Shown here: one piece after another, positions 1 to 64,000 of the stretch
Position numbering within the stretch: position 1 is the first letter of the stretch
Layout: the number at the start of each line of letters is the position of its first letter
Assembly (NCBI GenBank): GCA_030674455.1
Contig: JAUSGQ010000029.1
Location: 6,625 to 70,624, forward strand
DNA length: 64,000 nucleotides
Direction: 5' to 3'
Source of the DNA: a bacterium
GTDB taxonomy: Bacteria > Patescibacteriota > Minisyncoccia > Phycocordibacterales > UBA2100
Position numbers and translations under genes: made by a program
Notes under the pieces: model-generated
What the model saw: the letters and a program-made list of their open reading frames with translations, nothing else
Told to the model about the DNA's origin: nothing
Database searches by the model: none

Positions 1-1
1 A

Positions 2-3000
2 TCAACTTCCGGCGACTTAAACATCTCTTCCAACGACAACAACGGCGCTCTAATCAACGACAGTTACTCCGCATGGAACATCAAACTCGGAGGCCAGTCA
101 GACGCCTTCGCAATTCAACGTTCTCCGACAGGCACACTCTCGTACGCCAACTTCTTTAACATCAAGAACAACGGCAATGTCGGCATCGGAACATCTTCTC
201 CATACGCAATGCTCTCCGTTGCAGGCCAAGTCGTCGGCACTTACTTCACCGCCACATCCACCTCGCAAGCCAACACATTCCCGTACGCAAGCACGACCGC
301 GCTCACCGCAAGCGGAAACGCATACCTCGGCACAACGACCATCACAAATCTCGCCGTCTCCAACACGAGTACATCAACATTCGCTGGCGGACTCCAATCG
401 ACATATCTGAACATCACCGGCACATTGGCCACGAGTACATTCGCAAACGGCATCACCACATCCGGCGGAGGACTCGGGATAGGAACATCCACGCCTGCAG
501 GTACAGTCGGCATCAACGGCAACCTATTCGTATCAAATGCAAACGCCTCTTCCACCTTCACCGGCAACGTGGAAGTTTTGGGCGGGCTGAAAATCGGCAC
601 TGGCTCTATTTATCTAAACGGCTCCGCCACTAGCACCTACTCATCTGGACTCCAGGCAAGTGCGCTAAATATCACCGGCACATCCGCAACATCAACATTC
701 GCGCGAGGCATTGACCTCGCTGGTGGATGTTTCAGCATCAACGGCACTTGTGTTGGTGGAGGCGGGACAGACACAGTGGTACGGCTCGGCTCGATACAAA
801 CTTTCAGCGCCTCGTCAACAAATCTCACCTACACAACGCCAGCGAGTACCTCTTATATTGTTGTTGAAGTATGGGGTAGCGGTGGTGGCGGCGGTGGTGG
901 CGGCGATGGTGCCAGCCAGGGCGGCGGTGGCGGCGGCGCTGGCGGGTACTCAATGAAGTTCATTACAAGTCCTGCTTCTACGTACAAATACACGATTACC
1001 GATGGCGGGACTGGCGGTCAAAACGGTGCCAATGGTTCCGCTGGCGGCACGTCATGCTTCGGAACAAACGCCACTGCGTGCACCACTCCGCTCCTAAGCG
1101 CGACCGGAGGCGCCCTTGGGAGTGGCACAGCAGGTGCCGGCGGTGCCGGTGGCGCTGGTTTCAGCGGTGATGTCAATATGACTGGCCAGGGCGGCATTGG
1201 CGGTGGCAACCGCGGTGGGACAGGCGGTAGCGCTCCACGGGGCGGCGGTGGAGGTGTTGGTGGTCCCGAGAATAGCGTTGGCGCGAGTTTCGGCGGCGGC
1301 GGCGGCGGTGCTGCCGCCGCGGGTAGCGCAACAGACGGTGGTAACGGAGGTGTGGGCGGCATCATCGTCTACGAATACAAGACTGTCACATCAGGTACCG
1401 ACCTCGCCGAGAACTATCCTGTTTCTGACCCATCCATATCAGCGGGTGAAATTGTTTCTTTTGACGGAGTGAATCCAATATTCGTTAAGCGTGCGGAGAA
1501 AGGCGAAGGACGACCGCTCGCGGGAATCATTTCCACAAAGCCCGGCCTTCTCCTAGACGATAACGATGACTCGCTCGGAGAAAGGCCCGTCGCTCTTGCC
1601 GGCCGCGTGCCGACGAAAGTTTCCGCAGAGAACGGCCCAATCGCTATCGGCGACCGCATCACGCTTTCCTCGGTGCCGGGTGTCGGTATGAAAGCGAACA
1701 TATTTGACGAATCCATAGGTGTCGCGCTTGAACCGTATGATGCAGACCCTTCGACAATCTCAGGGCAGGCGGGCGTTATCCAAGTCTTTATGAACCTTCA
1801 GCCGGGCATTGACGTGCAGGCAATCGGCAAAGCACTTATCGCTCCCGTTGCAACATCAACGCCCAACACCTTCGACTTCGTCGGCTCGCTAATTGATGCC
1901 ATCGCCGCTCGCATGGGAACCACGACCGTCACGAATGTCGCGCTCACAAATTCATCAACCACTGCGACCGACCTGCTCTGCCTTGGTGGCGATTGCCGCA
2001 CGGCGTGGCCTGACATTGCGACCTCAACGATTGACTTCTCGCAGTACGCGACGCTTGCCGATTTTGCCGTTGCAACCTCCAGTATGTTCGACTTCGTAAG
2101 TCGAACATACGTCACGAAGTATGAATTTGATGCGCTTTTTGCAACCACGACATCCTTGTCCGCCGAAGTCCTTGCGACGAAGGCGGAGCTTGCCGATTTA
2201 ACTACGAACTACGGACTACTGACTACGAACTACTCCACACAAGGAGACACCTTGTCGCAACTCGCATCCGCACTCGCAGGCCTCGCAACTTCTACTCCCG
2301 ATCTATCGCAATACGCATCCCAAGACTGGGTCTCCGCCCTCGTCGCCTCTTCTACGGACTACGCACTACGCACTACGAACTTTTTGACGGGAACAATGAC
2401 AGGAAATATTCTGCCCGACACAGACAACCTCTACGCCCTCGGCTCGCCGGAGAACCGCCTATCTAATGTGTACGCCAAGAACATCAACGCAGGCGACCTC
2501 ACATTCACCGAAACCACGAGCGCAATCTCCGGCGACACCCTCGCCGTCGGCGACATGGTTTCTCTTTACGTCACTTCAACAGCAGGAAGCACCCACACAA
2601 TTCCAATCAACCTCCGCACCGCGCTCAACTCCAACAGCTGGGGGGCCAACAATATCTTCTTCAATACGACAGGAGGATTCGGCATCGGCATCTCCAGCAC
2701 CACAGCTCTCCGAGCGAAGCTTGACGTGGAAGGCGCAATCGCCTCCGGCGACTCCCGCTACCTCACTCTCGCCAACACATCAGGAGCGAACGGCAACGCC
2801 GCCCTCCCGTACAGCTTCACCATCCCCTCAACTTCAGGCGACTTGAACATCTCCTCCAACGACAACAACGGCGCTCTCGTCAACTCCAGCTACTCCGCAT
2901 GGAACATCAACCTTGGAGGCCAATCAGACGCCTTTGCCATACAACGCTCTCCCAATGGAACACTTTCATACGCCAACTTCTTCAACATCAAGAACAACGG

Positions 3001-6000
3001 CAACGTCGGCATCGGAACATCTTCTCCATACGCCATGCTCTCGGTGGCAGGCCAAGTTGTCGGCACTTACTTCACCGCCACATCCACAACACTGGCTAAC
3101 ACCTTCCCATACGCAAGCACGACCGCGCTCACCGCAAGCGGAAACGCATACCTCGGCACAACGACCATCACAAACCTCGCCGTCTCCAACACGAGTACAT
3201 CAACATTCGCTGGCGGGCTCCAATCTACATATCTAAACATCACAGGCACAGTGTCGACATCAACATTCGCCAGAGGTATTGACCTCTCCGGCGGATGCTT
3301 CTCGGTGAATGGCACATGCGTCGGCGGTTCTTCCGTCACGGGTACGACCGGACAGCTTACATACTTCAGCGATACGAATACTGCCGTAGGCACATCCACG
3401 CTCTTTGTCTCCACCGCGAGCAACGTCGGAATCGGAACAACGACGCCCAACTGGACGCTGACATCTTCCAACTCAACAGGCCCTCAGCTTTCCCTCGGCG
3501 ATGGCTCCAACAACTCATGGACATTCAGAAACTCCGGCGCGACACTGTATCTCGCGACTTCCACATACTCCGCCACTTCAACAACAGCGGCTCTTGCCTT
3601 CAACAACTCCACGGGTGCCGCGACATTCGGCTCTCCCGCCACATCAACATTCACAGGAGGAATAACATCTACATACCTGAACATCACCGGCACAAACGCC
3701 ACTTCAACATTCGCTAGAGGAATTGACATCGCGGGCGGATGCTTCGCGATAAATGGAACGTGCGTGGGCGGCTCGTCGCTCACAGGCACCACCGGACAGC
3801 TCGCATACTTTAGCGGTACAGACACCGGAGTTGGAACTTCCACACTATTCATCTCCACAGCAAGCAATGTCGGCATCGGGACGACGACGCCGGGAGCAAC
3901 TCTCACAATCCAAGCCGCTCTCAACGCGACACCATTCATAATTGCATCCTCCACCGGCGCGACGATGCTCTCGGTAGACACGACCGGCGCGCTTTCGGCC
4001 AAATTAAAACAACTCACTGCCGATTACACCGTTGATTCCTCCAGTGCAAGCATCAGTGTCGGCGACGTCGTTTCGTATATCAATGGGAATGCGAAGAAAG
4101 CTAATGCCGTTGTCCCAGGCACCACCATCACCGCCGGCACTCCAGTCGCCGCCAATGCCGTCGCCTCCTCACCCGTCTCCGCCACCACCCTTGACGCCAC
4201 CCACTTCGTGGTGGCATATTCGGGTACTTCAGGCTATGCCAATGCTGTCGTAGGCACCGTCTCCGGCACAACCATCACATACGGCACTCCCGTCGCCCTA
4301 AACGCCGTCGCCTCCACCTACACCTCCGCCACCACCCTTGATTCTACCCACTTTGTGGTGGCGTATAGAAACGGAAGTACAGGCTACGCCAATGCTGTCG
4401 TATCCACCGTCTCCGGTACCACCATCACCGCTGGCACCCCCGTTGCCCTGAACGCCGTTGGCTCCACCTTACAGAATTCAAACTCATCAGCAGTCGCCGC
4501 TCTTGACTCCACCCACTTCGTGGTAGCGTATCGGAACGATGATACCACTTATGCCAACGCCGTCGTCTCCTCAGTCTCCGGTACCACCATCACCGCCGGC
4601 ACTCCCGTAGCGTTGAACGCCGTCGCCTCCAGCTACACCGCCACCGCCTCCCTTGACGCCACCCACTTCGTGGTTACGTATAAGGGCGCCTCAGGCTACG
4701 CCAATGCCGTTGTATCCTCAGTCTCCGGTACCACCATCACCGCCGGCACTCCCGCGGTTCTTAATGCCATCAATTCTTTCTACTCAAATACCGCCTCCCT
4801 TGACGCCACCCACTTCGTGGTAGCGTATTATAACGCGACAACAGGCTTCGGTGACGCCGTCATCTCCTCAGTCTCCGGTACCACCATCACCGCCGGCACT
4901 CCCGTGGCTCTTAATGCTGTTACCTCTACCTCCTACTCCGTCAACGCTCTGGACTCCACCCACTTTGTGGTTGCGTATAATGGCACATCAAACTACGCTA
5001 CCGCCGTCGTTTCTATCGTCTCCGGCACCACTTTCACTCCCGGCACTCCCGTGGCTCTTAATGCCGTTGCATCTGGGTTACATTCCGTTGCGGTCATAGA
5101 CGCCACCCACTTTGTGACGGCGTATCAGAACAACGTTACAACCTACGCTGACGCCGTCGTCTCTAGTCTCAATACCGTTATCGCCGCTGGTACTAACATT
5201 CTCGGCATGGCCACCAACGCTACGACGAGTACTAATAATACGATTACAGTTGCCTCCAACGGCATCGTGACAGGTCTCTCCGGTCTTACCGCTGGAAGCA
5301 CCTACTATTGGAATGGGGCGCTTACCACCACTGCGAGCACCAACTACCCCGTCGGAATCGCGCTCACCACCACCTCAATGCTTCTCAACTCCGGCAATCG
5401 CGGTGCGAGCGCGAGTACCGACCAATTCTTCGGCGATATGATATTCGCCAACAACTTCCGCATCACGGAGAATCAGAGTCTGCCCAACTCGCTCATCTTC
5501 AAGAACCAGCTCAGCCGCGACATCATGTCGCTGGACGAAAACGGCAACATTGCTCTTTCCGGGTTGCTCACGGCCTCCAATATCGGACCGAACATTTTCA
5601 ACCTGCTTGGCACGACTACTATAGATGAGCTCACGGCTTCGACCACCTTGACAAGCTCGGGGCAAGCAAGCACAACACCCACATGGGCAGGGGCGTTCGC
5701 AGACGCGAGTGATACGCTCAAGAGCGCTCTGCAAGAGTTCTCCGACGCGGTAGTTCAAGTCTTCGGCCGGGCAATCTACGCGACAGCGGGCATATTTGAA
5801 AAAATATTTTCAAAAGAGGTGCACACAGACAAACTCTGCGTTTCAGATTCGGAAGGGGAGACATGCGTTACGCGCGCCCAGCTTGATGTGCTTCTTGCTT
5901 CAGCTGCGACTGGAGCCGCTTCCGCCGAAGGCGGAAGTGGCGAAACAGCCAGCTCAACAGTGAGTAGCAGTACTGCCACATCTTCGGATTCTTCCGCGTC

Positions 6001-6385
6001 TTCTGCGTCTAGTTCCGCGCCGTCTGCGGGCGATAGTCAGGTGCCGACTATCGCCATCAACGGCAACAATCCCTCGAACATCACAATAGGCGACACCTAT
6101 GGCGACCTCGGAGCCATCATCACCGGCCCGACAGAATCAGACAAAAATCTTGGCATCTACACATTCCTCGATGGTGTGGCGATGGACACCATACAATTAG
6201 ATACGAGCGTGGCAGGCGAGCATACAATAGATTACGTCGCCACGAACTCCTTCGGCGCCGCGACCAGTACGCGCACAGTGATAATTGAAGCCCCGGCAGA
6301 AGTAGTTGTTGAAGTTCCGGCAGACACGGCAACTACGACAGACTCAACTGCGACTACAACGTCTGCAACAAGTACAACGCCTTAG
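2..6385 (+). CDS. Giant repeat-rich secreted/cell-surface protein, 5'-partial (frame open from window start). Contains NVGIGT(S/T)TP-type motifs, a glycine-rich module, LNITGT-ATSTFARGID-GGCF-INGTCVGG modules, eight ~50-aa 'THFVVAY' repeats, and a C-terminal Ig-like (DUF5011-like) domain with a Ser/Thr-rich linker
   Basis: Frame-2 translation is open from nt 2 and matches the later repeat unit at nt 2829-3250 (internal duplication). The ORF track M at 209 is internal. The C-terminal 'PTIAINGNNPSNITIGDTYGDLGAIITGPT...TRTVII' resembles Ig-like DUF5011 domains. Confidence 0.7.
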   Translation, partial: STSGDLNISSNDNNGALINDSYSAWNIKLGGQSDAFAIQRSPTGTLSYANFFNIKNNGNVGIGTSSPYAMLSVAGQVVGTYFTATSTSQANTFPYASTTALTASGNAYLGTTTITNLAVSNTSTSTFAGGLQSTYLNITGTLATSTFANGITTSGGGLGIGTSTPAGTVGINGNLFVSNANASSTFTGNVEVLGGLKIGTGSIYLNGSATSTYSSGLQASALNITGTSATSTFARGIDLAGGCFSINGTCVGGGGTDTVVRLGSIQTFSASSTNLTYTTPASTSYIVVEVWGSGGGGGGGGDGASQGGGGGGAGGYSMKFITSPASTYKYTITDGGTGGQNGANGSAGGTSCFGTNATACTTPLLSATGGALGSGTAGAGGAGGAGFSGDVNMTGQGGIGGGNRGGTGGSAPRGGGGGVGGPENSVGASFGGGGGGAAAAGSATDGGNGGVGGIIVYEYKTVTSGTDLAENYPVSDPSISAGEIVSFDGVNPIFVKRAEKGEGRPLAGIISTKPGLLLDDNDDSLGERPVALAGRVPTKVSAENGPIAIGDRITLSSVPGVGMKANIFDESIGVALEPYDADPSTISGQAGVIQVFMNLQPGIDVQAIGKALIAPVATSTPNTFDFVGSLIDAIAARMGTTTVTNVALTNSSTTATDLLCLGGDCRTAWPDIATSTIDFSQYATLADFAVATSSMFDFVSRTYVTKYEFDALFATTTSLSAEVLATKAELADLTTNYGLLTTNYSTQGDTLSQLASALAGLATSTPDLSQYASQDWVSALVASSTDYALRTTNFLTGTMTGNILPDTDNLYALGSPENRLSNVYAKNINAGDLTFTETTSAISGDTLAVGDMVSLYVTSTAGSTHTIPINLRTALNSNSWGANNIFFNTTGGFGIGISSTTALRAKLDVEGAIASGDSRYLTLANTSGANGNAALPYSFTIPSTSGDLNISSNDNNGALVNSSYSAWNINLGGQSDAFAIQRSPNGTLSYANFFNIKNNGNVGIGTSSPYAMLSVAGQVVGTYFTATSTTLANTFPYASTTALTASGNAYLGTTTITNLAVSNTSTSTFAGGLQSTYLNITGTVSTSTFARGIDLSGGCFSVNGTCVGGSSVTGTTGQLTYFSDTNTAVGTSTLFVSTASNVGIGTTTPNWTLTSSNSTGPQLSLGDGSNNSWTFRNSGATLYLATSTYSATSTTAALAFNNSTGAATFGSPATSTFTGGITSTYLNITGTNATSTFARGIDIAGGCFAINGTCVGGSSLTGTTGQLAYFSGTDTGVGTSTLFISTASNVGIGTTTPGATLTIQAALNATPFIIASSTGATMLSVDTTGALSAKLKQLTADYTVDSSSASISVGDVVSYINGNAKKANAVVPGTTITAGTPVAANAVASSPVSATTLDATHFVVAYSGTSGYANAVVGTVSGTTITYGTPVALNAVASTYTSATTLDSTHFVVAYRNGSTGYANAVVSTVSGTTITAGTPVALNAVGSTLQNSNSSAVAALDSTHFVVAYRNDDTTYANAVVSSVSGTTITAGTPVALNAVASSYTATASLDATHFVVTYKGASGYANAVVSSVSGTTITAGTPAVLNAINSFYSNTASLDATHFVVAYYNATTGFGDAVISSVSGTTITAGTPVALNAVTSTSYSVNALDSTHFVVAYNGTSNYATAVVSIVSGTTFTPGTPVALNAVASGLHSVAVIDATHFVTAYQNNVTTYADAVVSSLNTVIAAGTNILGMATNATTSTNNTITVASNGIVTGLSGLTAGSTYYWNGALTTTASTNYPVGIALTTTSMLLNSGNRGASASTDQFFGDMIFANNFRITENQSLPNSLIFKNQLSRDIMSLDENGNIALSGLLTASNIGPNIFNLLGTTTIDELTASTTLTSSGQASTTPTWAGAFADASDTLKSALQEFSDAVVQVFGRAIYATAGIFEKIFSKEVHTDKLCVSDSEGETCVTRAQLDVLLASAATGAASAEGGSGETASSTVSSSTATSSDSSASSASSSAPSAGDSQVPTIAINGNNPSNITIGDTYGDLGAIITGPTESDKNLGIYTFLDGVAMDTIQLDTSVAGEHTIDYVATNSFGAATSTRTVIIEAPAEVVVEVPADTATTTDSTATTTSATSTTP
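4095..5170 (+). repeat. Tandem array of about 8 x 150-nt coding repeats inside the giant protein (ANAVVSSVSGTTITAGTPVALNAV...LDATHFVVAY units), possibly propeller-blade-like
   Basis: Repeated peptide units seen in the translation; the nucleotide periodicity of about 150 nt is visible. Confidence 0.75.
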
Positions 6386-6444
6386 ATAATAAATAAAAAC
6401 GTATGAAAAAAGACTTTAACAAAGTGAATGTGTGGATAAGCAAA

Positions 6445-6469
6445 AGCGCGGCGGCTCTGCCGCCGCGCT
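6445..6469 (+). terminator. GC-rich hairpin (agcgcggcggc-tctg-gccgccgcgct) downstream of the giant gene. It is followed by an extended -10-like TGGTACAAT upstream of the RhuM gene
   Basis: Inverted repeat seen in the sequence. There is no strong T-tract, so terminator function is tentative. Confidence 0.4.
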
Positions 6470-6486
6470 GGTACAATGAGTAAAAT

Positions 6487-7506
6487 ATGAAGAAAAAAAA
6501 TAAACTTCCTGACAATCAAATAACATTTTATGAATCACCCGACGGAACGGTGAACATTGAAGTGTTATATGCTGAAGAAAACATTTGGCTTACTCAAAAA
6601 AGAATGGCCGAGCTCTTTAATTGTTCCACAGACAACATTTCGCTTCACTTAAAGAATATTTATCAGGAAAATGAAGTTGACCAAAAATCAACTACCGAGG
6701 AATTCTCGGTAGTTCAAAAAGAGGGAGAAAGAAAGATTGCTCGAAAAGTCACTTTTTATAGTCTCGAGGCCATTATCGCCGTAGGGTATCGAGTAAGCTC
6801 CGAGCGCGGAACACAATTTCGCCAGTGGGCAACGGGCATTTTGAAAAAGTATATCCACAAGGGGTACTCGCTGGATGTGAATCGAATGAAATACGGCTCT
6901 CGTTTTAGCACAAGATATTTTGACGAGCTGTACGAAGAAATCAGAGATATCCGTACGGGTGAGCGGATGATGTATCAAAAAATCACCGATATTTATGCAA
7001 CGGCAATCGATTATTCGCCAAAAGCACATGAGAGCAAAGAATTTTTTGCCACCGTACAAAACAAACTGCACTTTGCCATAACGGGAAAAACTGCGGCAGA
7101 AATTATCACAGAGCGAGTAAGCAGTAAAAAAGACAAAATGGGATTAACGTCTTGGCGATGCTCTCCGAGAGGGAAAATTATGTCAAGCGACACCGTCATT
7201 GCCAAAAATTACTTGGACAAAAAAGAACTAGAACATTTGAACCGCATTGGAAATATGTATTTGGACTATGCTGAATTACAAGTGGCTCGGAGCAAAACAA
7301 TGACTATGAAGGATTGGATAAAAAAACTCAATGCCTTTCTCAAATTTAGCGAATATGAGATTTTGACGAACGCGGGAAAAATATCGCACGAGGTGGCAGT
7401 AGTTTTAGCAGAGCGTGAGTATGGAAAATACCGCGCGATTCAAGACAAAAATTACATTTCTGATTTTGACCGTGAAGTGAAGAAACTACGCAAAAAAACG
7501 CCATGA
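6487..7506 (+). CDS. RhuM-family virulence-associated protein (putative DNA-binding)
   Basis: N-terminal 'ITFYESPDGTVNIEVLYAEENIWLTQKRMAELF...ISLHLKNIY' is the hallmark start of RhuM-family proteins. Confidence 0.8.
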   Translation: MKKKNKLPDNQITFYESPDGTVNIEVLYAEENIWLTQKRMAELFNCSTDNISLHLKNIYQENEVDQKSTTEEFSVVQKEGERKIARKVTFYSLEAIIAVGYRVSSERGTQFRQWATGILKKYIHKGYSLDVNRMKYGSRFSTRYFDELYEEIRDIRTGERMMYQKITDIYATAIDYSPKAHESKEFFATVQNKLHFAITGKTAAEIITERVSSKKDKMGLTSWRCSPRGKIMSSDTVIAKNYLDKKELEHLNRIGNMYLDYAELQVARSKTMTMKDWIKKLNAFLKFSEYEILTNAGKISHEVAVVLAEREYGKYRAIQDKNYISDFDREVKKLRKKTP

Positions 7507-8981
7507 AAAACTTCACCCAAAAAACATTCGGGATTGTCACATCACTTGCGTTAGTATTCGGGCCATTCATAGCACTCGCTCCGAGCGCGAGCGCGGCCTC
7601 CTATGTCAACATCGCAGTCCCCTCAAATACCAGTCTTACCGGAGGACTCTTGCTCTTCTACACTCTTGACGGCACGAAATTCTCTACCACCACCGTCACC
7701 GACATGAGCGGGAACGGGAAGACTGGGACGCCTTCTGTGGCAAGATCGGCTGTTGCGGCCGCGGCGGCACAAGGACAACAAGCATACACAACCGCACAAT
7801 CTACAAGCTGGACTGCTCCCGCCGGAGTAACGAGCGTGAGTGTGGTTTGCGTTGGAGGTGGTGGTAGTTGGGGATCGTACGATGATGGAGAAACACTTTA
7901 CATCAGGTCAGCTGGTGGGGGTGCTCTTGCTTATGCTAATAATATAACAGTAGTGCCAGGTAATGCATATGATGTAGTTGTCGGTAATCATGCACCATCT
8001 AACGGAGGTGTTGGCAATCCCGGTGGAGCAAGTTCCTTTAATGTTACCACATGCAAAGCAAATGGTGGTGGGAGTGGAAGCAACACGTCATCTGCGACAC
8101 ATGGATTAGGCGGAACGGTGGTGTATGGAACTGGTGGAAGTGGAGGTAACGGTGAACAAACTGGCCTCATGTCTGCTGGCGGTGCTGGTGGATATTCGGG
8201 CAATGGCGGCGCAGGCGGGAACGCGACCGGAGGAAATGGCAGTGGTGGAGGTGGAGGAGGAGGTGCTTATGCGGGAGGGATAGGACGTGCTGGTGGGGGT
8301 GTTGGTATTTTAGGGGAGGGAACAAGTGGGGCTGGCGGCACTTCTGGTACTCCCGATGGCGGAGGAGGATCTGGTGGAGGAACGGGGGGAAATGGAAATA
8401 ATATATATGGAGGCGCACCCAAATATGGTGACCTTGCGGCAGTAGGTGCCGTTCGCATCATCTGGGGCACCAGTCGCTCATTCCCATCTACGAATACTGG
8501 GGATATGTCGACAGTCGAGGGAGTCGCGGGAGTCGCCACCACCACAGCCCCCCTCAAAACCACCGGTAAAATCGGCCAAGCCATCAAGTTTGATGGAATC
8601 ACTGCGAGCACCACCGTCGGCAATGTATCCTCATCAGTAAAGTCAGTCGCATTCTGGGCCAAGGTCGCCACCTCAACTACCCAGCAGAACATCATTGACC
8701 TCAACGGCAGTGGAGCAAATATTGAAATCGTAAATGGCGTTGTCACCGCCAACGGCTTCACCAGCCCCACTATATATGTAGACGGAGCAGTAACTTCTAC
8801 CCTCAACAACACCAACTGGCACCATGTAGTAATCACCACCGGCACGAATGTAAACGCCAGCAACGTCTCTCTCGGCGTCGCCTCATCAACCTACTTCGGC
8901 GGCTCTCTAGACGACCTCCGCATCTATAATAAGGCACTATCTGCAAGCGAGGTGAGGAGACTGTACGGATTGGGGAACTAA
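7503..8981 (+). CDS. Secreted glycine-rich protein with C-terminal LamG/concanavalin-A-like lectin domain
   Basis: Signal peptide (MKNFTQKTFGIVTSLALVFGPFIALAPSASAAS). Long GGxGG-rich region introduced by 'WTAPAGVTSVSVVCVGGGG', paralogous to 'YTTPASTSYIVVEVWGSGGGG' in the giant protein. C-terminal 'SLDDLRIYNKALSASEVRRLY' is typical of Laminin_G_3 domains. Confidence 0.65.
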   Translation: MKNFTQKTFGIVTSLALVFGPFIALAPSASAASYVNIAVPSNTSLTGGLLLFYTLDGTKFSTTTVTDMSGNGKTGTPSVARSAVAAAAAQGQQAYTTAQSTSWTAPAGVTSVSVVCVGGGGSWGSYDDGETLYIRSAGGGALAYANNITVVPGNAYDVVVGNHAPSNGGVGNPGGASSFNVTTCKANGGGSGSNTSSATHGLGGTVVYGTGGSGGNGEQTGLMSAGGAGGYSGNGGAGGNATGGNGSGGGGGGGAYAGGIGRAGGGVGILGEGTSGAGGTSGTPDGGGGSGGGTGGNGNNIYGGAPKYGDLAAVGAVRIIWGTSRSFPSTNTGDMSTVEGVAGVATTTAPLKTTGKIGQAIKFDGITASTTVGNVSSSVKSVAFWAKVATSTTQQNIIDLNGSGANIEIVNGVVTANGFTSPTIYVDGAVTSTLNNTNWHHVVITTGTNVNASNVSLGVASSTYFGGSLDDLRIYNKALSASEVRRLYGLGN

Positions 8982-9027
8982 CTATCTGCGCATATCCCAG
9001 AGGCAAGTCAAAACCATCAAGGCTCAA

Positions 9028-9054
9028 AACCATCAAGGCGACGCCTTGATGGTT
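9028..9054. repeat. 27-nt perfect hairpin (aaccatcaaggcg-a-cgccttgatggtt) at the 3' flank of the RAYT gene. A half-copy lies at 9011-9022
   Basis: Seen in sequence; an identical copy lies at 9762-9788. Confidence 0.9.
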
Positions 9055-9740
9055 TCAGTAAAATAAGGGTCATCGGTCGCGACACTTGCGTAATACGCGC
9101 GGGCGTCCTCGAGCATTTTGCGTGGCGCGGTATTGCGGTACACGTCAAACGCGTCGCGGGAAAGTATTGCGACGATGTCTCGTTTCTCACCCGCAAAATC
9201 CGGAAAACTCGAATAGCGATATCCGCGCAGGAATTTTTCCAGCCGTGCCATGTCGCGCACCGCTCCTTTTTTCCATCCCGGTGCGAAGCGCTCGGCAGGA
9301 TTGCAATGGATGTAGTTGACGACGTGCTGGAAGTAGAGGTCTTCCCCCACATGCCGCGAGCGAAACGGTTTCATAAAAAGATTTCCTGTTCGATCGTTTT
9401 TCTTGTTGAAGTACATCGTGTACGCGGTACCGAGTTTCTGCATAAAGCGTGTGATCCCGCCCTCCATGATCTCCTTGAGAAGCAGGTGAAAATGATTCGG
9501 CATGAGGCAGTATGCCCCGATAGATACAAGAGCATTGGAGCGTTCAAGGGAAATTATCTCGCTCGTCGTTCGCTCCGAGAGATTGCTCCGATGCAGCGTG
9601 TCCGTCGAGTTCGCCAGATAGAGAATCTGTAAGAAGCGTTCCGAATTATCCTCGCTTTCGAAGACTATCCGCTTCTCGATGCCTCTGTTGTAACAGTGGA
9701 ACCATTCGTCGATTTGGAATGGGACTGGACGTTGCGCCAT
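9033..9740 (-). mobile_element. IS200/IS605-type Y1 (HUH) transposase, REP-associated tyrosine transposase (RAYT)-like
   Basis: 'LMPNHFHLLL' HUH motif and 'YIHCNPAE'. Likely start MAQRPVPF (ATG at 9740). The ORF-track start at 9794 lies inside the flanking hairpin. Confidence 0.8.
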
Positions 9741-9761
9741 ACGGCAAGTGTACCACAAGAA

Positions 9762-9788
9762 AACCATCAAGGCGACGCCTTGATGGTT
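9762..9788. repeat. Second copy of the 27-nt perfect hairpin, immediately 5' of the RAYT gene
   Basis: Identical to 9028-9054. Confidence 0.9.
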
Positions 9789-9809
9789 CTTCAAGGAGCG
9801 TCGTGTGGA

Positions 9810-10586
9810 TTAGTCAGAACAGGAGGCGAGGATTTTGTTGATTGCCGCGGCGGCTTCGTGCGGGCCTTTTACTTCCATCGTTTGTATGCCGGTTGGGATT
9901 ACGACGGCGTCGTTGCCTCCGGGCGAGAGATCGTCGCCGACAAAAATCATTTGAGCCGGTTCTACTCCGAGGCGTTTCGCCAGCCATTTCACGCCATGCG
10001 CTTTATCAATTTCCCGCGCTGTGATATCAATCGCAGTTCTTCCAGAAATACGGATATCAAGCCCTGTCAGTTTTTGGTCAAGAAAATCTTTGAGTTTCTT
10101 GCGCTTCGCGCGGTCGGTGTCCCACGCGGCCTTCATTTCGGATGAGGCATCCACTCCTAGCCCAGCGAATGTGACTTGCGAATCGCCTGCAAGAAATAAA
10201 CTGCCCCAGCGCGGAGCGCCTTTTAGCACCTCTGTATCTTCGATTGCTTCGTTGAACACTCGCATGATACTTTCGTACTCTTCTTTGGTGAAAGAGAATT
10301 TATAAGCGCTCCTCCATGTGCCGCTTTCAAAAATGAAGCATTGCGCGGCGGTATTGGGGAATAAATACAGGCGGCTTAAATCGGCCTTGCCCAGCGCGGG
10401 CAACAGGTCTTTTTCCATTCTAGCGAAACTCGCGCCCGACATGATGGCGACCGGAGCACGCTTGAGAAGTTCGCACAATCCTGTTGCGACCTCTTGTGAG
10501 GGCGGCTTAAAGCTTTCCGCAATCGTGTTGTCGAGATCGAAGATAACAGCGCGCGGAAATTTTGTAATTCTAGAATCGGCGTTCAT
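9810..10586 (-). CDS. HAD-superfamily hydrolase, subfamily IIB-like (phosphatase or phosphomannomutase-like)
   Basis: 'VIFDLDNTIA' motif I and C-terminal 'FVGDDLSPGGNDAVV'. Start codon overlaps the dedA-family stop (ATGA overlap). Paralog of 29548..30288. Confidence 0.7.
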   Translation of the reverse strand: MNADSRITKFPRAVIFDLDNTIAESFKPPSQEVATGLCELLKRAPVAIMSGASFARMEKDLLPALGKADLSRLYLFPNTAAQCFIFESGTWRSAYKFSFTKEEYESIMRVFNEAIEDTEVLKGAPRWGSLFLAGDSQVTFAGLGVDASSEMKAAWDTDRAKRKKLKDFLDQKLTGLDIRISGRTAIDITAREIDKAHGVKWLAKRLGVEPAQMIFVGDDLSPGGNDAVVIPTGIQTMEVKGPHEAAAAINKILASCSD

Positions 10587-11209
10587 ACGGCTGTATCCTC
10601 GGTTTTCTTCGCGTAATGCTTGTACCATTCTTTAAGGAGCGGGATGAAAGAAGTGATTATGATTACGAGAATAATCGGTGTGATGTAATGGTCAACTTGC
10701 GGAAATGTTTGCCCGAGGAAATATCCCGAAAATGTAATTCCCGCTCCCCACAGAATTCCTCCGGCGATGTTGTATGTCAAGAACGTCCGGTAACGCATTC
10801 CGGCAACGCCTGCAAGTATCGGAGCGAACGTTCGGACAATCGGTACGAAACGGGCCAAAACGATGGCAAGCACGCCGTGCTTTTCATAAAACGCACGCGT
10901 TTTCTCTACGTGAGATTTGCGGAAAAAACGAGAATCCTCGCGCTTAAAAAGCGCCGGCCCGACTTTTGTGCCGAACCAGTAACCCGTACTGTCGCCCAAA
11001 ATTGCCGCAAACGTGATTAAGGGAAGCAGAACCCATACATTGAAAATGCCGTGCGAAGCCAGAAGTCCGGCAGTAAATAGCATGCTGGAGCCCGGAAGAA
11101 AGAACATGAAGAAAATTCCGGTTTCGGCAAAGACTGCCGCGAACAAGCCGGGGTATCCAACAGCACGCACGAAAGTTTCTATGTTGCCCAGATCGGGAAT
11201 ATACGCCAT
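10583..11209 (-). CDS. DedA/VTT-family membrane protein
   Basis: 'FLPGSSMLFTAGLLA...GDSTGYWFG...LARFVPIVRTFAPILAGVAGM' are typical DedA motifs. Confidence 0.85.
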   Translation of the reverse strand: MAYIPDLGNIETFVRAVGYPGLFAAVFAETGIFFMFFLPGSSMLFTAGLLASHGIFNVWVLLPLITFAAILGDSTGYWFGTKVGPALFKREDSRFFRKSHVEKTRAFYEKHGVLAIVLARFVPIVRTFAPILAGVAGMRYRTFLTYNIAGGILWGAGITFSGYFLGQTFPQVDHYITPIILVIIITSFIPLLKEWYKHYAKKTEDTAV

Positions 11210-11228
11210 TTTCGGAATTATAGACTGC

Positions 11229-11352
11229 TAATTTGCAAATCCCAATTTGCAATTTGCAAACAAAATACCAAACCACAATTTCTCAGGCTCGGTTCGTTTG
11301 AGTTTTGTATTTTAGGATTTCTTTGCAAATTGATTTTTGATGCTTGCAAATT
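11229..11352. repeat. About 125-bp intergenic element rich in 'ttgcaaat' repeats; copy 1 of 2
   Basis: Shares 'aatttgcaaa.cccaatttgcaatttgcaaa' and 'gatttctttgcaaattgatttttg..gcttgcaaattc' with 37993-38113. Confidence 0.8.
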
Positions 11353-11364
11353 CGGATTCCCGCA

Positions 11365-12633
11365 TTACACGAACGAATTCGGAATAGGGAACTTTTTGCA
11401 CAAAGTGCGTATTTCTTCGCGGATTTTTTTCTGCGCTTTCGGTTCTGCGCGCTTTTCCAAAGCGTCTACCATGAGTTCCGCGACGCGCGAGCACTCTTTC
11501 TCTTTGAACTTGCGCGTGGTTATCGCGGGTGAGCCGAAGCGGATGCCCGAGGGGTCCATCGGTCCGCGCTTGTCGTCGGCAATCGCATTCTTGTTGAGGG
11601 TTATGCCAACTTCATCAAGAAGATGTTCGGCTTCTTTTCCGGATATTCCGAGCGATGTAAACACGTCGGCAAGAACGAGGTGGTTGTCTGTCCCTCCCGT
11701 CAAAAGGCGGATGTTCCGCTCCTTAAATACTTCTGCCATTGCGCGCGCATTCTTGATGATCTGCGCAGCGTATTTCCTAAATGAGGGGTGAAGCGCCTCT
11801 TTGAACGCGACGGCCTTTCCAGCGATGTTGTTCATGTGCGGGCCGCCTTGGAGGCCGGGGAATACCATCTTGTCGATTTTCTTTGCGATTTCTTCGCTCT
11901 CGCGCGTGAGTATCATTCCTCCTCGCGGACCTCGCAGAGTTTTGTGCGTGGTCGTAGTCATAACGTCGAATCCATAATCAAAAGGATTCTTCGCGGCTTT
12001 GCCCGCAATAAGTCCTGCGATGTGCGCGATGTCGATAACGGAATATGCTCCGACTTCGCGCGCAATCGAAACAAACTTTGCATAATCGAGTTCCCGCGGA
12101 TATGCGGAGAAACCGGCCAAGACGATTTTCGGCTTGTTCGCGATGGCGACTTTGCGCATCGCATCGTAATCAATTTCGCCTGTGTCCGGGTCCTTCATCT
12201 TGTAACGCACGAAGTTAAAGATTTTAGTGATGTAGGTGACGGGATGTCCGTGCGTGAGGTGGCCGCCGTGCGAGAGGTCCATGCCGAGCACCGTGTCGCC
12301 CGGCTGAAGGAGGGCGAAGTAGGTTGCGATGTTGGCATTAGCGCCGCCGAGCGGTTGCACATTTGAGTATTTTGCGCCGAAAAGTTTCTTTGAGCGCTCC
12401 ATCGCCAGATTCTCAACCATCTCACAGTACTTCTGACCGCCGTAGTATTTTTTACCGGGATACCCTTCGGAATATTTGTTCGTAAGGACAGAACTGTTCG
12501 CTTCGCGCACCGCTTTTGAGACATAATTTTCCGAAGGTATAAGTTCAATGCCTTCTGCCTCTCGTTTTTCCTCACCGATAACAGCTTCGTAAACCTGCTT
12601 ATCCTGCTTTCGTATGAATTCGTAGTCTTTCAC
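11365..12633 (-). CDS. glyA: Serine hydroxymethyltransferase
   Basis: 'GIELIPSENYVSKAV...TTTTHKTLRGPRGG' conserved SHMT motifs. Confidence 0.9.
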   Translation of the reverse strand: MKDYEFIRKQDKQVYEAVIGEEKREAEGIELIPSENYVSKAVREANSSVLTNKYSEGYPGKKYYGGQKYCEMVENLAMERSKKLFGAKYSNVQPLGGANANIATYFALLQPGDTVLGMDLSHGGHLTHGHPVTYITKIFNFVRYKMKDPDTGEIDYDAMRKVAIANKPKIVLAGFSAYPRELDYAKFVSIAREVGAYSVIDIAHIAGLIAGKAAKNPFDYGFDVMTTTTHKTLRGPRGGMILTRESEEIAKKIDKMVFPGLQGGPHMNNIAGKAVAFKEALHPSFRKYAAQIIKNARAMAEVFKERNIRLLTGGTDNHLVLADVFTSLGISGKEAEHLLDEVGITLNKNAIADDKRGPMDPSGIRFGSPAITTRKFKEKECSRVAELMVDALEKRAEPKAQKKIREEIRTLCKKFPIPNSFV

Positions 12634-12680
12634 AAAAGTGTTGTTATATGAATAATTTAGTGCCTGCAGGATACCATATT

Positions 12681-13658
12681 TTATCCTGGTTTGTTTTCGA
12701 GACTTCGGAAGCCAGCCACGGTGAGTTCGGCTTTGATTGGAGGATGTGGATTGTATCCTTCGAGCGAGACATGTTCGGGGCGGAATGTATCCAGACTTGT
12801 GACCGCGTCGCCGATTTTGACCGAAGGGAAGGATTTTGGCTCGCGCTCCAACTGCTCCCGAATTGCACTCTCATGGTCTTCATAAAAATGCACGTCGCCG
12901 AAGGTATGAACGAACTCGCCGACCTCTCGCCCTAATATTTTTGCCACGACATGCGCGAGCAAAGCGTAACTTGCGATATTGAACGGAACGCCGAGGAAAA
13001 TATCCGCGCTGCGCTGGTACAGTTGAAGCGATACTTTTTCGTGCTTTATGTTCATCTGATACATGTTGTGGCATATTGGAAAGTGATTCGCTTCCTCGGG
13101 CTTCGCCATCGTGTACAAATATTCCGGATTCCATGATGTCACGATAGCGTTGTGGCAGCTTGGGTCGTTGTGCAGTTCTTCTATCGCCCACGCGAGCTGA
13201 TCAATAGCGCGTCCGTCTTTCGCAGGCCAGCGGCGCCACATGTCGCCGTAAATATTCTTGAGCGCGCCATGTTCCTCGGCGAACTTAGCATCAGTTTTGA
13301 TTTTTGAGACGAACTCTTCCTTGGTCATTTCCGGCTGCCCATTCTTCTTCGCGCGTTCATTGTATGTTCGATACGGGTAGTCGTCCCAGATATGCACGTT
13401 GTTATCGACGAGGTACTTTATGTTGTTTTGCCCCGACATGAACCAGTAGAGTTCATGCAAGACGCCGTTCCAGTAGACTTTTTTAGTTGTTAGCAGTGGA
13501 AACCCCTTCGACAAGTCGAATCGAATTTGCCGCCCGAATGCGCCTATGGTCGCTTTCCCGTGCCCGGCGTCGACCTGCCGGTCTCCGCTTTCGAGAAGTT
13601 CCCGCATCAGGTCAAGGTACTGTTGTTCGGGATGGGGCATATGTAAGGCAGAAGGCAA
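12681..13658 (-). CDS. thyA: Thymidylate synthase (ThyA type)
   Basis: 'PHPEQQYLDLMRELLESG...FPLLTTKKV' typical ThyA N-terminus. True start probably MPHPEQQ at about 13640. Confidence 0.9.
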   Translation of the reverse strand: MPSALHMPHPEQQYLDLMRELLESGDRQVDAGHGKATIGAFGRQIRFDLSKGFPLLTTKKVYWNGVLHELYWFMSGQNNIKYLVDNNVHIWDDYPYRTYNERAKKNGQPEMTKEEFVSKIKTDAKFAEEHGALKNIYGDMWRRWPAKDGRAIDQLAWAIEELHNDPSCHNAIVTSWNPEYLYTMAKPEEANHFPICHNMYQMNIKHEKVSLQLYQRSADIFLGVPFNIASYALLAHVVAKILGREVGEFVHTFGDVHFYEDHESAIREQLEREPKSFPSVKIGDAVTSLDTFRPEHVSLEGYNPHPPIKAELTVAGFRSLENKPG

Positions 13659-13664
13659 TAGGCA

Positions 13665-14291
13665 TTAGTATTTCTTCTGCGTAATTCTGCGTCCGTTCAG
13701 CGATGGGCCGATAGGTTTGGTATCGGCACCTGTAGACGGTCTGCGTCGTGTCGCTTTTTGCGACACGAAGTGATTCCAATTGTCTTTAGCAAAACGGCCG
13801 GTTTTTTTATAATTCTGTTTCGGCGGAGAGGATATTGTTGAAAAAGTTATCTGCGCTATCTCCATACCGGGGCGCAAAATTATCGGAATGTTGTTCTGGT
13901 TGGTGATTTCAAAAGTGATGTTCAAAAAGTGACCCGGGTTTATTATGCCCGCCGTGTTGTGTATCATCAGCCCGACGCGGGCGAGGGATGACTTGCCACC
14001 TACCTGTATAAGGTAGTGGTCGGAGCCGAAAAATTCTTTAGAAATTCCGAGGACAGAAACTCCGGGGTGAAGCACAAATTCTTTCCCGTCTTTTATATTG
14101 ATTTCGCGCGTTTTTGCATAAATCTTTTTAACAGGGTCAACAAACTGCGAATTGTTCTCATCGTTGACGATGAATTTGTTCCCGAGCAGGATGTCGTACG
14201 AAACCGGCTGGAGCCGCGTTTCCTGGAATGGCTTGATGATAATCTCGCCGCTTTTTACCGCTTTCTTTATATCGACGTCTGACAAAAACAT
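13665..14291 (-). CDS. dcd: dCTP deaminase
   Basis: 'MFLSDVDIKKAVKSGEIIIKPF...VSYDILLG' dCTP deaminase/dUTPase fold start. Confidence 0.8.
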   Translation of the reverse strand: MFLSDVDIKKAVKSGEIIIKPFQETRLQPVSYDILLGNKFIVNDENNSQFVDPVKKIYAKTREINIKDGKEFVLHPGVSVLGISKEFFGSDHYLIQVGGKSSLARVGLMIHNTAGIINPGHFLNITFEITNQNNIPIILRPGMEIAQITFSTISSPPKQNYKKTGRFAKDNWNHFVSQKATRRRPSTGADTKPIGPSLNGRRITQKKY

Positions 14292-14420
14292 AATCTAATT
14301 ATAGTGACTTTCGGATATGGATGCAGTTCGAGGCGCGAACGAGGAGCGTACCGAACTGTATGAATAATACAGTAAGGGAGAATCGGAGTTCGCAACGAAG
14401 AAATGCGCCATATCCGAAAG

Positions 14421-15095
14421 TCACTCTATCACAAATATGCGTTCTGTTCCGTAGTATTCTTGCCAGTTAGCGTTATAGAAAGCAAACATGCGCTCCAAGC
14501 GGCTTTGGGGTAATTCCTTTACGCCAAGCTCTTGCATGAGGGTGCGAACTTGCGCTTCGGCGGACGAGAGCTCGACCTTATCGCTTACGACGCGCTCGAA
14601 TTCGGCAAGCCAGCCGTAGCCCGCATTTTTGTCGAGCGTTACGTTGACGCCTTTGCAAATATACTCCTCGCGCTCGCGCGACCACTTCGCCTGATACTTG
14701 AATCCGGCGGAAAGGACGAGTGCGTCCAGTTCAGCGAGAGTCATGGAAACCTTCTCCTCGAATTCCATGCGTGCGATTCCATTGGCGCTCGTGTCGTCTC
14801 CAACCGAGGCTTTGACGACGAGAAGTACTGTTCCATCCTTATCACGCGTACGCACCGAGAAATTCTTGGCACGACCGACAAGATCGGAAAGTCGCCCCGA
14901 AATTTCCGCAGGAAATTTCGGGGCAGTAATCTCAACAAGTTTCTCCAAATCGCCGCTTTCAAAATAATGATTCAACTGTTTGTTCCGTGATGTAAGAGTG
15001 CATCCAGAATTCGCTTTTTTTAGCGCTTCGCGGACTTGGTCTGCGCGTTCCTTATCGCCAAGCAAAGATTTTACTTCCACCTCGTATGAATGCAT
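14421..15095 (-). CDS. CYTH-domain protein (class IV adenylyl cyclase / triphosphate-tunnel metalloenzyme-like)
   Basis: N-terminal 'YEVEVKSLL' resembles the CYTH ExExK motif. Assignment is moderate. Confidence 0.45.
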   Translation of the reverse strand: MHSYEVEVKSLLGDKERADQVREALKKANSGCTLTSRNKQLNHYFESGDLEKLVEITAPKFPAEISGRLSDLVGRAKNFSVRTRDKDGTVLLVVKASVGDDTSANGIARMEFEEKVSMTLAELDALVLSAGFKYQAKWSREREEYICKGVNVTLDKNAGYGWLAEFERVVSDKVELSSAEAQVRTLMQELGVKELPQSRLERMFAFYNANWQEYYGTERIFVIE

Positions 15096-15124
15096 TAGGG
15101 CATTATATCCGTTATAGTAGAGAT

Positions 15125-15787
15125 ATGAAAAAGCATGTTATGGCAATAACTGGTGTAGCGGTTGTTTTTGTTCTCTTTGTGCTGGTCAGAAATTATTCCG
15201 GAATTCATCCAGATTTGCAGCCTACTTTACCAGGTTTGTTGTTGGTTGGAAATTATGAAGGAGCTCGCCCAGTTTTACAACCTTCCATGCCTTTTCCTTC
15301 ACTACCCCCATTACCGTCTTCTCAAGCCGGACATGATTATGGTCCTAGACGACCAACTTATCCTGCGGATGTCCCACTAGGTGTAATGCCCGAGATAGGC
15401 TACACACATAGATATAATACCTTTCGCCCACTTGAAGAGAATGTTGGTGGAACGGAGATTCATTCAGCAAAAATTCTCAACGCACTTCTTGTCTCTATCA
15501 GATATTCTTCCGTCTCGCACAACATTCGCGCCTTTGAATATGGCGAACTCATATACGCTGAAGTCGGGCCAAAAGATGGGGGAGGATGGCAAAACGTATT
15601 TAAGAAAGAAAACGGTGGGTATAGACCCATATTACAGACTCAAGGTAGTGCCTCGTGTGTTCTCTATACAAAATTCAACGCCCCGGTTGGATTGATGTGT
15701 AGATTTGGCGGCGAATGTCTTCTGGTTTCGACCACGACACATCGTTATACAATTAAAAGTTTCCCAGAATGTTGGACGTATAAATAA
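15125..15787 (+). CDS. Hypothetical membrane-anchored protein
   Basis: ORF with N-terminal TM helix (MKKHVMAITGVAVVFVLFVLV) and Pro-rich linker. No recognised domain. Confidence 0.4.
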   Translation: MKKHVMAITGVAVVFVLFVLVRNYSGIHPDLQPTLPGLLLVGNYEGARPVLQPSMPFPSLPPLPSSQAGHDYGPRRPTYPADVPLGVMPEIGYTHRYNTFRPLEENVGGTEIHSAKILNALLVSIRYSSVSHNIRAFEYGELIYAEVGPKDGGGWQNVFKKENGGYRPILQTQGSASCVLYTKFNAPVGLMCRFGGECLLVSTTTHRYTIKSFPECWTYK

Positions 15788-15858
15788 ATGACACCTTTAA
15801 GATTTCACCTCGGATCATTCTCATATTCGTAGAGTTAAATAGATGTTATATTTTCACA

Positions 15859-16431
15859 ATGAAAAAGCCCCTAATCACTGAGGTGGTAGCAATCGGGAGA
15901 AATCGGGAGCTTGGCAAGAACGATAAACTTCTGTGGCATATTCCCGATGACCTAAAACGCTTCAAGCGTCTGACTTTGGGGCATCCGATAATCATGGGAA
16001 GAAAGACGTTCGAATCAATAGTCGGGTACATCGGAGAACCGCTTCCGGGGCGCACGAACATAATAGTTACTCGCCAGACAAGCAAGTTCATCGCGGACAA
16101 TCCTTATTTGCTTATTCGCGCGAATAAGCAAATAGTTGGGAATACCAATTTATCTGCGCAGGATGGAGTGATTGTCGTTAGTTCCATCGAGGAGGGGATT
16201 GAAAAGGCGCGAGAGGAAAATCCGAAAGAAATTCACATCGGAGGCGGCGCGGAGATTTACGAACAAGCGCTTCCATATATAGACAAACTGCAGCTGACAA
16301 TAATCGACGACGAAAAACCAGCGGACACGTTTTTCCCGCCCTACGAACACATATTTACAAAAAAGGTTTTTGAGGAGTCGCGCGAGTGGAACGGCATCAA
16401 ATACAAGTGGATAGATTTAGAGCGCGATTGA
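15859..16431 (+). CDS. folA: Dihydrofolate reductase, with an extra ~20 aa relative to canonical DHFR that coincides with a 30-nt palindromic element
   Basis: 'LLWHIPDDLKRFKRLTLGHPIIMGRKTFESI...LPGRTNIIVTR' and 'IHIGGGAEIYEQALP' DHFR motifs. The insert 'NPYLLIRANKQIVGN' is encoded by palindrome 16105-16134. Confidence 0.85.
   Translation: MKKPLITEVVAIGRNRELGKNDKLLWHIPDDLKRFKRLTLGHPIIMGRKTFESIVGYIGEPLPGRTNIIVTRQTSKFIADNPYLLIRANKQIVGNTNLSAQDGVIVVSSIEEGIEKAREENPKEIHIGGGAEIYEQALPYIDKLQLTIIDDEKPADTFFPPYEHIFTKKVFEESREWNGIKYKWIDLERD
16105..16134. repeat. 30-nt perfect palindrome tatttgcttattcgcgcgaataagcaaata, in-frame within folA
   Basis: Core ttgcttattcgcgcgaataagcaa is shared with palindromes at 27159-27194 and 27504-27539. 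Confidence 0.9.
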
Positions 16432-16466
16432 GGCGCCAGCTATACCTTCTCCAATTAACCTTTCGT

Positions 16467-16572
16467 CATTGCGAGGAATGAGGAGGAACGACGACTTACG
16501 AAGCAATCCAGGGTATCAGAATCAGAACTCCTGGATTGCTTCCCGCCACGCTATGCTCGCGGTCGCAATGAC
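16467..16572 (+). ncRNA. Repeated structured intergenic element (nested stems gtcattgcga/tcgcaatgac and aagcaatccagg/cctggattgctt); copy 1 of 2; function unknown
   Basis: 75-nt core gaagcaat.cagggtat...agaactcctggattgcttcccgccacgctatgctcgcggtcgcaatgac repeated at 49973-50050. A C-to-T change gives a G-U wobble on the + strand. Confidence 0.35.
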
Positions 16573-16607
16573 AGGTAATAATTAGACATACGATGTCTAA
16601 CTTTGAT

Positions 16608-17651
16608 TTAGCGGTTTAGGCTTTTGAGCACTTTCAGATACAGTTTCTCGACGATTTCCTCTTGCGCTTTGCCCGTCTTTACATAATGGTCGAGGCCGGG
16701 CGCTGCGTTAATCTCCAGAATCCAGTAGTTCTTTGGCGGGTCAGAAATTATACCGTTTATCATCAGGTCTACGCCGCAGAGCCGGAGGCCCATGTCGCGG
16801 GTCAGCTTCACCGCGATCTTCTTGAACGCGGGATGAATCGTTGATGTAACGTCTACCGAATCCCCGCCAGTCGAGAGGTTTGCGTTATCTAAGAGAAAGA
16901 TTTGTTGGCCTTTTTTGGGAATCGAGCGCAAGCTCAATTTCTGACTCTTCAGCTTATTTGCTATGCGCGGGTCTTTGAATTTGATACGAGTGTCACGTTT
17001 CAATGCGTCAAAGGAGTGCTGCTTCTTTTTTAGCAATTGCAGAATTGTTGCCTTTCCATCGCCAACGACATTGAGCGGTATCCGTTCGTAGGCCGAAATG
17101 ATTGTCTTATCAAGAACAACGATGCGGTAATCCCGCCCGCTCACGGGTTTTTGCACGATGGCCACTTTGTCATTTCGGAATATGAGCTTCATCGCGCGAA
17201 AAAACTCGCGCTGATTGTGGACAAGGGCGACACCAACTCCTTGGCTGCCGCTATTTGGTTTTACGATAACCGGGAACCCAATCTTTTTTGCGTAACTCAA
17301 AGCCGCTTTTATGTCGCGTCGCGAGCCGATTGCCTCGCACCATTCTTGCGAAAAGAAAGTCTTGCCGCGCACTGCCGGATATCCCATGTGGCGCATGAAA
17401 AATGCCGCGTAATCTTTGTCCTTGGAAATATCCGAGGCGCCGACGGGGTTTAAATCAAGCGTATTGTAACGAAAGTATCTGTTATGGCCATCCTTGCCTG
17501 CCCGGCCAGGGCCTACCCGGCCAGGGTAGCGGATTTGGCCGGCGATTCTCCATTCCGGTTCTAGCACTACGCGCGCGCCAACTCTTGGCGCAAGGCGCTT
17601 CAGTATATTTGCAAGGATTAAATGTTCAGATTTGTACTTCACGCAGCGCAT
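16608..17651 (-). CDS. ATP-grasp family ligase (RimK / cyanophycin-synthetase-like)
   Basis: 'GFPVIVKPNSGSQGVGVALV...YRIVVLD...YWILEINAAPGLDHY' ATP-grasp signatures. Confidence 0.6.
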   Translation of the reverse strand: MRCVKYKSEHLILANILKRLAPRVGARVVLEPEWRIAGQIRYPGRVGPGRAGKDGHNRYFRYNTLDLNPVGASDISKDKDYAAFFMRHMGYPAVRGKTFFSQEWCEAIGSRRDIKAALSYAKKIGFPVIVKPNSGSQGVGVALVHNQREFFRAMKLIFRNDKVAIVQKPVSGRDYRIVVLDKTIISAYERIPLNVVGDGKATILQLLKKKQHSFDALKRDTRIKFKDPRIANKLKSQKLSLRSIPKKGQQIFLLDNANLSTGGDSVDVTSTIHPAFKKIAVKLTRDMGLRLCGVDLMINGIISDPPKNYWILEINAAPGLDHYVKTGKAQEEIVEKLYLKVLKSLNR

Positions 17652-17695
17652 ACTGCCAGAGTTGACCGTCTATTTCAATGGTAGTATGGTGAGGC

Positions 17696-20600
17696 ATGAC
17701 GCATCGGATTTCCGTCACTTCAAACATTCCCGACTCACGCGCACAAAATTACCTCCGCACATTGCGCGAACTTTTTCCTAAAAGCGGCCTCTCGGCCGCC
17801 TCTCTGTTGCAGGTTTACACAATAGACGCCGATTTGTCGGCGAGCGAACTGCGCGAGGCGGCGGAGCGGCTCACGAATCCCATCACGGAGCGTTTTTCAA
17901 CAACACAGATTCCCGCGCCGGATTCATATTCATGCGCGATCGAGATCGGATTCCTCGCCGGCGTTACCGACAACGTGGGCCACACGGCGCGGCAGACGAT
18001 AGAAGATTGCATAGGCAGAGAATTTGCTGAAGGCGAAAGCGTCTATTCTTCCTACATTCTTTTTCTCACGGGCGAGATAACATCGGAGATCGCGCAGAGC
18101 ATGGCTCGCGAGCTCTACAACCCGCTTATTGAGCGTGCGACCGTTTTCTCGGGCGTCCAAAAAGATTTTCCCATTGTAGTACCCAAAGTGAAATTGGCCA
18201 GCTCCGAAGCGTCCGTGGCTGAAGTTAATCTTAATGTGGATGCGGCGGAACTCGAAAAGCTGGGCAAGGAGGGAATCAAGGATTCCTCGGGCGTGCGCCG
18301 CGGGCCACTTTCACTCTCATTGAAACAATTGCAGGTTATACAAAATCATTTCTCAAAGCGTAAACGGAATCCCACTGACATTGAATTGGAATCACTGGCG
18401 CAGACGTGGTCGGAACATTGCAAGCACACGATTTTTGCAGACCCGCTGGATGAAATCAAAGAGGGAATTTATCGAAAATATATAAAGGGAGCGACGGGAA
18501 AAATAAGAAAAGAGAAGGCGAAAAAGCCCGTTAGAGGCACGGCCTCTAACGGGCCAGGGGATTTTTGCGTTTCGGTGTTTACGGATAATTCCGGAGCGAT
18601 CGCATTTGACGATAGATATTTGGTAACTCACAAAGTAGAGACGCACAATTCGCCCTCGGCGCTTGACCCCTTCGGCGGTTCCGTGACGGCTATTGTGGGA
18701 GTAAACCGAGACACGCTTGGGTTCGGGCTCGGCGCAAAACCGATAGTGAATGTATACGGATTTTGCGTTGCTGACCCGAACGATACGACTGCATTGTATC
18801 GGTATTCGGAAAGAAAACAGCCGCTCTTGCCCGCGCGAAGAATTCTTGAAGGAGTGGTTCGAGGGATTAATGCCGGAGGAAATCAGAGCGGAATCCCCAC
18901 GGCTCTCGGATTCCTCGCAGTTGACCCGAGTTATCGCGGCAAGCCCTTAATTTACGGGGGGACCATCGGCCTCATACCCCGTAAAAGCCCTTCGGGCTCA
19001 CGGGGCAGGCCCCGGAAACTATATGAAAAACGTGCTCAAGCAGGAGATTACATCGTTATGGTCGGTGGGCGAGTGGGAGCGGACGGCATTCACGGCGCGA
19101 CGTTTTCCTCCGAATCGCTTTCCAGCGGTTCACCGGCTACAGCAGTACAAATTGGCGACCCCATCACGCAAAAGAAACTCTCGGACGCGATTATCCGCGA
19201 AGCGAGAGACGCCGGATTGTATTCAAGCATTACCGACAACGGAGCGGGAGGGCTTTCCGGTGCTGTTGGTGAAATGGCAAAAGAATCGGGCGGGCCTTCG
19301 CCTCGCCGTAGCGGGCTTCGGCCTCGCGAAGGCGGGTGCATTGTCGACTTGTCGACCGTGCCGCTCAAGTATCCGGGACTCGCGCCATGGCAGATTTGGC
19401 TTTCGGAATCGCAGGAGCGCATGACGCTTGCTGTCCCGAAAAAGAACTGGACAGCTCTCAAAAAGATTTTCGACAGGCACAATGTTGAGGCGACGCGAAT
19501 AGGCACGTTCACGAATTCCGGAAGGTGTATTGTGAAATTTGGAAAGGAAAAAGTCATGGACATGGAAATGTCGTTCTTGCACGACGGCCGTCCCATCGAA
19601 GTTCAGAAAAGCAAAAAGCCCGCGCGCGTGAACAGCGAGCCGCCTGCGGCGGCTCGTTCCAGCGACCTTAGCGAATCGCTTCTCAAGATGCTCGCTCGTC
19701 CGAATATCGGTTCAATATCGTTTATTTCAGAACAGTACGACCACGAAGTGCAGGGCTCATCCGTCACAAAACCACTCGAAGGAAAGGGAAGAGTGAACGC
19801 GGATTCTGCCGTTTTGCAGCCATTGCCCGATACGAACCGCGGCATCGTCTTGGCGCACGGCTATTGCCCGTGGTATTCCGGCATCGACACATACGCGATG
19901 GCGGCGGCATCCATTGATACCGCCATACGCAACGCCGTGTGTGCGGGTGCTTCGCGCGATTACCTGGCAATTCTCGACAACTTCTGCTGGTCCAGCTCGA
20001 ACACGCCGGAGAGATTGTATGAACTCAAAGAATCGGCGCGCGCGTGTTTTGACATAGCGACGGCGTACGGGACGCCGTTCATCTCCGGCAAAGATTCGAT
20101 GTTTAACGATTTTCGCGGATTCACCGAAGACGGCAAAAAAATCCAAATATCCGCACAGCCAACGCTTCTCATCTCCGCTCTCGGCGTCATTCCGGATGTT
20201 ACAAAAGCGATGACGATTGATTTCAAACAAGCAGGCGACTTAATTTATCTTGTTGGAGAAACGAACGATGAACTCGGCGCATCTGAATATTTTGCGATGT
20301 TGGGAGAGGAAAAAGGGAATTTAGTTCCAATTGTTGATGCAAAGAAAAATGCCAGAATCTATGACGCACTCTCTCGCGCCATAAGCGGAAAAGGACATAC
20401 TCACATACTTGAGAATGTAAGGATGTTTGGCTGCGTGGCGTCGGCGATTAGCCTGGGGCGGGGAGGGCTTGGCGTAGCGCTCGCAAAGAGTTGTGTTGCC
20501 GGACAGCTTGGAGCGAGCGTCAATTTGAAGAATATACCGGGCGACGCAAAACAAGACGATTCCATTTTGTTTTCTGAAAGCCAGGGCAGGGTTTTAGTTT

Positions 20601-20776
20601 CCGTACGCGCCGGACACGAGAAAGAGTTCGAGAACATCGTACGCAAACTTCCATTCGTGAAAATAGGCACAACGACGGATAATTCAAATCTCACGCTTTC
20701 CATCGGGCGTCAATATGCCGATATATCGGTATATGAGCTTACGCAGGCTTATAAATCATTTTTTAAGAATTGGTAA
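17696..20776 (+). CDS. purL: Phosphoribosylformylglycinamidine synthase PurL with N-terminal extension (PurS/N-domain-like)
   Basis: 'LAQTWSEHCKHTIFADPLDEI', AIR-synthase-related repeats. Followed by purQ. Confidence 0.85.
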   Translation: MTHRISVTSNIPDSRAQNYLRTLRELFPKSGLSAASLLQVYTIDADLSASELREAAERLTNPITERFSTTQIPAPDSYSCAIEIGFLAGVTDNVGHTARQTIEDCIGREFAEGESVYSSYILFLTGEITSEIAQSMARELYNPLIERATVFSGVQKDFPIVVPKVKLASSEASVAEVNLNVDAAELEKLGKEGIKDSSGVRRGPLSLSLKQLQVIQNHFSKRKRNPTDIELESLAQTWSEHCKHTIFADPLDEIKEGIYRKYIKGATGKIRKEKAKKPVRGTASNGPGDFCVSVFTDNSGAIAFDDRYLVTHKVETHNSPSALDPFGGSVTAIVGVNRDTLGFGLGAKPIVNVYGFCVADPNDTTALYRYSERKQPLLPARRILEGVVRGINAGGNQSGIPTALGFLAVDPSYRGKPLIYGGTIGLIPRKSPSGSRGRPRKLYEKRAQAGDYIVMVGGRVGADGIHGATFSSESLSSGSPATAVQIGDPITQKKLSDAIIREARDAGLYSSITDNGAGGLSGAVGEMAKESGGPSPRRSGLRPREGGCIVDLSTVPLKYPGLAPWQIWLSESQERMTLAVPKKNWTALKKIFDRHNVEATRIGTFTNSGRCIVKFGKEKVMDMEMSFLHDGRPIEVQKSKKPARVNSEPPAAARSSDLSESLLKMLARPNIGSISFISEQYDHEVQGSSVTKPLEGKGRVNADSAVLQPLPDTNRGIVLAHGYCPWYSGIDTYAMAAASIDTAIRNAVCAGASRDYLAILDNFCWSSSNTPERLYELKESARACFDIATAYGTPFISGKDSMFNDFRGFTEDGKKIQISAQPTLLISALGVIPDVTKAMTIDFKQAGDLIYLVGETNDELGASEYFAMLGEEKGNLVPIVDAKKNARIYDALSRAISGKGHTHILENVRMFGCVASAISLGRGGLGVALAKSCVAGQLGASVNLKNIPGDAKQDDSILFSESQGRVLVSVRAGHEKEFENIVRKLPFVKIGTTTDNSNLTLSIGRQYADISVYELTQAYKSFFKNW

Positions 20777-21303
20777 TTATGTTTTCGCAGGAAAATGAGT
20801 CTAATAAAGAGCGCGTTATACCAGACCTGGTTGTTCAAACAGCAGCTTCTCCTGGAGAAAGTTATAAGATATGTGCAGATTTTATAGAAAAGATGCGCAC
20901 AAGATATCCAAAAAGAAATTATCTATTGAAAGGAATCATAGACAATCTCGACCCAGATAAACATCCGAGGACGCCGATTTCATATTTCGGTAAAGTTAAA
21001 GAAGAAATCGTGGGAATAATTGTAGGAGAAAAAGAAGGCGATGTGTTTAATGGTTATATTTTCCTTGTAGATCAGAAATATCAAAACACAAATGTTGCCG
21101 TGTCTCTTATGAGATCCCTTCAAGCAGACGAATCTACCATTAAACTGGTGCCAGCTCCTATTGGCATGCGTAAATATACCTCTCCAGAACAAAGAGAACA
21201 TCTAACACGCGCTCTCGAGCGATATTACAAGAGATTTGGATTCGTTCCTTCATCAAATCATACAATGGTTTGGCACAGAGGAAATCCGAAGAAAAACGTA
21301 TGA
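20770..21303 (+). CDS. Hypothetical protein, possibly GNAT-like acetyltransferase, inserted between purL and purQ
   Basis: AT-rich ORF by eye. Weak GNAT-like C-terminal 'YYKRFGFVP'. Overlaps both neighbours. Confidence 0.35.
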   Translation: MVIMFSQENESNKERVIPDLVVQTAASPGESYKICADFIEKMRTRYPKRNYLLKGIIDNLDPDKHPRTPISYFGKVKEEIVGIIVGEKEGDVFNGYIFLVDQKYQNTNVAVSLMRSLQADESTIKLVPAPIGMRKYTSPEQREHLTRALERYYKRFGFVPSSNHTMVWHRGNPKKNV

Positions 21304-22100
21304 AGAAACCTCAAGTCATAATATTTTCCGGTTACGGACTGAATACGGAGGACGAAACGAAAACCGCTTTTGAGATGGCGGGTGCTACTGCTGATATCGT
21401 GCACATCAACGACATCATCGCTCGCCCGGCAATTTTGAAGAAAGCACAAATTATTGTTTTTCCGGGAGGATTTTCTTATGGCGATGACACCGGCTCGGGC
21501 AAGGCGTATGGCAATCGCTTGAAACATCACCTCGGCAAAGAACTCGAGGAGTTCCTTTCGCGCGACACGCTTATGCTCGGTATTTGCAACGGATTTCAAA
21601 TAATTACGAGCGCGGGCATTTTACCGGGGGCGCTGATCGCCAACGACCCGACTCCGCAAGACGGAGGACGGGCAGGTTCTGCGCGCTACATTTGCAGATG
21701 GGTGGACCTCGAAATAAAAGGAGAAAGCCCGTGGCTCAAAGGAATCAAGACTATTTCAGTTCCTATCGCGCATGGGGAGGGAAAATATTATGTGCCAAAA
21801 GAAACACTCGAAAAGATAAAAAGCGAGGGGGCGATAGCGTTACAGTACTTTGGAGGTGAAACCTCCAAGCACCTAAATCTCCCGGCGAATCCGAACGGCT
21901 CGCTGGAAAATATTGCAGGCATCACCGGCTATGGAGGCCGCGTCTTAGGGCTCATGCCGCATCCCGAGCGCGCGGTTAGGTTCACACAGCTTCCGCACTG
22001 GACATATCTTCGCGAATCATATATACGCCAAGGGGCGCCCTTGCCACAGGAGGGGCCAGGACTGCAAATCTTCAAGAATGCGGTGCGATATTTCGATTAG
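21300..22100 (+). CDS. purQ: Phosphoribosylformylglycinamidine synthase glutaminase subunit
   Basis: 'MKKPQVIIFSGYGLNTEDETKTAFEMAG...LGICNGFQI...HGEGK' class-I GATase PurQ. Confidence 0.85.
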   Translation: MKKPQVIIFSGYGLNTEDETKTAFEMAGATADIVHINDIIARPAILKKAQIIVFPGGFSYGDDTGSGKAYGNRLKHHLGKELEEFLSRDTLMLGICNGFQIITSAGILPGALIANDPTPQDGGRAGSARYICRWVDLEIKGESPWLKGIKTISVPIAHGEGKYYVPKETLEKIKSEGAIALQYFGGETSKHLNLPANPNGSLENIAGITGYGGRVLGLMPHPERAVRFTQLPHWTYLRESYIRQGAPLPQEGPGLQIFKNAVRYFD

Positions 22101-22221
22101 TTTCAATTTGTGTAAGGAAAAAGCGTGATAGAGTTCTAAAGGATTATAGGATTACATGAAGTGTTCCCTAGGCCGCAAGCCTAACGGAATGGGCCAGAAA
22201 GCCCCATGATCCTTATGGTCC

Positions 22222-22893
22222 TTGATAAAGGAGATCGCAGTGAACAAGAGTGACAAATATTTAGTGAACAAAGTTCCGAAACAGATGCGTGAATCCTGGG
22301 AGCGCAATAACCCGGGAGTTCCCGTGCTTGAAGCGCTCCGGCTGGCAAGATATTGTGTCAGGGTGTATCAGTCAGCAATGACGGCCCTTTTTGTGGGCCT
22401 AATCGTCTCGTTTTGGACTTTCTATAATGCGAACGAAATATTCTTCATCCTCGCGTTTTACATGTGTACTCTTCCGTTGGCCGTAATTTTTTTGGTTCTC
22501 GGGATGGAGGTGCCGCAGGAGCCCTACGAGGCACGGATAGAGAAATTCTTGAAGGATCTGCAACAACTCGGCGAAACCCTCGTTTCGTTAATCGCAGAAG
22601 GTTGTGATCGAGAACGTGCAATAGCTTTGGCGGTAACAAGCCAGGCGGCAACTGCAGTTACGGTGCTTGACGCCGAATCTGCAGTAAAGGCAGTGGCAGA
22701 CTGTCTTCTGCGATGCGAGAAAGGCGGCACAATTGATGCGCTTGGCGCCGCGTGTACGCAGTATCAATCATTAAAAAAAGAACACAGGTCACTGTGTTCG
22801 GCTGCACTGCAGTTCGGATTGACGGACGGTAGTGAAGGCCCGTCATTCGCCGTCGCGGAGAAGCTAATAGCATCACGGCCACCAATGCAATAG
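22222..22893 (+). CDS. Hypothetical membrane protein
   Basis: ORF with two predicted TM helices. No recognised domain. Followed by a stem-loop (22903-22947). Confidence 0.35.
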   Translation: MIKEIAVNKSDKYLVNKVPKQMRESWERNNPGVPVLEALRLARYCVRVYQSAMTALFVGLIVSFWTFYNANEIFFILAFYMCTLPLAVIFLVLGMEVPQEPYEARIEKFLKDLQQLGETLVSLIAEGCDRERAIALAVTSQAATAVTVLDAESAVKAVADCLLRCEKGGTIDALGAACTQYQSLKKEHRSLCSAALQFGLTDGSEGPSFAVAEKLIASRPPMQ

Positions 22894-23011
22894 GCCGCTC
22901 GTAGGACGATGACGCCGCTCATCGCATCACGAGCGGCTTCATCTTTTACGACTAAATTGACTTATTAATTGGACGTTGAGAACTTCACTCTTTTAATGCT
23001 AAAATGCATTC

Positions 23012-23539
23012 ATGAATTCTGCTACTGGCTCACCTCTCGTCGGAATCATCATGGGCTCGGATTCGGATTTGCCAGTGATGAAAGACGCGGCGGAGATTCT
23101 CAAGGAATTTGGACTCGAAAGCGAAGTGAAGGTTCTCTCTGCTCATCGAACGCCTGACCAAGCTATTGAATACGCCAAGACTGCAGAGACAAACGGACTC
23201 AAAGTAATTATTGCTGGCGCCGGAGGCGCCGCACACTTGGCGGGAGTTACGGCGGGGAACACGGTTCTTCCCGTTATCGGTGTTCCGATTTCCACTAAAG
23301 CGCTCAAAGGCATAGATTCGCTCCTTTCGACTGCGCAGATGCCGCCTGGAGTTCCCGTTGCGACCGTAGCTATCAATGGCGCAAAGAATGCCGGCATCCT
23401 CGCGGCGCAAATTATCGCGGAAGGGAATCCGGAACTGCGGGAGAAATTGCGCTCATACAAAAAGAAAATGGAAAAGGACGTATTGGCAAAAACGGAAAAG
23501 TTGGCAGACATAGGATACGAAGCGTATCTCAATCAATGA
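23012..23539 (+). CDS. purE: N5-carboxyaminoimidazole ribonucleotide mutase
   Basis: '[15 protein letters not shown]...[11 protein letters not shown]...[15 protein letters not shown]' PurE motifs. Confidence 0.9.
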
Positions 23540-24669
23540 ACATGACTGCCAATGCCTATGCAATCTCCGGTGTTGATGTAGATATAGAAGCCGAAGCATC
23601 GCGCATAATGTACGAGGCCTCAAAGCAGACGTTCGCGAATCGCGACGGGCGCATCGGGGCTGTCGTCACGCCATTCGATGATTTCGCCGGATTGAAAATG
23701 GTTTCTGTCGAAAATCTACCGCGCGGCAGTTTTATGTCGGTGGGTTTTGATACGGCGGGAACAAAAGTAGAAATCGCGCAGAGAGTAGGGAAGCACGACA
23801 CTATCGCGTTCGACCTGCTTGCGATGGTGTGCGACGACGCGATTTTGCGTGGGGGCGAGCCCATCCTAGTCGGGACGAATCTGGATATAAAGAGTCTGGG
23901 CAGTGATGAGAAATACCTGCCAATTATCCGCGAGCTCGCTGTCGGATATGTCAACGCTGCTCGTGAGGCAAATGTCGCCATCATCAACGGCGAGATTGCC
24001 CAAATGGGTTCGCTCGTGCATGGGTGGGGAGATTTTCCGTATCACTGGGGCGCGGCCTGCGTGTGGGTGGCGCGTAAAGAAAAGTTATTTACCGGCGAAG
24101 AAATAAAAAAGGGTGATTCAGTCGTCGTTCTTCGCGAGAATGGTTTTCGCAACAATGGATTTTCTCTGATCAGAAGAATATTCGAGGAAGCGCACGGCGC
24201 AGAGTGGCATACCATTAAGCACGGGGCTTCAACATTAGGATTGCTCGCGCTCACTCCGTCGAAGATTTACTCGCGATTTGTTGTCGGATTGCACGGAGGA
24301 TTTGAATCGGAAGGTTCGTGCAAGATTCACGGTGTGGCGCACATTACCGGCGGCGGCATTCCCGAGAAGCTTGGGCGCGTACTACGCAGAAGCAAGCTCG
24401 GCGCAAACCTGTCTAATCTATTTGAACCCGCGGAGATAGTTTCTCACTGCCAAAAGCTTGGAAATATTCCAGACATGGATGCGTACCGCGCTTGGAACAT
24501 GGGGCAGGGGATGGCGCTCGTTACGCCGGAGCCCGACAAAGTGCTTGCGGAGGCAAAATCAGCTGGAATTGATGCACAGATAGCGGGTGAAATAACGGGC
24601 GAACCGCAGGTTATAATCGAAAGCAAAGGGGTCGAGAACCCTGGACAAAGATTAGTATTTGATGTATAA
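23536..24669 (+). CDS. purM: Phosphoribosylformylglycinamidine cyclo-ligase (AIR synthase)
   Basis: AIRS N/C domains: '[12 protein letters not shown]', '[18 protein letters not shown]', '[11 protein letters not shown]'. Confidence 0.85.
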
Positions 24670-24675
24670 TTATAT

Positions 24676-25647
24676 ATGACTGAAGTTCTCAAAGAAACCA
24701 ACTTTTCCAACCTCGGTGAAAAGAAAACGGGCAAAGTCCGCGACATTTACATACAACCCGAGCGATTGGTGCTCGTGACGACCGACAGACATTCTTCGTT
24801 CGACCGCATCATCGCTCACATCCCGCACAAGGGCCAAGTGCTGAATCAAATCAGCGCTTTTTGGTTTGAGCAGACAAAAGATATTATTCCCAACCACGTA
24901 CTCGCGATTCCGGACCCCAACGTGACCATCGGTAAGAAATGCACGATGGTTCCCGTTGAAGCTGTTGTGCGCGGATATGTCACAGGCGTTACCGGTACAT
25001 CCATTTGGACACGGTACTCAAAAGGAAAACGGGATTTTGGCGATATTGTCTTGCCGGACGGATTGAAGAAAAATCAGAAATTGCCTCACCCGATATTTGA
25101 CCCGACGACAAAAGAAGATACGCACGACAGGACGCTTTCGCTTAAAGAAATGGTCTCAGAAGGATTGGTTACAGCGGAAATCTTGGAGCAGATACAAAAA
25201 ACGGCTCTCGCATTGTTTGCGCGAGGAGAAGAAATCGCAAAATCACGCGGACTTATTCTTGTGGATACGAAGTACGAATTTGGTTTAGACAAGTCTGACT
25301 TGTCGGAATCCGACAAGTCAGACTTGTCTAAAGGGCGATTGGTGTTGATTGACGAAATTCATACGCCCGACTCCTCGCGCTATTGGCAAGCGGATTCCTA
25401 CGAAGAGCGATTTTCAAAAGGCGAAGAGCCCCAGTATTTTGATAAGGAATTTTTACGCCTGTGGTTCAGGGAGCATTGCGACCCCTACAAGGACGCGACA
25501 CTTCCGGAGGCGCCTAAAGAGCTCGTGCAGGAGCTTTCGCGACGCTACATCCAAATGTTCGAGCAGATTACGGGAAAGAAATTCGTACCAGGCGAAGAGC
25601 CGATAATTCCGCGCATGGAGAAGAATTTATCAGCGTATAGCGTCTAG
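24676..25647 (+). CDS. purC: SAICAR synthetase. Contains a short in-frame tandem duplication (KSDLSESDKSDLSK, nt about 25290-25330)
   Basis: 'GKVRDIY...LVLVTTDRHSSFDR', 'VVRGYVTG' SAICAR synthase motifs. Confidence 0.85.
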   Translation: MTEVLKETNFSNLGEKKTGKVRDIYIQPERLVLVTTDRHSSFDRIIAHIPHKGQVLNQISAFWFEQTKDIIPNHVLAIPDPNVTIGKKCTMVPVEAVVRGYVTGVTGTSIWTRYSKGKRDFGDIVLPDGLKKNQKLPHPIFDPTTKEDTHDRTLSLKEMVSEGLVTAEILEQIQKTALALFARGEEIAKSRGLILVDTKYEFGLDKSDLSESDKSDLSKGRLVLIDEIHTPDSSRYWQADSYEERFSKGEEPQYFDKEFLRLWFREHCDPYKDATLPEAPKELVQELSRRYIQMFEQITGKKFVPGEEPIIPRMEKNLSAYSV

Positions 25648-25665
25648 CTTCTAGCGTCTAGAAAT

Positions 25666-27132
25666 ATGACTCAATCAGAAAATGCAAAGAACTACCAGCT
25701 GACCGCGATTAGTTCTGTTGACGGACGTTATCGAGATTTACTTGAACAGTTTGGGGAACGGTTCAGTGAATTTGCCCTCATCCGCGCGCGCATCCGTGTT
25801 GAGTGCGAATATCTTTTGGCGCTTTCAGAAGAAAAAGAATTGGGAATCAGGAAATTATCCGCAGAAGAGAAAGAGATTCTTGTAGGACTTTTTCGCATAT
25901 CGATTGAAGACGCGCGAATCGTGAAAGCAATCGAGAAAGACGGCTACGAAGGAATTCCGGCTACGAATCATGACGTGAAGGCAGTTGAGTACTTCATTAA
26001 GAAAAAGCTCGCAAAAACATCTCTCGCGGATGTTTCTGAATATGTGCATTTCGCGCTTACGTCGGAAGATGTAAATAATTTTGCGTACGCACTTCTTCTT
26101 GCCGACGTTCTGGACATGGAGATAATTCCTGCGATTGATGCCGTTAGGAGCAACCTGAATGACATGTCTTCGAAATACGCCGCAACGCCGATGCTTGCGC
26201 GGACGCATGGCCAACCGGCTTCACCCACGACTTTCGGAAAGGAAATGCGTGTGTTTGAGTCTCGCATTGCCCGCCAGCTTCAGAAACTCAAGTCGAGTAG
26301 TATTCTGGTAAAATTTGCCGGCGCGACAGGGAATTACAACGCACATGTTGTTTCAGCTCCTAAAGTGGATTGGCAAATTTTCAGCGAGAAATTTATAGAA
26401 CGGTTCAATGCGTCCGGCCCACAAGGTGCGACCTTGGGGAATTCTAAAGGTCGCACCTTAAAGGCCGGTATACGGCTCGAACTGAACAAAGCCACAACTC
26501 AAATAGAGCCTCACGACACCTATGTGGAACTTTTCGACACAGTTCGGCTCATCAACACGATACTCACAGGATTTTCGCAGGACATGTGGCGATACATTAG
26601 CGACGGATGGATTACTCAAAAGCCGAAGGCCGGAGAAATCGGTTCTTCGGCGATGCCGCACAAAGTTAATCCGATTGATTTTGAGAATGCGGAAGGGAAT
26701 TTGGGAATTGCGAATTCCCTCTTTGAACATTTTTCTCGAAAGCTACCTATCTCTCGATTACAGCGCGACCTCTCTGATTCTACGGTAGAGCGCACGTTCG
26801 GAACCGCGTTCGCCCACTCTCTTATCGGTTATAAATCGCTCCTAAAAGGGCTCGGCAAGGTCAGCGTAAACGAAAAGGCGATGCTTGAAGACCTGCAAGG
26901 GCACCCGGAAGTTCTTGCGGAAGCATTTCAGACCGTTCTGCGACGCGAGGGCGTGGAGGTTCCATACGAGAAACTAAAAGACCTCACGCGCGGGAAACAA
27001 GTAACGCTAGATGATTTCGCGAAATTTATCGACGGATTATCGGTAGACGAGAAAGTAAAGAAGAATCTAAAAGCATTAAGGCCTGAAAACTACATAGGCC
27101 TTGCCGAGAAGATAGCGAAAGGGAAGAAGTAA
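25666..27132 (+). CDS. purB: Adenylosuccinate lyase
   Basis: 'FALTSEDVNNFAYALLL', 'MPHKVNPIDFEN' lyase_1/ADSL motifs. Confidence 0.9.
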   Translation: MTQSENAKNYQLTAISSVDGRYRDLLEQFGERFSEFALIRARIRVECEYLLALSEEKELGIRKLSAEEKEILVGLFRISIEDARIVKAIEKDGYEGIPATNHDVKAVEYFIKKKLAKTSLADVSEYVHFALTSEDVNNFAYALLLADVLDMEIIPAIDAVRSNLNDMSSKYAATPMLARTHGQPASPTTFGKEMRVFESRIARQLQKLKSSSILVKFAGATGNYNAHVVSAPKVDWQIFSEKFIERFNASGPQGATLGNSKGRTLKAGIRLELNKATTQIEPHDTYVELFDTVRLINTILTGFSQDMWRYISDGWITQKPKAGEIGSSAMPHKVNPIDFENAEGNLGIANSLFEHFSRKLPISRLQRDLSDSTVERTFGTAFAHSLIGYKSLLKGLGKVSVNEKAMLEDLQGHPEVLAEAFQTVLRREGVEVPYEKLKDLTRGKQVTLDDFAKFIDGLSVDEKVKKNLKALRPENYIGLAEKIAKGKK

Positions 27133-27158
27133 CGTCCACCAGTTGCAATTTGAGACAT

Positions 27159-27194
27159 ATCTACTTGCTTATTCGCGCGAATAAGCAAGTAGAT
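27159..27194. promoter_or_regulatory. 36-nt perfect palindrome atctacttgcttattcgcgcgaataagcaagtagat, 15 nt upstream of the ArsR-type regulator gene. Candidate operator or mobile hairpin
   Basis: Perfect dyad symmetry. The same core recurs at 27504-27539 and 16105-16134 with compensatory outer-arm changes. Confidence 0.6.
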
Positions 27195-27208
27195 GATACA
27201 ATGAGCAG

Positions 27209-27475
27209 ATGCATGAAATAGAATTGGAACGGCAGCTCAAAGTGCTAGGCAACAGACGGAGGCTTGCTATCCTGAATCTTTTGCGCAAGCGAAAGGATGT
27301 AAACGTAAGCGATATAGCAGACGCCATCAAGCTTTCACTTACATCAACATCGAGGCACTTGATTATGCTTGAGCGAATGGGGTTCGTCGAAAAGGAACAA
27401 AAAAGTCTTAACGTGTACTATCGAATCACTTCTACTCCAGCAGATACGTTGCGTGATGTGCTTAAACTGCTCTAG
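27209..27475 (+). CDS. ArsR/SmtB-family HTH transcriptional regulator (88 aa)
   Basis: 'GNRRRLAILNLLRKRKDVNVSDIADAIKLSLTSTSRHLIMLERMGFV' winged-HTH ArsR pattern. Confidence 0.75.
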   Translation: MHEIELERQLKVLGNRRRLAILNLLRKRKDVNVSDIADAIKLSLTSTSRHLIMLERMGFVEKEQKSLNVYYRITSTPADTLRDVLKLL

Positions 27476-27503
27476 CGATGCCCCACGTGTGAATTTCGAT
27501 GTT

Positions 27504-27539
27504 CAATACTTGCTTATTCGCGCGAATAAGCAAGTATTG
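27504..27539. repeat. 36-nt perfect palindrome caatacttgcttattcgcgcgaataagcaagtattg, 3' of the ArsR-type regulator gene
   Basis: Seen in sequence. Confidence 0.9.
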
Positions 27540-27600
27540 AGAATATGAAGAAGAAGGAATGATGAATAAAAGTGATGAAGAAAACAGACTTTCAGTTAAT

Positions 27601-28377
27601 TTATTGCCGGAGGCCTAAGCCCGTGCGGATGAAGTACCAGTTTACGGCTATGAGAATCGCGGTGAGCGCTCCTAAGACGCCGAGACTGGTCATTAGAGAT
27701 ACGTCTGATACGCCCATAAAACCATCGCGGAAGCCGTTTACCATGTAGAAAATGGGGTTTGCAAAAGTCAATTTCTGCCAAAGCGGCGGGAGCGCTAGCG
27801 CCGAATAGAAAACGCCGCCGAGATACACAAGCGGAGTCAAAACGAATGTCGGTACGATGGTGATTCCGTCAAAACTTTTTGCATAGATGCCGTTTACAAG
27901 CCCGGCCAGGGAAAATAACATGCTGGAAAGAATTAAGAATATGAGAATTGTAAACGGTTGCGTTAGAGGCAATGAGGTGAAAAAGGCAGAAATAATTATG
28001 ACCAAAATTCCTATCGTTATTCCGCGCACCATGCCGCCGGCGACATATCCCGCGATTATGACCCACACGGGTGTCGGCGAGACGAGTATTTCATCGATGT
28101 TGCGTGAGAAGAATTTGGCCTGAAAGAAAGTCGTTGCCACGTTTGAAAATGAGTTGGTGACGACCGCGAGCATCACGAGCCCGGGGACAACGAACGTGAT
28201 ATACGGGTATCCGCCGATTTCTCCGATGCGGCCTCCGAGAACTTTTCCGAATACGAGAAAGTAGAGAACTGAAGTGATTATGGACGGCAAGAATGTTTGC
28301 GGCCAAATGCGGAATATGCGAACAACGTCTTTTCGGACGATGGTGTAAAACGATGTGAGCATTTGAGAAGGAGTCAT
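27601..28377 (-). CDS. ABC-2 type transporter permease
   Basis: Six-TM profile. 'ABC-2' family signature region 'TFANPIFYMVNGFRDGFMG'. Confidence 0.75.
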   Translation of the reverse strand: MTPSQMLTSFYTIVRKDVVRIFRIWPQTFLPSIITSVLYFLVFGKVLGGRIGEIGGYPYITFVVPGLVMLAVVTNSFSNVATTFFQAKFFSRNIDEILVSPTPVWVIIAGYVAGGMVRGITIGILVIIISAFFTSLPLTQPFTILIFLILSSMLFSLAGLVNGIYAKSFDGITIVPTFVLTPLVYLGGVFYSALALPPLWQKLTFANPIFYMVNGFRDGFMGVSDVSLMTSLGVLGALTAILIAVNWYFIRTGLGLRQ

Positions 28378-28389
28378 AGCGTATAGCGT

Positions 28390-28755
28390 TTAGCGATTAG
28401 CGTTTAGTTCTAATTTCTTAATCATGACTGACAGCATCTTCTGAACTTCTGTTAACAAATTCTTCGCCTTATCATAGTTAATACGCTTGTGTGCAGATTC
28501 CGCGATCAGAATTTGCGTTTCTAGCTCGGCGGCTGAACCATCGGCTATGCGCAAAAAGTGCAGGAAATCTTTTTTTGTGTTCCGTCGATGGCCCTCTGCA
28601 ATATTTGATGGGATTGAAACAGCCGCCCGGCACATCTGACTCTGGAGCCCAAATAATTCGCGCGGTGGAAATTCGCTTGTTCTAGCGTATACCTCTTTTG
28701 CAAGCTCTACAGCCTTTTGCCAGACAATCAGTTCTTTGAACGATGTGATGTACAT
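28390..28755 (-). CDS. Four-helix-bundle protein (23S rRNA intervening-sequence protein family), flanked by 13-bp inverted repeats agcgattagcgtt / aacgctaatcgct
   Basis: 'ELIVWQKAVELAKEVYARTSEFPPRELFGLQSQMCRAAVSIPSNIAEGHRR...GSAAELETQILIA' is the canonical 4HB family pattern. Inverted repeats at 28392-28404 and 28777-28789. Confidence 0.8.
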   Translation of the reverse strand: MYITSFKELIVWQKAVELAKEVYARTSEFPPRELFGLQSQMCRAAVSIPSNIAEGHRRNTKKDFLHFLRIADGSAAELETQILIAESAHKRINYDKAKNLLTEVQKMLSVMIKKLELNANR

Positions 28756-28780
28756 ATTTCTATCCGCTATTCGCTGAACG

Positions 28781-29551
28781 CTAATCGCTGTTTTTTGCAG
28801 TTAACTGCAAAAAGACCTCCTCTAATTTCCCCCCGCGATAGCCCTGCTTTTGCGCCTTATCTTCGTCGTGCAGGGACAGAACCTCGTCCATTGTTCCCGA
28901 GGCGACGATAATTCCCTTATTGATGATGGCTACATGTTTGCAGAGCTGTTCCGCTTCTTCGAGATAATGAGTGGTGAGCAGAATGGTGACGCCGCGTTTG
29001 GTTAAGATATGTAGGTAATCCCACATTTCACGGCGCAGCTCCACATCGACGCCGGCCGTCGGCTCGTCGAGTATCAAAAATCGCGGCTTATGAATGAGTG
29101 CGCGCGCAATCAAAAGCCGGCGCTTCATTCCGCCGGAGAGCGACCAGCCGGTCTCGTTTCTTTTGTCGCCTATGCCGAGGTCCTTCAGCAACTGGTCCGC
29201 ATAGGGAATCGCGGTCTTGCGCGGGATTCCGTAGTATCCTCCCTGATTTACAACCACGTCGATACATTTTTCAAAGGGATTAAAATTGATTTCTTGCGGG
29301 ACGACGCCTATGTATGTGCGCGCCGCTTCGGAATCTTTTTCTATGTCGTAGCCAAACACGGATATGCTGCCGCCCGTTTTATTTACCAATCCGGTTACGA
29401 TGCCGATGATGGTGGTTTTTCCGGCGCCATTCGGGCCCAGAAGTGCGAAAAAATCGCCAGCAGGAATATCGAGCGACACGTCCTTCAGCGCTTCTGTGCC
29501 GTTACTATAAGTTTTCTTAAGATTCTTGATTGAAAGGGCAAGCGATGTCAT
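28781..29551 (-). CDS. ABC transporter ATP-binding protein
   Basis: Walker A 'GPNGAGKTT', signature 'LSGGMKRRL', Walker B 'LILDEPTAGVD'. Confidence 0.85.
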   Translation of the reverse strand: MTSLALSIKNLKKTYSNGTEALKDVSLDIPAGDFFALLGPNGAGKTTIIGIVTGLVNKTGGSISVFGYDIEKDSEAARTYIGVVPQEINFNPFEKCIDVVVNQGGYYGIPRKTAIPYADQLLKDLGIGDKRNETGWSLSGGMKRRLLIARALIHKPRFLILDEPTAGVDVELRREMWDYLHILTKRGVTILLTTHYLEEAEQLCKHVAIINKGIIVASGTMDEVLSLHDEDKAQKQGYRGGKLEEVFLQLTAKNSD

Positions 29552-30288
29552 GAGTTAAGAGTTGGCAAAAGCTGTTCAATGTAGGAATAAGTTTCGCGAT
29601 AATCGGCCACCGCGTGCGTGGGTATTTTGCCTATGACCGTCTCGTCATTCCCACCTGGGAACAAGGCGTCGCCCACGTACACAGAATCTTCCCTCTTCCA
29701 CCCCATTTTTTCTATGAAGGCGGGTACGTTGTAGCCTTTATTCTTGCCAAATTCAAAGAAATCGAGGTTTGTAGTTCCACCAATACGAACTTCAACTCTT
29801 GTTTTTTCCAATGCCTTCACGTCGGCCGCCATGTCTTTGAGGAGCGCAATCCTTTTCTTGCCGCCCGGGTCAAAAGCATCTTTCTTATCGTGGTCTTCGT
29901 GATGGCCTATGAGCGAAAAAGCAATCTGCGAATCTCGATCTTCAACGATGTCGTTCTCGTCGCGCACTTTGAGATTCAATTGCTTACGCGCCTTTGCAAC
30001 GAATGCAAGAATCGCATCTTTCTGCTCTTTGGAAAGCGACCGGTTCCACAAAACCTTGCCATCGCGCGTTTCCGCGCGGTTGCCGTTTTGGCCGAGGATG
30101 TGATAAAGACCCTCGAGCTCCGGCCTCAAATGCTTTTTTATATCCTGCGCACCGTGGCCGGATACCACTGTGACATCAGCGCGTTCGCATAACTTCTTCA
30201 GAATCGGCGCATGTTCTGGCAGAATCAAAGACTTGCTCGGCGTGAGCGTGTTATCGAGGTCGAAGAAGACATGTTTCGTCATATTCAC
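29548..30288 (-). CDS. HAD-superfamily hydrolase, subfamily IIB-like; paralog of 9810..10586
   Basis: 'VFFDLDNTLT', 'VYVGDALFPGGNDETV'. Confidence 0.7.
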   Translation of the reverse strand: MNMTKHVFFDLDNTLTPSKSLILPEHAPILKKLCERADVTVVSGHGAQDIKKHLRPELEGLYHILGQNGNRAETRDGKVLWNRSLSKEQKDAILAFVAKARKQLNLKVRDENDIVEDRDSQIAFSLIGHHEDHDKKDAFDPGGKKRIALLKDMAADVKALEKTRVEVRIGGTTNLDFFEFGKNKGYNVPAFIEKMGWKREDSVYVGDALFPGGNDETVIGKIPTHAVADYRETYSYIEQLLPTLNS

Positions 30289-30860
30289 AAATCCTTGAGA
30301 GGTAGGCCGTTAATGAAATCTTTCTTTCCTATATCAACGCCATTTTTGCGGAGAATTGAATAGGCGGTAACGATATGAAAATAGAAATTCGGTAGCAAGT
30401 ATTCTGTAGCATACTCGAAGCCGGTGGCATATCTATTCTTCCAATAGGGAAGTGTTATCTTAATTTCTTCTTTTCCGATAATTTGCTCCGGTTTGATCGT
30501 CTTCAGAAATGCTATCGTCTTTTCGATGCGCGCCTTGAGTTCATCCACCGTTTTCTCGTTATCCTCGTAGACGGGAATTTCTACCTCTGCGAGCCGCGCC
30601 GCGCCTCCTTTTGCATTGTCGCAGGCGATTTGCACCTGCCGGATGAAATGAAACTGGTCGAAGACGAGCCGGTCGTTCAAGAGCGAAGCGAGATGTTTTG
30701 AGCCGGGGTGGCGTTCTGTTCCTCTGGATTCTGCGTGAGCGATGGCCTTATCCATTATTTTGGGGAGCATCGAAAGCGCCTTAATCATCGGCGGGACAGT
30801 GACCGCGTAGAGGTTTGTCTGCTGCATATCACCATTCACTACCCGTTTTGCTTCTCCCAA
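30285..30860 (-). CDS. DUF1993-family protein
   Basis: 'LYAVTVPPMIKAL...QVQIACDNAKGGAARLAEVEIPVYEDNE...KPEQ' matches the DUF1993 pattern as remembered. Confidence 0.55.
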   Translation of the reverse strand: MGEAKRVVNGDMQQTNLYAVTVPPMIKALSMLPKIMDKAIAHAESRGTERHPGSKHLASLLNDRLVFDQFHFIRQVQIACDNAKGGAARLAEVEIPVYEDNEKTVDELKARIEKTIAFLKTIKPEQIIGKEEIKITLPYWKNRYATGFEYATEYLLPNFYFHIVTAYSILRKNGVDIGKKDFINGLPLKDL

Positions 30861-31417
30861 TAACTTGCGGATGCCGAGACATATTCCGCAACCCGTCTTT
30901 CGGCTTCGGCCGCGAAGCGGGTTGCCATTTGTTCGCGCTCATTTTCCGGCGAACCGCTTGCAAGCCACTTTTCCAGAACATCAATTTGTTTAGGATTTGA
31001 AAGCGCGAGGCGGCGGCCTTTGGCCGCCGCCCGCAGAAGCGTCGGGCCGCCGATGTCCGTTTTTTCGATAACGCTTGCGGATGTCGCTTTTGGATCTTGA
31101 GTTTCTTTCTCAAGCGGATAGAGATTCACGTAGACCAAATCAATGTTCGCAATATTAAGCCGCTTTAGCTCGGCAAAGTCCTCGGGTGTTGAGGCAAGAA
31201 GTCCGGCATATATTTCTCTCGAGAGCGTAACAACGCTATGTCCTAAGATTGGAGCCCCTATGGTGTCTGCGACATCTTTGCACGGAATGTTATTTTGCTT
31301 TAAATAGCTTGTGGTTCCGGCAGAAGCCAAAATGTTCCATCCATTCTTAATCAACGCCTGCGCTAGGCGCAAGAGAGGCTCATTTTTTTCGTAGGAGGTG
31401 AGAAGCGCGGTTTTCAT
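30839..31417 (-). CDS. IMP cyclohydrolase-like protein (MGS-like domain, stand-alone PurH N-terminal domain homolog)
   Basis: 'ALLTSYEKNEPLLRLAQALIKNGWNILASAGTTSYLKQNNIPCKDVADTIGAPILGH...IDLVYVNLYPL' resembles the PurH cyclohydrolase domain. Confidence 0.6.
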   Translation of the reverse strand: MKTALLTSYEKNEPLLRLAQALIKNGWNILASAGTTSYLKQNNIPCKDVADTIGAPILGHSVVTLSREIYAGLLASTPEDFAELKRLNIANIDLVYVNLYPLEKETQDPKATSASVIEKTDIGGPTLLRAAAKGRRLALSNPKQIDVLEKWLASGSPENEREQMATRFAAEAERRVAEYVSASASYWEKQNG

Positions 31418-31429
31418 AGTCAGATTCTA

Positions 31430-31870
31430 TCACACACCCAATTCCTTTTTTCCCGCTACTGCTATTAATGCTTCATAAAGATTGCGACCCCACGTCGTTC
31501 TTTGCAGAAGCCAACCATAGTTGATTAGTTCAGGAAATCCAAAGTAAATTTGAGCTATTATTTCCTTTCTTCCTGTTCCGGCAGTTTCGGCCTCGTTCAC
31601 TCTTTGATAGATATTCTTCACTGCCTCAAGAACTTTTGCGGGAGAAGTATGGCTCGTTATCAACTCAAGCCCTTGCCTCCTTTTCGGTAACAAGTTTCGA
31701 GCAAAAAGCTTCAATCTGCCATCTCTACTATGAGATAGATCAGTCAGCCGCTTAACTTCTGAACGCAACTCGTGAATTGCTCGGACTACATCTGCTTCAG
31801 ATAAGTTAAATGGCTCGGACCCAACTATAGGTCGGATGATTTCCTGACTGTTTTTTAATACCTCAATCAC
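31430..31870 (-). CDS. Hypothetical protein
   Basis: ORF only. Confidence 0.3.
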   Translation of the reverse strand: MIEVLKNSQEIIRPIVGSEPFNLSEADVVRAIHELRSEVKRLTDLSHSRDGRLKLFARNLLPKRRQGLELITSHTSPAKVLEAVKNIYQRVNEAETAGTGRKEIIAQIYFGFPELINYGWLLQRTTWGRNLYEALIAVAGKKELGV

Positions 31871-31880
31871 ATCCCACAGT

Positions 31881-32645
31881 TTACCTTGCGACGGAGTCTT
31901 TTTTAAGCAATGAAATGGCCTCGGAAACGGTGGTCATGAATTGTGCGGGAAAGATAATAGTGGAATTCTTTTCCACGGATATCTCCGCCATAGTTTGAAG
32001 CGTGCGCAATTGAAGCGCGACAGGGTGTTTGGCGATGATGTCGGCGGCTTCGCCCAATTTAACAGCTGCCTGGAATTCGCCTTCGGCGGCGACAATCTTT
32101 GCGCGCCGCTCTCTTTCCGCCTCCGCTTCCTTTGCCATCGCTCGTTGCATATTGTCGGGCAGAGCGATGTCTTTGATTTCCACTGCTGTAACTTGAGCGC
32201 CCCACGGCTCCGTGTGAGCATCTATCACATTCTTAATCTGTTCGTTTATCTTTAATGTCTCCGAAAGGAGTTGGTCGAGGCTGAATTGGCCGACGACATT
32301 GCGCACGGTGGTTTGCGATATCTGGTTGGTCGCATCGTACACATCTTCTATCGCAATCACCGCCTTTTCAGGGTTTGTGACTTTGTAGTAGGCGACGGCA
32401 GCAATATCAATGGAAACGTTGTCACGGGTGATGATTTTTTGAGATGCTATTTGCATCGTGACCGTGCGCAGGGAAACGCGCGTCATCAGCTGAAAGGGAA
32501 CAAAAATCAGTCGAAAACCGGGCTCGCGCACGCCGGTGAATTTGCCGAGGAGGAATACCACGCCCCTTTCGTATTGTTTAACAACTCGAATACAAGCGAG
32601 AAGATATAGAAAGACTAACGAAAGGATAAAGTATCCCGCATCCAT
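31881..32645 (-). CDS. SPFH/Band-7 (stomatin/prohibitin-like) membrane protein
   Basis: N-terminal TM followed by '[18 protein letters not shown]...[17 protein letters not shown]...AIEDV...TTVRNVVG'. Confidence 0.8.
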
Positions 32646-32704
32646 AGGGTCATTATTTCATGCTAAATGTGGCGGTGCAACCCACTATCGTGTTATTCTG
32701 ATTT

Positions 32705-33163
32705 GTGATGAAAGACGGGAAAAAGGTGGGAATAACTGCGGGGGCGTTCGACTTATGCCACGCTGGACACATGATAGTGTTCAAGGAGGCAAAAATGGTC
32801 TGCGACTATCTAATAGTGGCGCTTCAGGACGACCCATCGGACACAACATCTGATTACCGCGGGAAGAAAAAGAATAAGCCGATAATGTCGCTTGAGGAGC
32901 GCAAGATGATTTTGGAGGGAATCCGCTACGTGGATGAGGTGATAGTTTACCATTCGGAGGAAGACCTTCATGAACTGCTTGTCAGTTTAAAGCCGGATAT
33001 TCGCATCATCGGTATCGACTGGAAAGGTAAGAAATACACAGGGTACGAACTTCCTATAGAAATGCACTATAATTCTCGCAGCCATGACTTTTCAACGTCG
33101 GCCCTGCGGAAGCGCGTTTATGAAGCAGAGTTGCAAAAGATGAAGGAGGAAGAGGAGCGCTAA
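32705..33163 (+). CDS. Cytidylyltransferase-like nucleotidyltransferase (HxGH family; TagD/RfaE-domain-II-like)
   Basis: 'GITAGAFDLCHAGHMIVFKEAK' HIGH motif. Confidence 0.7.
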   Translation: MMKDGKKVGITAGAFDLCHAGHMIVFKEAKMVCDYLIVALQDDPSDTTSDYRGKKKNKPIMSLEERKMILEGIRYVDEVIVYHSEEDLHELLVSLKPDIRIIGIDWKGKKYTGYELPIEMHYNSRSHDFSTSALRKRVYEAELQKMKEEEER

Positions 33164-33298
33164 CGCCAGATTTTACTGTTTTCGCCAGGTATTAAGCTCT
33201 CTATTGAGCGGTGGATAACTCTGTGGCGCGTGAATGCGTTTTGACTCATACTTTGTATACGAAATTGGTCGACTTACAAATATAATAAATTTCACAAT

Positions 33299-33502
33299 AT
33301 GAACTTACACGCAATCGCATTCATTCTCCTCATCGTCGGTGGTCTGAACTGGGGTCTTTCGGCGGTCGGCCTGAATGTTGTCAACTTGATCGTTGGCAGC
33401 TGGCCGATAGTCGAGCAGATCGTCTACATTTTGGTAGGCCTTGCAGCTATCTACGAAGCTGTGACGTACAAACAGCACTTTGCTGCCGGAGCAACTGTAT
33501 AA
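33299..33502 (+). CDS. DUF378-family small membrane protein
   Basis: 'FILLIVGGLNWGLSAVGLNVV' typical DUF378 pattern. A plausible promoter (ttgact ... tataat) lies upstream. Confidence 0.6.
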   Translation: MNLHAIAFILLIVGGLNWGLSAVGLNVVNLIVGSWPIVEQIVYILVGLAAIYEAVTYKQHFAAGATV

Positions 33503-33556
33503 GGTTGAACCGTCGTTTTTACACAGGCCGCGCAAGCGGCCTGTGTGTTTTTGCAC

Positions 33557-34900
33557 CTACCCAAATAGGTTATATAGAAGCCATAGGTTCAGCACGACGA
33601 TGAACCCTGCAAGGGCGTATGAGGCAACTTTGAGCCATGATTTATTCACAAAAGCACCCATTTTCTCCCTGTTGCTCGTAAACATAACAAGCGGTATTAC
33701 CGCGAAAGGCAACTGAATGCTCAAAATGACCTGGCTCAAAATCAGCAGTTTACCGACGCCGAAGTCTCTAAAATACAGAATTACCGCAAGCGCCGGGATT
33801 ATGGCGAGCGAGCGTGTCATGAGCCGTTGAATCCACGGCTTGAGCTTTAAGTTCAAAAACCCTTCCATAATGATTTGCCCGGTAAGAGTTCCCGTAAGGG
33901 TGGAATTTTGGCCGGACGCGAGAAGCGCGAGAGCAAACACAATACTAGCGCCGGAGGCACCGAGAAGCGGAGAAAGCAATTTGTAAGCCTCTGATATATC
34001 ATTTACATCCTGATAACCGGAAAAGTGAAAGGTAGCTGCTGAAACTATCAAAATAGCGGCATTCACGAAAAACGCTCCCGATAGTGCAATTACCGTATCT
34101 ATGGTGGCGAACTTGACTGCCTCTTTCTTGCCTTCTAAATCGCGCTCGAACCGGCGCGTCTGCACGATAGAGGAGTGGAGGAACAAATTGTGGGGCATAA
34201 CGGTCGCGCCTATTATGCCGAGCGCGATATAAAGCATTTCTTTATCGGAGAAAATAGCGGCGGAAGGAATAAATCCCGCCAGAAGCGGCGCGATTTCGGG
34301 GCGCGATAAGAATAACTCAAGCCCGAATGCGACGACGATGGTGCTGATGAGAACGATGATGAGCGCCTCAAGATAGCGAAACCCTTTTTTCTGCAGCATT
34401 AAAATGAGCAGAACATCCGCCGCGGTGATTATTACGCCGATTGCAAGCGGAATGTTGAACAGAAGATTGAGGGCGATTGCCGAACCGATGACTTCCGCGA
34501 GGTCGCACGCAATTATCATGATTTGCGCCATAAGCCACAAAAAGAGCCGCACCGGCTTTCTGTAGCTCTCTCGACAGGCTTGTGCGAGGTCGCGGCCTGT
34601 TGCAATTCCGAGTTTCAGCGCGAGATGCTGAAGAAGGATTGCCATTAAACTTGAAAGCAATACTACGAATAAGAGGGAATAGCCGAACTTTGCGCCGCCT
34701 GCGAGGTCGGTCGCCCAGTTGCCAGGGTCCATATAACCAACGGCGACTAAATATCCCGGGCCGGAAAATGCCAGAAGTTTGCGCAGGAAAGATGCGCCGG
34801 GCGGGACGTGTATGGAACTATGCACCTCCGAAAGGCTCTTTTGTTCTTCTTCTATAAATGCGCCTGCGCTCATCTCATTAGAAATAGGTTGCGGAAACAC
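33557..34900 (-). CDS. mntH: Nramp-family divalent metal (Mn2+/Fe2+) transporter
   Basis: 'GPGYLVAVGYMDPGNWATDLAGGAKFGYSLL' Nramp consensus. Confidence 0.9.
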   Translation of the reverse strand: MFPQPISNEMSAGAFIEEEQKSLSEVHSSIHVPPGASFLRKLLAFSGPGYLVAVGYMDPGNWATDLAGGAKFGYSLLFVVLLSSLMAILLQHLALKLGIATGRDLAQACRESYRKPVRLFLWLMAQIMIIACDLAEVIGSAIALNLLFNIPLAIGVIITAADVLLILMLQKKGFRYLEALIIVLISTIVVAFGLELFLSRPEIAPLLAGFIPSAAIFSDKEMLYIALGIIGATVMPHNLFLHSSIVQTRRFERDLEGKKEAVKFATIDTVIALSGAFFVNAAILIVSAATFHFSGYQDVNDISEAYKLLSPLLGASGASIVFALALLASGQNSTLTGTLTGQIIMEGFLNLKLKPWIQRLMTRSLAIIPALAVILYFRDFGVGKLLILSQVILSIQLPFAVIPLVMFTSNREKMGAFVNKSWLKVASYALAGFIVVLNLWLLYNLFG

Positions 34901-34991
34901 ACCGTCCCCCTTCGCCTATTTGATTACGACTAATAATGTTTTCCTGCATGCAATATAATTGTTAATCCGCAATTTCTAACGGGACAGGTAT

Positions 34992-35411
34992 TCAATTCAC
35001 GCGTGGAATCTGCATTCCGTGCGGGTCATTCTTCGGACTCCCCAAAAAGCAATGCAATCGTTTCGCGACTTCGTCGCTCACGCCGTGTTCAAGCCGGTTT
35101 GCCTCGGCATGCACCTTTGAGCGGGGGACTTTGAGCGTGGAGTGCAGGAATACTTCTATAATACGGTGTTTGAAGGTTAATGATTGTGCGATTTTCTGCC
35201 CGCGCGGAGTAAGTGTAATGGATGCATATTTGTGGGGGACTACGAGGCCGTCGCGCATCAGGTCCTTTAGGCGTTCTGAAACGGTGGACTTGCTCAAATG
35301 CAAATACTTGGCCGTCTCGGTCGTGGATGCTCGGCCGCCGTGCCTCTCCTGCAAAAGATATATCGCCCGCAAATAATCTTCCCGTGTCGCACTGATAGTC
35401 TTTGCCCGCAT
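34992..35411 (-). CDS. DtxR/MntR-family metal-dependent transcriptional regulator
   Basis: 'REDYLRAIYLLQERHGGRASTTETAKYLHLSKSTVSERLKDLMRDGLV' DtxR-type HTH. Start taken as MRAKTISATRE, immediately after the palindrome. Confidence 0.75.
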   Translation of the reverse strand: MRAKTISATREDYLRAIYLLQERHGGRASTTETAKYLHLSKSTVSERLKDLMRDGLVVPHKYASITLTPRGQKIAQSLTFKHRIIEVFLHSTLKVPRSKVHAEANRLEHGVSDEVAKRLHCFLGSPKNDPHGMQIPRVN

Positions 35412-35435
35412 AATGTTCGTATATACGAACATTAT
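35410..35435. promoter_or_regulatory. 26-nt perfect palindrome ataatgttcgtatatacgaacattat abutting the DtxR/MntR start. Candidate autoregulatory metalloregulator operator
   Basis: Perfect dyad seen in sequence, positioned at the regulator's translation start. Confidence 0.5.
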
Positions 35436-35949
35436 CAAACTCGTCAATAAACGTCAATGGGGAAAAGAGAGAGCCGCCGGAGAAACCAAGCATTTGGTGG
35501 TTTCCCCAGCGGCACGACAGTGAATTAACACTCACATAATTCACCGTTGTAGTGGTGGTGTACTAGTTGAACACCACTGGCTTCGCACGCGGGCTTAAGG
35601 TACTTAAAAGCTTCGCGAGGCAAAAGCAGCGCAGTGTTCTGCAACCGTATTCCACTCAAGGCGTCTACCGGAGTGGAGCCCACAGAAAACTCCAAGGGCT
35701 CAACTCCGTTGGAATTCTTTCTGTAGGTTCTAGCCACCCAATGCGAACGTCCTCCCTGCCATTTTTGTTGCAGAAATCCAAATCGAGTGAAAAACAGAGG
35801 CGACTTAGATGCCCACATGAACCCATCGCTCACTTCGAGCGATTTTTTAGAATTTGGCGGAGTCGCATTCCATGCGATCCACTCCGCCGTTACAGCTAAA
35901 AGAGCCGGTTGCTGTTGCATGACTATTCCCCATATCAAAGTTGCAATAC

Positions 35950-36115
35950 TTGCAACGTGCGTTTCGGTTGCCGATGTTCTGGCCTACGCGAATGGAAACA
36001 GTAAAGGCACAGACGGTCAAACAAAATGAGTGCATAACTATTGAGATAATCAAAGTTTTCTTCAGAATTGAGAAGGCGTCCAGTTTGTGTTATGTATATG
36101 GCAGCGGACGAGACG
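35950..36115. repeat. About 165-bp direct repeat, copy 1 (about 85-90 % identical to 37025-37190), flanking the IS200-like element
   Basis: Seen in sequence. Confidence 0.8.
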
Positions 36116-36180
36116 TTATTTTTTTTGGTGAGTCCATTAAAGAGGAGAGCAGCGTGCATATTTTATTCGCGGGGAAAAGG

Positions 36181-36247
36181 GAAAAGGTGTCAGGAATCTT
36201 TTGTTGGAAAAGAAAAGGCAAGAAAAGGTGTCAGGAACCTTTTGTTG
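36181..36247. repeat. Left terminal repeats of the IS200-like element: two tandem hairpins gaaaaggtgtcagga(a/t)c(c/t)ttttgttg
   Basis: Inverted copies (cctgacaccttttc x3) lie at 36927-36990. Confidence 0.8.
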
Positions 36248-36265
36248 ATATGGTATAGTACACAA

Positions 36266-36940
36266 ATGGGAAGAGCGCTTCGTACTGATGTCGGAGGTTA
36301 TGTGTACCATGTATTAAATCGAGCGAACGCTCGCTCGACGATATTCAGGACAAAGGCAGATTACGAGTTGTTTGAAAAGGTGCTTGAAGAGGCCAAGGAA
36401 TTAATCGGCATGAGAATTCTTGCGTACTGCATCATGCCAAATCACTGGCATCTCGTGCTGTATCCCAAGAGTGATGGCGATTTGTCGAAGTTTGTTAATT
36501 GGCTGACGTTAACGCACACCCAACGCTGGCATGCCGCACATAATACGATTGGACACGGCCACTTGTATCAAGGGCGATACAAATCATTTCTGTGCGAGGA
36601 TGATGTTCACTTTATTCATCTCGTGCGATATGTGGAGCGTAATGCTTTACGAGCCAATCTTGCGCCTCGGGCAGAGGATTGGCGATGGGGAAGTGCGTGG
36701 CGACGGATTAACGGTACCGCGAAGCAGAAAGAATTGCTCGGTTCATGGCCGGTGCATATGCCGCAACGATATGTTGAACTCTTGAATCATCCGCAATCGG
36801 AGGAAGAAGTTAATGCGATGCGGCGGGCAGTTACCCGTGGCAATCCGTATGGTTCAGACGAATGGATAGAAAGGATGATAAAGAAGTTCCGTCTCGAAAC
36901 AACGGTTCGTTCGAGGGGCAGACCAAGAAAAGGTTCCTGA
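36266..36940 (+). mobile_element. IS200/IS605-type Y1 (HUH) transposase
   Basis: 'YHVLNRAN...RILAYCIMPNHWHLVL...HLYQGRYKSF...YVERNALRANL'. Start taken at MGRALRTD; the ORF-track start at 36068 reads through the flanking repeats. Confidence 0.8.
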
Positions 36941-36990
36941 CACCTTTTCCCTGACACCTTTTCCACCTTTTCTCCCACTGACACCTTTTC
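36927..36990. repeat. Right terminal repeats of the IS200-like element (gaaaaggttcctgacaccttttcc, then degenerate ctgacaccttttc units)
   Basis: Reverse complement of the left-end units. Confidence 0.8.
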
Positions 36991-37024
36991 TCCTCCCCAA
37001 TGAGGAAAGTTTCCTGCGATTTCC

Positions 37025-37190
37025 GTCGCAGAATACGGTTGCCAATGTTTCTGGCCTGAATAAATGGAAACAGTAAAGACACAGACGGTCAAACAAAATG
37101 AGTGCATAACTATTGAGCTATGGTCAAAGTTCTTTGCCGAATTGAGAACGCGTCCAGTTTGTGTTATGTATATGGCAGCGGACGAGGTCT
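37025..37190. repeat. About 165-bp direct repeat, copy 2
   Basis: Matches 35950-36115. Confidence 0.8.
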
Positions 37191-37235
37191 GATTTCGTCC
37201 TCGAACATCCCGTCACTTTATGGAAGGACAGCACC

Positions 37236-37616
37236 ATGCATAACCTGCGTGTTTTAGTTGTCGAGGACAACAACGATGATCGGATATTGGTCGTCCGAGC
37301 ATTGGAGGGAAAAGTCTCGACGCTGGATGTTACATCCAGTGTAGAAGAGGCGATGCCGCGACTCAGTAGTTGGCGGTACGACGTAATAGTGGCAGACCTT
37401 AGTCGTCCGCCTGGGTTTTCGGGTTTTGACCTACTGAAGATAATCGCAGGATCTATTGATGCCGCTTTCATTGTCCTTTTGGACGACGAAGATGAGGAAG
37501 TAGAGCAAGCGGTCGCACTAGGCGCGGTTCGCGTCGGCAAGGAATTGGATGGAAGGATGGCCGGGCTCGTCGCGGCCCTGGAACAAATAGCGGCTCGGAA
37601 GGAAGCTGGGCAATAA
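37236..37616 (+). CDS. Stand-alone response-regulator receiver (CheY-like) domain protein
   Basis: 'LRVLVVEDNNDDRILVVRAL ... YDVIVADLSRPP ... LLKII' receiver-domain Asp pocket. Confidence 0.6.
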   Translation: MHNLRVLVVEDNNDDRILVVRALEGKVSTLDVTSSVEEAMPRLSSWRYDVIVADLSRPPGFSGFDLLKIIAGSIDAAFIVLLDDEDEEVEQAVALGAVRVGKELDGRMAGLVAALEQIAARKEAGQ

Positions 37617-37697
37617 TAGCCGCCGTGGAAAAGCGGAGGGAAAAGCCAAACGGCAGATCTCTTCCAAGACCGGCGGCTTTTCTCTTTTTAAACATTC

Positions 37698-37736
37698 AAA
37701 AAGCCACCGCCCTCCGAAGGAGGGCGGTGGCTTTTT
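37698..37736. terminator. Bidirectional rho-independent terminator (aaaagccaccgccctcc-gaagg-agggcggtggcttttt)
   Basis: 17-bp GC-rich stem flanked by A/T runs on both sides. Confidence 0.8.
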
Positions 37737-37753
37737 GCTCAAACAAACGAAAA

Positions 37754-37906
37754 CTATTTCTTATTGCCCAAAATCTTGAACATTCCGGTGCCGCACACGG
37801 TGCAGGAACCCTTGAGCGCCCTGCGGCCGTTCTTCATCTCCACCTCGGCCGCATCCTTGATGTCTCTCTTCTCCTTGCATTTCACACAATATCCTTGCTC
37901 TGCCAT
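37754..37906 (-). CDS. DUF5679-family small zinc-ribbon protein (50 aa, MAEQGYCVKCKEKRDIKDAAEVEMKNGRRALKGSCTVCGTGMFKILGNKK)
   Basis: Hand-translated. Below the ORF-track length cut-off. CxxC...CxxC pattern and the conserved 'MKNGR' core. Confidence 0.65.
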   Translation of the reverse strand: MAEQGYCVKCKEKRDIKDAAEVEMKNGRRALKGSCTVCGTGMFKILGNKK

Positions 37907-37992
37907 AGATTCTTAATATTAAACGTTATTAATAAGCTTGGCCATATTGTATACCCCGCTTGCGTGATATGCCACAAGGCGTTATAGGCCAC

Positions 37993-38113
37993 AAATTTGC
38001 AAAACCCAATTTGCAATTTGCAAAAGAAATTTCAATTTTCAAAGCGGTTTTGCCGTTTGATTCTTGTAGTTTTTGATTTCTTTGCAAATTGATTTTTGGA
38101 GCTTGCAAATTCT
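37993..38113. repeat. 'ttgcaaat'-rich intergenic element; copy 2 of 2
   Basis: Matches 11229-11352. Confidence 0.8.
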
Positions 38114-38146
38114 GGGAATTCCGAAGGAGAAACTGGGAGTGGCTCT

Positions 38147-38704
38147 TTAAGGTCGCACCTTGAAATTCCGCCAAGAGTCCTTAAGAAAGGTCAGCACAAG
38201 GGTTGCCAGAAGGGTTGCAAGCCACACGATGCCCGTTATCAATAGAAAGTCATTGATTCGGTTCTCCGTTTCTTTTAATGAGCGTCCCACCGCGACAAAT
38301 CCGTCCGAATAGGGAAGTACAACAAGCGCGAACCTGGCATTCGACTCGGGTTGCCATGTTATTAGATTCTCGCCGCGCTCGTTTGCATATTGCAAAACGC
38401 CTTCCGGAAGAATGGGCGCTGTGCCATTCAGTTGTCCTGTTGAGGCGATCGGCTTATATGCGGAATTGTAAATGACAAGAAATGGCGCGGAACTCTCCTT
38501 AATGTTCACGATATTTGCGGTAGCAAAATCAGCGGGCGTCTTTCCGCTCTCGAGTATTCTCACGGCATCTTTGGCGATCTGTATCTGCGGCTCGTTGGCC
38601 GACTGGCGCAAGCTCTGCTGGGCAAGAAGATAGGCGAGCCCGCACACGCCGGTTACAGCAACGGAAAGCAGAAGCCAGTATTGCAGATATGAGAGTTGCT
38701 TCAT
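38147..38704 (-). CDS. Hypothetical membrane protein (N- and C-terminal TM helices)
   Basis: ORF only. Confidence 0.4.
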   Translation of the reverse strand: MKQLSYLQYWLLLSVAVTGVCGLAYLLAQQSLRQSANEPQIQIAKDAVRILESGKTPADFATANIVNIKESSAPFLVIYNSAYKPIASTGQLNGTAPILPEGVLQYANERGENLITWQPESNARFALVVLPYSDGFVAVGRSLKETENRINDFLLITGIVWLATLLATLVLTFLKDSWRNFKVRP

Positions 38705-38985
38705 GGTGCAATTCTAGCATTTTCTTGGAAAGCCCGAGGAGACACCTCCCCCTTCCCATCCTTCGCCAAGGCTTCGGAGGGCGCCGTGGGTGAGGAGTCA
38801 CCTCGGAAACTTCGGAATCCTACAAGGTGCGACCTTAAAGAGCGACTCCCAAGGTCGCACCTTGGGTGCCACCAAATCAAGGACTCCCCTTGATTTTTGG
38901 GTTATCCACACCTTATGGCGGTTCACCTTGCATTCATGCTAGGATATGCTATAATTATATTAATTACGAGCTAAATTAATATAAT

Positions 38986-40434
38986 ATGGATGAAAATAAG
39001 ACTAAAGAGGTGGCATTGAAAGAGTTTTTGGAAATCCCTTATGAAAAGCTTGAGGAACTTAACCTCAAGGCAAAAGAGCGCGGCGAATCGGCTTCGCAGT
39101 CTGTTCTTGAGAAAGAATACACCGACTACCTGAAGAAAGAGAAGCGCATCAAGGCGGTTACGCTGTGCTTCACCGATATTGAGGGCCGGCTCCACATGCT
39201 CGACTACGACAAGGATTTTTTGCTCGACTCTCTTTCAAACCTCACGTTCGACGGTTCATCCATACGAGGCTTTACGCCCCAGCACGAATCGGATTTGCGC
39301 TTGGAAATCGACTGGTCAAGCATCCGATATTTGCCTTCTGATATTTTTGGTCCCGGCAAAATCATTTTCTTTGCTTCCGTTTTGAATCGCGACAGAACTC
39401 CGTACCACTCGGATTTCAGAAGCCAGCTCAAACTCTACACCAGCAAATTAAAGAAGAGCGAAGGTCTTACCGCATTTGCAGCGTGCGAGATAGAAGGTTT
39501 CGTTGTTGACGGAGTAAATGCCGAGCAGACTTACGGCGAAACCGGCGGCTTCAAATTAATTTCTTCCGGCGGGTATTATCACTCGCTTCCTATGGATAAG
39601 CTCCGCCTGTTTATTGACAGTGCGGCTGAAGCGCAGAGAGCTATGGGCTTCAAGAATGAGAAAGACCACCCAGAAGTCGCGCCTTCGCAGTTTGAAATGA
39701 ACTACTCATACGCTGAAGTCGTGCGCGCGGCCGACAACGTACAGCTGTACAAGCTCGTGTGCCGCCAAGTGGCGCGCAAATCCGGCATGACGGCGACATT
39801 CCTGCCTAAGCCAATCACGGGAATTAACGGTTCCGGCATGCACACCAACTTCTCTGTTTCCAAGAACGGAAAAAACATTTTCTTCGATGCGAAGGGTGCA
39901 GACGGCCTCTCGAAGATGGCGTGGGATTTCATCTCGAAGCTTCTCAATCACGCGCCGGATATCTGCCTCGTAATGAACTCTTCGGTCAACAGCTATCGCC
40001 GGCTAGACCCACACTTTGAAGCGCCGAACCAGATAAAAGTTTCCGCGATAGACAGAGGTTCGATGATACGCATTCCGATAGGAAATGAGAAAACGGCGCG
40101 CATCGAGATGCGCTCGGTAGCACCCGACTCCAACCCGTACCTCGTTCTTTACACGATGCTGCGCACTGGCCTCGAGGGACAGAAATTGCAGAAGGATAAA
40201 AACAAGCGCGACAGAGTGCGCGTCTTGCCCGACAACATAGGCGACGCCATCGCCGATTTCAAATCGAGCAAGTTCATCACGCAGATTTTGGGCGAAGACA
40301 GCAAAGAGAAATTCGCGGCCTTTAAGCAGGCGGCGGCAGACCGCTCGCCGAAAGCTTTGGGCGGTAAGGTAAAGGAGTCTGAAGTCATCTATCATCACGA
40401 AGTGACGAACCAACTCCTATGGAACAACTTCTAG
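38986..40434 (+). CDS. glnA: Glutamine synthetase (type I-like catalytic domain with an N-terminal ~70-aa extension)
   Basis: 'FDGSSIRGF', 'NGSGMHTNFS', 'DRGSMIRIP' GS motifs. Confidence 0.85.
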   Translation: MDENKTKEVALKEFLEIPYEKLEELNLKAKERGESASQSVLEKEYTDYLKKEKRIKAVTLCFTDIEGRLHMLDYDKDFLLDSLSNLTFDGSSIRGFTPQHESDLRLEIDWSSIRYLPSDIFGPGKIIFFASVLNRDRTPYHSDFRSQLKLYTSKLKKSEGLTAFAACEIEGFVVDGVNAEQTYGETGGFKLISSGGYYHSLPMDKLRLFIDSAAEAQRAMGFKNEKDHPEVAPSQFEMNYSYAEVVRAADNVQLYKLVCRQVARKSGMTATFLPKPITGINGSGMHTNFSVSKNGKNIFFDAKGADGLSKMAWDFISKLLNHAPDICLVMNSSVNSYRRLDPHFEAPNQIKVSAIDRGSMIRIPIGNEKTARIEMRSVAPDSNPYLVLYTMLRTGLEGQKLQKDKNKRDRVRVLPDNIGDAIADFKSSKFITQILGEDSKEKFAAFKQAAADRSPKALGGKVKESEVIYHHEVTNQLLWNNF

Positions 40435-41783
40435 CGCGCGAGAAGAACGGCAGGATAGTAAAAGCGTCCTTTTGGCTACTTATTTTGGGCGCGATAGTCG
40501 GATTAGGAAGCATATTCTTCGCTGGAGCGTCCGCAGGCGTGTTTGATTCAAGCTCTATAGATACGGGCGACACGGCGTGGATGCTCGTCTCGGCCGCGTT
40601 CGTCATGCTCATGACGCCCGCTGTCGGATTTTTCTACGGTGGAATGGTCTCCTCGAAAAATGTCGTCTCTGTCTTAAAACAATCGCTCGTCATTTTTTCT
40701 CTTGTAACTGTCCAATGGGCGGTCATCGGCTATAGCTTGGCGTTTGCGCCGGATGTCGGCGGCATTATCGGCAATTTGGATTTCTTTGGTTTGCGCGGCG
40801 TGGGATTTGCGCCCGACCCGAATTATGCCGCGACAATTCCCGCGCTTGTGTTTATGGTGTACCAGTCGATGTTCGCCACGATTACCCCCGTACTTATTAT
40901 CGGTGCATTTGTGGAACGAATTAAATTCAAGACGCTTGTAGTATTCACTCTGCTCTGGGCGACTCTCGTGTATGACCCGATAGCGCACTGGGTGTGGTCG
41001 CCGGATGGATGGCTGCGCGCTCTCGGGGCGCTCGATTTTGCCGGAGGAACGGTGGTTCACATGAGCGCGGGCTTCTCGGCGCTCGCCGCGGCGCTCCTTG
41101 TCGGCAGGCGGCTCAAGCAATCTAACATCGGCGAGAATGCGAACAACATCCCGTTCGTTATTTTGGGCGCGGTTCTGCTGTGGTTCGGCTGGTTCGGCTT
41201 TAACGCCGGCTCGGCTCTCACGGCCGGAGCGCTCGCGGCGAGCGCATTCGTCGCTACTAATATCGCCGCCGCTGTCGCGGCGCTCACATGGGCGACTCTC
41301 TCATGGGCGGAAAACAAGAAACCCTCGGCCATGTCGGCCGCCACGGGCGCCGTTTGCGGTTTCGTCGCAATCACACCCGCTTCAGGATTTGTCGGCCCCA
41401 TCGCTGCTATCGCTATTGGAATCATCGGCGGAGTCGTAACCTACGGGGCGGTGTGGCTGCGAACCAAGAAAACAAAAATAGACGACACGCTCGATGTGTG
41501 GGCGGCGCACGGAATAGGAGGATTGACGGGCGCGGTACTCACCGGATTTTTTGCGGAGAAAGTTATCAACTCTGCGGGCAACAACGGACTCTTGTTCGGC
41601 AATCCCAATCAGCTTCTTGTGCAAGTCATAGCGGTTGCCGCTGTCGGAGTCTATTCTTTTGCTGCGACGTGGCTGATATTGAAACTGCTCACATTCTTTA
41701 AGATGCCACTCCGAGTCAGTGAAGCCGAAGAAGTCCAAGGGCTAGACATGGCGGTGCATGGAGAAGCTGGTTACAGGTTATAG
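40419..41783 (+). CDS. amt: Ammonium transporter (Amt family)
   Basis: 'DTAWMLVSAAFVMLMTPAVGFFYGGMV', 11-TM profile. Overlaps glnA by 16 nt. Confidence 0.9.
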   Translation: MEQLLAREKNGRIVKASFWLLILGAIVGLGSIFFAGASAGVFDSSSIDTGDTAWMLVSAAFVMLMTPAVGFFYGGMVSSKNVVSVLKQSLVIFSLVTVQWAVIGYSLAFAPDVGGIIGNLDFFGLRGVGFAPDPNYAATIPALVFMVYQSMFATITPVLIIGAFVERIKFKTLVVFTLLWATLVYDPIAHWVWSPDGWLRALGALDFAGGTVVHMSAGFSALAAALLVGRRLKQSNIGENANNIPFVILGAVLLWFGWFGFNAGSALTAGALAASAFVATNIAAAVAALTWATLSWAENKKPSAMSAATGAVCGFVAITPASGFVGPIAAIAIGIIGGVVTYGAVWLRTKKTKIDDTLDVWAAHGIGGLTGAVLTGFFAEKVINSAGNNGLLFGNPNQLLVQVIAVAAVGVYSFAATWLILKLLTFFKMPLRVSEAEEVQGLDMAVHGEAGYRL

Positions 41784-41864
41784 GTGTTAGGATATAGCTT
41801 AATAGTGCGAGTTCGTGAGATTCATGAGGTTAAACCTCATCGATTTAAGAGTTTAATATAAAAG

Positions 41865-41899
41865 AAAGCGCCCGACGACTGAAAGCCGTCGGGCGCTTT
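41865..41899. terminator. Bidirectional terminator hairpin (aaagcgcccgacg-actgaaagc-cgtcgggcgcttt)
   Basis: Seen in sequence between convergent genes. Confidence 0.75.
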
Positions 41900-41916
41900 C
41901 CTGTCGTTGGGCGCTA

Positions 41917-42132
41917 CTAGATGCCAGTCTTCAGCGACAGCGCTGGGGCGCCAGCCAGAATTTGCTCGAGCTCTTCCATGGAGCCTTGGAAATCAGTCAA
42001 TTTGGCGAACATGACAAACTGTTCGCCGTCTTGCCTTCCCCACGATTCTAGGAGAGAGCACCCATGTCTTTCGAGCGTTCCCAACGCCTCGAACGCCGAA
42101 GCGGCGTTCGAGGTTTTTACCTGGATATCCAT
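41917..42132 (-). CDS. Small hypothetical protein (about 71 aa from MDIQVKTS...)
   Basis: ORF only. Confidence 0.3.
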   Translation of the reverse strand: MDIQVKTSNAASAFEALGTLERHGCSLLESWGRQDGEQFVMFAKLTDFQGSMEELEQILAGAPALSLKTGI

Positions 42133-42339
42133 AAAGACCTTTCTCCCCCGCGAGGGGACTATAAAGAAAAAAACAAGAACCCAAGTTGCATTGGCACTAT
42201 CGCAAATCACAGAGAGAGAGAGTCAATTGTAAGAGCCAGTAGCTGGTAGCCAGTAGCTTGTAGCCGGAAGAGTCAACACCCTGAGAATTTCTCCGCAGAT
42301 TTAAACTGCGTAGTAGGGTATTGCCTCGAAAGAAAATAC

Positions 42340-42878
42340 TCACACTTGCCGTTTATTAATGAAATCGATCAGGGACTCGCTAAAGCTCCTAGCAATTTCT
42401 TCCCGCGTCGGGTGTATTTCCAGAATTGATGCGTCCGGAGGTTCTGCAATGGACTTCGATTCGAGGTAAGGCATCCATTTAGTGAAGTGCGTACGGCCGC
42501 CATTTTTTACATTTACAAATGCGGTAATTCCGATACTTGATAATTTCTCGGCCCGAAATGGACTCGCTCCTTTTTCAGGCTGGATACATGCGAACTGTAC
42601 CCTGAAATTCTCAACATGCGGCTGCAGTTCGCCGAGATTCTCAAAAACTTCTTTGCAGGCGCTACCTATCTCATTTTTGAAGTCGCTAGTAACGAGTTTT
42701 GAGTCTGATGAAAGTCTAAAATCCACCAACTCTTTAGTGATTTTCTCTTGGGTAGGAAACTTGCCGAAGAAGCGCATACGCCAATTAAACATCATCACAT
42801 AACGATGCACAATCAGTGCGCTGGGATTTGCACATCTGTGTCTGTCGGATAAGCCATCCATACAGTACAATCTGCTCA
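42340..42878 (-). CDS. Hypothetical protein (start MSRLYCMDG). Divergent from the dehydrogenase gene, with back-to-back start codons
   Basis: ORF. The longer track ORF (to 43020) would overlap the divergent gene. Confidence 0.4.
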
Positions 42879-43879
42879 TGAAGATACTGGTTTTTAGTGT
42901 TGATGAGGAGGTTCGCTCGATTCTTGGGCCAGCGCTTACGGAACACACGGTTGTATATATTGATGACATAGTTTCCGCCAAAGCTCTCGCTGAACATTCT
43001 GATGCCGATGCGGTTTCCATATTTACGACTTCCGAATTTAAGAAAGCTCAAATAGATGCTCTGCCGAAACTGAAATGCATTTCCACGCGGTCGACAGGGG
43101 TCGACCACATTGATGTTGCGTACGCTAAGGAAAAGGGAATTACTGTGTGCAATGTGCCGAGGTACGGAGCAGTAACCGTCGCGGAATTTACCTTCGCGCT
43201 GATGCTTACGCTTTCCCGCAGGATTTTTGAGGCATTTCATCAGGTGCGCGAAGAGGGAAGTTTCAAGACAGCTTCTCTTGAAGGCTTCAATCTTTTCGGG
43301 AAGACATTGGGTGTTGTCGGCACCGGCAGCATAGGGCGCAATGTCGTCAGAATTGCGAAAGGTTTTGGACTGAACGTTCTCATGTTCGACCCTCGACAGG
43401 ATAAATCTCTTGAAAGCGAGCAGTCGAAATACGTTTCGTTTGATGAACTGCTCGCGGGTTCCGACATCGTGACACTCCATGTTCCATACACGAAAGAAAA
43501 TCACTATCTACTGAACAAAGAAGCATTTGCAAAAATCAAACGCGGCGCATTCGTCATCAATACAGCGCGCGGAGAGCTGATTGACACGGAAGCGCTCTTG
43601 GACGCGCTCAAGAGCGGACAGGTTGCTGGAGCGGGATTGGACGTCTTGGAGGAAGAGCGGGTTCTCAAGGATGAAATCGAATTGGTGAAGGGAATAGAAT
43701 CAATGAATGAATTGAAAATCCTCATTCGCGACCACGCGCTCATTGATATGCCGCGCGTCGTCATTACGCCGCACATCGCGTTCTTTTCGCGCGAGGCGTA
43801 TCACGAAATTTTGGAAGTAACGGCATCGAACATCACGAGTTTTGCGGCAGGCAAGGCGACGAACGTTGTTACGTCATGA
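42878..43879 (+). CDS. D-isomer-specific 2-hydroxyacid dehydrogenase (glycerate/hydroxypyruvate or lactate dehydrogenase family)
   Basis: NAD-binding 'LGVVGTGSIGRNV', catalytic-domain layout. Confidence 0.8.
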   Translation: MKILVFSVDEEVRSILGPALTEHTVVYIDDIVSAKALAEHSDADAVSIFTTSEFKKAQIDALPKLKCISTRSTGVDHIDVAYAKEKGITVCNVPRYGAVTVAEFTFALMLTLSRRIFEAFHQVREEGSFKTASLEGFNLFGKTLGVVGTGSIGRNVVRIAKGFGLNVLMFDPRQDKSLESEQSKYVSFDELLAGSDIVTLHVPYTKENHYLLNKEAFAKIKRGAFVINTARGELIDTEALLDALKSGQVAGAGLDVLEEERVLKDEIELVKGIESMNELKILIRDHALIDMPRVVITPHIAFFSREAYHEILEVTASNITSFAAGKATNVVTS

Positions 43880-43944
43880 ACGAACCCAAGGAGAGACCTT
43901 AAAGAATCACTCCCAAGGTCTCACCTTGGGTACAACTCATTATT

Positions 43945-45204
43945 ATGAAAAAGTGGATTACAAACAGCGACGCATTGAGTACAAGCGAGCTTAGGAAGGA
44001 CGCGCTTTCCATCGCGGAGGCCGCTTACAATGCGATTGATACGGATGCAGTTATACGTTCGCGTCTCGTGCTCACGGGCTCGGAGCTTACGGTAGGGGGG
44101 AAGACGTATGACCTCAATACATTCTCTAAAATAAAAATACTCGGATTCGGCAAGGCATCGTGCAAAGCAGTCCAGACCCTTGAGTCGCTGCTGAAGGAGC
44201 GCATATCTCAGGGTGTGGCAATAGATATGCATGCCGGCGTCTGCGACATTGTCGACGTAGAGAAGGGCACGCACCCGAGACCATCGCCGGAAAATGTCGC
44301 AGCCACCGAGAAAATCGTGAACATGGCGAAAGAAAAATCCGACAATGAACTTTACATTGTCGCTGTCTCCGGCGGAGGTTCATCGCTCCTCTGCTGGCCA
44401 ATCGGCGAGAGTGAGCAGGGTGCGCGGCTGTACGACGACTTCAGGAGAGTGGGCGGTACCATTGAGGAAATTAATACCGTTCGCAAACACATTTCAGGCG
44501 TCAAAGGCGGAGGGCTCGCCGGCATGCTTTATCCTGCAACGGTTATCGGGCTCGTATTTTGCGACGTTCCCGGAGACCATTTTGAAGAGGTCGCATCTGG
44601 CCCGACGTACTATGACGCAAGCACCGTTGCAGACGCGCAAACGGTGCTCGACCGCTATGGATTGAGCGGTTATACGCTGAACGAAACGCCGAAGGATAAA
44701 AAGTTGTTTGAGAGGGTGAACAATGTGCCGGTTATTTCCAACACAGTCCCGCTTGACGCCATGGCGGCAGAGGCACATCGCCTCGGGTACAAACCGGTCA
44801 ATGTCGGCAAATCTCTCTATGAACATCCGGCAGAATTGCTGAAGAGAATGTATAACGAGCTAGGAGAGAATACTGCTGTTATCGCCGGAGGTGAGCCGAG
44901 TTTCGCAATAGACCGCCCGGGAAAAGGCGGGCGATGCCAATATGTAGCGGTACAAGCGCTGAAAAATATAAAAGAAGGAGAACTATTGCTTGCCTTTGCT
45001 TCGGACGGGAGGGATAATTCCGACGCGGCTGGCGCGATAGCAGATTCGCAAACGCTTACGAAAGCTAAAGCAAAGAATCTATCTATTGACGATGCAATCG
45101 AAAGCTTGAACACCTACGATTTTTTGGAGGCCACCGGCGACATGCTGTATACTGGGGCTACTGACGCGAATGTTTCAGATTTATTCTTGTTGATGAAGAA
45201 GTAA
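43945..45204 (+). CDS. Glycerate kinase (MOFRL / glycerate 2-kinase family)
   Basis: 'ILGFGKAS', 'AVSGGGSSLL', C-terminal MOFRL-like region. Confidence 0.7.
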   Translation: MKKWITNSDALSTSELRKDALSIAEAAYNAIDTDAVIRSRLVLTGSELTVGGKTYDLNTFSKIKILGFGKASCKAVQTLESLLKERISQGVAIDMHAGVCDIVDVEKGTHPRPSPENVAATEKIVNMAKEKSDNELYIVAVSGGGSSLLCWPIGESEQGARLYDDFRRVGGTIEEINTVRKHISGVKGGGLAGMLYPATVIGLVFCDVPGDHFEEVASGPTYYDASTVADAQTVLDRYGLSGYTLNETPKDKKLFERVNNVPVISNTVPLDAMAAEAHRLGYKPVNVGKSLYEHPAELLKRMYNELGENTAVIAGGEPSFAIDRPGKGGRCQYVAVQALKNIKEGELLLAFASDGRDNSDAAGAIADSQTLTKAKAKNLSIDDAIESLNTYDFLEATGDMLYTGATDANVSDLFLLMKK

Positions 45205-45280
45205 TGTTTAACAAATCTTTACCGCATCAGTTCCCGAGGAGACACCTTGCAGAGCCAAGGAGTCACCTCGGGAACCAGCA

Positions 45281-46507
45281 ATGAGTTCTATGCAGAAAAT
45301 TACAGACATAATCGCGCGGGAGGCGGCAGATTCGCGCGGACGTCCCACTCTTTCTGTAACGGTAGTAGCGGGAGAAGGCACCGGTACATTTGACGTACCG
45401 TCCGGCGCATCAACCGGCTCGCTTGAGGCGTGCGAACTGCGCGATGTGGGCGGCGGCGTGTCGCGCGCCATAGACAATGTGAATTCGCTTATCAAACGCG
45501 AGATTGTCGGAATGGATTTACACGACCAATCGAAAATCGATGCGAAAATTATCGCGCTCGACGGCACAGTCAATAAATCGAAACTTGGAGGCAATGCCAC
45601 GATAGGCGTTTCGATTGCCCTGGCCAAAGCGGCGGCGAAGGCGGAAAACATCGAGCCGTTCGAGTATTTGCGCCAGCTGGCAAGCATTAAACCTTCCCGA
45701 AAAGTTCCCTATCTATATTTGAATTACATCAATGGCGGAAAACATGCGAAATCGCCCATAGCGTTTCAGGAACACATGCTTGTGCCTGATACTGAATCAG
45801 TTACGGAAGCGCTTGAGATGGCAAAAATCCTTGAGAAATCTTTGTACGAAATTGTTGCTAAAAAATACGGTGCGGAAGTTGCCGCAGAAGTGGGCGACGA
45901 GGGCGGCTATGTGCTACCGAATGGCACATACGAGACACCGTTTGAATTATCAGAGCAGGCGATCAATGAATCCGGTTTTGGCGGCAAATGCTTTATCGCG
46001 GCGGACATCGCGGCATCTTCTTTTTTCGAGAACGGTTCATACGTCATGCAGGGCAAGTCATACTCCGCCGATGAATTACGGGAAATATATGTATCGCTCA
46101 CGAAGAAGTTTCCCATTCTTTCTATTGAAGACCCGTTCTTTGAGGAATCGTTCGAAGATTTTGCAAAACTGCAAAAGCAAACGGATGTACGGATTGTCGG
46201 CGACGACCTGACGGTGACTAACAAGAGCTTGCTCACGCGCGCAATTGGCATGGGCAGTATCCGCTCGGTAATAATCAAGCCGAATCAGATAGGGACTCTT
46301 TCGGAAACGCTCGATACCATGCACGAGGCTCGCTTGCGCGATGTGGACTGTATTGTGAGCCACCGCAGCGGCGAGACCAACGACGACTTTATCGCGGACC
46401 TCGCGTTTGCGTTCGGCTGTTTCGGTTTAAAGACCGGCTCACTGCGTAAACCTGAACGCGTAATCAAATACAAACGATTAGAGAAGATCAGTTTGATGGG
46501 GGAGTAA
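45281..46507 (+). CDS. eno: Enolase
   Basis: 'ARE..DSRGRPT..V', 'SHRSGETND' enolase signatures. Confidence 0.85.
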   Translation: MSSMQKITDIIAREAADSRGRPTLSVTVVAGEGTGTFDVPSGASTGSLEACELRDVGGGVSRAIDNVNSLIKREIVGMDLHDQSKIDAKIIALDGTVNKSKLGGNATIGVSIALAKAAAKAENIEPFEYLRQLASIKPSRKVPYLYLNYINGGKHAKSPIAFQEHMLVPDTESVTEALEMAKILEKSLYEIVAKKYGAEVAAEVGDEGGYVLPNGTYETPFELSEQAINESGFGGKCFIAADIAASSFFENGSYVMQGKSYSADELREIYVSLTKKFPILSIEDPFFEESFEDFAKLQKQTDVRIVGDDLTVTNKSLLTRAIGMGSIRSVIIKPNQIGTLSETLDTMHEARLRDVDCIVSHRSGETNDDFIADLAFAFGCFGLKTGSLRKPERVIKYKRLEKISLMGE

Positions 46508-46512
46508 ATAGT

Positions 46513-47316
46513 ATGGGCAGGCAATCCCGTTCGCAAATAGTAGTAACCGTCGGACCTGCAAGCACCGATGTCTCTACAATTCTGCGGATGATAGCCGGAG
46601 GAATGGATGTCGCGCGGATTAATTTTTCTCACGGCACGCATGAATCCAACGGAGGACACATACAGAATATTCGCGAGGCGGCGAAAAAGGCGGGTAAGAC
46701 AATTCCGATAATCCAAGACTTGGCCGGTCCGCGGATGAAGACGGACGTTGGACACGCATTTAATTCGAAAGAAACTGAAATAGTCACGCAGAAGGACATT
46801 TCGGACCTTGATTTTGGCATCAAGGAAGGCGTCGAATACATAGCGCAATCATACGTTGGCACGGCAGAGGATATTCGCACCTTGCGAAGAGCGATACAAG
46901 AGCGTGGAGCAAAGATTCACATCGTCGCGAAAATCGAGCGGAGGGAAGCTGTGGAGAATTTTGATGCAATTTTAGAGGAGGCTGATGCGATTATGGTCGC
47001 TCGAGGTGATTTGGGATTAAATGTGCCGATAGAGGAGATTCCATTTCTGGAAAAAGAAATGGTGGGGAAAGCAAAGAAAGCAGGGAAGCCCGTCATCGTT
47101 GCGACGGAAATGATGTACTCGATGGTGGAGAGCAATCGGCCGACGCGAGCCGAGGTAACGGACATTGCCTACGCGATTCTCATCGGTTCCGACGCCGTTA
47201 TGCTCTCCGATGAAACGGCGCGGGGTAAACATCCGGTTGAGGCAGTGGAAATAATGGAGAAAATTGTGTCGCGCTCTGAAGTTACCGCTAAAACCGGAAG
47301 CATCAATTCACTGTGA
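46513..47316 (+). CDS. pyk: Pyruvate kinase, minimal form (267 aa; A-domain barrel only, no B or C-terminal domains)
   Basis: 'IVVTVGPAS...MDVARINFSHG', 'IVAKIERREAVEN', 'MVARGDLG' PK motifs. Stop codon is 2 nt before the RAYT hairpin. Confidence 0.75.
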   Translation: MGRQSRSQIVVTVGPASTDVSTILRMIAGGMDVARINFSHGTHESNGGHIQNIREAAKKAGKTIPIIQDLAGPRMKTDVGHAFNSKETEIVTQKDISDLDFGIKEGVEYIAQSYVGTAEDIRTLRRAIQERGAKIHIVAKIERREAVENFDAILEEADAIMVARGDLGLNVPIEEIPFLEKEMVGKAKKAGKPVIVATEMMYSMVESNRPTRAEVTDIAYAILIGSDAVMLSDETARGKHPVEAVEIMEKIVSRSEVTAKTGSINSL

Positions 47317-47317
47317 G

Positions 47318-47336
47318 ATTGAGATGACATCTCAAT
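47318..47336. repeat. 19-nt perfect hairpin attgagatg-a-catctcaat, 5' flank of the RAYT gene
   Basis: Identical copy at 48055-48073. Confidence 0.9.
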
Positions 47337-47367
47337 GGTTTTGCGAGTCTATGATAGACTTTTAGCC

Positions 47368-48042
47368 ATGACTCGTCGTCATGAATTTTCTGTCGATGAA
47401 TGGTATCACTGCTTCAATCGCGGAGTTGATAAGCGGATTGTGTTTGAGAACGAACAGGATGCCTCTCGTTTTCTCATCATCCTATACCTTGCAAACGGAA
47501 CCGAGCCAATGCAAATCTTTAACACGGACAAGCCAACGTTTGCCAAAGCCCTTGAGGAATATCGCGGCAAACCTATCGTTTCGCTTGGCGCATACTGCTT
47601 GATGCCAAATCACTTTCATTTACTTCTCAAGGAGATAATAGAAGGTGGTATAAGCGAATTTATGAGAAAACTCGGGATAGCATACACGATGTATTTTAAT
47701 GCAAAAAATCAGCGTGTTGGGAATCTATTTATTAGGCCGTTCCGGTCGCGTCATGTACGCGATGACAGTTATTTCCAAAGAGTTCTGCAATATATACATT
47801 GCAATCCTGCTGAATTGTATGAACCAGGTTGGAAATTGGGTAAAGTTAAAGACGTCCGGTTATTGGAGAAAAAACTTATCGAATATCCATACTCCAGCCT
47901 TCAAAGTTATGCAAAAGCGGGGGCATCAAACCCGATTCTTTCAGGTGAAGGACTTGAGATTGCGGATCAGTTACCGCTATCACAAATGCTCGACGAAGCA
48001 CAGGCCTATTATTCTGATGTTGCAGGGAGTCTTTTGCGGTAA
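47368..48042 (+). mobile_element. IS200/IS605-type Y1 transposase (RAYT-like); paralog of 9033..9740
   Basis: 'FSVDEWYHCFNRG...LMPNHFHLLLKEI...YIHCNPAE'. Confidence 0.8.
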
Positions 48043-48054
48043 ATTGCAAAATCC

Positions 48055-48073
48055 ATTGAGATGACATCTCAAT
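48055..48073. repeat. Second copy of the 19-nt hairpin, 3' flank of the RAYT gene
   Basis: Seen in sequence. Confidence 0.9.
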
Positions 48074-48194
48074 ATTCGTCTCGTACAAACACTTGCGTTG
48101 TTTGAGGACATGTGGTATATCTACGGCCGGAGATGGCATAGATTTAGCCATTTTGAGCCGTTATTAAGCCATATTTTAATCAATTTATAAACAT

Positions 48195-49907
48195 ATGTAT
48201 CGAGTTTACATTTCGAGTTTAATCGCCGCGTTGGGCATCATAAGCCCCGCAATCGCCCTTTCGCAGAGCTATTCATATCCCTACATGACGGCAACCGGCT
48301 GTGTCAGCCTTTCGCGCGATTTAACCGTCGGGTCGCGAAGCTCCGATGTGACATCTCTCCAGAATTTCCTTCTCACGCAGAATTATCCCGGCTCCGGTGC
48401 CTGGATGGTGACCGGTTATTTCGGTTCCGCGACACGTCAGGCAGTTCTCAACTTCCAATCGCAGAGAGGCCTTGCCGGAACCGGCATTGCTGATGCGCAG
48501 ACGCGCGCCGCAATCTCGGTTTCCACGTGCAGCGGCAACTACGGTTCATACGTTTACAATTCGGCATACTATGCTCCGGTACCGACTGTCGCACCAACAT
48601 ACACATACCCGAACACCACGAATGTTCTCATCAATTTGCTCTCGGTAACGTCAGGCCCGGTAGGAACATCAGTGACGATTTACGGAAACGGTTTTGATGC
48701 CGCCTACAATAATGTGTACTTCGGCAACACTCCCGTCTCCGGCAACATCGCTTCCAACGGAAGCTCGCTCACGTTTACCGTACCAACATCGTTCACTTCA
48801 AATTGCACCGGATACGGATGCACTATCTACAACAGGTACACAAATCCGGGCGTTTACCAGATTTACGTAACCAACACCAGAGGAACGAGCAACAGCCTTC
48901 CGTTCACTGTTACGGCCGGTGGAGTTGCCGGATGCCCGTGGTATATAAACTTTGGAAATTGCGGAAGCTGGAATGGCGGTGCCTATTGGAACGCGAACGT
49001 AAACAGCTTGTATCCGACATCGGGCGGAGTCGGCACGTCTGTTACGGTTTTCGGCTCAGGATTTTCGCAGAGAGGCAACTCCGTGCATTTTGGTCCGGGC
49101 GTGATAACGAACCTGACATCTTCGGATGGCACATCGCTTTCATTCACCGTTCCATCCCAGTTCACGGGCTACGGCTCTCAATCCATGGCGGTAGGAACGT
49201 ATAACGTTTCCGTCACTAACGACAGAGGGTCAACAAGCAACTCGCTTCCTTTCACAGTTACTTCTATAGAACAAAACACGCTTCCCCCGACGATTACCAG
49301 CGTAAACGGGCCCACGCGGATTGCAGCCGGTGCGGCGGGAGTATGGAGCATTACGCTCAGCAGCTATGGAGCATCTAACATAACTACATCTGTGAGATGG
49401 GGCGATGAAGGTACCTATGGTATACCGGTAGCCGCAACTTCTCAAACAGTTACATCCGCAACATCGCAGACTCTCACGTTTACTCACACGTATCAGACAG
49501 GAGGTGTCTACATGGCAGTGTTCACCGTTACAGACAACGCGGGCAGACAAAACACCGCGTCTGCGACAGTGATCGTTACTCCTTACGGCTCATCCCAGCT
49601 CGCGCTTTCGAATGTCACACCTGCGACCGGCAGAGTTGGTACACTCGTAACGATTACGGGAACAGGTTTTACGCTTTCGGGTAACACCGTGCATTTTGGA
49701 ACAGGGGGCGCTTCAAATCTGACATCTTCAAACAACGGAACGACGCTCTACTTTACGATTCCGGCGTACCTTTCTCCTTGCGATGTAGTGGCACAAGGAA
49801 ATATGTGCCCTCAATATATCCAGCAGGTAACGCCCGGCTCATATCCGATATACGTGAGCAACGCCGCAGGACAGACAGGAACCCTCTACTTTACGGTTAC
49901 TCAATAA
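48195..49907 (+). CDS. Secreted protein with peptidoglycan-binding-like domain and multiple IPT/TIG-like Ig-fold repeats
   Basis: Signal peptide. 'SDVTSLQNFLLTQNY...GYFGSATRQAVLNFQSQRGLAGTGIADAQTRAAI' (PG_binding_1-like). Repeated 'TSGPVGTSVTIYGNGF...' units. Confidence 0.65.
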   Translation: MYRVYISSLIAALGIISPAIALSQSYSYPYMTATGCVSLSRDLTVGSRSSDVTSLQNFLLTQNYPGSGAWMVTGYFGSATRQAVLNFQSQRGLAGTGIADAQTRAAISVSTCSGNYGSYVYNSAYYAPVPTVAPTYTYPNTTNVLINLLSVTSGPVGTSVTIYGNGFDAAYNNVYFGNTPVSGNIASNGSSLTFTVPTSFTSNCTGYGCTIYNRYTNPGVYQIYVTNTRGTSNSLPFTVTAGGVAGCPWYINFGNCGSWNGGAYWNANVNSLYPTSGGVGTSVTVFGSGFSQRGNSVHFGPGVITNLTSSDGTSLSFTVPSQFTGYGSQSMAVGTYNVSVTNDRGSTSNSLPFTVTSIEQNTLPPTITSVNGPTRIAAGAAGVWSITLSSYGASNITTSVRWGDEGTYGIPVAATSQTVTSATSQTLTFTHTYQTGGVYMAVFTVTDNAGRQNTASATVIVTPYGSSQLALSNVTPATGRVGTLVTITGTGFTLSGNTVHFGTGGASNLTSSNNGTTLYFTIPAYLSPCDVVAQGNMCPQYIQQVTPGSYPIYVSNAAGQTGTLYFTVTQ

Positions 49908-49918
49908 TTGAATAGATA

Positions 49919-49956
49919 GAAAAGCGCGCAAAGTGCCAATGCACTTTGCGCGCTTT
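49919..49956 (+). terminator. Rho-independent terminator (aaaagcgcgcaaagtgc-caat-gcactttgcgcgctttt)
   Basis: Seen in sequence. Confidence 0.8.
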
Positions 49957-49972
49957 TGGCGTTTGCCATGTC

Positions 49973-50050
49973 GAAGCAATTCAGGGTATACGTGCCAGAA
50001 CTCCTGGATTGCTTCCCGCCACGCTATGCTCGCGGTCGCAATGACTGGGT
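49973..50050 (+). ncRNA. Repeated structured intergenic element; copy 2 of 2
   Basis: Matches the 16497-16572 core. Confidence 0.35.
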
Positions 50051-50097
50051 GATAGACGCAAAAAAACCTGAAGTTGAAATATGCTAATATCAAAATA

Positions 50098-51387
50098 ATG
50101 CCTCACAAGAAAATCATCCATTCCGTCACTCATAAGACATTCGCCTCTCTAAAAATCCGGAATTACCGGCTGTATTTTTTAGGCCAGGTTATCTCCGTCG
50201 CGGGAACGTGGATGCAAACGGTCGCCTTGGGATGGCTGGTGCTGCAGCTCACTGGCTCGGGCGCACAACTGGGAGCAGTAGTTGCTACGGCCTTCATTCC
50301 GCTGCTTATTTTTGGGCCTTTGGGAGGAGTTATCGCAGACCGTTTTGAAAAGCACAAAATGCTCATTTTCACGCAGTCGGCGCTAGCAACGCTCGCGCTC
50401 TCACTTAGTATTTTGGTGTATTCGGGCCTAACGCAGGTTTGGATGCTGTACATTTTTGCGTTTTTGTACGGATTGGTGCGTTCTGTAGACGAACCGACCG
50501 GGCAATCTTTCGTTTTGGAAATGGTCGATGAGAGCCATATGAAAAATGCAGTCAGCCTTAATTCAATGAGAGGCAATCTTGCGCGCGCCGTGGGCCCGAT
50601 GATCGCGGGATTTCTCATTGCGGGAGTCGGCATCGCGTTCTGTTTTCTTTTTAACGCGCTCTCGTATATCGCAGTTATCTGGATGCTTCTTATTATGGAT
50701 AAGAGCGAACTTAGACGGCACAAGGTAATAGCGAATCGCTCGCAAACTGTACGCGACGGAATTCGTTTTATCCTCGCGAATCCGCTCATCAAGAACACAC
50801 TCATCATGATGGCGATTATCGGAACGCTTTCCTATGAGTGGCAGGTAAGCCTTCCGCTCCTAGCACAGCGCACGTTCAATGGCGATGCGGCCAGTTACGC
50901 GGCTCTCATGTCTTCTTTCGGAGTAGGAGCCGTCATCGGAGGGCTCTATGCCGCGAGCCGCCACAAACTTTCCACCCGCAATCTGATAATGTTTGTTTTT
51001 CTTTTCGGGATGAGCATTATCGCTGCGGCCATGATGCCGACTATCCAACTGACAATGTTAGGAATGGTATTCGTCGGATTCTTTTCGATTAACCTTACAT
51101 CAATAGCTAACACAATGGTGCAATTGGAAAGCACCCCGGAAATGCGCGGACGGGTCATGTCTTTCTGGACTGTCGCCATGATGGGCTCGACTGCGATCGG
51201 CGGCCCTATCATCGGGCTCATCGGTGAACATATCGGCGCGCGCTGGGGGCTTCTTACCGGAGGTTTGGCCGCGCTTGTGGCAGTTGGAATCGCCGCGTAC
51301 CCGCTTCTCAAAACGAACATGGTCAAAGTGATTCCGGAAACCGCGGAGATTGAAGAGGAAACTCCGAGAGCAGAAGTCAACGGTTGA
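50098..51387 (+). CDS. MFS transporter
   Basis: 12-TM profile. 'FLGQVISVAGTWMQTVALGWLVL' MFS_3-like N-terminus. Confidence 0.8.
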   Translation: MPHKKIIHSVTHKTFASLKIRNYRLYFLGQVISVAGTWMQTVALGWLVLQLTGSGAQLGAVVATAFIPLLIFGPLGGVIADRFEKHKMLIFTQSALATLALSLSILVYSGLTQVWMLYIFAFLYGLVRSVDEPTGQSFVLEMVDESHMKNAVSLNSMRGNLARAVGPMIAGFLIAGVGIAFCFLFNALSYIAVIWMLLIMDKSELRRHKVIANRSQTVRDGIRFILANPLIKNTLIMMAIIGTLSYEWQVSLPLLAQRTFNGDAASYAALMSSFGVGAVIGGLYAASRHKLSTRNLIMFVFLFGMSIIAAAMMPTIQLTMLGMVFVGFFSINLTSIANTMVQLESTPEMRGRVMSFWTVAMMGSTAIGGPIIGLIGEHIGARWGLLTGGLAALVAVGIAAYPLLKTNMVKVIPETAEIEEETPRAEVNG

Positions 51388-51409
51388 AACACTTCCGTTC
51401 TCTTGTCCG

Positions 51410-51589
51410 CTACAAATCCTTGCGCTCTCGCTCCTTTCTGACATTCTCTTCCTCGTCTCTTTTCTTTCTGTAAGTGCCGACTTCGTCAGACGGCTCCTGC
51501 TTTCGCGCGTGATAAATTTTCGCAGTTCCTGAATGTTTCTTTTGCTCTAGCTGATCCTTTAGCCACTCTTTATGTTCTCTGTCGGCCAT
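51410..51589 (-). CDS. Possible small basic protein (59 aa, MADREHKEWLKDQLEQKKHSGTAKIYHARKQEPSDEVGTYRKKRDEEENVRKERERKDL)
   Basis: Hand-translated intergenic ORF; speculative. Confidence 0.2.
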   Translation of the reverse strand: MADREHKEWLKDQLEQKKHSGTAKIYHARKQEPSDEVGTYRKKRDEEENVRKERERKDL

Positions 51590-51740
51590 GCGGCAATTGT
51601 ATCCCGAAAAGGGAAATCACAGCAATCTTTATTCCACAACGGTATGAAGATTTTGACAACTAGCCAAGAAATGTGTACAATCAATCCTTTTGAAAAGGGA
51701 GGGCATATAACACAAGAGCAGTCTGTAGGATTTCACATAT

Positions 51741-52769
51741 ATGGAAAACAAATTACGTGTCGGCGTTGTGGGAGCTACCGGATTCACCGGCGAGGAGCTG
51801 GTGAAGATTCTTTCGCGCCATCCGAATGTTGAAGTCACCTATGTTTCCGGAAAAGAAGACCGCAGTGAAAGAATCCAGGACATTTTCCCATATCTCAAGA
51901 ATTCGGTTGATTTGAAGTGCGATGCGTTTTCCGCAGATGAGGCCATAGAGAAAACGGACCTGGTTTTTCTTTCATTGCCTCACACGCTCTCGATGCAAAG
52001 CGCGCCGTTATTCCTCCAGGCGGGAAAGAAGGTGATAGATATCAGCGCGGATTATCGTTTGCAGGATACGAAGGTCTACGAGAAGTTCTATAAGACGGCT
52101 CATCTGGATGCAGCAAATTTGAAAGCAGCTGTTTACGGCCTGCCGGAATTGAATCGCGAACAAATCAAATCTGCAAAACTTATCGCAAATCCGGGCTGCT
52201 ATCCGACGGGCTCAATACTGGGCATCGCCCCCGGGCTCGCGAGCGGAGTCTTCGACGAAAGCTCAATCCAAATTGATGCAAAAAGCGGGGTAACGGGAGC
52301 CGGAAGAAAAGCCGACAAAGCTCTCCATTTCTCTGAAGTGAATGAATCAGTCAAGGCGTACAGACTTTTTGAACACCAGCATGTTCCGGAAATTGACCAG
52401 GCGCTTTCGGGTGTTTCCAAAAAAGAGGTGAGTGTCGTTTTTGTGCCGCATTTAATCCCTATAAACAGGGGTATCTTGAGTACTATCTATGTGAAGCTCG
52501 CGAAGAAAATGAATACGGAGGAATTGCTCGCGGTCTACAAGAAATTCTATAAAAACGAACCATTTGTGAAAGTCTATGACGCCGGGCGCCTGCCGGAAAT
52601 AAAATATGTCGTAAACACCAATTTCTGCGATATCGGACTGAAGGTCAACGAGTCAAAAAATCTCGCGGTCATAGTGACGGCAATTGATAATTTGCAGAAA
52701 GGCGCGGCGGGTCAGGCGGTTCAGAACATGAACATTATGTGCGGGTTTGAAGAAACAGCCGGCTTATGA
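51741..52769 (+). CDS. argC: N-acetyl-gamma-glutamyl-phosphate reductase
   Basis: 'LRVGVVGATGFTGEEL', 'NPGCYPT' ArgC motifs. A promoter-like ttgaca...tgtgtacaat lies upstream (about 51654-51690). Confidence 0.9.
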   Translation: MENKLRVGVVGATGFTGEELVKILSRHPNVEVTYVSGKEDRSERIQDIFPYLKNSVDLKCDAFSADEAIEKTDLVFLSLPHTLSMQSAPLFLQAGKKVIDISADYRLQDTKVYEKFYKTAHLDAANLKAAVYGLPELNREQIKSAKLIANPGCYPTGSILGIAPGLASGVFDESSIQIDAKSGVTGAGRKADKALHFSEVNESVKAYRLFEHQHVPEIDQALSGVSKKEVSVVFVPHLIPINRGILSTIYVKLAKKMNTEELLAVYKKFYKNEPFVKVYDAGRLPEIKYVVNTNFCDIGLKVNESKNLAVIVTAIDNLQKGAAGQAVQNMNIMCGFEETAGL

Positions 52770-52774
52770 ACATG

Positions 52775-52875
52775 TCCGAATCTACGAATTATCCGAATGC
52801 TACGAATGGCTACAAATGTGGGAATTTATTATTTGTAGTTATTTGTAGATTGGAATCCATTTGTAGATTGGTACA
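52775..52875. repeat. Intergenic repeat element (cgaatgctacgaatggctacaaatgt ... attatttgtagattggaat), copy 1, upstream of argJ
   Basis: Shared with 54980-55110. Confidence 0.75.
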
Positions 52876-52881
52876 CCCTGT

Positions 52882-54099
52882 ATGAAAATTATCTCCGGAG
52901 GTGTTACTGCCCCAAAAGGCTTTAAAGCGAACGGTCTATACTGCGGAATTAAGAAATCAAAAAACAACGACCTCGCTCTTATATATTCGGAAGTGCCGTG
53001 CGCGGCCGCGGGTGTTTTTACAGCCAATAAGGTGCACGCTTCCTGCGTGGAAATAAACCAGGAACATCTCAAGGACGGGAAGGCGCAAGCCATAATCGCG
53101 AATTCCGGGAACGCTAATTGCATGACTGGTAAGAGTGGTTTCGAGAATTCGCGCAGAATGGCATCCGTTGCGGCTCGTGCATTAGGCCTGAAAGATTCGG
53201 ATGTTTGCGTCGCCTCGACCGGCGTAATTGGCCATTCATTGCCCATAGAAAAAATCTCTGATGCCGTGCCGGCGCTCGCAAAGGGTTTAAGCTCGGGCGG
53301 CAGTAAAAATGCGGCGCGCGGAATTATGACAACCGACACCACGATGAAAGAGGTCGCAGTTGAGTTTATGATAGGCACAAGCCGTGTGCGCATGGGAGCG
53401 ATTGCAAAAGGCGCCGGCATGATTCATCCGCAGATGGAGCTTTCTAAACACGCGACGATGCTTTGCTTTGTTACTACTGATGCCGCGATTGCGCCGAAAG
53501 CACTTCGCGAATCGCTGGATGCGGCTACTCAAAAATCATTCAACATGATTACGATAGACGGCGACATGTCCACGAATGACATGGTGCTCGTGCTTGGAAA
53601 CGGTAAGGCACAGAACAAAACCATTGCTCCAAATTCAAAAGAGGCCGGCGTTTTTGCCGAGGCGCTTGAATCTATTTTGCTCAGGCTTGCGCAGATGATG
53701 GTGCGCGACGCGGAGGGTGCGACGAAATTCGTTACGGTTAGAGTCAACAATGCGAAGAGTTCCGAGGATGCCCGCATAGCCGCGCGCGCTGTCGCTTCTT
53801 CTACGCTCGTCAAATGCGCGCTTTTCGGCTCCGACCCGAATTGGGGAAGAATTGCCGCGGCCGTTGGCCATTCAGGCGCCTCTGTGGATCCGTGGAAAAT
53901 AAAAATATTTCTCGGAAAATTCCTGGTGTCGAAAGATGGAGGCGCCGTTGTGAACAAGCCGGGCGTTCTTGACCGCGAGTTGAAGAAAAAAGATATAGCG
54001 ATTACGCTTGACCTTGGTCTCGGGAGCCATTCTGCGACGGCCTACACATGTGACCTGTCCACAAATTACGTTAAACTTAATTCCGCGTACCATACGTAA
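52882..54099 (+). CDS. argJ: Bifunctional glutamate N-acetyltransferase / amino-acid acetyltransferase
   Basis: 'ATTGVIGHSLP', 'MITTDTT', 'TIDGDMSTNDMVLVL' ArgJ motifs. Confidence 0.9.
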   Translation: MKIISGGVTAPKGFKANGLYCGIKKSKNNDLALIYSEVPCAAAGVFTANKVHASCVEINQEHLKDGKAQAIIANSGNANCMTGKSGFENSRRMASVAARALGLKDSDVCVASTGVIGHSLPIEKISDAVPALAKGLSSGGSKNAARGIMTTDTTMKEVAVEFMIGTSRVRMGAIAKGAGMIHPQMELSKHATMLCFVTTDAAIAPKALRESLDAATQKSFNMITIDGDMSTNDMVLVLGNGKAQNKTIAPNSKEAGVFAEALESILLRLAQMMVRDAEGATKFVTVRVNNAKSSEDARIAARAVASSTLVKCALFGSDPNWGRIAAAVGHSGASVDPWKIKIFLGKFLVSKDGGAVVNKPGVLDRELKKKDIAITLDLGLGSHSATAYTCDLSTNYVKLNSAYHT

Positions 54100-54103
54100 T
54101 TCT

Positions 54104-54979
54104 ATGCCTTCCGACAAATCAATAATACGCAAAGCAGATGTCCTCATTGAGGCGCTTCCGTACATACAGAATTTTTACGGAAAGACCATCGTCATTAAAT
54201 ACGGCGGCGCGGCGATGACCGATAAAAGTTTGCGCAAGGAAGTTCTTCGCGACATCGTTTTTATGAACTACGTCGGCATGCGCCCGATACTCATTCACGG
54301 CGGTGGGCCGATGGCGACGGCTCGGCTTAAAGAACTCGGGCGCGAGGTGAGGTTCGTAAATGGCTATCGCGTTACCGACAAAGAATCCATGGCCATTATT
54401 GAGGAGGAGTTCATGAAAATAAATACGGAAATCGTGCAGGAGCTGACAGCGCTCGGCTCGGCGGCAATTTCGCTATCCGGCAAAGAAGACCGCTTCATCC
54501 AGGTCGTGAAGCACGCGCCTATTGACGGCCAGGACATCGGATTTGTCGGTGAGATAAAGAACATCAACAGCGACGTGCTTCAGAAAATCATCGCAAGCGA
54601 TATTATCCCGGTCATTCCTCCCATCGGCATCGGAATTAAGGATGATCTGCCGTACAACATCAATGCCGATCAGGTCGCAGCCGAGATTGCGAGAAGTGTG
54701 CGCGCGCTCAAACTCGTCGTGCTCACGAATGTGAGCGGTATTTTGACCGACATTAAAAACCCGTCCTCGCTCCTCTCGCACGTAAATGCCGAAGAGGCAA
54801 AGCAGATGATTGATTCCGGCGTTATCTCAGCTGGTATGATACCGAAAGTAAATTCGTGCCTTCGCGCTTTGGACAGGGGAGTCAGGAAGGCCCACATTAT
54901 TGACGTACAGGTACCGCACGGGATACTCATGGAAATCTTTACGGATAAAGGTATCGGAACGGAGATAGTTAAAAAATGA
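54104..54979 (+). CDS. argB: Acetylglutamate kinase
   Basis: 'IVIKYGGAAM', 'ILIHGGGP'. Start taken at MPSDKS, 4 nt after the argJ stop. Confidence 0.85.
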   Translation: MPSDKSIIRKADVLIEALPYIQNFYGKTIVIKYGGAAMTDKSLRKEVLRDIVFMNYVGMRPILIHGGGPMATARLKELGREVRFVNGYRVTDKESMAIIEEEFMKINTEIVQELTALGSAAISLSGKEDRFIQVVKHAPIDGQDIGFVGEIKNINSDVLQKIIASDIIPVIPPIGIGIKDDLPYNINADQVAAEIARSVRALKLVVLTNVSGILTDIKNPSSLLSHVNAEEAKQMIDSGVISAGMIPKVNSCLRALDRGVRKAHIIDVQVPHGILMEIFTDKGIGTEIVKK

Positions 54980-55110
54980 TACCAATCTACAAATGTATTC
55001 CAATCTACGAATGCCAATCTACAAATGATACGAATGCTACGAATGGCTACAAATGTTAGTATTTCACATTTGTAATTATTTGTAGATTGGAATATATTCG
55101 CAGATTGGAA
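54980..55110. repeat. Intergenic repeat element, copy 2 (three ccaatctacaaatg units, then an inverted atttgtagattgg), upstream of argD
   Basis: Seen in sequence. Confidence 0.75.
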
Positions 55111-55122
55111 CATGTTTAAATT

Positions 55123-56298
55123 ATGAAATCAAAAGACATCATTGGTTTGTACAAAGATTACGTGATGCCCACGTATTTCACGACTCCGCTTGCCATCGTG
55201 CGCGGAAAGGGTACCTACGTTTGGGATGCCGAGGGAAATAAGTATCTCGATTTTTTCCCCGGATGGGCGGTGAGCGGTATCGGCCATTGCCATCCTGAAG
55301 TGGTGAAAGCAATAAAATATCAGGCGGGTAAACTCATTCACGTCTCAAATAATTACTTTAGCGAGCAGCAGGGGACGCTTGCAAAAGAAATCGTCTCCAA
55401 TGCTTTTCCCGGAAAAGTCTTTTTCTGCAATTCCGGAGCGGAGGCAAACGAAGTAGCGATCAAGCTCGCCAGAAAATACGGCAATCCGGAGCGCAATGAA
55501 GTCATTACAATGGAGCGCTCATTCCACGGGCGCACGATTGCGACAGTTACAGCGACAGGACAAAAGAAATTCCAAAAAGGGTTCGAGCCGCTTCCCGCAG
55601 GGTTTGCGACAGTACCCTTTAATGATTTTGCCGCTCTCGAGCGTGCTATAACTGCAAAAACTGCTGCAATTATGTTGGAGCCGGTACAGGGCGAAGGAGG
55701 CGTTAATGTTGCCGACGTGCAATATCTGACAGCGGTACGTAAGATTTGCACCGAGAAGAATATTCTCCTTATCTTCGATGAGGTCCAATCTGGAATGGGC
55801 CGCACTGGCAAGATGTTTGCGTATCAGAATCTCGCAATTGTTCCCGACATACTGACGCTGGCAAAATCTTTGGGAGGCGGTTTCCCAATTGGCGCCACCT
55901 TGGCTAAAGCCAGCATCGCGGATACGCTTGGTCCTGGTACGCACGGAACCACATTCGGCGGAAGCCCGTTGGCATGCGCAGCCGGGCTCGCGGTATTTAA
56001 GGCGATTAAGAAAGAAAAACTTCTGAAGAATGCGGTTGTCTTGGGTGCGTATTTGCAAAAGAAACTCAATGAACTGAAAAAGAAACACAGCGTAATTCGC
56101 GAAGTCCGCGGCGTCGGACTCATGTTGGGAGTGGAACTTACTACGGAAGGCAAAAAAATCTACGAAGAGTGCCTGAAAAAAGGGCTGCTCATCAACTGCA
56201 CACAGGAAAACGTGTTGCGCATCATGCCTCCAATAACGGTAACGAAAAGCGAGATTGATAAAGCGATTTCCATTTTGGATAAGGTACTCGACGCATAG
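55123..56298 (+). CDS. argD: Acetylornithine aminotransferase
   Basis: Class-III aminotransferase motifs 'LLIFDEVQSGMGRTGK', 'DILTLAKSLGGG'. Confidence 0.9.
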   Translation: MKSKDIIGLYKDYVMPTYFTTPLAIVRGKGTYVWDAEGNKYLDFFPGWAVSGIGHCHPEVVKAIKYQAGKLIHVSNNYFSEQQGTLAKEIVSNAFPGKVFFCNSGAEANEVAIKLARKYGNPERNEVITMERSFHGRTIATVTATGQKKFQKGFEPLPAGFATVPFNDFAALERAITAKTAAIMLEPVQGEGGVNVADVQYLTAVRKICTEKNILLIFDEVQSGMGRTGKMFAYQNLAIVPDILTLAKSLGGGFPIGATLAKASIADTLGPGTHGTTFGGSPLACAAGLAVFKAIKKEKLLKNAVVLGAYLQKKLNELKKKHSVIREVRGVGLMLGVELTTEGKKIYEECLKKGLLINCTQENVLRIMPPITVTKSEIDKAISILDKVLDA

Positions 56299-56350
56299 AT
56301 AGGGAAATAGATGAAATTGAGGATGATTGAGATACTTCCCGTTTGAGTTG

Positions 56351-56386
56351 TTCTATTCCAGTGTTTTGCAAAACACTGGAATAGAA
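56351..56386. promoter_or_regulatory. 36-nt perfect palindrome ttctattccagtgttttgcaaaacactggaatagaa, 6 nt upstream of the ArsR-type regulator gene
   Basis: Perfect dyad. Further copies at 56646-56675 and 57479-57530. Confidence 0.6.
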
Positions 56387-56391
56387 CTAGA

Positions 56392-56676
56392 ATGTTAAGA
56401 ATGGCAAATCGCAGTTACCGCACCATAGAACGCATCGTGAAGGGTTACGCCAACCACCGGCGGTTAGAGATATTAGATTTATTGCGCAAGGAACCGGAGC
56501 TTTCTGTGGAGGACATCTCTGAAAAACTGAAGATCGGGTATCAGAATGCTTCCGACCATATTCGCAAGCTTTCAATCGCGGGCCTTGTGGCCAAGCGGAA
56601 CGAGGGTCCAAGCGTTCGACACAAGCTTACGCCTCGGGCAGAGTCTATTCTAGTGTTTTGCAAAACACTGGAATAA
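56392..56676 (+). CDS. ArsR-family HTH transcriptional regulator (94 aa). Its last ~10 codons are encoded by a copy of the palindrome
   Basis: 'HRRLEILDLLRKEPELSVEDISEKLKIGYQNASDHIRKLSIAGLV'. Confidence 0.7.
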   Translation: MLRMANRSYRTIERIVKGYANHRRLEILDLLRKEPELSVEDISEKLKIGYQNASDHIRKLSIAGLVAKRNEGPSVRHKLTPRAESILVFCKTLE

Positions 56677-56717
56677 GAAGAGCGGCGGATGAGATTGTGA
56701 TATTTGCTTCATGTGCT

Positions 56718-57467
56718 ATGGAAACTTCAATCCGGCCAAAATACGATTTGGACAAAATAAAGTTTTCCACCGGTTCGCCGACATGGGAACGCGCGGTTGA
56801 ATTGTTCGAGAAGGGAAAGGTAACGAAATTTCAGGACAATGAAGGCTCATATTCGGCAACTGTCATTGGCACAAAACCGTATGAAGTTTGGGTATCTGCG
56901 GAGAAATTCGACGTAGGAGACTGCAATTGCTATCTCGGGCAGAAGGATGAATTATGCAAACATCTTGTTGCACTTGCGATACGGGTTGTAACTGGTGGCA
57001 ACTCGCTTTCTGAGAAACAAAAAAAGATGGTCGCTGTGCCTATTTGTAGTGGCAGGGAGGGAGAACTGGATAAGGAGAAGTTACAATCTGTGCAGACCGC
57101 AATTTCCGTGGCAATGAAATGTATCAAGGCCTATAACGGACCATCACGCACGTGGTTTATATATCAGGCTTCGCTCGCGGAAGGATGCACTCGCCTTGCC
57201 GCCACTTTTTCCGAATTACCCGTGAGCGAGCAAACTGCACAAATCGTCTTAAAGACACTTTTGCGTCTTGATGAAAAGCTTTGCCGAGGCGGAGTGGATG
57301 ATTCCGATGGCGCTGTCGGCGGTTTCATAGAGGACGCGGTCAGTATGCTCCTAGAGTATGTGAAATTAGAGCCATCATGCATAGGCGCATTTGAAATACT
57401 CAAAGGTCAATCGACGTGTTTCGAGTGGGAAGAGCCGCTCTTGAAAATCTCCAAAAGAGAAGGGTAG
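56718..57467 (+). CDS. SWIM zinc-finger domain protein
   Basis: 'DCNCYLGQKDELCKHLVA' = C-x-C-x9-C-x-H SWIM signature. Start taken at METSIRP. Confidence 0.6.
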   Translation: METSIRPKYDLDKIKFSTGSPTWERAVELFEKGKVTKFQDNEGSYSATVIGTKPYEVWVSAEKFDVGDCNCYLGQKDELCKHLVALAIRVVTGGNSLSEKQKKMVAVPICSGREGELDKEKLQSVQTAISVAMKCIKAYNGPSRTWFIYQASLAEGCTRLAATFSELPVSEQTAQIVLKTLLRLDEKLCRGGVDDSDGAVGGFIEDAVSMLLEYVKLEPSCIGAFEILKGQSTCFEWEEPLLKISKREG

Positions 57468-57478
57468 CTTACGACTTC

Positions 57479-57530
57479 TCTATTCCAGTGTTTTGCCCAC
57501 CAGAGGTCGGCAGGCAAAACACTGGAATAG
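57479..57530. repeat. Third copy of the ccagtgttttgc...gcaaaacactgg palindrome, with an 18-nt insertion in the loop
   Basis: Seen in sequence. Confidence 0.85.
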
Positions 57531-57670
57531 GGGAAATGGGAGAAAGGAATAACGGGTTTCGTAAAGATGCTCCCTGTTTGTCCACGCATTGCGTGGCTAC
57601 AAACAGCAGGTCTATCGGTTCATGATAGACACCTGTAGACGGCCCGCAGGGCATGTACTGCGGGTAAGAT

Positions 57671-59131
57671 TTGTGGGATGATTTGTCTATGATTCCTCCC
57701 GAAAAAGTGACTCTATTGGAAAGTCTGGTATTTGGGCAGCGAGTGGCTGAAGAAGAGCCCCGTCTGGAGGAGTACTTTGTTGAAACTTTGCTTTGGCGAA
57801 AGATTTTGCGTGGGGAAATAGACATCGTGTACGGAATGAAAGGGTCCGGAAAAAGCGCAATTTTCCATCTTCTGACAACTGGTCGAAATATGCCCGCTGG
57901 CATCAGGGTAATTCCTGCGGAGTATACTCGTGGAACGCCGGTTTTTAATGCAATAAAAACCGATCCACCTCCATCAGAAGTTCAGTTTGTGTATCTCTGG
58001 AAGCTGTATGTACTTTCACTTATTGCGAACGACGCCGAGATATTGAAAGTTCTCAAAAGCGATCACGCAGAACTTGTAGCAGAACTAGGTTCGGTGGGTG
58101 TAATTGGTGAGGATAAGGGTGAAATTCTAAAAAAAGCTCTACGGTATGTAGATACCATAAAAATACCCAATCTCGTCGAAGTGGGAATTAGTCACTCACA
58201 GGAGGCAGAGGACAAAAGAATAAATGTAGATCGAGCGATGGACGTACTTAATCATATTTTATCAAAAACAGGAAGTAACGTGTGGGTCTTGTTCGATCGA
58301 CTGGACTCGGTGTTTGATGATAACTCAGGTCTTGAAGAAAACGCACTCCGGGCATTATTTAAGACCTACAGAGATTTCTCAAGATACGATCATATATGTC
58401 TCAAGATATTTCTTCGTACCGATATCTGGAAAGCATTAACCAGTAAGGGATTTCGGGAGGCAAGTCACATAACGCAATCCGAAACAATTGAGTGGTCGGA
58501 GGTAAACATCGTAAACCTCATTGTCAGGCGCATTCTTAGCAATCCAAATATTGCCACTTTTTACCATGTTGTGCCAGAGCAAGTATTGGCCAATTATGAC
58601 GAACAGAAGAAGCTCTTTTATAGAATATTTCCAGATCAAATTGACGCAGGTTCAAGAAAGTCGGAAACCATAAGATGGTTGATGACGCGGGTGGGGGATG
58701 GAACACGACAGGTTGCACCTCGCGAACTCATTCATCTCTTAAATCAGTCGAAAGATGAGCAAATCAAAGCGTTGGAGCTTGGTGAATCTGTACCTGATGG
58801 AGAACATCTCTTTTCACCAGCAGCTATGAAAAGAGCATTGCCCGCAGTATCTCAAGTTCGTCTGGAACAAACTATCTTTGCTGAATACCCCAATTTGAGA
58901 CAGCACATTCTCATGCTGGAGAGCGAGAAAGCAACACAAACTCTCGAAACATTATCGAAAATCTGGAACGTGGATGAAGGGGAAACACTTAAAATTGCGT
59001 CAACCCTAGTTGAGATTGGTTTCTTTGAGCTACGTGGAGAAAAGAGAAAGCCGGAGTATTGGGTACCCTTCCTCTATCGGCCTCATTTAAAATTGATTCA
59101 GGGCAAAGCGGAGGAGGATGAATATGCTTAA
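57671..59131 (+). CDS. Uncharacterised P-loop NTPase (Walker A GMKGSGKSA, Walker B VWVLFDRLD); candidate defence/toxin-system ATPase
   Basis: Walker motifs seen. No confident family assignment. Operonic with a zeta-toxin-like gene. Confidence 0.5.
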   Translation: MWDDLSMIPPEKVTLLESLVFGQRVAEEEPRLEEYFVETLLWRKILRGEIDIVYGMKGSGKSAIFHLLTTGRNMPAGIRVIPAEYTRGTPVFNAIKTDPPPSEVQFVYLWKLYVLSLIANDAEILKVLKSDHAELVAELGSVGVIGEDKGEILKKALRYVDTIKIPNLVEVGISHSQEAEDKRINVDRAMDVLNHILSKTGSNVWVLFDRLDSVFDDNSGLEENALRALFKTYRDFSRYDHICLKIFLRTDIWKALTSKGFREASHITQSETIEWSEVNIVNLIVRRILSNPNIATFYHVVPEQVLANYDEQKKLFYRIFPDQIDAGSRKSETIRWLMTRVGDGTRQVAPRELIHLLNQSKDEQIKALELGESVPDGEHLFSPAAMKRALPAVSQVRLEQTIFAEYPNLRQHILMLESEKATQTLETLSKIWNVDEGETLKIASTLVEIGFFELRGEKRKPEYWVPFLYRPHLKLIQGKAEEDEYA

Positions 59132-59294
59132 AGCCATTTTGTTGCGGTATTGCAAACTCTCTGTCCAAAGTTCTTCTTGACGCGCATCATAAGCTTGATT
59201 GGGCAGTTGACGCCTGCTATGGCAAAAGAAATTTCAAATCTGAACCGGAGCGATTGGAGTTTTTGTTTGATTTATACAAGAAACTAACAAACGT

Positions 59295-60008
59295 ATGAAT
59301 ATAATCAATGAGGATAAAGAGCTTGCGGAGAGGGCGATGATTTGGGTTAAGCAGAATCAAAGACAGATTGTTGAAGATTTTGCTGGAAAGTTTCTTCCTG
59401 CTCCGGAACAAGCCGTATCAATCTTCATGGCAGGTTCACCGGGGGCCGGTAAAACTGAGTTCTCTCGACGCTTAATCGAAAAACAATTCGGCGCAGAGAA
59501 CAAATATATTATGCGTATTGATGCAGATGAAATTCGTTCGAAACTACCGTGTTATGTGGCAGGCAAATCGCATATTTTTCAACCTGCTGTTTCCGTTGCG
59601 GTTGAAAAGATACACGATCACGCCTTAGGCACGGGTAAAAGTTTCGTCTTGGATGGGACACTTACCAACCTAAAGAAGGCGCGCGACAATATTAAAAGGT
59701 CTCTTGAGAAGTCTCGGGTGGCATTCATCGAATATATCTATCAGGACCCCATCGTTGCGTGGGATTTCACCCAAAAAAGGGAGGCAGTGGAGGGTAGAAA
59801 TATTCCGCGGGATGCGTTCATAGACCAGTTCTTCCTTGCCAGAGAGAATGCTACAATTCTGAAGAGAGAGTTTGGGAAAGATATCACTCTCGACGTCGTC
59901 ACAAGGAACATCAGTACTAATGAGTACAAGTATTGGTTTAACGTTGACAATGTTGACAGCTGTATAAAAGATGAGTATAGTAAGGACCAGCTTTTAAAGA
60001 ATTTATGA
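59295..60008 (+). CDS. Zeta-toxin-family P-loop kinase-like protein
   Basis: 'IFMAGSPGAGKTEFSRRL...YIMRIDADEIR' parallels the zeta/PezT Walker A plus downstream catalytic Asp motif (GGQPGSGKT...IDNDTFK). Confidence 0.6.
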   Translation: MNIINEDKELAERAMIWVKQNQRQIVEDFAGKFLPAPEQAVSIFMAGSPGAGKTEFSRRLIEKQFGAENKYIMRIDADEIRSKLPCYVAGKSHIFQPAVSVAVEKIHDHALGTGKSFVLDGTLTNLKKARDNIKRSLEKSRVAFIEYIYQDPIVAWDFTQKREAVEGRNIPRDAFIDQFFLARENATILKREFGKDITLDVVTRNISTNEYKYWFNVDNVDSCIKDEYSKDQLLKNL

Positions 60009-60238
60009 AAGACTTTATTTACATTATCAAGTCTCTTTTCAAAAGAGAGGAGATAAAGATGCTTCCCAAGGTAAACCATAAAGAGGAAGTAACTGACCCC
60101 GTGTATCACTTTTTTGTGCATGGAAAAGCAATCGAAAGAAAGCGTGTATACGATAAGGCTCTTAAGGCTGCAGAAGCAGACCAAAAGGAAATCATTCGGA
60201 AATACAAATTACTTGAAAAGGATTTAGCGTCTGCGTAG
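60005..60238 (+). CDS. Small hypothetical protein (77 aa), translationally coupled (ATGA overlap) to the zeta-like gene
   Basis: ORF with overlapping start/stop. Predicted helical/coiled C-terminus. Confidence 0.4.
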   Translation: MKDFIYIIKSLFKREEIKMLPKVNHKEEVTDPVYHFFVHGKAIERKRVYDKALKAAEADQKEIIRKYKLLEKDLASA

Positions 60239-60566
60239 CCGCCCAGTGTCCGGCGATATTCTCAATTGCTGCCACTGCGTCCGTCTTGAGAATTGGTCGA
60301 CGAGGTGGGCGTCGGCACTTGTAGACAGGCCGTCTACAGGCGAATCAGTAGATTTCGTAGCTTGGCCTGCCTATCTCAACCCCATAGGCCACGATTTTCC
60401 ACAGTCTTCAAGATTGCACAAAAATACTGTGTGATATAGTGCGGTCGTGTCAGCACAAAAACCCACCCGTCCACAGGCGAATCAGCAGATTTCGTGGCTT
60501 GGCCTGCCGATATCTGTCCTATCGGCCACTGCGAAAAAGCATGCGGGAGTGCGCCGCGTAATCAGG

Positions 60567-62975
60567 ATGGAAGAGGCCGGCATCGGAGACGTGCGGCGCG
60601 TGGGAGGGAAAAATGCATCTCTCGGCGAGATGATTCAGGAGCTTTCTTCGCAAGGCATTCGCGTGCCGACGGGGTTCATAATCACTACCGACGGTTATCG
60701 CTCGTTCATAGAAGAAGCGGGGTTGACGCCGTTTATTAAGACGACGCTCAAGAATGTAAGCGCGAAGAACCTCGATGTTCTTGAGAAGTCGTGCCAAAAA
60801 GTACGGCACGCGATCGAGAAGGCAGACATTCCTATCTCGCTTCAGAATGAGATTACGGAAGCGTATGCGGAAATGGAGAAGCAGTATGGAAATAATATCG
60901 ACGTGGCCATCCGCTCAAGCGCCACGGCCGAAGACCTTCCGGGCGCCAGCTTTGCCGGCGGGTACGAAACATATCTTGGCATTCGCGGGAAGAACGATGT
61001 CTTGAAGGCCGTCAAATCATCGTTCGCATCGCTTTTCACCGCGCGCGCTGTCTCGTACAGAATAGATAAAAAGTTCGACCATTTCGCAATAGCGCTCTCA
61101 GTCGCAATTCAGCGGATGGTGCGCACAGACATGGGCGCCTCCGGCGTCATGTTTACTATCGATACGGAAACAGGTTTTGAAGACGTCATCATTATCAACG
61201 GTGCTTACGGATTGGGTGAAATGGTCGTGCAAGGGCACGTCATACCGGATGAATACCTGGTCGCAAAGCATCGCCTGCACCACGCGCCGGCTCCCATCAT
61301 CGGCAAAAAGCTCGGAGCGAAGAGCTCGAAGATGGTCTATGGCCCAAAGGGAGGCATTAAGCCTGTGAAGGTGGTTAAGACGAACGCGAAAGACAGAGCG
61401 AAGTTCGTCCTCAATGACGAGCAAATACTGATGCTCGCGCACTGGGCCGAGATAATTGAAAAGCACTACACGAAAAAGCGCGGCACGAAGAGCCCGATGG
61501 ATATTGAATGGGGGCTCGACGGGAGAACGAACGAACTGTTCGTTTTGCAGGCGCGGCCGGAAACTGTCCAAGTCTCAAAAGACCGCGGAAAGCTAAAAGA
61601 ATATATTTTGAGAGAAGAGGGAACGTTGCTTGCCAAAGGATTTTCTGTCGGCAATAAAATTGTCACCGGCAAAGCACGCGTCATTGGAAGTTTGCGCGAC
61701 ATGAGCACGCTGCTTCCCGGCGAAGTACTAATCACCGAAATGACAGACCCGGATTGGGAGCCCATCATGAAAAAAGCCGCCGCAATCGTTACCGACAAGG
61801 GCGGGCGAACATCGCATGCGGCAATCGTGAGCCGCGAACTGGGCCTTTCGGCTGTGGTTGGCGCGGAGCCTGTCACGAGGCACATAAAGACCGGACAAAT
61901 GGTTACGGTAGATACTACTGGAAGCGAGGGGAGGATTTACGCGGGCGCGCTGAAATTTGAAGTTCGGGAAACAAATGTTGCAAGCATTCCCAAGACGCGG
62001 ACAAAGATAACGATGAACATCGCCACGCCGGACACGGCGTTCGAAAAATCATTCCTGCCGAATAGCGGCGTAGGGCTTGCCAGAGAAGAATTCGTTATCG
62101 CCGCATCTGTCGGCGTCCACCCCTTGGCACTCTTGCACTACAAAGAGCTTGAACCGAAGATGCAGAAAAAGGTTGATGCCATTACGCGCGGCTGGGAAGA
62201 CAGGAGCGCGTATTATGTCGACAACCTCGCGTTCGGCATCGCAAAAATCGCCGCCGCCTTTTATCCGAAGCAGGTGATCGTGCGATTCTCCGATTTTAAG
62301 AGCAACGAGTACCGCTCGCTCCTTGGCGGAGATCTGTTTGAGCCGCATGAAGAAAATCCGATGTTGGGCTGGCGGGGCGCGTCGCGCTACTATGACCCGA
62401 AATTCCGCGAAGCATTTCTTTTGGAATGCCGCGCGATGCACAAAGTAAGAGTCTCCATGGGATTGGACAATGCGATACCGATGATCCCATTCTGCCGGAC
62501 TCTTGAGGAGGGGCGAAAGGTACTGGAAACAATGAAAGACGGGGGGTTATTCCCCAATCTGCTTCCGCACGAAGAGGAAACGGATGCATCGGTTACGCCC
62601 GTTATCGTCATGTGCGAGGTGCCGTCGAATGCGATTCTTGCCGAGGAGTTCTTGGAGATTTTTGACGGCATGTCTATCGGCTCAAATGATTTGACCCAGC
62701 TCACGCTCGGTCTTGACCGCGACTCGGGAATCGTGAACAGAGTGGCAGACGAGAACGATCCGGCAGTAAAGAAATTAATTTCGCAGGTTATTGCCGTTTG
62801 CAGAAAGAAGAAGAAATACGTCGGCATTTGCGGGCAAGGGCCGTCGGACCATCCGGCCTTTGCGAAATTCCTCGTTGAACAGGGAATTGAAAGCATGTCT
62901 TTGAATCCTGATTCTGTAATCAAGACAACGATAGCCGTGGCAAAAATTGAGGCGAAGATGCACAAAAGCCGGTAG
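60567..62975 (+). CDS. ppsA: Phosphoenolpyruvate synthase (pyruvate, water dikinase)
   Basis: 'VGGKNASLGEM', 'GGRTSHAAIVSRELG', C-terminal PEP-utilising domain. Start taken at MEEAGIGDV; the ORF-track start at 60447 would read through an upstream direct repeat. Confidence 0.85.
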   Translation: MEEAGIGDVRRVGGKNASLGEMIQELSSQGIRVPTGFIITTDGYRSFIEEAGLTPFIKTTLKNVSAKNLDVLEKSCQKVRHAIEKADIPISLQNEITEAYAEMEKQYGNNIDVAIRSSATAEDLPGASFAGGYETYLGIRGKNDVLKAVKSSFASLFTARAVSYRIDKKFDHFAIALSVAIQRMVRTDMGASGVMFTIDTETGFEDVIIINGAYGLGEMVVQGHVIPDEYLVAKHRLHHAPAPIIGKKLGAKSSKMVYGPKGGIKPVKVVKTNAKDRAKFVLNDEQILMLAHWAEIIEKHYTKKRGTKSPMDIEWGLDGRTNELFVLQARPETVQVSKDRGKLKEYILREEGTLLAKGFSVGNKIVTGKARVIGSLRDMSTLLPGEVLITEMTDPDWEPIMKKAAAIVTDKGGRTSHAAIVSRELGLSAVVGAEPVTRHIKTGQMVTVDTTGSEGRIYAGALKFEVRETNVASIPKTRTKITMNIATPDTAFEKSFLPNSGVGLAREEFVIAASVGVHPLALLHYKELEPKMQKKVDAITRGWEDRSAYYVDNLAFGIAKIAAAFYPKQVIVRFSDFKSNEYRSLLGGDLFEPHEENPMLGWRGASRYYDPKFREAFLLECRAMHKVRVSMGLDNAIPMIPFCRTLEEGRKVLETMKDGGLFPNLLPHEEETDASVTPVIVMCEVPSNAILAEEFLEIFDGMSIGSNDLTQLTLGLDRDSGIVNRVADENDPAVKKLISQVIAVCRKKKKYVGICGQGPSDHPAFAKFLVEQGIESMSLNPDSVIKTTIAVAKIEAKMHKSR

Positions 62976-63001
62976 CCTGTAGCTAGCAGCTTGTAGCCAA
63001 A

Positions 63002-64000
63002 ATGCAAAACGAGAAACATGCAATTCGGCCGGTCGCACTGATAATTCTGGACGGATGGGGACATCGCGAAGAATCACAACACAACGCTATCTTTCACGCC
63101 AAGATTCCTCATTACGACGCGATGTGGAAGCACTATCCGCACACGACGCTCCTTGCGAGCGAGGGAGGGGTCGGACTTCCGGAAGGGCAGATAGGCAACA
63201 GCGAAGTCGGCCATATGACCATAGGTGCAGGAACGATAATAGACACCAGTCTCGTCCGTATCAATAAATCAGCGCAGGAAGGAAAATTCTTGAAGAACGT
63301 GGTTTTCCAGAAGATATTCGCTCATGTCAAAAACAACGATTCCACCCTGCACGTGTTGGGACTGGTGAGCCCTGGGGGAATCCACAGCCACAGCGACCAT
63401 CTCAATGCATTTTTGGAGGCGGCCAAAGAATCCGGCGTAACAAAAGTCGCCATTCATGCGTTCACCGACGGGCGCGACACGCCGCCGCGCAGCGCTTCAA
63501 AGTACCTGCGAGAACTTGAAAATGAACTGTCCAGACTTGGGATTGGACGCATCGCAACGGTCTCCGGCAGATTCTACGCGATGGATCGCGATAACAACTG
63601 GGAGAGATTGAAGCAGTTTGAAGATGCTGCTTTTCACGCCAGCGCAATTCTGAAAAGTTCCGACAGGCCGTCGGAAGTCATAGAGCAGCAATACAAACAG
63701 GGAGCGCTTGACGAACACTTGAAGCCCATCGTTTTTCTTGATGAGCGCGGGAAAACAGAAACAATCGGAGGAAATGATGCCGTATTCCTTTTTAATTTTC
63801 GCGCCGACCGCGTGCGGGCATTTACGAAAAAGGCGCTCGAGTATGCCGAAGGAAAGAACATGCTCATTGCCACGATGACTGAATATCACCCGAAGTTTGC
63901 GGTTGAAGTCGCATTTCCTCCGTTCTCGATCGAAACTACGCTGAGTAGCGAGATTTCCAAAGCCGGTTTTTCACAAGTGCATATTGCCGAGACTGAGAAA
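63002..64000 (+). CDS. gpmI: 2,3-bisphosphoglycerate-independent phosphoglycerate mutase, 3'-partial (runs off the window)
   Basis: Hand-translated: 'IRPVALIILDGWGHRE...GNSEVGHMTIGAG...GGIHSHSDHL'. Confidence 0.85.
   Translation, partial: MQNEKHAIRPVALIILDGWGHREESQHNAIFHAKIPHYDAMWKHYPHTTLLASEGGVGLPEGQIGNSEVGHMTIGAGTIIDTSLVRINKSAQEGKFLKNVVFQKIFAHVKNNDSTLHVLGLVSPGGIHSHSDHLNAFLEAAKESGVTKVAIHAFTDGRDTPPRSASKYLRELENELSRLGIGRIATVSGRFYAMDRDNNWERLKQFEDAAFHASAILKSSDRPSEVIEQQYKQGALDEHLKPIVFLDERGKTETIGGNDAVFLFNFRADRVRAFTKKALEYAEGKNMLIATMTEYHPKFAVEVAFPPFSIETTLSSEISKAGFSQVHIAETEK

Follow-up and report, generated by a model that had tools for sequence, protein, structure and literature searches.

A palindrome bracketing an ArsR/SmtB-fold gene of Patescibacteria: candidate autoregulatory site and dispersed hairpin repeat

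Genes and palindromes at the locus

In the window analysed here, a 64-kb stretch of DNA from a member of the CPR (Patescibacteria), a small gene of the ArsR/SmtB family (ArsR1) lies between two copies of a long palindrome, and a third copy follows the next gene, which encodes a SWIM-type zinc-finger protein. The SWIM gene, a P-loop NTPase-like gene and a zeta-toxin gene are located between argD and ppsA. The features of the region are as follows:

56350..56387, no strand: palindrome copy 1, core ATTCCAGTGTTTTGCAAAACACTGGAAT, candidate operator overlying the -35/spacer of the predicted ArsR promoter
56366..56393, + strand: promoter-like site, TTGCAA (the palindrome centre), 16 nt, TAGAAT
56401..56676, + strand: ArsR1, ArsR/SmtB-family winged-helix protein of 91 aa (Pfam HTH_5, homologues, AF2, Foldseek)
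56644..56678, no strand: palindrome copy 2, inside the codons S-I-L-V-F-C-K-T-L-E-stop (helix alpha5)
56718..57467, + strand: SWIM-type zinc-finger protein of 249 aa, from a large CPR family with variable/mobile contexts
57479..57530, no strand: palindrome copy 3, arms as in the other copies but with 19 nt, GCCCACCAGAGGTCGGCAGGC, inserted at the centre; belongs to a conserved subfamily of 47 nt
57609..57647, no strand: hairpin repeat of family D12, unlike the ArsR palindrome, 67-72% identical to a copy at 13706-13744
57671..59131, + strand: P-loop NTPase-like protein of 486 aa, candidate defence gene (PADLOC PDC-M28C, 1.2e-23)
59295..60008, + strand: zeta-toxin family kinase of 237 aa (Pfam Zeta_toxin, 5.8e-29)
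60005-60238: 77-aa ORF overlapping the zeta-toxin gene

The three palindrome copies are genuine and well above chance. Copy 1 was a perfect 36-nt palindrome (56351-56386), which tool extension lengthened to 19+19 nt (56350-56387). Copy 2 differed by a single substitution within its 32-nt core (CTAG for CCAG, by which Leu is retained rather than Pro) and by an extra A in the outer part, and it spanned the last ten or so codons of the ArsR ORF together with the TAA stop; for both copies this agreed with the first-pass annotation. Copy 3 was also confirmed after the SWIM gene, with arms (57480-57497 and 57513-57530) that were 100% complementary and 15 nt apart, but its insertion, first given as 18 nt, measured 19 nt against the 28-nt core. 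With up to two mismatches allowed, the half-site ATTCCAGTGTTTTGC matched six times in the window, every time at this locus, compared with 0.14 matches expected from shuffling, and six matches were reached in 0 of 100 shuffles. The window contains three copies, all of them local. Each folded as a stable hairpin: copy 1 at -24.9 kcal/mol (z-score -7.6), copy 2 at -16.9 kcal/mol (z-score -4.8) and copy 3 at -38 kcal/mol (z-score -7.9).

The SWIM protein scored 19.2 bits against Pfam PF04434 (cutoff 19.6). The signature C-N-C-x8-C-K-H was present, two close homologues carried precomputed PF04434 assignments, and the N-terminus matched PADLOC PDC-S62 (1e-14). For the P-loop NTPase-like gene, which has an alternative ATG start at 57689, a Pfam search of the 486-aa protein gave no match, and the zeta toxin scored 101.4 bits against PF06414 (cutoff 22.3). 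A second D12 copy at 60295-60333, together with the one at 57609..57647, brackets the module of NTPase, zeta toxin and 77-aa ORF, and a terminator-like match on the minus strand (57630-57610) falls within the D12 copy. A SWIM gene was absent beside ArsR in the other eight lineages compared, and SWIM loci elsewhere were free of the palindrome. On this neighbour comparison ArsR and SWIM were rejected as a conserved pair, and the earlier proposal of a functional pair, with ArsR controlling the downstream module, was not supported. The genes 3' of the ArsR block are variable cargo, defence- or toxin-like, and SWIM, NTPase and zeta should be annotated as such rather than as an operon under ArsR control. 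When the exact proteins were looked up, neither the ArsR nor the SWIM protein of the window was on record; argD alone was recovered, on a Logan contig of 1.3 kb which breaks off within copy 1.

The ArsR1 protein and the copy in its last codons

Judged from homologues, the probable start of ArsR1 is the ATG at 56401 (MANRSY...), with an in-frame alternative at 56392. The protein scored 34.9 bits against Pfam HTH_5 (PF01022; cutoff 22), in line with the ArsR-type HTH gene first proposed. In the AF2 model (pLDDT 90.3) the elements H6-16, H19-30, H36-43, H47-59, E63-68, E71-76 and H78-89 gave the order a1-a2-a3-a4-b1-b2-a5, that is, alpha4 as the recognition helix followed by a beta hairpin and alpha5. 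Foldseek matched the model to CadC, SmtB, CzrA and HlyU with TM values of 0.8-0.87. Homologues were found in at least 844 protein clusters at 73-93% identity; the family is very conserved and is found throughout CPR bacteria. Its recognition helix is nearly invariant, IGY(Q/E)NASDH. The variable residue (Q or E) was also tabulated against the C-terminal codons, a comparison confounded by phylogeny. Motifs of metal or metalloid sites were not found in ArsR1: the CXC of alpha3 was missing, this helix reading ELSVEDI, and alpha5, RAESILVFCKTLE, contained neither a His/Asp cluster nor a metal site. Only one Cys is conserved, in alpha5. ArsR1 is therefore a genuine ArsR/SmtB fold of a non-metal subgroup and, judging from the fold, probably a dimer.

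The last 12 codons of ArsR1, where copy 2 lies, showed a codon identity at synonymous sites of 0.80 compared with 0.40 in the gene body, and this was the highest-scoring 12-codon window of the gene. The codons Leu CTA, Phe TTT, Cys TGC and Lys AAA were the same in 28 of 28 pairs. As judged from this codon comparison, the 3' copy is under constraint at the DNA level. For an operator it is unusual that a copy coincides with the codons for the dimerisation helix of the regulator itself, with synonymous sites frozen. It had been suggested that the C-terminus of ArsR arose from a mobile hairpin. A survey of homologues led us to reject a recent insertion of this kind, because the terminus ...ILVFCK.L. 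was family-wide (120 of the 120 top homologues) and forms helix alpha5.

The site-gene-site block and a putative operator

The layout was compared in the window, L003, L008/L025, L017/L053, L035, L039, L040 and L042. In all nine lineages with readable DNA, one copy was centred 29-34 nt 5' of the ATG and another lay in the last ArsR codons. The two copies co-varied by lineage: in L042 each end carried a perfect CTATACTAGTG...CACTAGTATAG, L039 and L040 had AGTATTTTGCAAAAGACTGCA at the 5' and 3' copies alike, and L035 had an identical asymmetric version of the palindrome at both ends. The portion of the site that does not vary, AGT.TTTTGCAAAA.ACT, was conserved as sequence, beyond structure alone, which points to a sequence-specific reader.

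Homology between the window and L003 was confined to 56345-56677. Between L039 and L040, a 330-nt block was 94.5% identical while the flanks were 77-80% identical and rearranged. In both comparisons the boundaries of the block fell at palindromes.

The TAGAAT -10 element ends 7 nt upstream of the ATG at 56401, and a -10-like hexamer was found 6-7 nt 5' of the ATG in seven of eight homologous loci. A -10 element only 6-7 nt before the ATG suggests a leaderless ArsR mRNA. Between 56200 and 57750 this was the sole sigma-70-like match on the + strand, a count that is itself without significance. With TTGCAA taken as the -35, the spacing ranged from 13 to 19 nt between loci. Such variable spacing, and a promoter scan without significance of its own, count against an operator reading.

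The window contains a paralogous gene of the same design and two Y1_Tnp genes bracketed by palindromes of their own:

27209-27475: ArsR2, paralogous ArsR (HTH_5, 39.9 bits)
27162-27191 and 27507-27536: a different perfect 30-nt palindrome, flanking ArsR2
9033-9794: Y1_Tnp gene, with own palindrome copies at 9026-9054 and 9760-9788
36068-36940: Y1_Tnp gene, with own palindrome copies at 36178, 36222 and 36919-36952

The geometry of ArsR2 matched that of ArsR1, the palindrome centre lying 32 nt before the ATG and a TACAAT hexamer 6 nt before it.

On balance we lean towards reading the palindrome as the cognate DNA target of the ArsR/SmtB-fold protein whose gene lies between copies 1 and 2, and thus as a putative autorepressing operator. 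Autoregulation of this kind, raised in the first-pass annotation, is supported by the layout in 9/9 lineages, the co-varying copies, the frozen synonymous codons at the 3' end and the same design in ArsR2. The ArsR/SmtB fold with its nearly invariant recognition helix, the sequence-level conservation of the site and block edges that coincide with the palindromes also speak for this reading. Binding of ArsR1 to an inverted repeat at its own promoter would fit both the position of the site and the co-variation. Copy 1 would cover the -35/spacer of the promoter that gives the leaderless mRNA, so a bound ArsR1 dimer would shut off its own gene. Copy 2, in the codons of the C-terminal dimerisation helix, may be a second site kept at the DNA level, which could act as a roadblock, looping partner or insulator toward the downstream gene and might also form a 3' hairpin on the transcript. 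The ~330-bp block of site, gene and site behaves as a discrete unit amid changing neighbours, often defence or toxin genes. If a signal is sensed it may be redox, through the single conserved Cys.

The arrangement resembles that of ArsR/SmtB autorepressors (SmtB, CzrA, CadC, HlyU, NolR) in fold, HTH_5 match, small size and a palindrome over its own promoter. Unlike them, ArsR1 lacks the alpha3 CXC and the alpha5 His/Asp metal site; its presumed target is a perfect palindrome of unusual length (28-38 nt); a second copy lies in its own alpha5 codons family-wide; extra copies are dispersed, some inside other genes; and the promoter is of the leaderless type. No description of this ArsR-palindrome system was found in the literature. 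To our knowledge, transcription factors are very scarce in CPR bacteria, whose gene regulation is almost wholly uncharacterised. A highly conserved small CPR DNA-binding protein is now paired with a precisely predicted site, which makes direct testing possible.

Dispersed copies of the palindrome

Related genomes also contained the palindrome at unrelated sites, dozens in all and a few in each genome. The first-pass annotation had considered that it might be a generic repeat of unrelated sites without a link to the regulator; the unrelated sites were indeed found, but the association with the ArsR gene was universal. Dispersed copies occupied every gene-orientation context at non-orthologous sites, many of them right after stop codons, some between convergent genes and some inside coding sequence. 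Loci L015/L021, L016, L022 and L026, with unrelated loops and flanks, were left out of the family count because they may be chance hairpins sharing a 13-nt arm. The dispersed copies did not support a simple regulon with a fixed distance from site to start codon. That they lack promoter geometry speaks against the operator reading, since a simple repressor regulon fails to explain them. The palindrome is also a low-copy, hairpin-forming dispersed repeat that resembles REP (repetitive extragenic palindromes).

The palindromes could be selfish REP-like hairpins moved in trans by Y1 (IS200/RAYT-type) transposases, the block being a REPIN-like doublet that carries a gene, with no need for ArsR binding. 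The window itself contains three Y1_Tnp genes, two of them bracketed by their own palindromes, and these are true Y1-transposase examples of the REP/RAYT type. The scattering of the ArsR palindrome over non-orthologous sites in every orientation, the compensated stem flanks, the form with a nested insert and the differing position of the block relative to TspO among L035, L039 and L040 would also agree with such mobility. However, a Y1 gene lay beside the ArsR palindrome in 0 of 54 loci, and the best-sampled MAG had at most about seven copies in the DNA fetched from its five contigs, whereas REP/RAYT repeats have tens to hundreds of copies per genome. The GTAG or CGTC head, which stands 5' of an imperfect hairpin in those systems, was absent. 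The gene and the palindrome were linked across at least 844 clusters, the copy within the codons is ancient, and the miaA site described below is orthologous over 65-82% protein divergence. We therefore regard selfish hairpins as a doubtful explanation, with a minor though appreciable chance of being correct. Similarity to REP/RAYT systems (REPtrons, REPINs) remains in the bracketing of one gene by a hairpin palindrome with further copies scattered over the genome, in vertical inheritance and in co-evolution with the flanked gene. The flanked gene here, in contrast, encodes a non-catalytic winged helix and not an HUH/Y1 enzyme, the palindromes are perfect and one copy is coding.

The outer stem covaried past the conserved core: 75.5% of cells were paired compared with 40-48% when the structure was slid, above every control (0/500 shuffles). 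A double-stranded operator needs no such covariation, a further point against the operator reading. The palindromes could instead work as RNA stem-loops with a part in the termination, stabilisation or processing of transcripts between cassettes, as terminators lacking a U-tract or as RNase III sites. This would suit the very stable predicted hairpins, the many copies right after stops or between convergent genes, and a loop that varies in length while the stem is kept and covaries. The terminator scan, however, found no terminator-like site and no T-run at the hairpins of copies 1, 2 or 3, so that a role as classical terminators, or as the attenuators proposed earlier, was not supported. Copy 1 also lies upstream of the -10 and so would fall outside the ArsR mRNA, the core is conserved in sequence beyond pairing, the 47-nt form carries its insert in either orientation with respect to transcription, and no Rfam family matched within the window. 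An RNA function of this kind is quite unlikely.

In miaA, a tRNA-modification gene, and in purN the palindrome was in frame with protein length unchanged and encoded the peptide YSSVLQNTGI. Alignment of MiaA and PurN with PDB homologues showed no inserted residues across this segment, which in PurN was three residues shorter than in 3av3. Rickettsia palindromic elements (RPEs) similarly place an in-frame repeat in housekeeping genes, translated as a harmless peptide, but RPEs are 100-150 bp insertions that add residues, while here 30 nt occupy or replace native positions. An RPE-like insertion was rejected because the length was unchanged and MiaA orthologues natively carry related peptides. 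The miaA palindrome was kept at the orthologous position across the protein divergence noted above; it is ancient and evolves by compensatory changes, which is again unusual for an operator.

The miaA site adjoins parB in three loci, and ArsR1 could be an architectural or centromere-like binder (ParB-parS or AspA type) whose palindromes are loading sites and not promoter operators. As in those systems, there are few perfect sites per genome, placed irrespective of genes, one of them in or beside the gene of the binder, and coding DNA is tolerated, including the binder's own; the Bacillus parS site lies in spo0J. ArsR1 also matched AspA weakly in sequence (E = 1e-3), and its conservation is extreme for a transcription factor. 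Against this, the nearest folds are ordinary ArsR/SmtB repressors, a linked partner ATPase (ParA-like) was absent, and the site at its own promoter fits plain autorepression. We consider a centromere-like role very unlikely.

Copy 3 belongs to a conserved variant in which the half-sites are 21 nt apart instead of 2 nt. Near-identical 47-mers occurred at non-orthologous sites (L018/L027, L033, L028/L031). The half-site separation of the 47-nt form fits hairpin recognition better than a dimer on B-DNA, which weighs against the operator reading, and copy 3 is probably not an ordinary operator. Recombination sites for cassette exchange, like integron attC or Xer-dependent pdif modules, would account for single genes bracketed by copies (ArsR and SWIM in the window, AhpC in L033), for homology breakpoints that coincide with palindromes and for the extra 1.9 kb of L028, which ends at a 47-nt copy when compared with its orthologue L004. 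We also find the core readable as 11-6-11, the layout of dif. The 19-nt insert, however, would destroy the 6-nt spacer, so the 47-nt form breaks this layout; linkage to integrase or Xer genes was not seen in the palindrome-carrying loci, and an active recombination site would hardly be expected within essential coding sequence, where some copies lie. Cassette exchange is thus very unlikely.

There is a small chance that the ArsR-like protein and the palindrome form a vertically inherited, REPtron-like CPR system in which a non-catalytic winged helix replaces the Y1 enzyme and recognises DNA hairpins or cruciforms, or else marks sites on the chromosome, beyond promoter repression alone. The repeat would then spread slowly, preferentially into the loops of pre-existing hairpins, which would account for the nested 47-nt form and for flanks that are complementary yet variable; in essential genes, miaA among them, compensatory evolution would preserve it. 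Bound dispersed copies would amount to a first CPR-wide regulon or to a means of marking the chromosome; selfish ones would represent a novel type of association of a protein with a hairpin repeat.

The cyanobacterial SDRs (Elhai 2008) are reportedly palindromic repeats of 20-30 nt with nested insertions at genic and intergenic sites, whose mobilising enzyme is said not to be known. They resemble the present palindrome in size, nesting and sites, but are far commoner and have no regulator gene, whereas here the core is common to classes of CPR bacteria. The palindrome gave 0 matches in viral contigs. Two loci had it 40-46 nt before the -35 of a promoter of canonical form (TTGACA-17-TAT...).

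Palindrome copies and the ArsR1 protein

The three palindromes of the first-pass annotation were confirmed at the positions listed below. The insertion annotated in the loop of copy 3 was also present, with a size of 19 nt relative to the 28-nt core and not 18 nt.

Copy 1, 56351-56386 (tool extension to 56350-56387): perfect palindrome upstream of the ArsR-type gene ArsR1
Copy 2, 56644-56678: one core substitution, in the last ArsR1 codons
Copy 3, 57479-57530: 18-nt arms with 15 nt between them, after the SWIM gene
ArsR2, 27209-27475: 88-aa paralogue, HTH_5 at 39.9 bits
ArsR2-type perfect 30-nt palindrome TACTTGCTTATTCGCGCGAATAAGCAAGTA, 27162-27191 and 27507-27536: brackets ArsR2
ArsR2-type palindrome, third copy, 16105-16135

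Six half-site matches were found in the 64-kb window, every one at this locus, against 0.14 expected. Very stable hairpins were predicted for all three copies. No T-run followed any of them (0/3), and an Rfam search of the whole window gave zero matches. A Logan contig identical to the window argD (L012:1331-1344) stops within copy 1, as expected if the palindrome is a repeat and broke assembly in that sample.

An ArsR/SmtB protein is encoded between copies 1 and 2, in an ORF whose start was placed at ATG 56401 from its homologues and which matched Pfam HTH_5 with 34.9 bits. Its AlphaFold model was confident, with the canonical a1-a2-a3-a4-b1-b2-a5 order, and the top structural matches were CadC, SmtB, CzrA and HlyU (TM 0.80-0.87). 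The alpha3 CXC and the alpha5 metal ligands were absent from the sequence, and one Cys was conserved. The family comprises at least 844 homologous clusters; among the best 120 of these, identity was 73-93%, length was 83-127 aa (nearly all 88-98), and the sources, where named, were Kaiserbacteria, Paceibacterota, Minisyncoccota, Parcubacteria or plain "bacterium". All 120 carried the C-terminal ...ILVFCK.L. or a near variant, which forms helix alpha5 in the model. A mobile hairpin had been considered as the origin of the C-terminus; given this conservation and its place as alpha5 in the fold, it was not made by hairpin insertion in this genome, and a survey for orthologues lacking the palindrome-encoded residues found none among the best 120.

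Conserved layout and variable neighbours of the ArsR block

ArsR1 DNA was readable in nine lineages: the window and the related loci L003, L008/L025, L017/L053, L035, L039, L040 and L042, with duplicates. In all nine, a palindrome was centred 29-34 nt upstream of the ATG and a further copy lay within the final ArsR1 codons. A -10-like hexamer (TAGAAT, TACAAT, TAAAAT, TATACT and TATCAT were seen) was located 6-7 nt upstream of the ATG at seven of the eight loci studied in detail, which suggests that the ArsR1 mRNA is leaderless and that the palindrome lies over the -35/spacer region. The 5' and 3' copies co-vary between lineages. The perfect variant CTATACTAGTGTTTTGCAAAACACTAGTATAG occurs at both ArsR1 ends in L042, an identical asymmetric version occurs twice in L035, and AGTATTTTGCAAAAGACTGCA is common to L039 and L040.

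When codons were compared among eight ArsR1 genes, in pairs with matching amino acid, identity was 80% in the last 12 codons (the top 12-codon window) versus 40% in the gene body. Leu CTA, Phe TTT, Cys TGC and Lys AAA were invariant in every pair. The 3' copy always contained CTAG (Leu), whereas the upstream copy contained CCAG, which is Pro in that frame. The frozen codons and this substitution thus show constraint on the 3' copy at the protein as well as the DNA level.

TACTTGCTTATTCGCGCGAATAAGCAAGTA differs from the ArsR1 palindrome, and the promoter geometry of ArsR2 is that of ArsR1, with the palindrome centre 32 nt and TACAAT 6 nt before the ATG. More ArsR2-type copies, with compensated outer stems, were found in candidate-phyla-radiation (CPR) loci at L006:4092, L029:690 and L023:860, the last within an ORF. 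This is the pattern that cognate operator pairs would give: two paralogous regulators with the same layout but separate palindromes. Together with the conserved layout, the co-variation and the codon constraint, this parallel favours the earlier proposal of autoregulatory ArsR operators for copies 1 and 2. The ArsR-like protein would recognise both copies as its cognate sites, and the conserved block would regulate itself as a self-contained unit.

The window and L003 were homologous over 56345-56677 only, from palindrome to palindrome. L039 and L040 encode an identical ArsR1 protein in a 330-nt block of 94.5% identity, versus 77-80% for the flanking genes; their blocks lie on opposite sides of TspO, and that of L035 lies elsewhere again. 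Block neighbours changed with every lineage and included type I and IIG restriction systems, PemK, Mrr, Fic, MazG-like, an SLFN-type helicase with S24 peptidase, M78 with DUF4411, TspO, cupredoxin and GDSL lipase. In L042, another repeat, aatcctcTCCGCCAAAGGCGGACAGGcat...atttcgcgggggtt (10297-10315 and 10967-10985), brackets PemK beside the block and is in part similar to the 19-nt insert found in the 47-nt palindrome form.

The window island lies between argD and ppsA. The gene after ArsR1 has the SWIM signature with a marginal Pfam score, followed by a P-loop protein (PADLOC candidate match only), a clear zeta toxin and a 77-aa ORF. The SWIM family is large and CPR-based (1664 matches). The ArsR-SWIM pairing annotated earlier did not hold up: SWIM adjoins the block in the window only, and SWIM homologue loci elsewhere had other variable contexts, with this palindrome absent. 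The SWIM, NTPase and zeta genes are best regarded as variable cargo. At L051:5824-7864, two fragments of ribosomal protein S10 enclose a SWIM homologue, a 58-aa ORF and AbiEii; a Fic/MazE pair and an rve integrase are nearby, and the region resembles an island that was inserted at rpsJ.

Palindromes away from ArsR1

Exact-pattern scans of GTDB genomes, metagenome contigs and viral contigs gave 11 GTDB stretches, all from CPR-labelled MAGs or "bacterium", 22 metagenome contigs and 0 viral contigs; one MAG had five palindrome-carrying contigs. This search beyond the locus found unrelated sites in related genomes, the majority with no ArsR nearby; the ArsR link itself was nevertheless kept in 9/9 lineages. 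Genes of ordinary metabolism (e.g. serS, argF, purA, gap, aroK, msrB, ahpC), arranged divergently, in tandem or convergently, flanked the dispersed copies, which did not keep the promoter geometry seen at ArsR.

When 36 distinct copies were aligned, their inner 18 nt hardly varied. Positions outside the core still paired, with many two-sided changes (75.5% of cells paired versus 40-48% with a slid structure), and 0/500 shuffles reached the observed covariation. The 47-nt form, with loop GCCCTCCAGAGGCGGGCAGGC, was found nearly unchanged in L018/L027, L033 and L028/L031, at sites that are not orthologous and in both orientations relative to neighbouring genes. L028 and L004 are orthologous (85% identity), and L028 has an extra 1.9 kb with the 47-mer at its edge. 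These sequence features point to a hairpin repeat that has been moved or copied; a plain operator would not require them. Together with the dispersed copies, copy 3 would form a low-copy hairpin-repeat population derived from the ArsR site or sharing its reader.

Three window genes encode Y1 (IS200/RAYT-type) transposases (9026-9794, 36068-36952 and 47335-48042 regions). Two have their own bracketing palindromes: AAACCATCAAGGCGACGCCTTGATGGTTT (9026-9054 and 9760-9788) at the first, and GAAAAGGTGTCAGGAAyCTTTTG hairpins (36178, 36222, 36919-36952) at the second. Units like REPtrons, that is, Y1/RAYT genes bracketed by REP hairpins, thus coexist with ArsR units in this window of a CPR-type genome, and the dispersed ArsR palindromes may be selfish repeats. 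The ArsR-palindrome system lacks defining features given in REP/RAYT papers, and a literature search found no description of it. The best-supported model has three parts, an ArsR block, a hairpin-repeat population and variable cargo; for the ArsR-like protein we infer binding, repression and a sensed signal.

The palindrome was also read in frame as YSSVLQNTGI at four loci (MiaA, PurN, an HhH-GPD glycosylase and an amidohydrolase-like ORF). Insertion was rejected here, since MiaA and PurN had no added residues compared with solved homologues; the PurN segment was 3 residues shorter than 3av3. The 120 nearest MiaA orthologues had related native peptides (e.g. YASVLQNNSI, YFSILQNSKI, YCSILQNTAI). 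In four lineages with DNA, a 30-nt relative of the ArsR palindrome occupied the same miaA codons (about 86-95; L009:1809-1860, L045:10245-10296, L046, L047:5387-5438) with compensatory changes, parB being just upstream in three. It was perfect in L009 (TATTCCAGTGTTTTG|CAAAACACTGGAATA) and L047 (TATTGCAGTATTTTG|CAAAATACTGCAATA), the latter matching the L039/L040 ArsR variant at 23/24 positions. All five MiaA codon pairs were encodable as reverse complements above column shuffles (84 unique segments; 0-2/2000 shuffles reached the observed value, a test inflated by relatedness). The miaA palindrome has a fixed position in Paceibacteria-type genomes and evolves by compensation.

AhpC is bracketed by two copies at L033:2462-3221, and MsrB has an ArsR1-type palindrome after its stop and an ArsR2-type before its start (L029:145-715); TspO and VIT1 are palindrome neighbours elsewhere. 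These neighbourhoods and the single conserved Cys hint at a link to oxidative stress.

Other repeats in the window

The window was unusually rich in structured repeats, with several other short families that also occur in CPR MAGs. A 97-nt repeat (85% identical; 52779-52875 and 55016-55112) immediately precedes argJ and argD, is rich in ATTTGTAGATTGG / CCAATCTACAAAT motifs and recurs in Kaiserbacteria L008:7883-7987 and in L018:925-1035; the arginine regulon may have an operator region here. One further family (57609-57647, 60295-60333, 13706-13744) brackets the NTPase-zeta-77aa module with its first two members. Another (60330-60392, 60467-60529), shared with L003:2894-2954, is duplicated upstream of ppsA, whose true start is probably later than that of the long GTG-start ORF, near MEEAGIG. 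Repeats of 50-140 nt, 83-91% identical, were found at 16499-16575/49972-50048, 11218-11353/37982-38112, 35977-36121/37049-37195 and 38823-38872/43887-43936. A perfect 24+24-nt palindrome (25284-25332) lies inside ORF 24676-25647, and a 2058-aa ORF (209-6385) has long tandem repeats in its interior and an Ig-like surface domain at its C-terminus.

Follow-up and report, generated by a model that had tools for sequence, protein, structure and literature searches.

A dispersed hairpin-bearing repeat, probably of the tagged REP kind, in the genes and the argD-ppsA spacer of groundwater Parcubacteria

Rickettsia palindromic elements (RPEs) are selfish palindromic repeats that lie in frame in protein-coding genes of a small-genome bacterium, where they are tolerated as additional stretches of peptide, and that are also found in non-coding DNA. 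RPE-1, at about 100-150 bp, is confined to Rickettsia. RPEs were reportedly described by Ogata et al. in 2000. Two of them, RPE-4 and RPE-6, have been equated with the CGTC repeats among the CGTC/GTAG-tagged REPs surveyed by Di Nocera, De Gregorio and Rocco (2013, BMC Genomics 14:522; PMC3733652). In the described families an unpaired terminal tag, CGTC (variants TGTC and CCTC) or GTAG, lies 0-2 nt from the stem and the repeat measures 20-40 bp; the four CGTC families have stems of 8-9 bp starting with A/T, loops of 4-5 nt and a CCA tail. Intragenic copies are known, including copies in dnaE and repair genes, no dedicated transposase was known for CGTC repeats at the time of the 2013 survey, and the listed hosts come from 8 phyla, Patescibacteria not among them (PMC3733652). 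For REPIN/RAYT systems (Nunvar 2010, PMC2817692; Bertels and Rainey, PMC3337134), the presumption is that a single-copy HUH Y1 transposase mobilises the hairpin repeats in trans.

The 64-kb window described here (the whole stretch of DNA that was analysed) carries five copies of a repeat at three places, at 13.7 kb (copy A), 57.6 kb (copy B) and 60.3-60.5 kb (copies C, D and E; Table 1). All five very probably belong to one small, non-autonomous element of the REP kind that bears a hairpin and a 5' CGTC tag. Among known repeats it comes closest to the CGTC/GTAG-tagged REPs, which include RPE-4 and RPE-6. Like these, the element is small, dispersed and palindromic with an unpaired terminal tag, its stem varies by complementary changes, its 3' tail is short and C-rich, and it occurs as singletons and as tag-to-tag or tandem dimers, with some copies in ORFs including dnaE. 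Unlike these, its tag stands 7-8 nt (TACAGGT) away from the stem in a short form and 34-35 nt away in a long form, its length classes are all multiples of three, and its host is a patescibacterium. The short form falls inside the described size range, the long form (60-63 nt) outside it. The stem of 7 bp is GC-rich and closes a 7-nt loop, unlike those of the four CGTC families. Since this stem, loop and tail geometry is unlike that of CGTC-1 to CGTC-4, the element is filed as a new REP-kind family in Patescibacteria, distinct from those four. By description it can also be set beside the RPEs, being found in frame in the conserved genes dus, dnaE, ABC-F and ppsA; it differs from RPE-1 in its length (36 or 60-63 nt) and in its modular 27-nt block.

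Table 1. Position of repeat copies and genes in the window
Feature	Position	Strand	Description
Y1_Tnp gene	9033-9794		flanked by its own palindromes, different from the element
Copy A, short form	13704-13741	-	CCGTCTACAGG T GCCGATAccaaaccTATCGGC CC
Y1_Tnp gene	36266-36940		flanked by its own palindromes, different from the element
Copy B, short form	57609-57644	-	hairpin GTCTATC/GATAGAC
P-loop ATPase, Sll1717 family (NTPase of the initial annotation)	57689-59131	+	NF047389, 208 bits (cut-off 75)
Zeta-toxin family kinase (cargo)	59295-60008	+	PF06414, 5.8e-29
77-aa ORF (orf77, cargo)	60005-60238	+	no family match
Copy C, short form	60295-60330	-	degenerate tag CCTGTCTACAAG, hairpin GTCGACG/CGTCGGC
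Copy D, long form	60330-60392	+	63 nt; intergenic, close upstream of the putative ppsA promoter
Putative ppsA promoter	60414-60440	+	TTGCAC, 15 nt, TGaTATAGT; sequence reading
ppsA (PEP synthase)	60447-62975	+	Pfam
Copy E, long form	60467-60529	+	in frame, ppsA codons 8-27

Anatomy of the element

The element consists of 5'-CCGTCTACAGG, an optional 27-nt block (CGAATCAGCAGATTTCGTGGCTTGGCC), a T, a hairpin with a 7-bp stem and 7-nt loop (consensus GCCGAYN...NRTCGGC) and a terminal CC. Copies A, B and C are of the short form (about 36 nt, range 34-36 nt), and copies D and E have the longer form that includes the block. The 5' tag is CGTC, and a CTAC that overlaps it reads GTAG on the opposite strand. 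Among 28 distinct long copies, CGTC occupies element positions 2-5 in 23, and a neighbouring variant, CCGTCC, is found in four long copies (copy E of the window, L103, L112 and L126). Degenerate tags occur in long copies of L097 (CCTTCG) and L104 (TGTCCT), and in copy C (TGTC). On the reverse strand the tag region reads GTAGACG, with GTGG in copy E.

A conserved 38-nt core adjoins a freely covarying hairpin. Across copies the stem has 6-7 bp and starts with GCCG, the loop ranges from 4 to 9 nt (mostly 7), and the tail reads CC[CA]. The stem keeps its pairing through compensatory substitutions: 96.9% of cells are paired, both sides have changed in 5 of the 7 pairs, and none of 500 shuffles reached the observed pairing score. 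A few G-T pairs are present in the stem. Copies A, B and C, which share one orientation, have in common the arrangement G, 7-bp stem, 7-nt loop, stem, AC, YTGTAGACRG, and on folding they form three differing complementary stems. B and C align to A at 72% and 67% with hairpin arms that differ, and B and C themselves have only CAC.TGTAGAC in common. An 11-mer of the repeat occurs four times in the window with at most one mismatch, compared with 0.52 expected (0 of 100 shuffles reach four), and a 35-mer occurs twice, compared with 0 expected.

Every length difference between variants is a multiple of three, the hairpin measuring 18 or 21 nt and the two forms differing by 27 nt, and four of the six reading frames through the element are open (three forward, one reverse), so that a copy within a gene adds 12-21 residues and leaves the gene unbroken. 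Copy D has stops in one forward frame (frame b). With respect to neighbouring genes, A lies in sense orientation in dcd and D and E in that of ppsA; B and C lie antisense to the genes that flank them.

The initial annotation of this region had recorded parts of these copies. Its 13-nt pair is there, CCTGTAGACGGCC at 57632-57644 and the exact reverse complement GGCCGTCTACAGG, although the latter lies at 60328-60340 and not at 60326-60338. The near-palindrome CTTGTAGACAGGCCGTCTACAGG that it noted is likewise present (60318-60340) and arises because copies C and D abut tag-to-tag. A direct repeat given as 45 bp is real but longer, extending over 63 nt with 84% identity (60330-60392 and 60467-60529, 137 nt apart); the 40-letter string quoted for it is off at 3 positions. 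The repeats bracketing the island were taken to be inverted. The supposed inverted partner of B is, however, the third copy D, and since C and B point the same way, the copies on either side of the island are direct ones. Copy A, 44 kb from the island, the hairpin on each motif and the orientation of C had been missed.

Dispersal among relatives and insertion into genes

Metagenomes were scanned with one exact pattern, CAGGCGAATCAGNAGATTTCG, drawn from the 27-nt block. This returned 39 contigs representing about 30 distinct sites in several groundwater data sets; a single metagenome, Ga0209542, supplied 12 of these 39 loci (about 9 distinct sites). Across about 320 kb (the window and related metagenome contigs) models of the element found 31 long copies and 11 short ones, and they found 0 in five other Parcubacteria loci. 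The covariance model for the short form was built from only three copies, A, B and C of the window, and recovered 8 more (E 3e-10 to 4e-5); as the contigs that yielded them had been fetched with a block pattern absent from this model, the recovery is independent. Most copies are singletons, the exceptions being the C/D pair and tandem short-plus-long pairs in L096 and L113. Outside CCGTC...CGGCC the flanks of copies diverge at once, and no consistent target-site duplication was seen among the flanks of 20 copies, just a CC ambiguity at E.

Related loci are syntenic with about 77-81% nucleotide identity, and copies vary in presence and absence at their orthologous sites. L126 has a copy between an MFS gene and argC where the window has none. 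Copy A is missing from the orthologous thyA-dcd junction of L097, an empty site. The closest relatives (L132-L138) have no intact copies in 14-19 kb each; among them, L132 (ppsA 93% identical) and Candidatus Kaiserbacteria GW2011_GWA2_49_19 (L138; ppsA 88% amino acid identity) are both empty at the site of copy E. The element family is dispersed in a clade of ultra-small groundwater Parcubacteria related to Kaiserbacteria. In a ppsA scan of genome contigs the best representative (L002) was only 72% identical with differing neighbours, and the element motif was not found in it; a scan of viral contigs gave no matches. At the protein level, a word-indexed search with the element peptide gave 18 candidates with 2 hits, and a HMMER scan of 1.84 billion representative proteins gave 5 hits, 2 of them true element copies and the remainder rejected as an unrelated repeat protein. 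So few element-bearing proteins were found that the family must be narrow or poorly indexed, and this protein-level census is not informative about its spread.

Long ORFs (at least 50 codons on each side) span 14 of the 31 long and 4 of the 11 short copies (18 of 42), and the copies inside genes occur in four frames and on both strands. In dus the element lies within a single Pfam match, in a linker when aligned to 1vhn. The dnaE copy sits in the PHP domain, with HLHVHS on one side and LALTDNGN on the other (predicted peptide PSTGESADFVARPAATNGG), and in an ABC-F gene the element lies in a linker. Copy A is found close upstream of thyA, in frame (PSTGADTKPIGP) in the dcd ORF (13665-14291), within its C-terminal tail; the dcd tail of L097 is a different, shorter sequence. 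Judging from the open frames and conserved flanks, such inserts would be translated as extra peptide.

The initial annotation had postulated a second small insertion in the ppsA promoter region and had regarded the N-terminal extension of ppsA as a misreading of the ORF. The insertion exists as copy E, a net gain of 60 nt absent from L132 and L138 whose junctions have a 2-nt CC ambiguity, but it lies within the gene and not in the promoter. The extension is genuine: the true start is the GTG at 60447, as in both relatives, and not the ATG at 60567, and E is in frame. Comparison of the N-termini of P0121 and P0122 at the site of E, and of L138, shows that MSA(S/P/Q)K...VIRMEEAG is kept in P0121 and L138, with changes at codons 2-3 synonymous. 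The open frame predicts RPQANQQISWLGLPISVLSA as the peptide of copy E. An exact-protein look-up of ppsA from the ATG at 60567 found no record. The putative promoter, whose end lies 6 nt ahead of the GTG, is also conserved in L132 and L138; it is missing from the list of a consensus scanner because its spacer is 15 nt, and from the sequence we infer that it serves ppsA.

The argD-ppsA spacer and rival readings of its repeats

In the window, the spacer between argD and ppsA holds copies B, C and D together with cargo genes for an ArsR protein, a SWIM protein, the Sll1717-family ATPase, the zeta toxin and orf77. Copy B is intergenic, with the SWIM gene on one side and the ATPase gene on the other, and forms the left border of the supposed island. 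At the other end, the right end of copy D is the exact point at which homology with relatives resumes (GGCCAC, then GATTTTCC). The ATPase matches PADLOC PDC-M28C (1e-23) and is 100% identical to NCBI Q7S01_04845. In exact-protein look-ups the zeta toxin had no record, and argD and the ATPase turned up only on short Logan contigs ending in repeats. In L138 argD stands directly beside ppsA, with a gap of 139 nt, the empty site that the initial annotation had proposed to look for. The ATPase-zeta block is therefore a genuine insertion, strain-specific and located in a variable hotspot, in line with the earlier view of an integrated module. In L132 an S41 peptidase gene and an unrelated ArsR gene occupy the spacer, which is a hotspot with different cargo in each relative. 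ArsR was rejected as an anchor for the left junction: the window and L132 proteins are only 32% identical and so are not orthologues.

B and C might be attL/attR-like junctions, with the ATPase-zeta cassette having entered by site-specific or homologous recombination between a resident and an incoming copy, leaving one direct-orientation copy on each side. As at the ends of integrative islands, short direct repeats in the same orientation lie at both ends of a strain-specific block, about 45-60 nt from its first and last genes, and related genomes show an empty site (L138) or different cargo (L132). Matching palindromes also bracket further genes, both of the window and of its relatives. In addition, the L138 spacer after the argD stop reads CCTGTAG-CAGATGCGAATC-GGCCAC, which could be an eroded C+D composite, in which case element copies were at the argD-ppsA site before the cargo arrived; this resemblance is, however, only 25 nt long and may be due to chance. 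Against such junctions, the hairpins of B and C differ, which leaves no identical core. Neither an integrase nor a transposase turned up when all island ORFs were scanned against Pfam, PADLOC and NCBIfam, and no tRNA target was found. ArsR and SWIM lie outside B, yet are also missing from the relatives. ATPase genes of other genomes that are 71-83% identical lack the element repeats, homologues of the ATPase occur in unrelated contexts, and there are dozens of unrelated, cargo-free element sites, some inside genes. We therefore consider recombination at att-like junctions improbable. The earlier description of the repeats as att-like scars does not agree with a motif that recurs 44 kb away and in 31 long and 11 short copies over about 320 kb, and the initial annotation had itself named a ubiquitous genome-wide motif as a finding that would refute it; B and C are ordinary members of a dispersed family and not att cores, and the ATPase is cargo of the variable region, outside the repeat element.

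It is less probable still that the repeats are cis-regulatory, acting as transcription-factor operators or as RNA elements (terminator, attenuator or small RNA) that control ppsA and the island genes. D does lie just upstream of the ppsA promoter, the C/D near-palindrome is operator-like, and the hairpin covaries as in structured RNAs, with a few G-T pairs in the stem. The orientation of copies to neighbouring genes is nevertheless inconsistent, many copies fall within genes, in any of four frames and on either strand, and lengths in multiples of three make sense only for translated DNA. No T-run follows the hairpin, there is no Rfam family match in the window at gathering score, and relatives with the conserved promoter lack copies at orthologous positions.

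Several other candidates were rejected. The only Rfam match in 60250-60600 at E up to 1, to a microRNA model, is due to chance (E 0.74, 17 bits against a gathering score of 70). Integron attC sites would have RYYYAAC/GTTRRRY cores and an integrase, neither of which is present, and an IS200/IS605 mini-element would have two differing ends rather than a single hairpin. A Xer/dif-like site was discarded as the near-palindrome is merely two abutting copies; for hammerhead and other small ribozymes the core motifs are in an unworkable order and Rfam is silent. Iterons of the arg operon, ATT[TC]GTAGATTGG, share TGTAGA/GTAG.TTGG with the element, and kinship could not be demonstrated.

Candidate enzymes and significance

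For the preferred reading, a dispersed REP-kind element, copies would spread as single-stranded hairpins with the help of a HUH (Y1) tyrosine transposase acting in trans, the mechanism put forward for REPs and RAYTs. B and C would then bracket the cargo since the spacer is tolerant intergenic DNA, and the repeats may supply recombination homology around it. As in REPIN/RAYT systems, the window encodes Y1 genes, two in number, each with its own palindromes and neither flanked by the CGTCTACAGG element. Homologues of the window Y1 protein were found by tblastn in L107, L070 and L095, none of them element-flanked; the Y1 genes at L107 11187-11849 and L095 3694-4515 are flanked by other palindromes. 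Unlike in REPIN/RAYT systems, no Y1 gene or other transposase flanked by the element was found in the approximately 0.5 Mb searched, copies are mostly singletons rather than inverted doublets, and GTAG is not immediately 5' of the hairpin.

A bolder reading, which we regard as unlikely, is that the tagged hairpin repeats and several Y1 (HUH) genes form a working gene-cassette capture system in ultra-small genomes. Hairpin repeats would then mark landing sites in tolerant spacers, where new cargo (here candidate defence genes) would insert, flanked by direct copies. The argD-ppsA hotspot would be integron-like, with single-strand HUH chemistry instead of a tyrosine integrase, and the ATPase-zeta block between B and C would be an instance. 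Genes bracketed by palindromes in the window are the Y1 gene at 9.0-9.8 kb, a Y1 module at 36 kb inside a 145-nt duplication, and ArsR/SWIM; others were seen in L086, L088 and L132. If the reading holds, other palindrome-bracketed genes might be further instances.

Streamlined genomes of about 1 Mb are usually held to be poor in selfish DNA. Those studied here carry a REP-type family and several RAYT-like genes and, as in Rickettsia, tolerate repeat insertions in essential genes, dnaE and ppsA being examples. For annotation, the ppsA gene model is corrected to start at 60447. It then includes 20 codons of selfish sequence, and part of the dcd tail derives from the repeat; element-bearing genes will be misjudged by gene callers and by methods that set domain boundaries. 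Element copies account for contig breaks in assemblies of these organisms. The copies are also good strain markers, and the combination of multiple-of-three design, 38-nt core and covarying hairpin offers a clean system for learning how CGTC-tagged REPs move.

Hairpin-bearing repeats in the window and beyond it

The motifs ctgtagacgg and ccgtctacagg, noted in the initial annotation around the ATPase and zeta toxin block, belong to a small hairpin-bearing element. CCTGTAGACGGCC lies at 57632-57644 as described, and its reverse complement, placed at 60326-60338, is present two bases further on (60328-60340). Upstream of ppsA, the direct repeat was likewise confirmed, but a search for repeats in the window gave 63 nt at 84% identity instead of 45 bp. 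Allowing up to one mismatch, the window contains the 11-mer four times (0.52 expected), a count that none of 100 shuffles reached. A whole-window repeat search found three copies in the same orientation with one architecture (family D12): G, a 7-bp stem, a 7-nt loop, the complementary stem, AC and (C/T)TGTAGAC(G/A)G. The stems differ among the three copies (GCCGATA, GTCTATC, GTCGACG), each being self-complementary; the first two pair perfectly, and the third includes one G-T pair. Both 63-nt repeats carry the D12 motif on the opposite strand, a conserved block of 27-28 nt and a similar hairpin. The window holds five copies, three short (A-C, about 36 nt) and two long (D and E). The short form lacks the 27-nt block but is otherwise the same element. 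No tRNA genes and no Rfam family matches were found across the window. Two Logan contigs from run SRR13727527 (L001, L082), which match the window at 100%, start and end within repeats (window 55025, 56377, 57490 and 60496), so that the repeats evidently break short-read assemblies of the source organism.

Coordinates of repeats, genes and neighboring features
Feature	Location	Strand	Detail
Copy A	13706 (13.7 kb)		short, D12
Copy B	57609 (57.6 kb)		short, D12
Copy C	60295		short, D12
Copy D	60330-60392		long
Copy E	60467-60529		long
dus (tRNA-dihydrouridine synthase)	L119		element within single Dus domain match
dnaE (DNA polymerase III alpha)	L114		element in PHP domain, between HLHVHS... and ...LALTDNGN
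ABC-F gene	L100		element in linker joining two ABC ATPase domains
Ribosomal protein S1 gene	L122		element in N-terminal region
Y1 gene	36266-36940	+	PF01797, 5e-18; HUH motif NHWHLV; tyrosine motif YQGRYKS
Module of this Y1 gene	35977-37195		145-nt direct duplication, 35977-36121 / 37049-37195
Y1 gene	9033-9794	-	between two 29-nt palindromes, 100% identical (9026-9054, 9760-9788)
argD-ppsA spacer	56300-60450; L132 4390-6380; L138 9861-10001		empty in L138
Promoter-like arrangement, ppsA	60414-60449		
Iteron arrays	52779-52875; 54980-55112		before argJ; before argD
TATTCCAGTGTTTTGCAAAACACTGGAATA palindromes	56352-56383; 56644-56675; 57480-57530		
L132 ArsR palindromes	L132 5835-5872, 6236-6259		
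Bracketing hairpins	L086 1790-1825, 2450-2485; L088 2050-2080, 3505-3535		
ATPase gene beside tRNA	L083 ~3030-3200		
CCATCTACAGGCGATTGGGTACAATCGGATGCC	L097 6634-6670		
ORF, 2058 aa	209-6385		extensive internal repeats
Other palindromic/direct intergenic repeat families	16105/27162/27507; 26414/38134/38823/43887; 16499/49972; 11218-11353/37982-38112		

When a metagenome collection was scanned with one exact pattern, which specified 20 bases of the 27-nt block, 39 contigs matched. They come from several groundwater data sets (JGI samples, Rifle-style C687J samples and the Hainich H43 well). Aligned copies are near-identical between CCGTCTACAGG and the hairpin foot, and their flanks are unrelated right up to both ends. 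Across the 28 distinct long copies left after removal of duplicates, 96.9% of hairpin cells are paired and both sides have changed in five of the seven pairs, a covariation score reached by none of 500 shuffles. In L096, short and long copies with identical hairpins stand in tandem. A short-form model built solely from copies A-C found 8 further short copies in the fetched contigs (E 3e-10 to 4e-5), an independent check because those contigs had been fetched by sequence absent from the model. Over 320 kb, the two models identified 31 long and 11 short copies; neither found any in five loci of other Parcubacteria, and the closest relatives had no intact copy in the 14-19 kb examined of each. 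On contig L097, CCATCTACAGGCGATTGGGTACAATCGGATGCC directly follows a long copy, sharing its tag but not its body, and may be a third form; it lies within an HTH_17 protein ORF bearing more than one copy, and a similar ORF on L128 has two long copies.

Copies within coding sequences

Many copies overlap long ORFs, identified by Pfam and their translations as real genes. For 14 of the 31 long and 4 of the 11 short copies, the ORF that spans them extends 50 codons or more to each side; some of the others are placed at gene ends. The extra residues of Dus fall, by comparison with the solved structure 1vhn, in the interdomain linker following GRxxxGxPxxF; in DnaE, 154 query residues align to E. coli residues 2-130. 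All three forward frames of the element and one reverse frame are open, the remaining two containing TAG or TGA. The peptides PSTGESADFVA[WR]PA..., R[LP]QANQQISWLGLP... and SVYRRISRFRGLACR... recur among unrelated proteins, as does the opposite-strand peptide ...SAGQATKSADSPVDG. Length differences are all multiples of three (hairpin 18 or 21 nt, block 27 nt). We infer that the inserts are translated within their host proteins.

Synteny with the window, at ~77-81% nucleotide identity, is seen in two of the fetched contigs. L097 (matching 9.8-16 kb) has the thyA-dcd junction without copy A, which in the window lies between these genes on the other strand; its dcd tail is shorter than, and different from, that of the window, where the ORF ends ...TRRR-PSTGADTKPIGP-SLNGRRITQKKY*. 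L126 (matching 50-56 kb) has a long copy between an MFS gene and argC, where the window has none.

For ppsA, close homologues are available at 93% (P0121), 92% (P0122) and 88% identity (P0123, from Cand. Kaiserbacteria GW2011_GWA2_49_19, as is contig L138). The window gene begins with the GTG at 60447, and its homologues with the corresponding codon. The N-terminus reads MSASKLTTVKRNAGKPRVIRMEEAG in P0121, MSAPKPTTAKKHTAVRRVIRMEEAG in L138 and VSAQKPT-[RPQANQQISWLGLPISVLSA]-TAKKHAGVRRVIRMEEAG in the window, the insert being bracketed, and codons 2 and 3 differ synonymously among the genomes compared. In DNA, L138 has AAAACCCA-CC-ACTGCG and the window AAAACCCA-CC[CGTCCACAGG...CTATCGGCC]ACTGCG. 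Copy E has thus been inserted cleanly and adds 60 nt, the junctions being ambiguous by 2 nt, in agreement with the secondary insertion suspected in the ppsA promoter region. Given the GTG start, it lies in frame at ppsA codons 8-27, and the N-terminal extension, previously dismissed as a misreading of the ORF track, is real. The gene appears to be leaderless, with TTGCAC, 15 nt and TGaTATAGT ending 6 nt before the GTG, an arrangement kept in L138 and in L132, a contig with a 93% identical ppsA.

The argD-ppsA spacer

By Pfam, the gene order is argC, argJ, argB, argD, an ArsR-type regulator, a SWIM-finger protein and copy B, followed by a 480-aa protein, a zeta-toxin kinase, a 77-aa ORF, copies C and D, and ppsA. 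The 480-aa protein is a Sll1717 family P-loop ATPase (NF047389, 208 bits). It matches the PADLOC candidate defence model PDC-M28C, and the SWIM protein matches PDC-S62. G+C content is 38-45% at 57.7-60.25 kb versus ~52% in the surroundings. An empty site was sought in related genomes and found in L138, where 139 nt separate argD from the adjacent ppsA and the cargo is absent. In L132, the spacer contains an S41 peptidase gene and an ArsR gene, the latter with only 32% identity to that of the window. When the junctions were aligned, the right end of copy D proved to be the exact point where homology among the three genomes restarts. The block is therefore a true insertion, specific to the strain, within a variable spacer. 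The spacer is a cargo hotspot, holding in the window the ArsR, SWIM, ATPase, zeta toxin and orf77 genes, and has the look of a small variable region of defence type.

The initial annotation had taken the repeats for att-like scars of an integrated module. The block was indeed inserted, but the repeats are not scars of that event. Their family is present at dozens of unrelated sites, a ubiquity that the annotation itself had named as contrary to its reading; the hairpins of B and C differ, and an identical core is absent; no recombinase genes are encoded in the block; and ATPase genes 71-83% identical to that of the window occur in other contexts lacking the motif. In a weaker version, to which we give a low probability, entry of the cargo may have been aided by recombination at a copy already resident. 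Copies B and C do stand in direct orientation at the block borders, and the start of the L138 spacer (CCTGTAG-CAGATGCGAATC-GGCCAC) could be an eroded C+D pair. On L083, a 75% identical ATPase gene adjoins a tRNA gene, then a partial copy of the same tRNA, as might be expected if integration in that genome had targeted a tRNA.

Other palindromes occur nearby. A 30-nt perfect palindrome, TATTCCAGTGTTTTGCAAAACACTGGAATA, precedes the ArsR gene and recurs twice: where ArsR and SWIM meet, and behind the SWIM gene, where a 15-nt loop splits it. It resembles an operator. On L132, whose ArsR gene is not orthologous, another palindrome stands on either side of that gene. On other Parcubacteria contigs (L086, L088), near-identical terminator-like hairpins bracket single genes (PaaX_M-domain, CreD), a pattern of a gene between matching palindromes that is met several times in the window. 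Ahead of argJ and argD, the spacers contain iteron arrays, ATT[TC]GTAGATTGG / CTAC[GA]AAT, which form long imperfect palindromes (97 nt, 85% alike) and have TGTAGA and GTAG.TTGG in common with the element; they may represent arrays of operators or a further repeat family of the GTAG type.

Relation to tagged REPs and possible mode of spread

Di Nocera et al. (PMC3733652) divided the REPs of eight phyla between two superfamilies, one tagged GTAG and the other CGTC. They regarded Rickettsia RPE-4 and RPE-6 as equivalent to CGTC REPs, for which they report no associated transposase, and listed intragenic copies, many in replication/repair genes, including dnaE of R. conorii. Like these REPs, the element has a 5' CGTC tag, read as GTAGACG on the opposite strand, together with a stem-loop that covaries and a tail rich in C; it, too, is found within genes. 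It differs from the described tagged REPs in its conserved tag-stem spacer (7-8 nt or 34-35 nt), its stem and loop geometry, its optional 27-nt module, its strict multiple-of-three lengths and its host lineage. A full-text search of a limited literature set gave no papers tying REP, MITE or RPE elements to Patescibacteria. On these grounds we file the element as a new family of an already known kind, the tagged REPs.

The window encodes two Y1/HUH proteins resembling the 'REP-associated tyrosine transposase', each gene having its own palindromes. Inverted GAAAAGGTGTCAGG repeats flank the plus-strand gene, with GAAAAGGTGTCAGGAA twice upstream and CTGACACCTTTTC three times downstream, and the 145-nt direct duplication encloses the whole module. 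Further Y1 genes in related contigs also have their own palindromes, and none of the Y1 genes in the window or these contigs is flanked by the CCGTCTACAGG element. The element combines a conserved, single-stranded-looking core of 38 nt with a hairpin kept by compensatory change; it is frame-neutral in design, and present or absent at orthologous sites. By analogy with what has been proposed for REPs, we infer that it would have spread as a single-stranded hairpin, through an HUH Y1 transposase acting in trans.

Follow-up and report, generated by a model that had tools for sequence, protein, structure and literature searches.

Is a run of three co-directional genes within a compact AT-rich block a single system or a product of chance? 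The question is raised by a segment lying between the arginine cluster and ppsA in a 64,000-nt stretch of a Patescibacteriota contig (the window), which the original prediction read as a three-gene operon for an undescribed toxin or defence module. The three open reading frames are indeed present on the forward strand: one of 486 aa if counted from a TTG (57671-59131; NCBI and Logan give 480 aa from the ATG at 57689), one of 237 aa (59295-60008) and one of 77 aa (60005-60238). As argued below, the segment is probably, if not securely, an AT-rich patchwork of two unrelated mobile modules, in which a solitary ATPase gene has been joined by chance, across a gene relic, to a toxin-first zeta-type toxin-antitoxin (TA) pair with a new antitoxin family. 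The attractive hypothesis of a three-gene system is corrected in this way, and the testable unit becomes the toxin-first pair of a zeta-like kinase and its small partner.

Composition and origin of the segment

The AT-richness that had been noticed by eye is borne out by computation. The GC content of the cassette is 0.425 against a window mean of 0.499 (sd 0.025), the lowest value among 548 windows of the same size, and its genes have a GC3 of 0.40-0.46, compared with 0.54-0.63 in the arg and pps genes. Because both GC and GC3 deviate, and because the nearest relatives of both the ATPase and the kinase genes are found in Patescibacteria-type MAGs, the segment at 57.6-60.3 kb is compositionally foreign and horizontally acquired.

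A solitary ATPase of the Sll1717 family

The first gene (57689-59131, forward strand) encodes a P-loop ATPase whose AAA+/STAND-like core precedes a helical and winged-helix-like C-terminal part. The original prediction correctly recognized clear and intact Walker A (GMKGSGKSA) and Walker B (VWVLFDRLD) motifs, which are invariant across 17 homologues (G49, K51, G52, G54, K55 and S56 in Walker A; W199, D203, R204, L205 and D206 in Walker B), but was mistaken in holding the protein to be unplaceable. Specifically, it belongs over its full length to NCBIfam NF047389 (P-loop ATPase, Sll1717 family; 208 bits against a cutoff of 75, profile positions 1-427 of 454), which is matched by all 17 homologues tested, and to PHROG 14159 (phrog_14159). 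It also matches the PADLOC candidate PDC-M28C, partially and with 81.8 bits, as do the 17 homologues. In searches with the PADLOC profiles none of the five island proteins matched PDC-M28A or PDC-M28B, and the assignment to a multi-gene PDC-M28 system was rejected, as only component C is found in the island.

A further comparison concerns DS-41, a validated single-gene anti-phage ATPase. The score against its profile DS41_1 (NCBIfam NF053860) is 39 bits, far below the equivalog cutoff of 370 although still significant (5e-10), and the best match is confined to residues 15-63, the N-terminal stretch running through the Walker A motif; a weak match of this kind is found for 17/17 family members. 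The protein is therefore not DS-41 but a distant homologue outside that family, with which it shares a gene length of about 500 aa and solitary occurrence. The literature search found no paper on a tested function of any Sll1717-family member. The gene would appear to be of a prophage and defence-island type, and the distant homology to DS-41 makes it a reasonable candidate for a single-gene anti-phage protein.

The relic between the ATPase and the kinase

The interval between the first two genes had been described as a 160-nt gap, that is, as an empty spacer. It is instead filled by a truncated coding remnant (59134-59298, forward strand, frame 3), left from the C-terminal domain of a restriction-modification gene of the MmeI type (type IIL). 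This remnant lacks a start codon, upstream its frame is closed off by a TGA (59119-59121), and the stop codon that terminates it, a TGA at 59296-59298, shares bases with the ATG of the kinase gene (59295-59297). The match to Pfam PF20467 (MmeI_C) is well above the cutoff (8.1e-13; 48.8 bits against 27; profile positions 35-80 of 83), the final 46 positions being covered by the translation of 59155-59292, and tblastn finds the C-termini of annotated plasmid-borne MmeI enzymes. Only this tail resembles the type IIL enzymes: the relic lacks their nuclease, helicase-like, methyltransferase and TRD domains, and with the start codon missing as well a functional MmeI gene was rejected. The same junction of MmeI relic and kinase is found again in another locus (L005), and the last ~46 codons of the MmeI-type gene mark an earlier neighbourhood of the kinase pair. 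More generally, a relic of this kind between two genes can expose their accidental joining.

One operon or two modules

How do these observations bear on the proposed three-gene system, which casts the ATPase as a sensor or regulator and the kinase as the effector? Its appeal is understandable: the genes are co-directional and held in one low-GC block, the kinase is not directly preceded by a consensus promoter, and the predicted fold of the ATPase is like that of defence ATPases (RdrA, BrxC and Avs among them). In this genome the ATPase and kinase genes have no predicted terminator between them, so that all three genes may also be co-transcribed here, and a local functional interaction may exist. 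Against a conserved system, however, the ATPase and the kinase co-occur in 0/227 loci (0/80 ATPase loci in genomes, where the suggested survey of homologue neighbourhoods never finds a zeta-like kinase nearby, 0/83 kinase loci in metagenomes and 0/64 viral loci), and the only other adjacency seen is on a contig (L001) that is 100% identical. DNA homology to relatives of the ATPase is limited to 57701-59120 and to relatives of the kinase to 59309-60237, thus stopping at the gene borders on either side of the relic; every other locus examined has a complete kinase pair and no ATPase, and the ATPase is alone in 78/78 loci analysed, with no recurrent neighbour. As a conserved system the three-gene reading is largely refuted, and it is now hardly credible. 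The original prediction had named as adverse signs a housekeeping kinase family with no conserved co-occurrence, or a GC content like that of the flanks; neither that family nor that GC content is found, whereas the lack of conserved co-occurrence holds for the ATPase.

A looser variant, in which the Sll1717-family ATPase is a modular sensor recruiting whatever TA-like effector lies downstream, could be built on the zeta pair found here, on four Jorgensenbacteria loci (L010-L013) where an antitoxin-domain gene (SocA_Panacea) overlaps the stop codon of the ATPase, a 146-aa ORF coming next, and on Kaiserbacteria, where an uncharacterised 225-aa protein is encoded 169 nt downstream. Across the 78 loci, however, the gene downstream is on the same strand in just 41 of 75 cases, so that neighbour orientation is near random, and no neighbour family is seen in more than two loci. 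The distant validated relative DS-41 acts as a single gene and, because the junction is a gene relic, the juxtaposition of ATPase and kinase appears accidental; the variant is accordingly highly improbable.

A zeta/PezT-fold kinase that lacks the GTXR arginine

The second gene (59295-60008, forward strand) encodes a P-loop kinase of the zeta/PezT fold and putative toxin, identified through Pfam, a PDB profile search and an AF2 model submitted to Foldseek, in agreement with the original prediction. The match to PF06414 (Zeta_toxin) reaches 101.4 bits against a gathering score of 22.3 (5.8e-29; profile positions 10-188 of 199). The model (pLDDT 93.4) retrieves zeta structures 1gvn (1.7e-8, TM 0.70) and 3q8x (the two together at E ~2e-8 and TM 0.67-0.70), PezT 2p5t (TM 0.63-0.69), ng_zeta1 and AvrRxo1 (TM 0.57-0.60), but also polynucleotide kinases and PFK-2 kinase domains. 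With the family profile, PezT is matched at 1.6e-7 and L-seryl-tRNA(Sec) kinase (PSTK) nearly as closely at 1.4e-6; weak matches include polynucleotide kinases, among them Pnkp1, and phrog_505 (polynucleotide kinase, 4.8e-5). The sequence shares no more than 14-17% identity with zeta and PezT.

The catalytic residues are retained. The Walker A lysine K53 and the catalytic aspartate D78, the latter belonging to the IDADEIR stretch singled out before, align to K45 and D66 of PezT and are invariant in 27 homologues, and E104 is the equivalent of PezT E99. The substrate site differs: D120-G-T-L-T-N125 stands in place of PezT E115-G-T-L-R-T120, so that G121-T122-L123-T124 aligns to PezT G116-T117-L118-R119 and the arginine of the GTXR motif, which binds UDP-N-acetylglucosamine (UNAG) in zeta/PezT toxins (PMC6362051), is absent. 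The change is family-wide (consensus DGTLSN), with the G and T retained and the arginine replaced by Ser/Thr. As this arginine is missing, the substrate is probably other than UNAG, and a new one may be found, as NAD was for AvrRxo1. In the model, N-terminal helices occupy residues 3-30.

A conserved small partner and its putative promoter

The third gene (60005-60238, forward strand) encodes a small basic protein of 77 aa (pI 9.5) and is the putative antitoxin of the pair. Its coupling to the kinase, proposed on the grounds of the ATGA overlap between start and stop, is confirmed and extends far beyond this genome. In 81/83 metagenome loci a small same-strand ORF begins between -23 and +37 nt relative to the stop codon of the kinase (commonest -4), and a single HMM matches 75/81 of these ORFs against 0/405 shuffled controls; the partner also follows the kinase on 42/45 viral contigs. 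Compared with the sister MAG locus (L002), dN is 0.10 and dS 1.79 (dN/dS 0.056), and the ORF is a real gene under purifying selection. The family (41-78 aa; pI about 9.5-9.9) shares the conserved core DPVYHFFV...ERKRVY..AL..AE.DQKE. Annotated records name it only 'hypothetical protein'. Searches of Pfam, NCBIfam, PADLOC and PHROG assign it to no family and detect no DNA-binding family, nor is there detectable similarity to epsilon, PezA or Arc1. The antitoxin role is therefore putative and is assigned from the gene layout only.

The pair counts more than 2,700 protein clusters at 90% identity, on Patescibacteria-type genomes, proviruses and plasmids; the ultra-small genomes of Patescibacteria type frequently carry it, and culturable bacteria have it on proviruses and plasmids. 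Its neighbours vary, with no Pfam family seen more than three times among 140 of them. The Shewanella putrefaciens plasmid pSA70-4, for instance, carries the pair between integrase genes (partner QXN27572.1, 8.9e-19), and such occurrences in culturable bacteria open the pair to experiment.

Within the 3′ end of the kinase gene lies the best promoter-like site of the region, the sigma-70-type TTGACA-17-TATAGT (59953-59981, forward strand; an 11/12 match), which ends 24 nt before the ATG of the small gene. Of 102 non-redundant kinase genes, 54% have a match of at least 10/12 within their final 70 nt, compared with 0.5% of internal windows, and upstream of the kinase gene such a match is present in just 9% of loci. 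Synonymous sites at the kinase 3′ end are also under selection, with GAC used in 83/86 cases against a background of 35% (p = 2e-32) and ATT in 69/72 against 46% (p = 3e-19). Selection is thus shown to act at the nucleotide level on the -35 box (TTGACA). The site is predicted to be the dedicated promoter of the small partner gene, although the selection could reflect another DNA or RNA signal instead; the synonymous-site evidence in any case provides a concrete regulatory prediction, namely a promoter within a putative toxin gene.

Comparison with known systems

With epsilon/zeta and PezAT the pair has in common the fold (TM 0.63-0.70), PF06414, the Walker A lysine and catalytic aspartate (K46/D67 in zeta; K45/D66 in PezT), the PezT E99 equivalent and the occurrence on mobile DNA. 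It differs in lacking the GTXR arginine, in a basic partner that is encoded downstream and is unrelated to epsilon or PezA, and in the putative promoter within the kinase gene. The remark that the layout is not that of epsilon/zeta thus stands: the position upstream of the kinase is taken by the MmeI relic here and by varied genes elsewhere, with no epsilon or PezA. A precedent for the order is AvrRxo1:Arc1, in which the gene of a zeta-superfamily toxin is followed downstream by that of a validated antitoxin (PMC4938570). Toxin-first order, GC lower than that of the host, variable flanks and a zeta-like fold with a non-UNAG pocket are alike in both (PMC4938570; Foldseek TM 0.57-0.60), as is the small size of the partner, Arc1 homologues being mostly 81-98 aa (PMC4938570). 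The likeness is at the level of the fold only, as AvrRxo1 chains are not among the PDB profile matches of the kinase at E <= 0.1; the kinase is shorter (237 versus about 420 aa), there is no type III secretion context, and neither the 77-aa sequence nor the family alignment contains the Arc1 motif KExFD(x25-27)(Y/L)ExxYY (PMC4938570).

The non-canonical PezAT-like pair Rv0366c-Rv0367c of M. tuberculosis likewise keeps the residues that bind the nucleotide as well as the catalytic aspartate, lacks GTXR and has been proposed to use a non-UNAG substrate, and Rv0366c is nonetheless a neutralisable toxin (PMC6362051); its RHH antitoxin is encoded upstream and the system is restricted to Actinobacteria, whereas the partner here lies downstream and is of a different family. 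For the regulation, mqsRA offers a parallel, in which the toxin gene comes first and promoters within its coding sequence drive the antitoxin, uncoupling expression (PMC6918082). The logic is alike, though the promoter here is deduced from sequence statistics, and the proteins are unrelated (mqsRA being an RNase toxin with a zinc/HTH antitoxin).

How the pair may work

On the reading favoured here, kinase and small protein would be a conserved autonomous two-gene pair working like a toxin-first type II TA system. The small protein would be made in excess, through ATGA translational coupling together with the dedicated promoter inside the kinase 3′ end, and would probably bind and block the kinase; were the element lost or transcription shut off (e.g. 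by phage), decay of the partner would leave the kinase to arrest the cell. Toxicity, neutralisation by binding, the substrate and any defence role of pair or ATPase are what we infer. More tentatively, and with less confidence than the patchwork itself commands, the pair may represent a large overlooked branch of zeta-type TA or abortive-infection modules, with a pocket remodelled for a non-UNAG target and a new antitoxin family expressed from a promoter within the toxin gene, and the recurrent coupling with MmeI might hint at a restriction-plus-kinase defence.

The pair could also have nothing to do with TA. The kinase would then be non-toxic and act on a nucleotide, cofactor, sugar-nucleotide or RNA/tRNA end, with the small protein as adaptor, regulator or substrate-presenting subunit, and the two genes would be accessory or counter-defence cargo of mobile elements. 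The family-wide loss of the GTXR arginine, the closeness of PSTK and the matches to Pnkp1, phrog_505 and, by Foldseek, polynucleotide kinases and PFK-2 domains fit such an enzyme, as do the basic partner, which is expected of a nucleic-acid binder, and the many copies that sit among housekeeping genes of reduced genomes. Nevertheless, the toxins zeta and PezT are the top fold and sequence matches, followed by ng_zeta1 and AvrRxo1, and the strict two-gene coupling, the separate strong promoter of the downstream gene and the varied plasmid and provirus contexts are typical of reverse-order TA systems (PMC6918082, PMC4938570), which makes the non-toxic enzyme rather unlikely, if worth keeping in mind. 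Very little probability is given to the idea that the small ORF is a transcriptional regulator only, like omega of omega-epsilon-zeta, with the kinase restrained in some other way, for example through weak expression, intramolecularly or by a host factor. EzeT-type cis-inhibition does occur among zeta toxins, the N-terminal helices of the kinase have no assigned role, and the partner is small, basic and has its own predicted promoter; yet no DNA-binding family is detected in it, the ATGA coupling and the near-universal inheritance of the two genes together suggest that the two proteins are needed in matched amounts, and Arc1 is a direct precedent for a protein inhibitor encoded downstream (PMC4938570).

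Border elements and repeats

The short repeats noticed at the borders of the segment are real but not specific to the cassette. The motif CTGTAGACGG is located at 57633 on the forward and at 60330 on the reverse strand and forms part of a perfect inverted repeat of 13 nt (57632-57644 and 60328-60340), longer than the maximum of 11 found in 500 shuffles of the border zones (0/500 reached 13). Its left arm forms the last 13 nt of a border element (57610-57644, forward strand) that consists of a hairpin, GTCTATC-N7-GATAGAC, followed by ACCTGTAGACGGCC, and its right arm is part of a second hairpin, CTTGTAGACAGGCCGTCTACAGG (60318-60340, no strand assigned). The motif is also found at 13730, within a similar copy of the left element at 13715-13742 of the window, and the left element recurs in the sister MAG locus (L002, 5720-5754, reverse strand) with an identical stem and a different loop. 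Further downstream, a 63-nt direct repeat on the forward strand (60330-60392 and 60467-60529; span 60330-60529) is situated in the ppsA leader or the annotated 5′ end of that gene, with copies that are 84% identical (93% in a 42-nt core), and it is within the second copy that the independent contig L001, 100% identical to the locus, ends.

Organization and composition of the cassette

The cassette (57.6-60.3 kb) contains the three co-directional reading frames that had been described, at 57671-59131, 59295-60008 and 60005-60238 in the ORF listing, and the ATGA overlap between the kinase stop codon and the start of the small gene is present. Public gene calls place the start of the ATPase at ATG 57689 (480 aa) and report the kinase as a 223-aa protein with a later start, but homologues and a confidently modelled N-terminal helix support the longer 237-aa form (locus tags from the source MAG: Q7S01_04845, Q7S01_04855). 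What does not hold is the original prediction of a three-gene operon as a conserved system; instead, the kinase and the small protein are the conserved unit.

The AT-richness noticed by eye is borne out by calculation: GC content is 0.425 where the window as a whole averages 0.499 (sd 0.025), which makes the segment the minimum among 548 windows of the same size. The GC3 of the cassette genes is 0.40-0.46, versus 0.54-0.63 for argJ, argB, argD and ppsA, and the tetranucleotide distance of the segment is in the top 7%. The island holds no integrase, transposase or tRNA gene, and across the whole window there is no tRNA or Rfam RNA that could serve as an integration site or regulatory RNA.

The kinase and the small protein form a conserved pair

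The kinase is a clear member of the Pfam Zeta_toxin family (101 bits), with about 2,700 homologous clusters, many of which are labelled Patescibacteria. The genes upstream of it vary among the four closest loci (an unknown of 193 or 232 aa, dnaN, or a TspO-family gene with an MmeI tail), and in all four a 75-78-aa ORF, 46-83% identical among these loci, overlaps the kinase stop. The proposal of the coupled small ORF as a partner is upheld more widely: a same-strand ORF of 41-78 aa follows the kinase in 81 of 83 loci (the other two are contigs that end too early), starting between -23 and +37 nt from the kinase stop, most commonly at -4. An iterated HMM joins 75 of these 81 ORFs, as opposed to 0 of 405 shuffled controls, and the common core reads FSDF..xAS..EKKKVY..AL..A..DQ. 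Direct homology search with the small protein in a set of 5.8 billion proteins retrieved only 9 close relatives, and the wider family emerged only when the DNA following kinase genes was translated; Pfam, NCBIfam, PADLOC and PHROGs contain no family that accounts for it.

The pair is also found on 42 of the 45 closer viral contigs. A sister MAG (GCA_030647595.1; L002) carries a 79%-identical pair, and in this comparison the dN/dS of the small gene is 0.056, indicating strong purifying selection (the value is given for this comparison only, as dS is saturated in more distant pairs). A Pfam census of 140 genes flanking the pair revealed no third conserved gene, only scattered restriction-modification and Fic genes among housekeeping genes.

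On the Shewanella putrefaciens plasmid pSA70-4 (CP078041.1, 833-3211 of the fetched locus), the pair is flanked by a DUF3596 integrase gene on one side and a fragment of a tyrosine recombinase on the other. It consists of a zeta toxin family protein and the 54-aa QXN27572.1, which is annotated as 'hypothetical protein' and matches the small-protein HMM at 8.9e-19. This host is culturable, making the plasmid pair a convenient experimental model.

The ATPase is a solitary gene

The Walker A and Walker B motifs reported for the ATPase are real, their residues being invariant across 17 homologues, but the protein is not unplaceable as had been thought: NCBIfam NF047389, 'P-loop ATPase, Sll1717 family', recognises it with 208 bits (cutoff 75). 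The protein also matches phrog_14159 (phage proteins of unknown function) over its full length with 353 bits and the PADLOC candidate PDC-M28C with 82 bits. The model of DS-41, an experimentally validated anti-phage protein encoded by a single gene of about 502 aa, gives a match that is significant yet far under its cutoff (39 vs 370 bits), as it does in all 17 homologues tested, and the ATPase therefore appears to be a distant relative of DS-41 outside the DS-41 family. The family profile found only generic P-loop/ABC matches among PDB sequences, and literature searches for 'Sll1717' and 'PDC-M28' turned up nothing. The ATPase thus adds a member to a family that is known but uncharacterised.

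Scanning 185,579 species genomes yielded 184 relatives at 40-48% identity across very distant phyla. Eighty of these loci were inspected over 6 kb on either side, and none had a match to the kinase or the small ORF, to the ArsR or SWIM genes found upstream of the cassette, or to the MmeI tail. Nor is there a recurrent partner of any other kind (no neighbour family occurs in more than 2 of 78 loci), and the neighbours are oriented nearly at random, with 41 of 75 downstream and 49 of 75 upstream genes on the same strand. Fourteen IMG/VR viral contigs carry relatives of the ATPase, and the kinase is absent there too. The ATPase most plausibly represents a mobile or defence-type element of its own, made up of a single gene, that lies upstream of the kinase by chance. 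No terminator is predicted between the two genes, so transcription into the kinase may now be supplied by read-through from the ATPase side; this would be a consequence of accidental juxtaposition and no sign of a conserved three-gene system.

In four loci from Candidatus Jorgensenbacteria (L010-L013, about 7430-8589), a 61%-identical homologue of the ATPase is followed by a SocA_Panacea (antitoxin-domain) gene, which overlaps the ATPase stop codon in most gene calls, and then by a 146-aa ORF; the position of the zeta pair downstream of the ATPase is there taken by a different TA-like pair.

A restriction-modification relic joins the two units

The 160-nt gap described between the ATPase and kinase genes contains a gene relic (59134-59298, frame 3) whose translation ends in LLDAHHKLDWAVDACYGKRNFKSEPERLEFLFDLYKKLTNV followed by a stop. 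This translation matches positions 35-80 of the 83-position Pfam profile MmeI_C with 48.8 bits, above the cutoff of 27, and it also matches the C-terminal ends of plasmid-borne enzymes annotated as type IIL MmeI. No start codon is present in this frame, which a TGA at 59119-59121 closes on the upstream side; the stop of the relic itself, a TGA at 59296-59298, overlaps the ATG of the kinase. DNA homology is confined to each gene, extending over 57701-59120 only for ATPase relatives and 59309-60237 only for kinase relatives, and hence two separate units have been joined across the MmeI relic.

In another locus (L005) the kinase gene is only 57% identical, yet it is preceded by the same kind of MmeI tail with the same stop/start overlap. 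The two tails differ chiefly at synonymous sites (dN 0.42, dS saturated), which suggests that two separate truncations took place, each in a working MmeI gene formerly just upstream of a kinase pair. Comparison of the loci suggests that the pair is repeatedly associated with type IIL restriction-modification genes, although no intact MmeI-kinase locus was seen among those examined. The L005 tail (7876-7998) forms an ORF of 41 codons that begins with ATG and is coupled to the kinase start. MmeI C-termini also occur as convergent gene ends just past the small gene in two further loci (L143, 2000-2086, and L145, 1479-1598, both on the minus strand).

A predicted embedded promoter and a putative toxin-antitoxin function

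The best promoter-like site of the region lies inside the kinase gene (TTGACA-17-TATAGT, 59953-59981) and ends 24 nt before the ATG of the small gene. Of 102 non-redundant kinase genes, 54% carry a match of at least 10/12 in their last 70 nt, whereas internal windows do so in 0.5% of cases (Fisher p about 1e-54). Upstream of the kinase gene, a site of similar quality exists in only 9% of loci. Since the region also encodes conserved residues, synonymous codon choice was tested. The Asp codon within the -35 box is GAC in 83 of 86 genes, whereas at other positions of these genes the share of GAC is 35% (p = 2e-32), and the Ile just before it is ATT in 69 of 72 (46% elsewhere, p = 3e-19); the Tyr codon in the -10 box has no significant bias. 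It follows that the hexamer itself is under selection. The same logic operates in the toxin-first mqsRA, where promoters within the toxin gene have been shown experimentally to yield an excess of antitoxin (PMC6918082).

The structure model of the kinase (pLDDT 93.4) is closest to zeta (1gvn, 3q8x) and PezT (2p5t), with TM 0.63-0.70, followed by gonococcal zeta1 and AvrRxo1. The single sequence has no hits in the PDB, and a family profile was required for sequence matches. The profile alignment to PezT equates K53 with K45, D78 with the catalytic D66 and E104 with E99, and aligns D120-G-T-L-T-N125 (family consensus DGTLSN) with E115-G-T-L-R-T120. Binding of UNAG depends on the GTXR motif (PMC6362051), and the absence of its arginine across the kinase family suggests a substrate other than UNAG. 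The same applies to Rv0366c, which is still a neutralisable toxin, and to AvrRxo1, an NAD kinase.

On the combined evidence, the pair is most likely a type II TA or addiction module from the zeta superfamily, with the toxin gene first. In this reading the small basic protein would act as an inhibitor of the kinase, and translational coupling, together with its own promoter, would provide the inhibitor in excess. For this pair we infer toxicity and binding as well as the substrate. The nearest validated layout is AvrRxo1:Arc1 (PMC4938570), but the Arc1 motif is missing from the small protein and the kinase has no detectable sequence similarity to AvrRxo1. A serious rival is that the kinase is non-toxic and works with a small adaptor; in sequence, the family lies nearly as close to L-seryl-tRNA(Sec) kinase as to PezT. 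As a zeta-type TA, the pair would be characterised by reversed gene order, a partner from a new family, a changed substrate motif and a promoter embedded in the kinase gene, and it was not described in the searchable literature (zeta toxin with Patescibacteria; zeta toxin with downstream antitoxin). It is widespread and testable, and for TA specialists it holds no conceptual surprise.

Borders and neighbouring repeats

The 'ctgtagacgg' repeats noticed at the borders are real and extend to a perfect 13-nt inverted pair (57632-57644 and 60328-60340), a length reached by no shuffle of the border zones. Such an arrangement could be read as transposon-style terminal inverted repeats with a target-site duplication, but no duplication flanks the arms, the cassette lacks a transposase or integrase, and the motif has further copies in this genome and in the sister MAG; this reading was therefore rejected. 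The border hairpin-motif appears to be a REP-like or protein-binding element specific to the lineage. The hairpin with its C[AG]CCTGT[AG]GACGG motif recurs at an unrelated site (13715-13742), and again in L002 (5689-5772), about 2.2 kb upstream of the kinase pair, with the stem kept and the loop changed; there it is nested in a larger inverted repeat (CCCAGGGTGTTTTTA...TAAAAACACCCTGGG).

Further upstream, three copies of a 32-38-nt palindrome (GTTCTATTCCAGTGTTTTGCAAAACACTGGAATAGAAC; 56350-56387, 56644-56675 and 57479-57530, the last split by a 15-nt insert) bracket an ArsR-type HTH gene (56392-56676) and a SWIM zinc-finger gene. Apart from L001, a Logan contig that duplicates the same region, neither the rest of the window nor any other fetched locus contains the palindrome. 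Copy 1 overlaps a promoter-like site, which makes the palindrome a candidate ArsR operator, and in that case the ATPase gene would also be preceded by one such site at a distance of about 160 nt. Integron attC sites were set aside, as the perfect palindromes run GTT...AAC and by eye lack the R''/R' arrangement. The SWIM gene (56658-57467, probable start ATG 56721, 248-269 aa) has an intermediate GC of 47%, and its zinc finger scores 19.1 bits in Pfam, just below the cutoff of 19.6. The N-terminal 90 residues match the PADLOC single-gene defence candidate PDC-S62 (1.6e-14), covering only positions 5-96 of the 566-position model.

On the other side, just upstream of ppsA, there is a 63-nt direct repeat (60330-60392 and 60467-60529; 84% identical, with a 42-nt core at 93%). 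Its second copy falls within the listed ORF start at GTG 60447, and because the conserved PpsA N-terminus (VGGKNASLGEM) begins further downstream, the true ppsA start is probably later, with both copies being leader DNA. The repeat may be a duplicated promoter or leader that was created or captured at insertion. L001, which comes from an independent assembly (run SRR13727527, 3007 nt), is 100% identical to 57490-60496 and ends inside palindrome 3 on one side and inside repeat copy 2 on the other. Since it breaks exactly inside both, these repeats are assembly branch points, and the breakpoints could stem from a mixed population in which some members have the cassette and others lack it.
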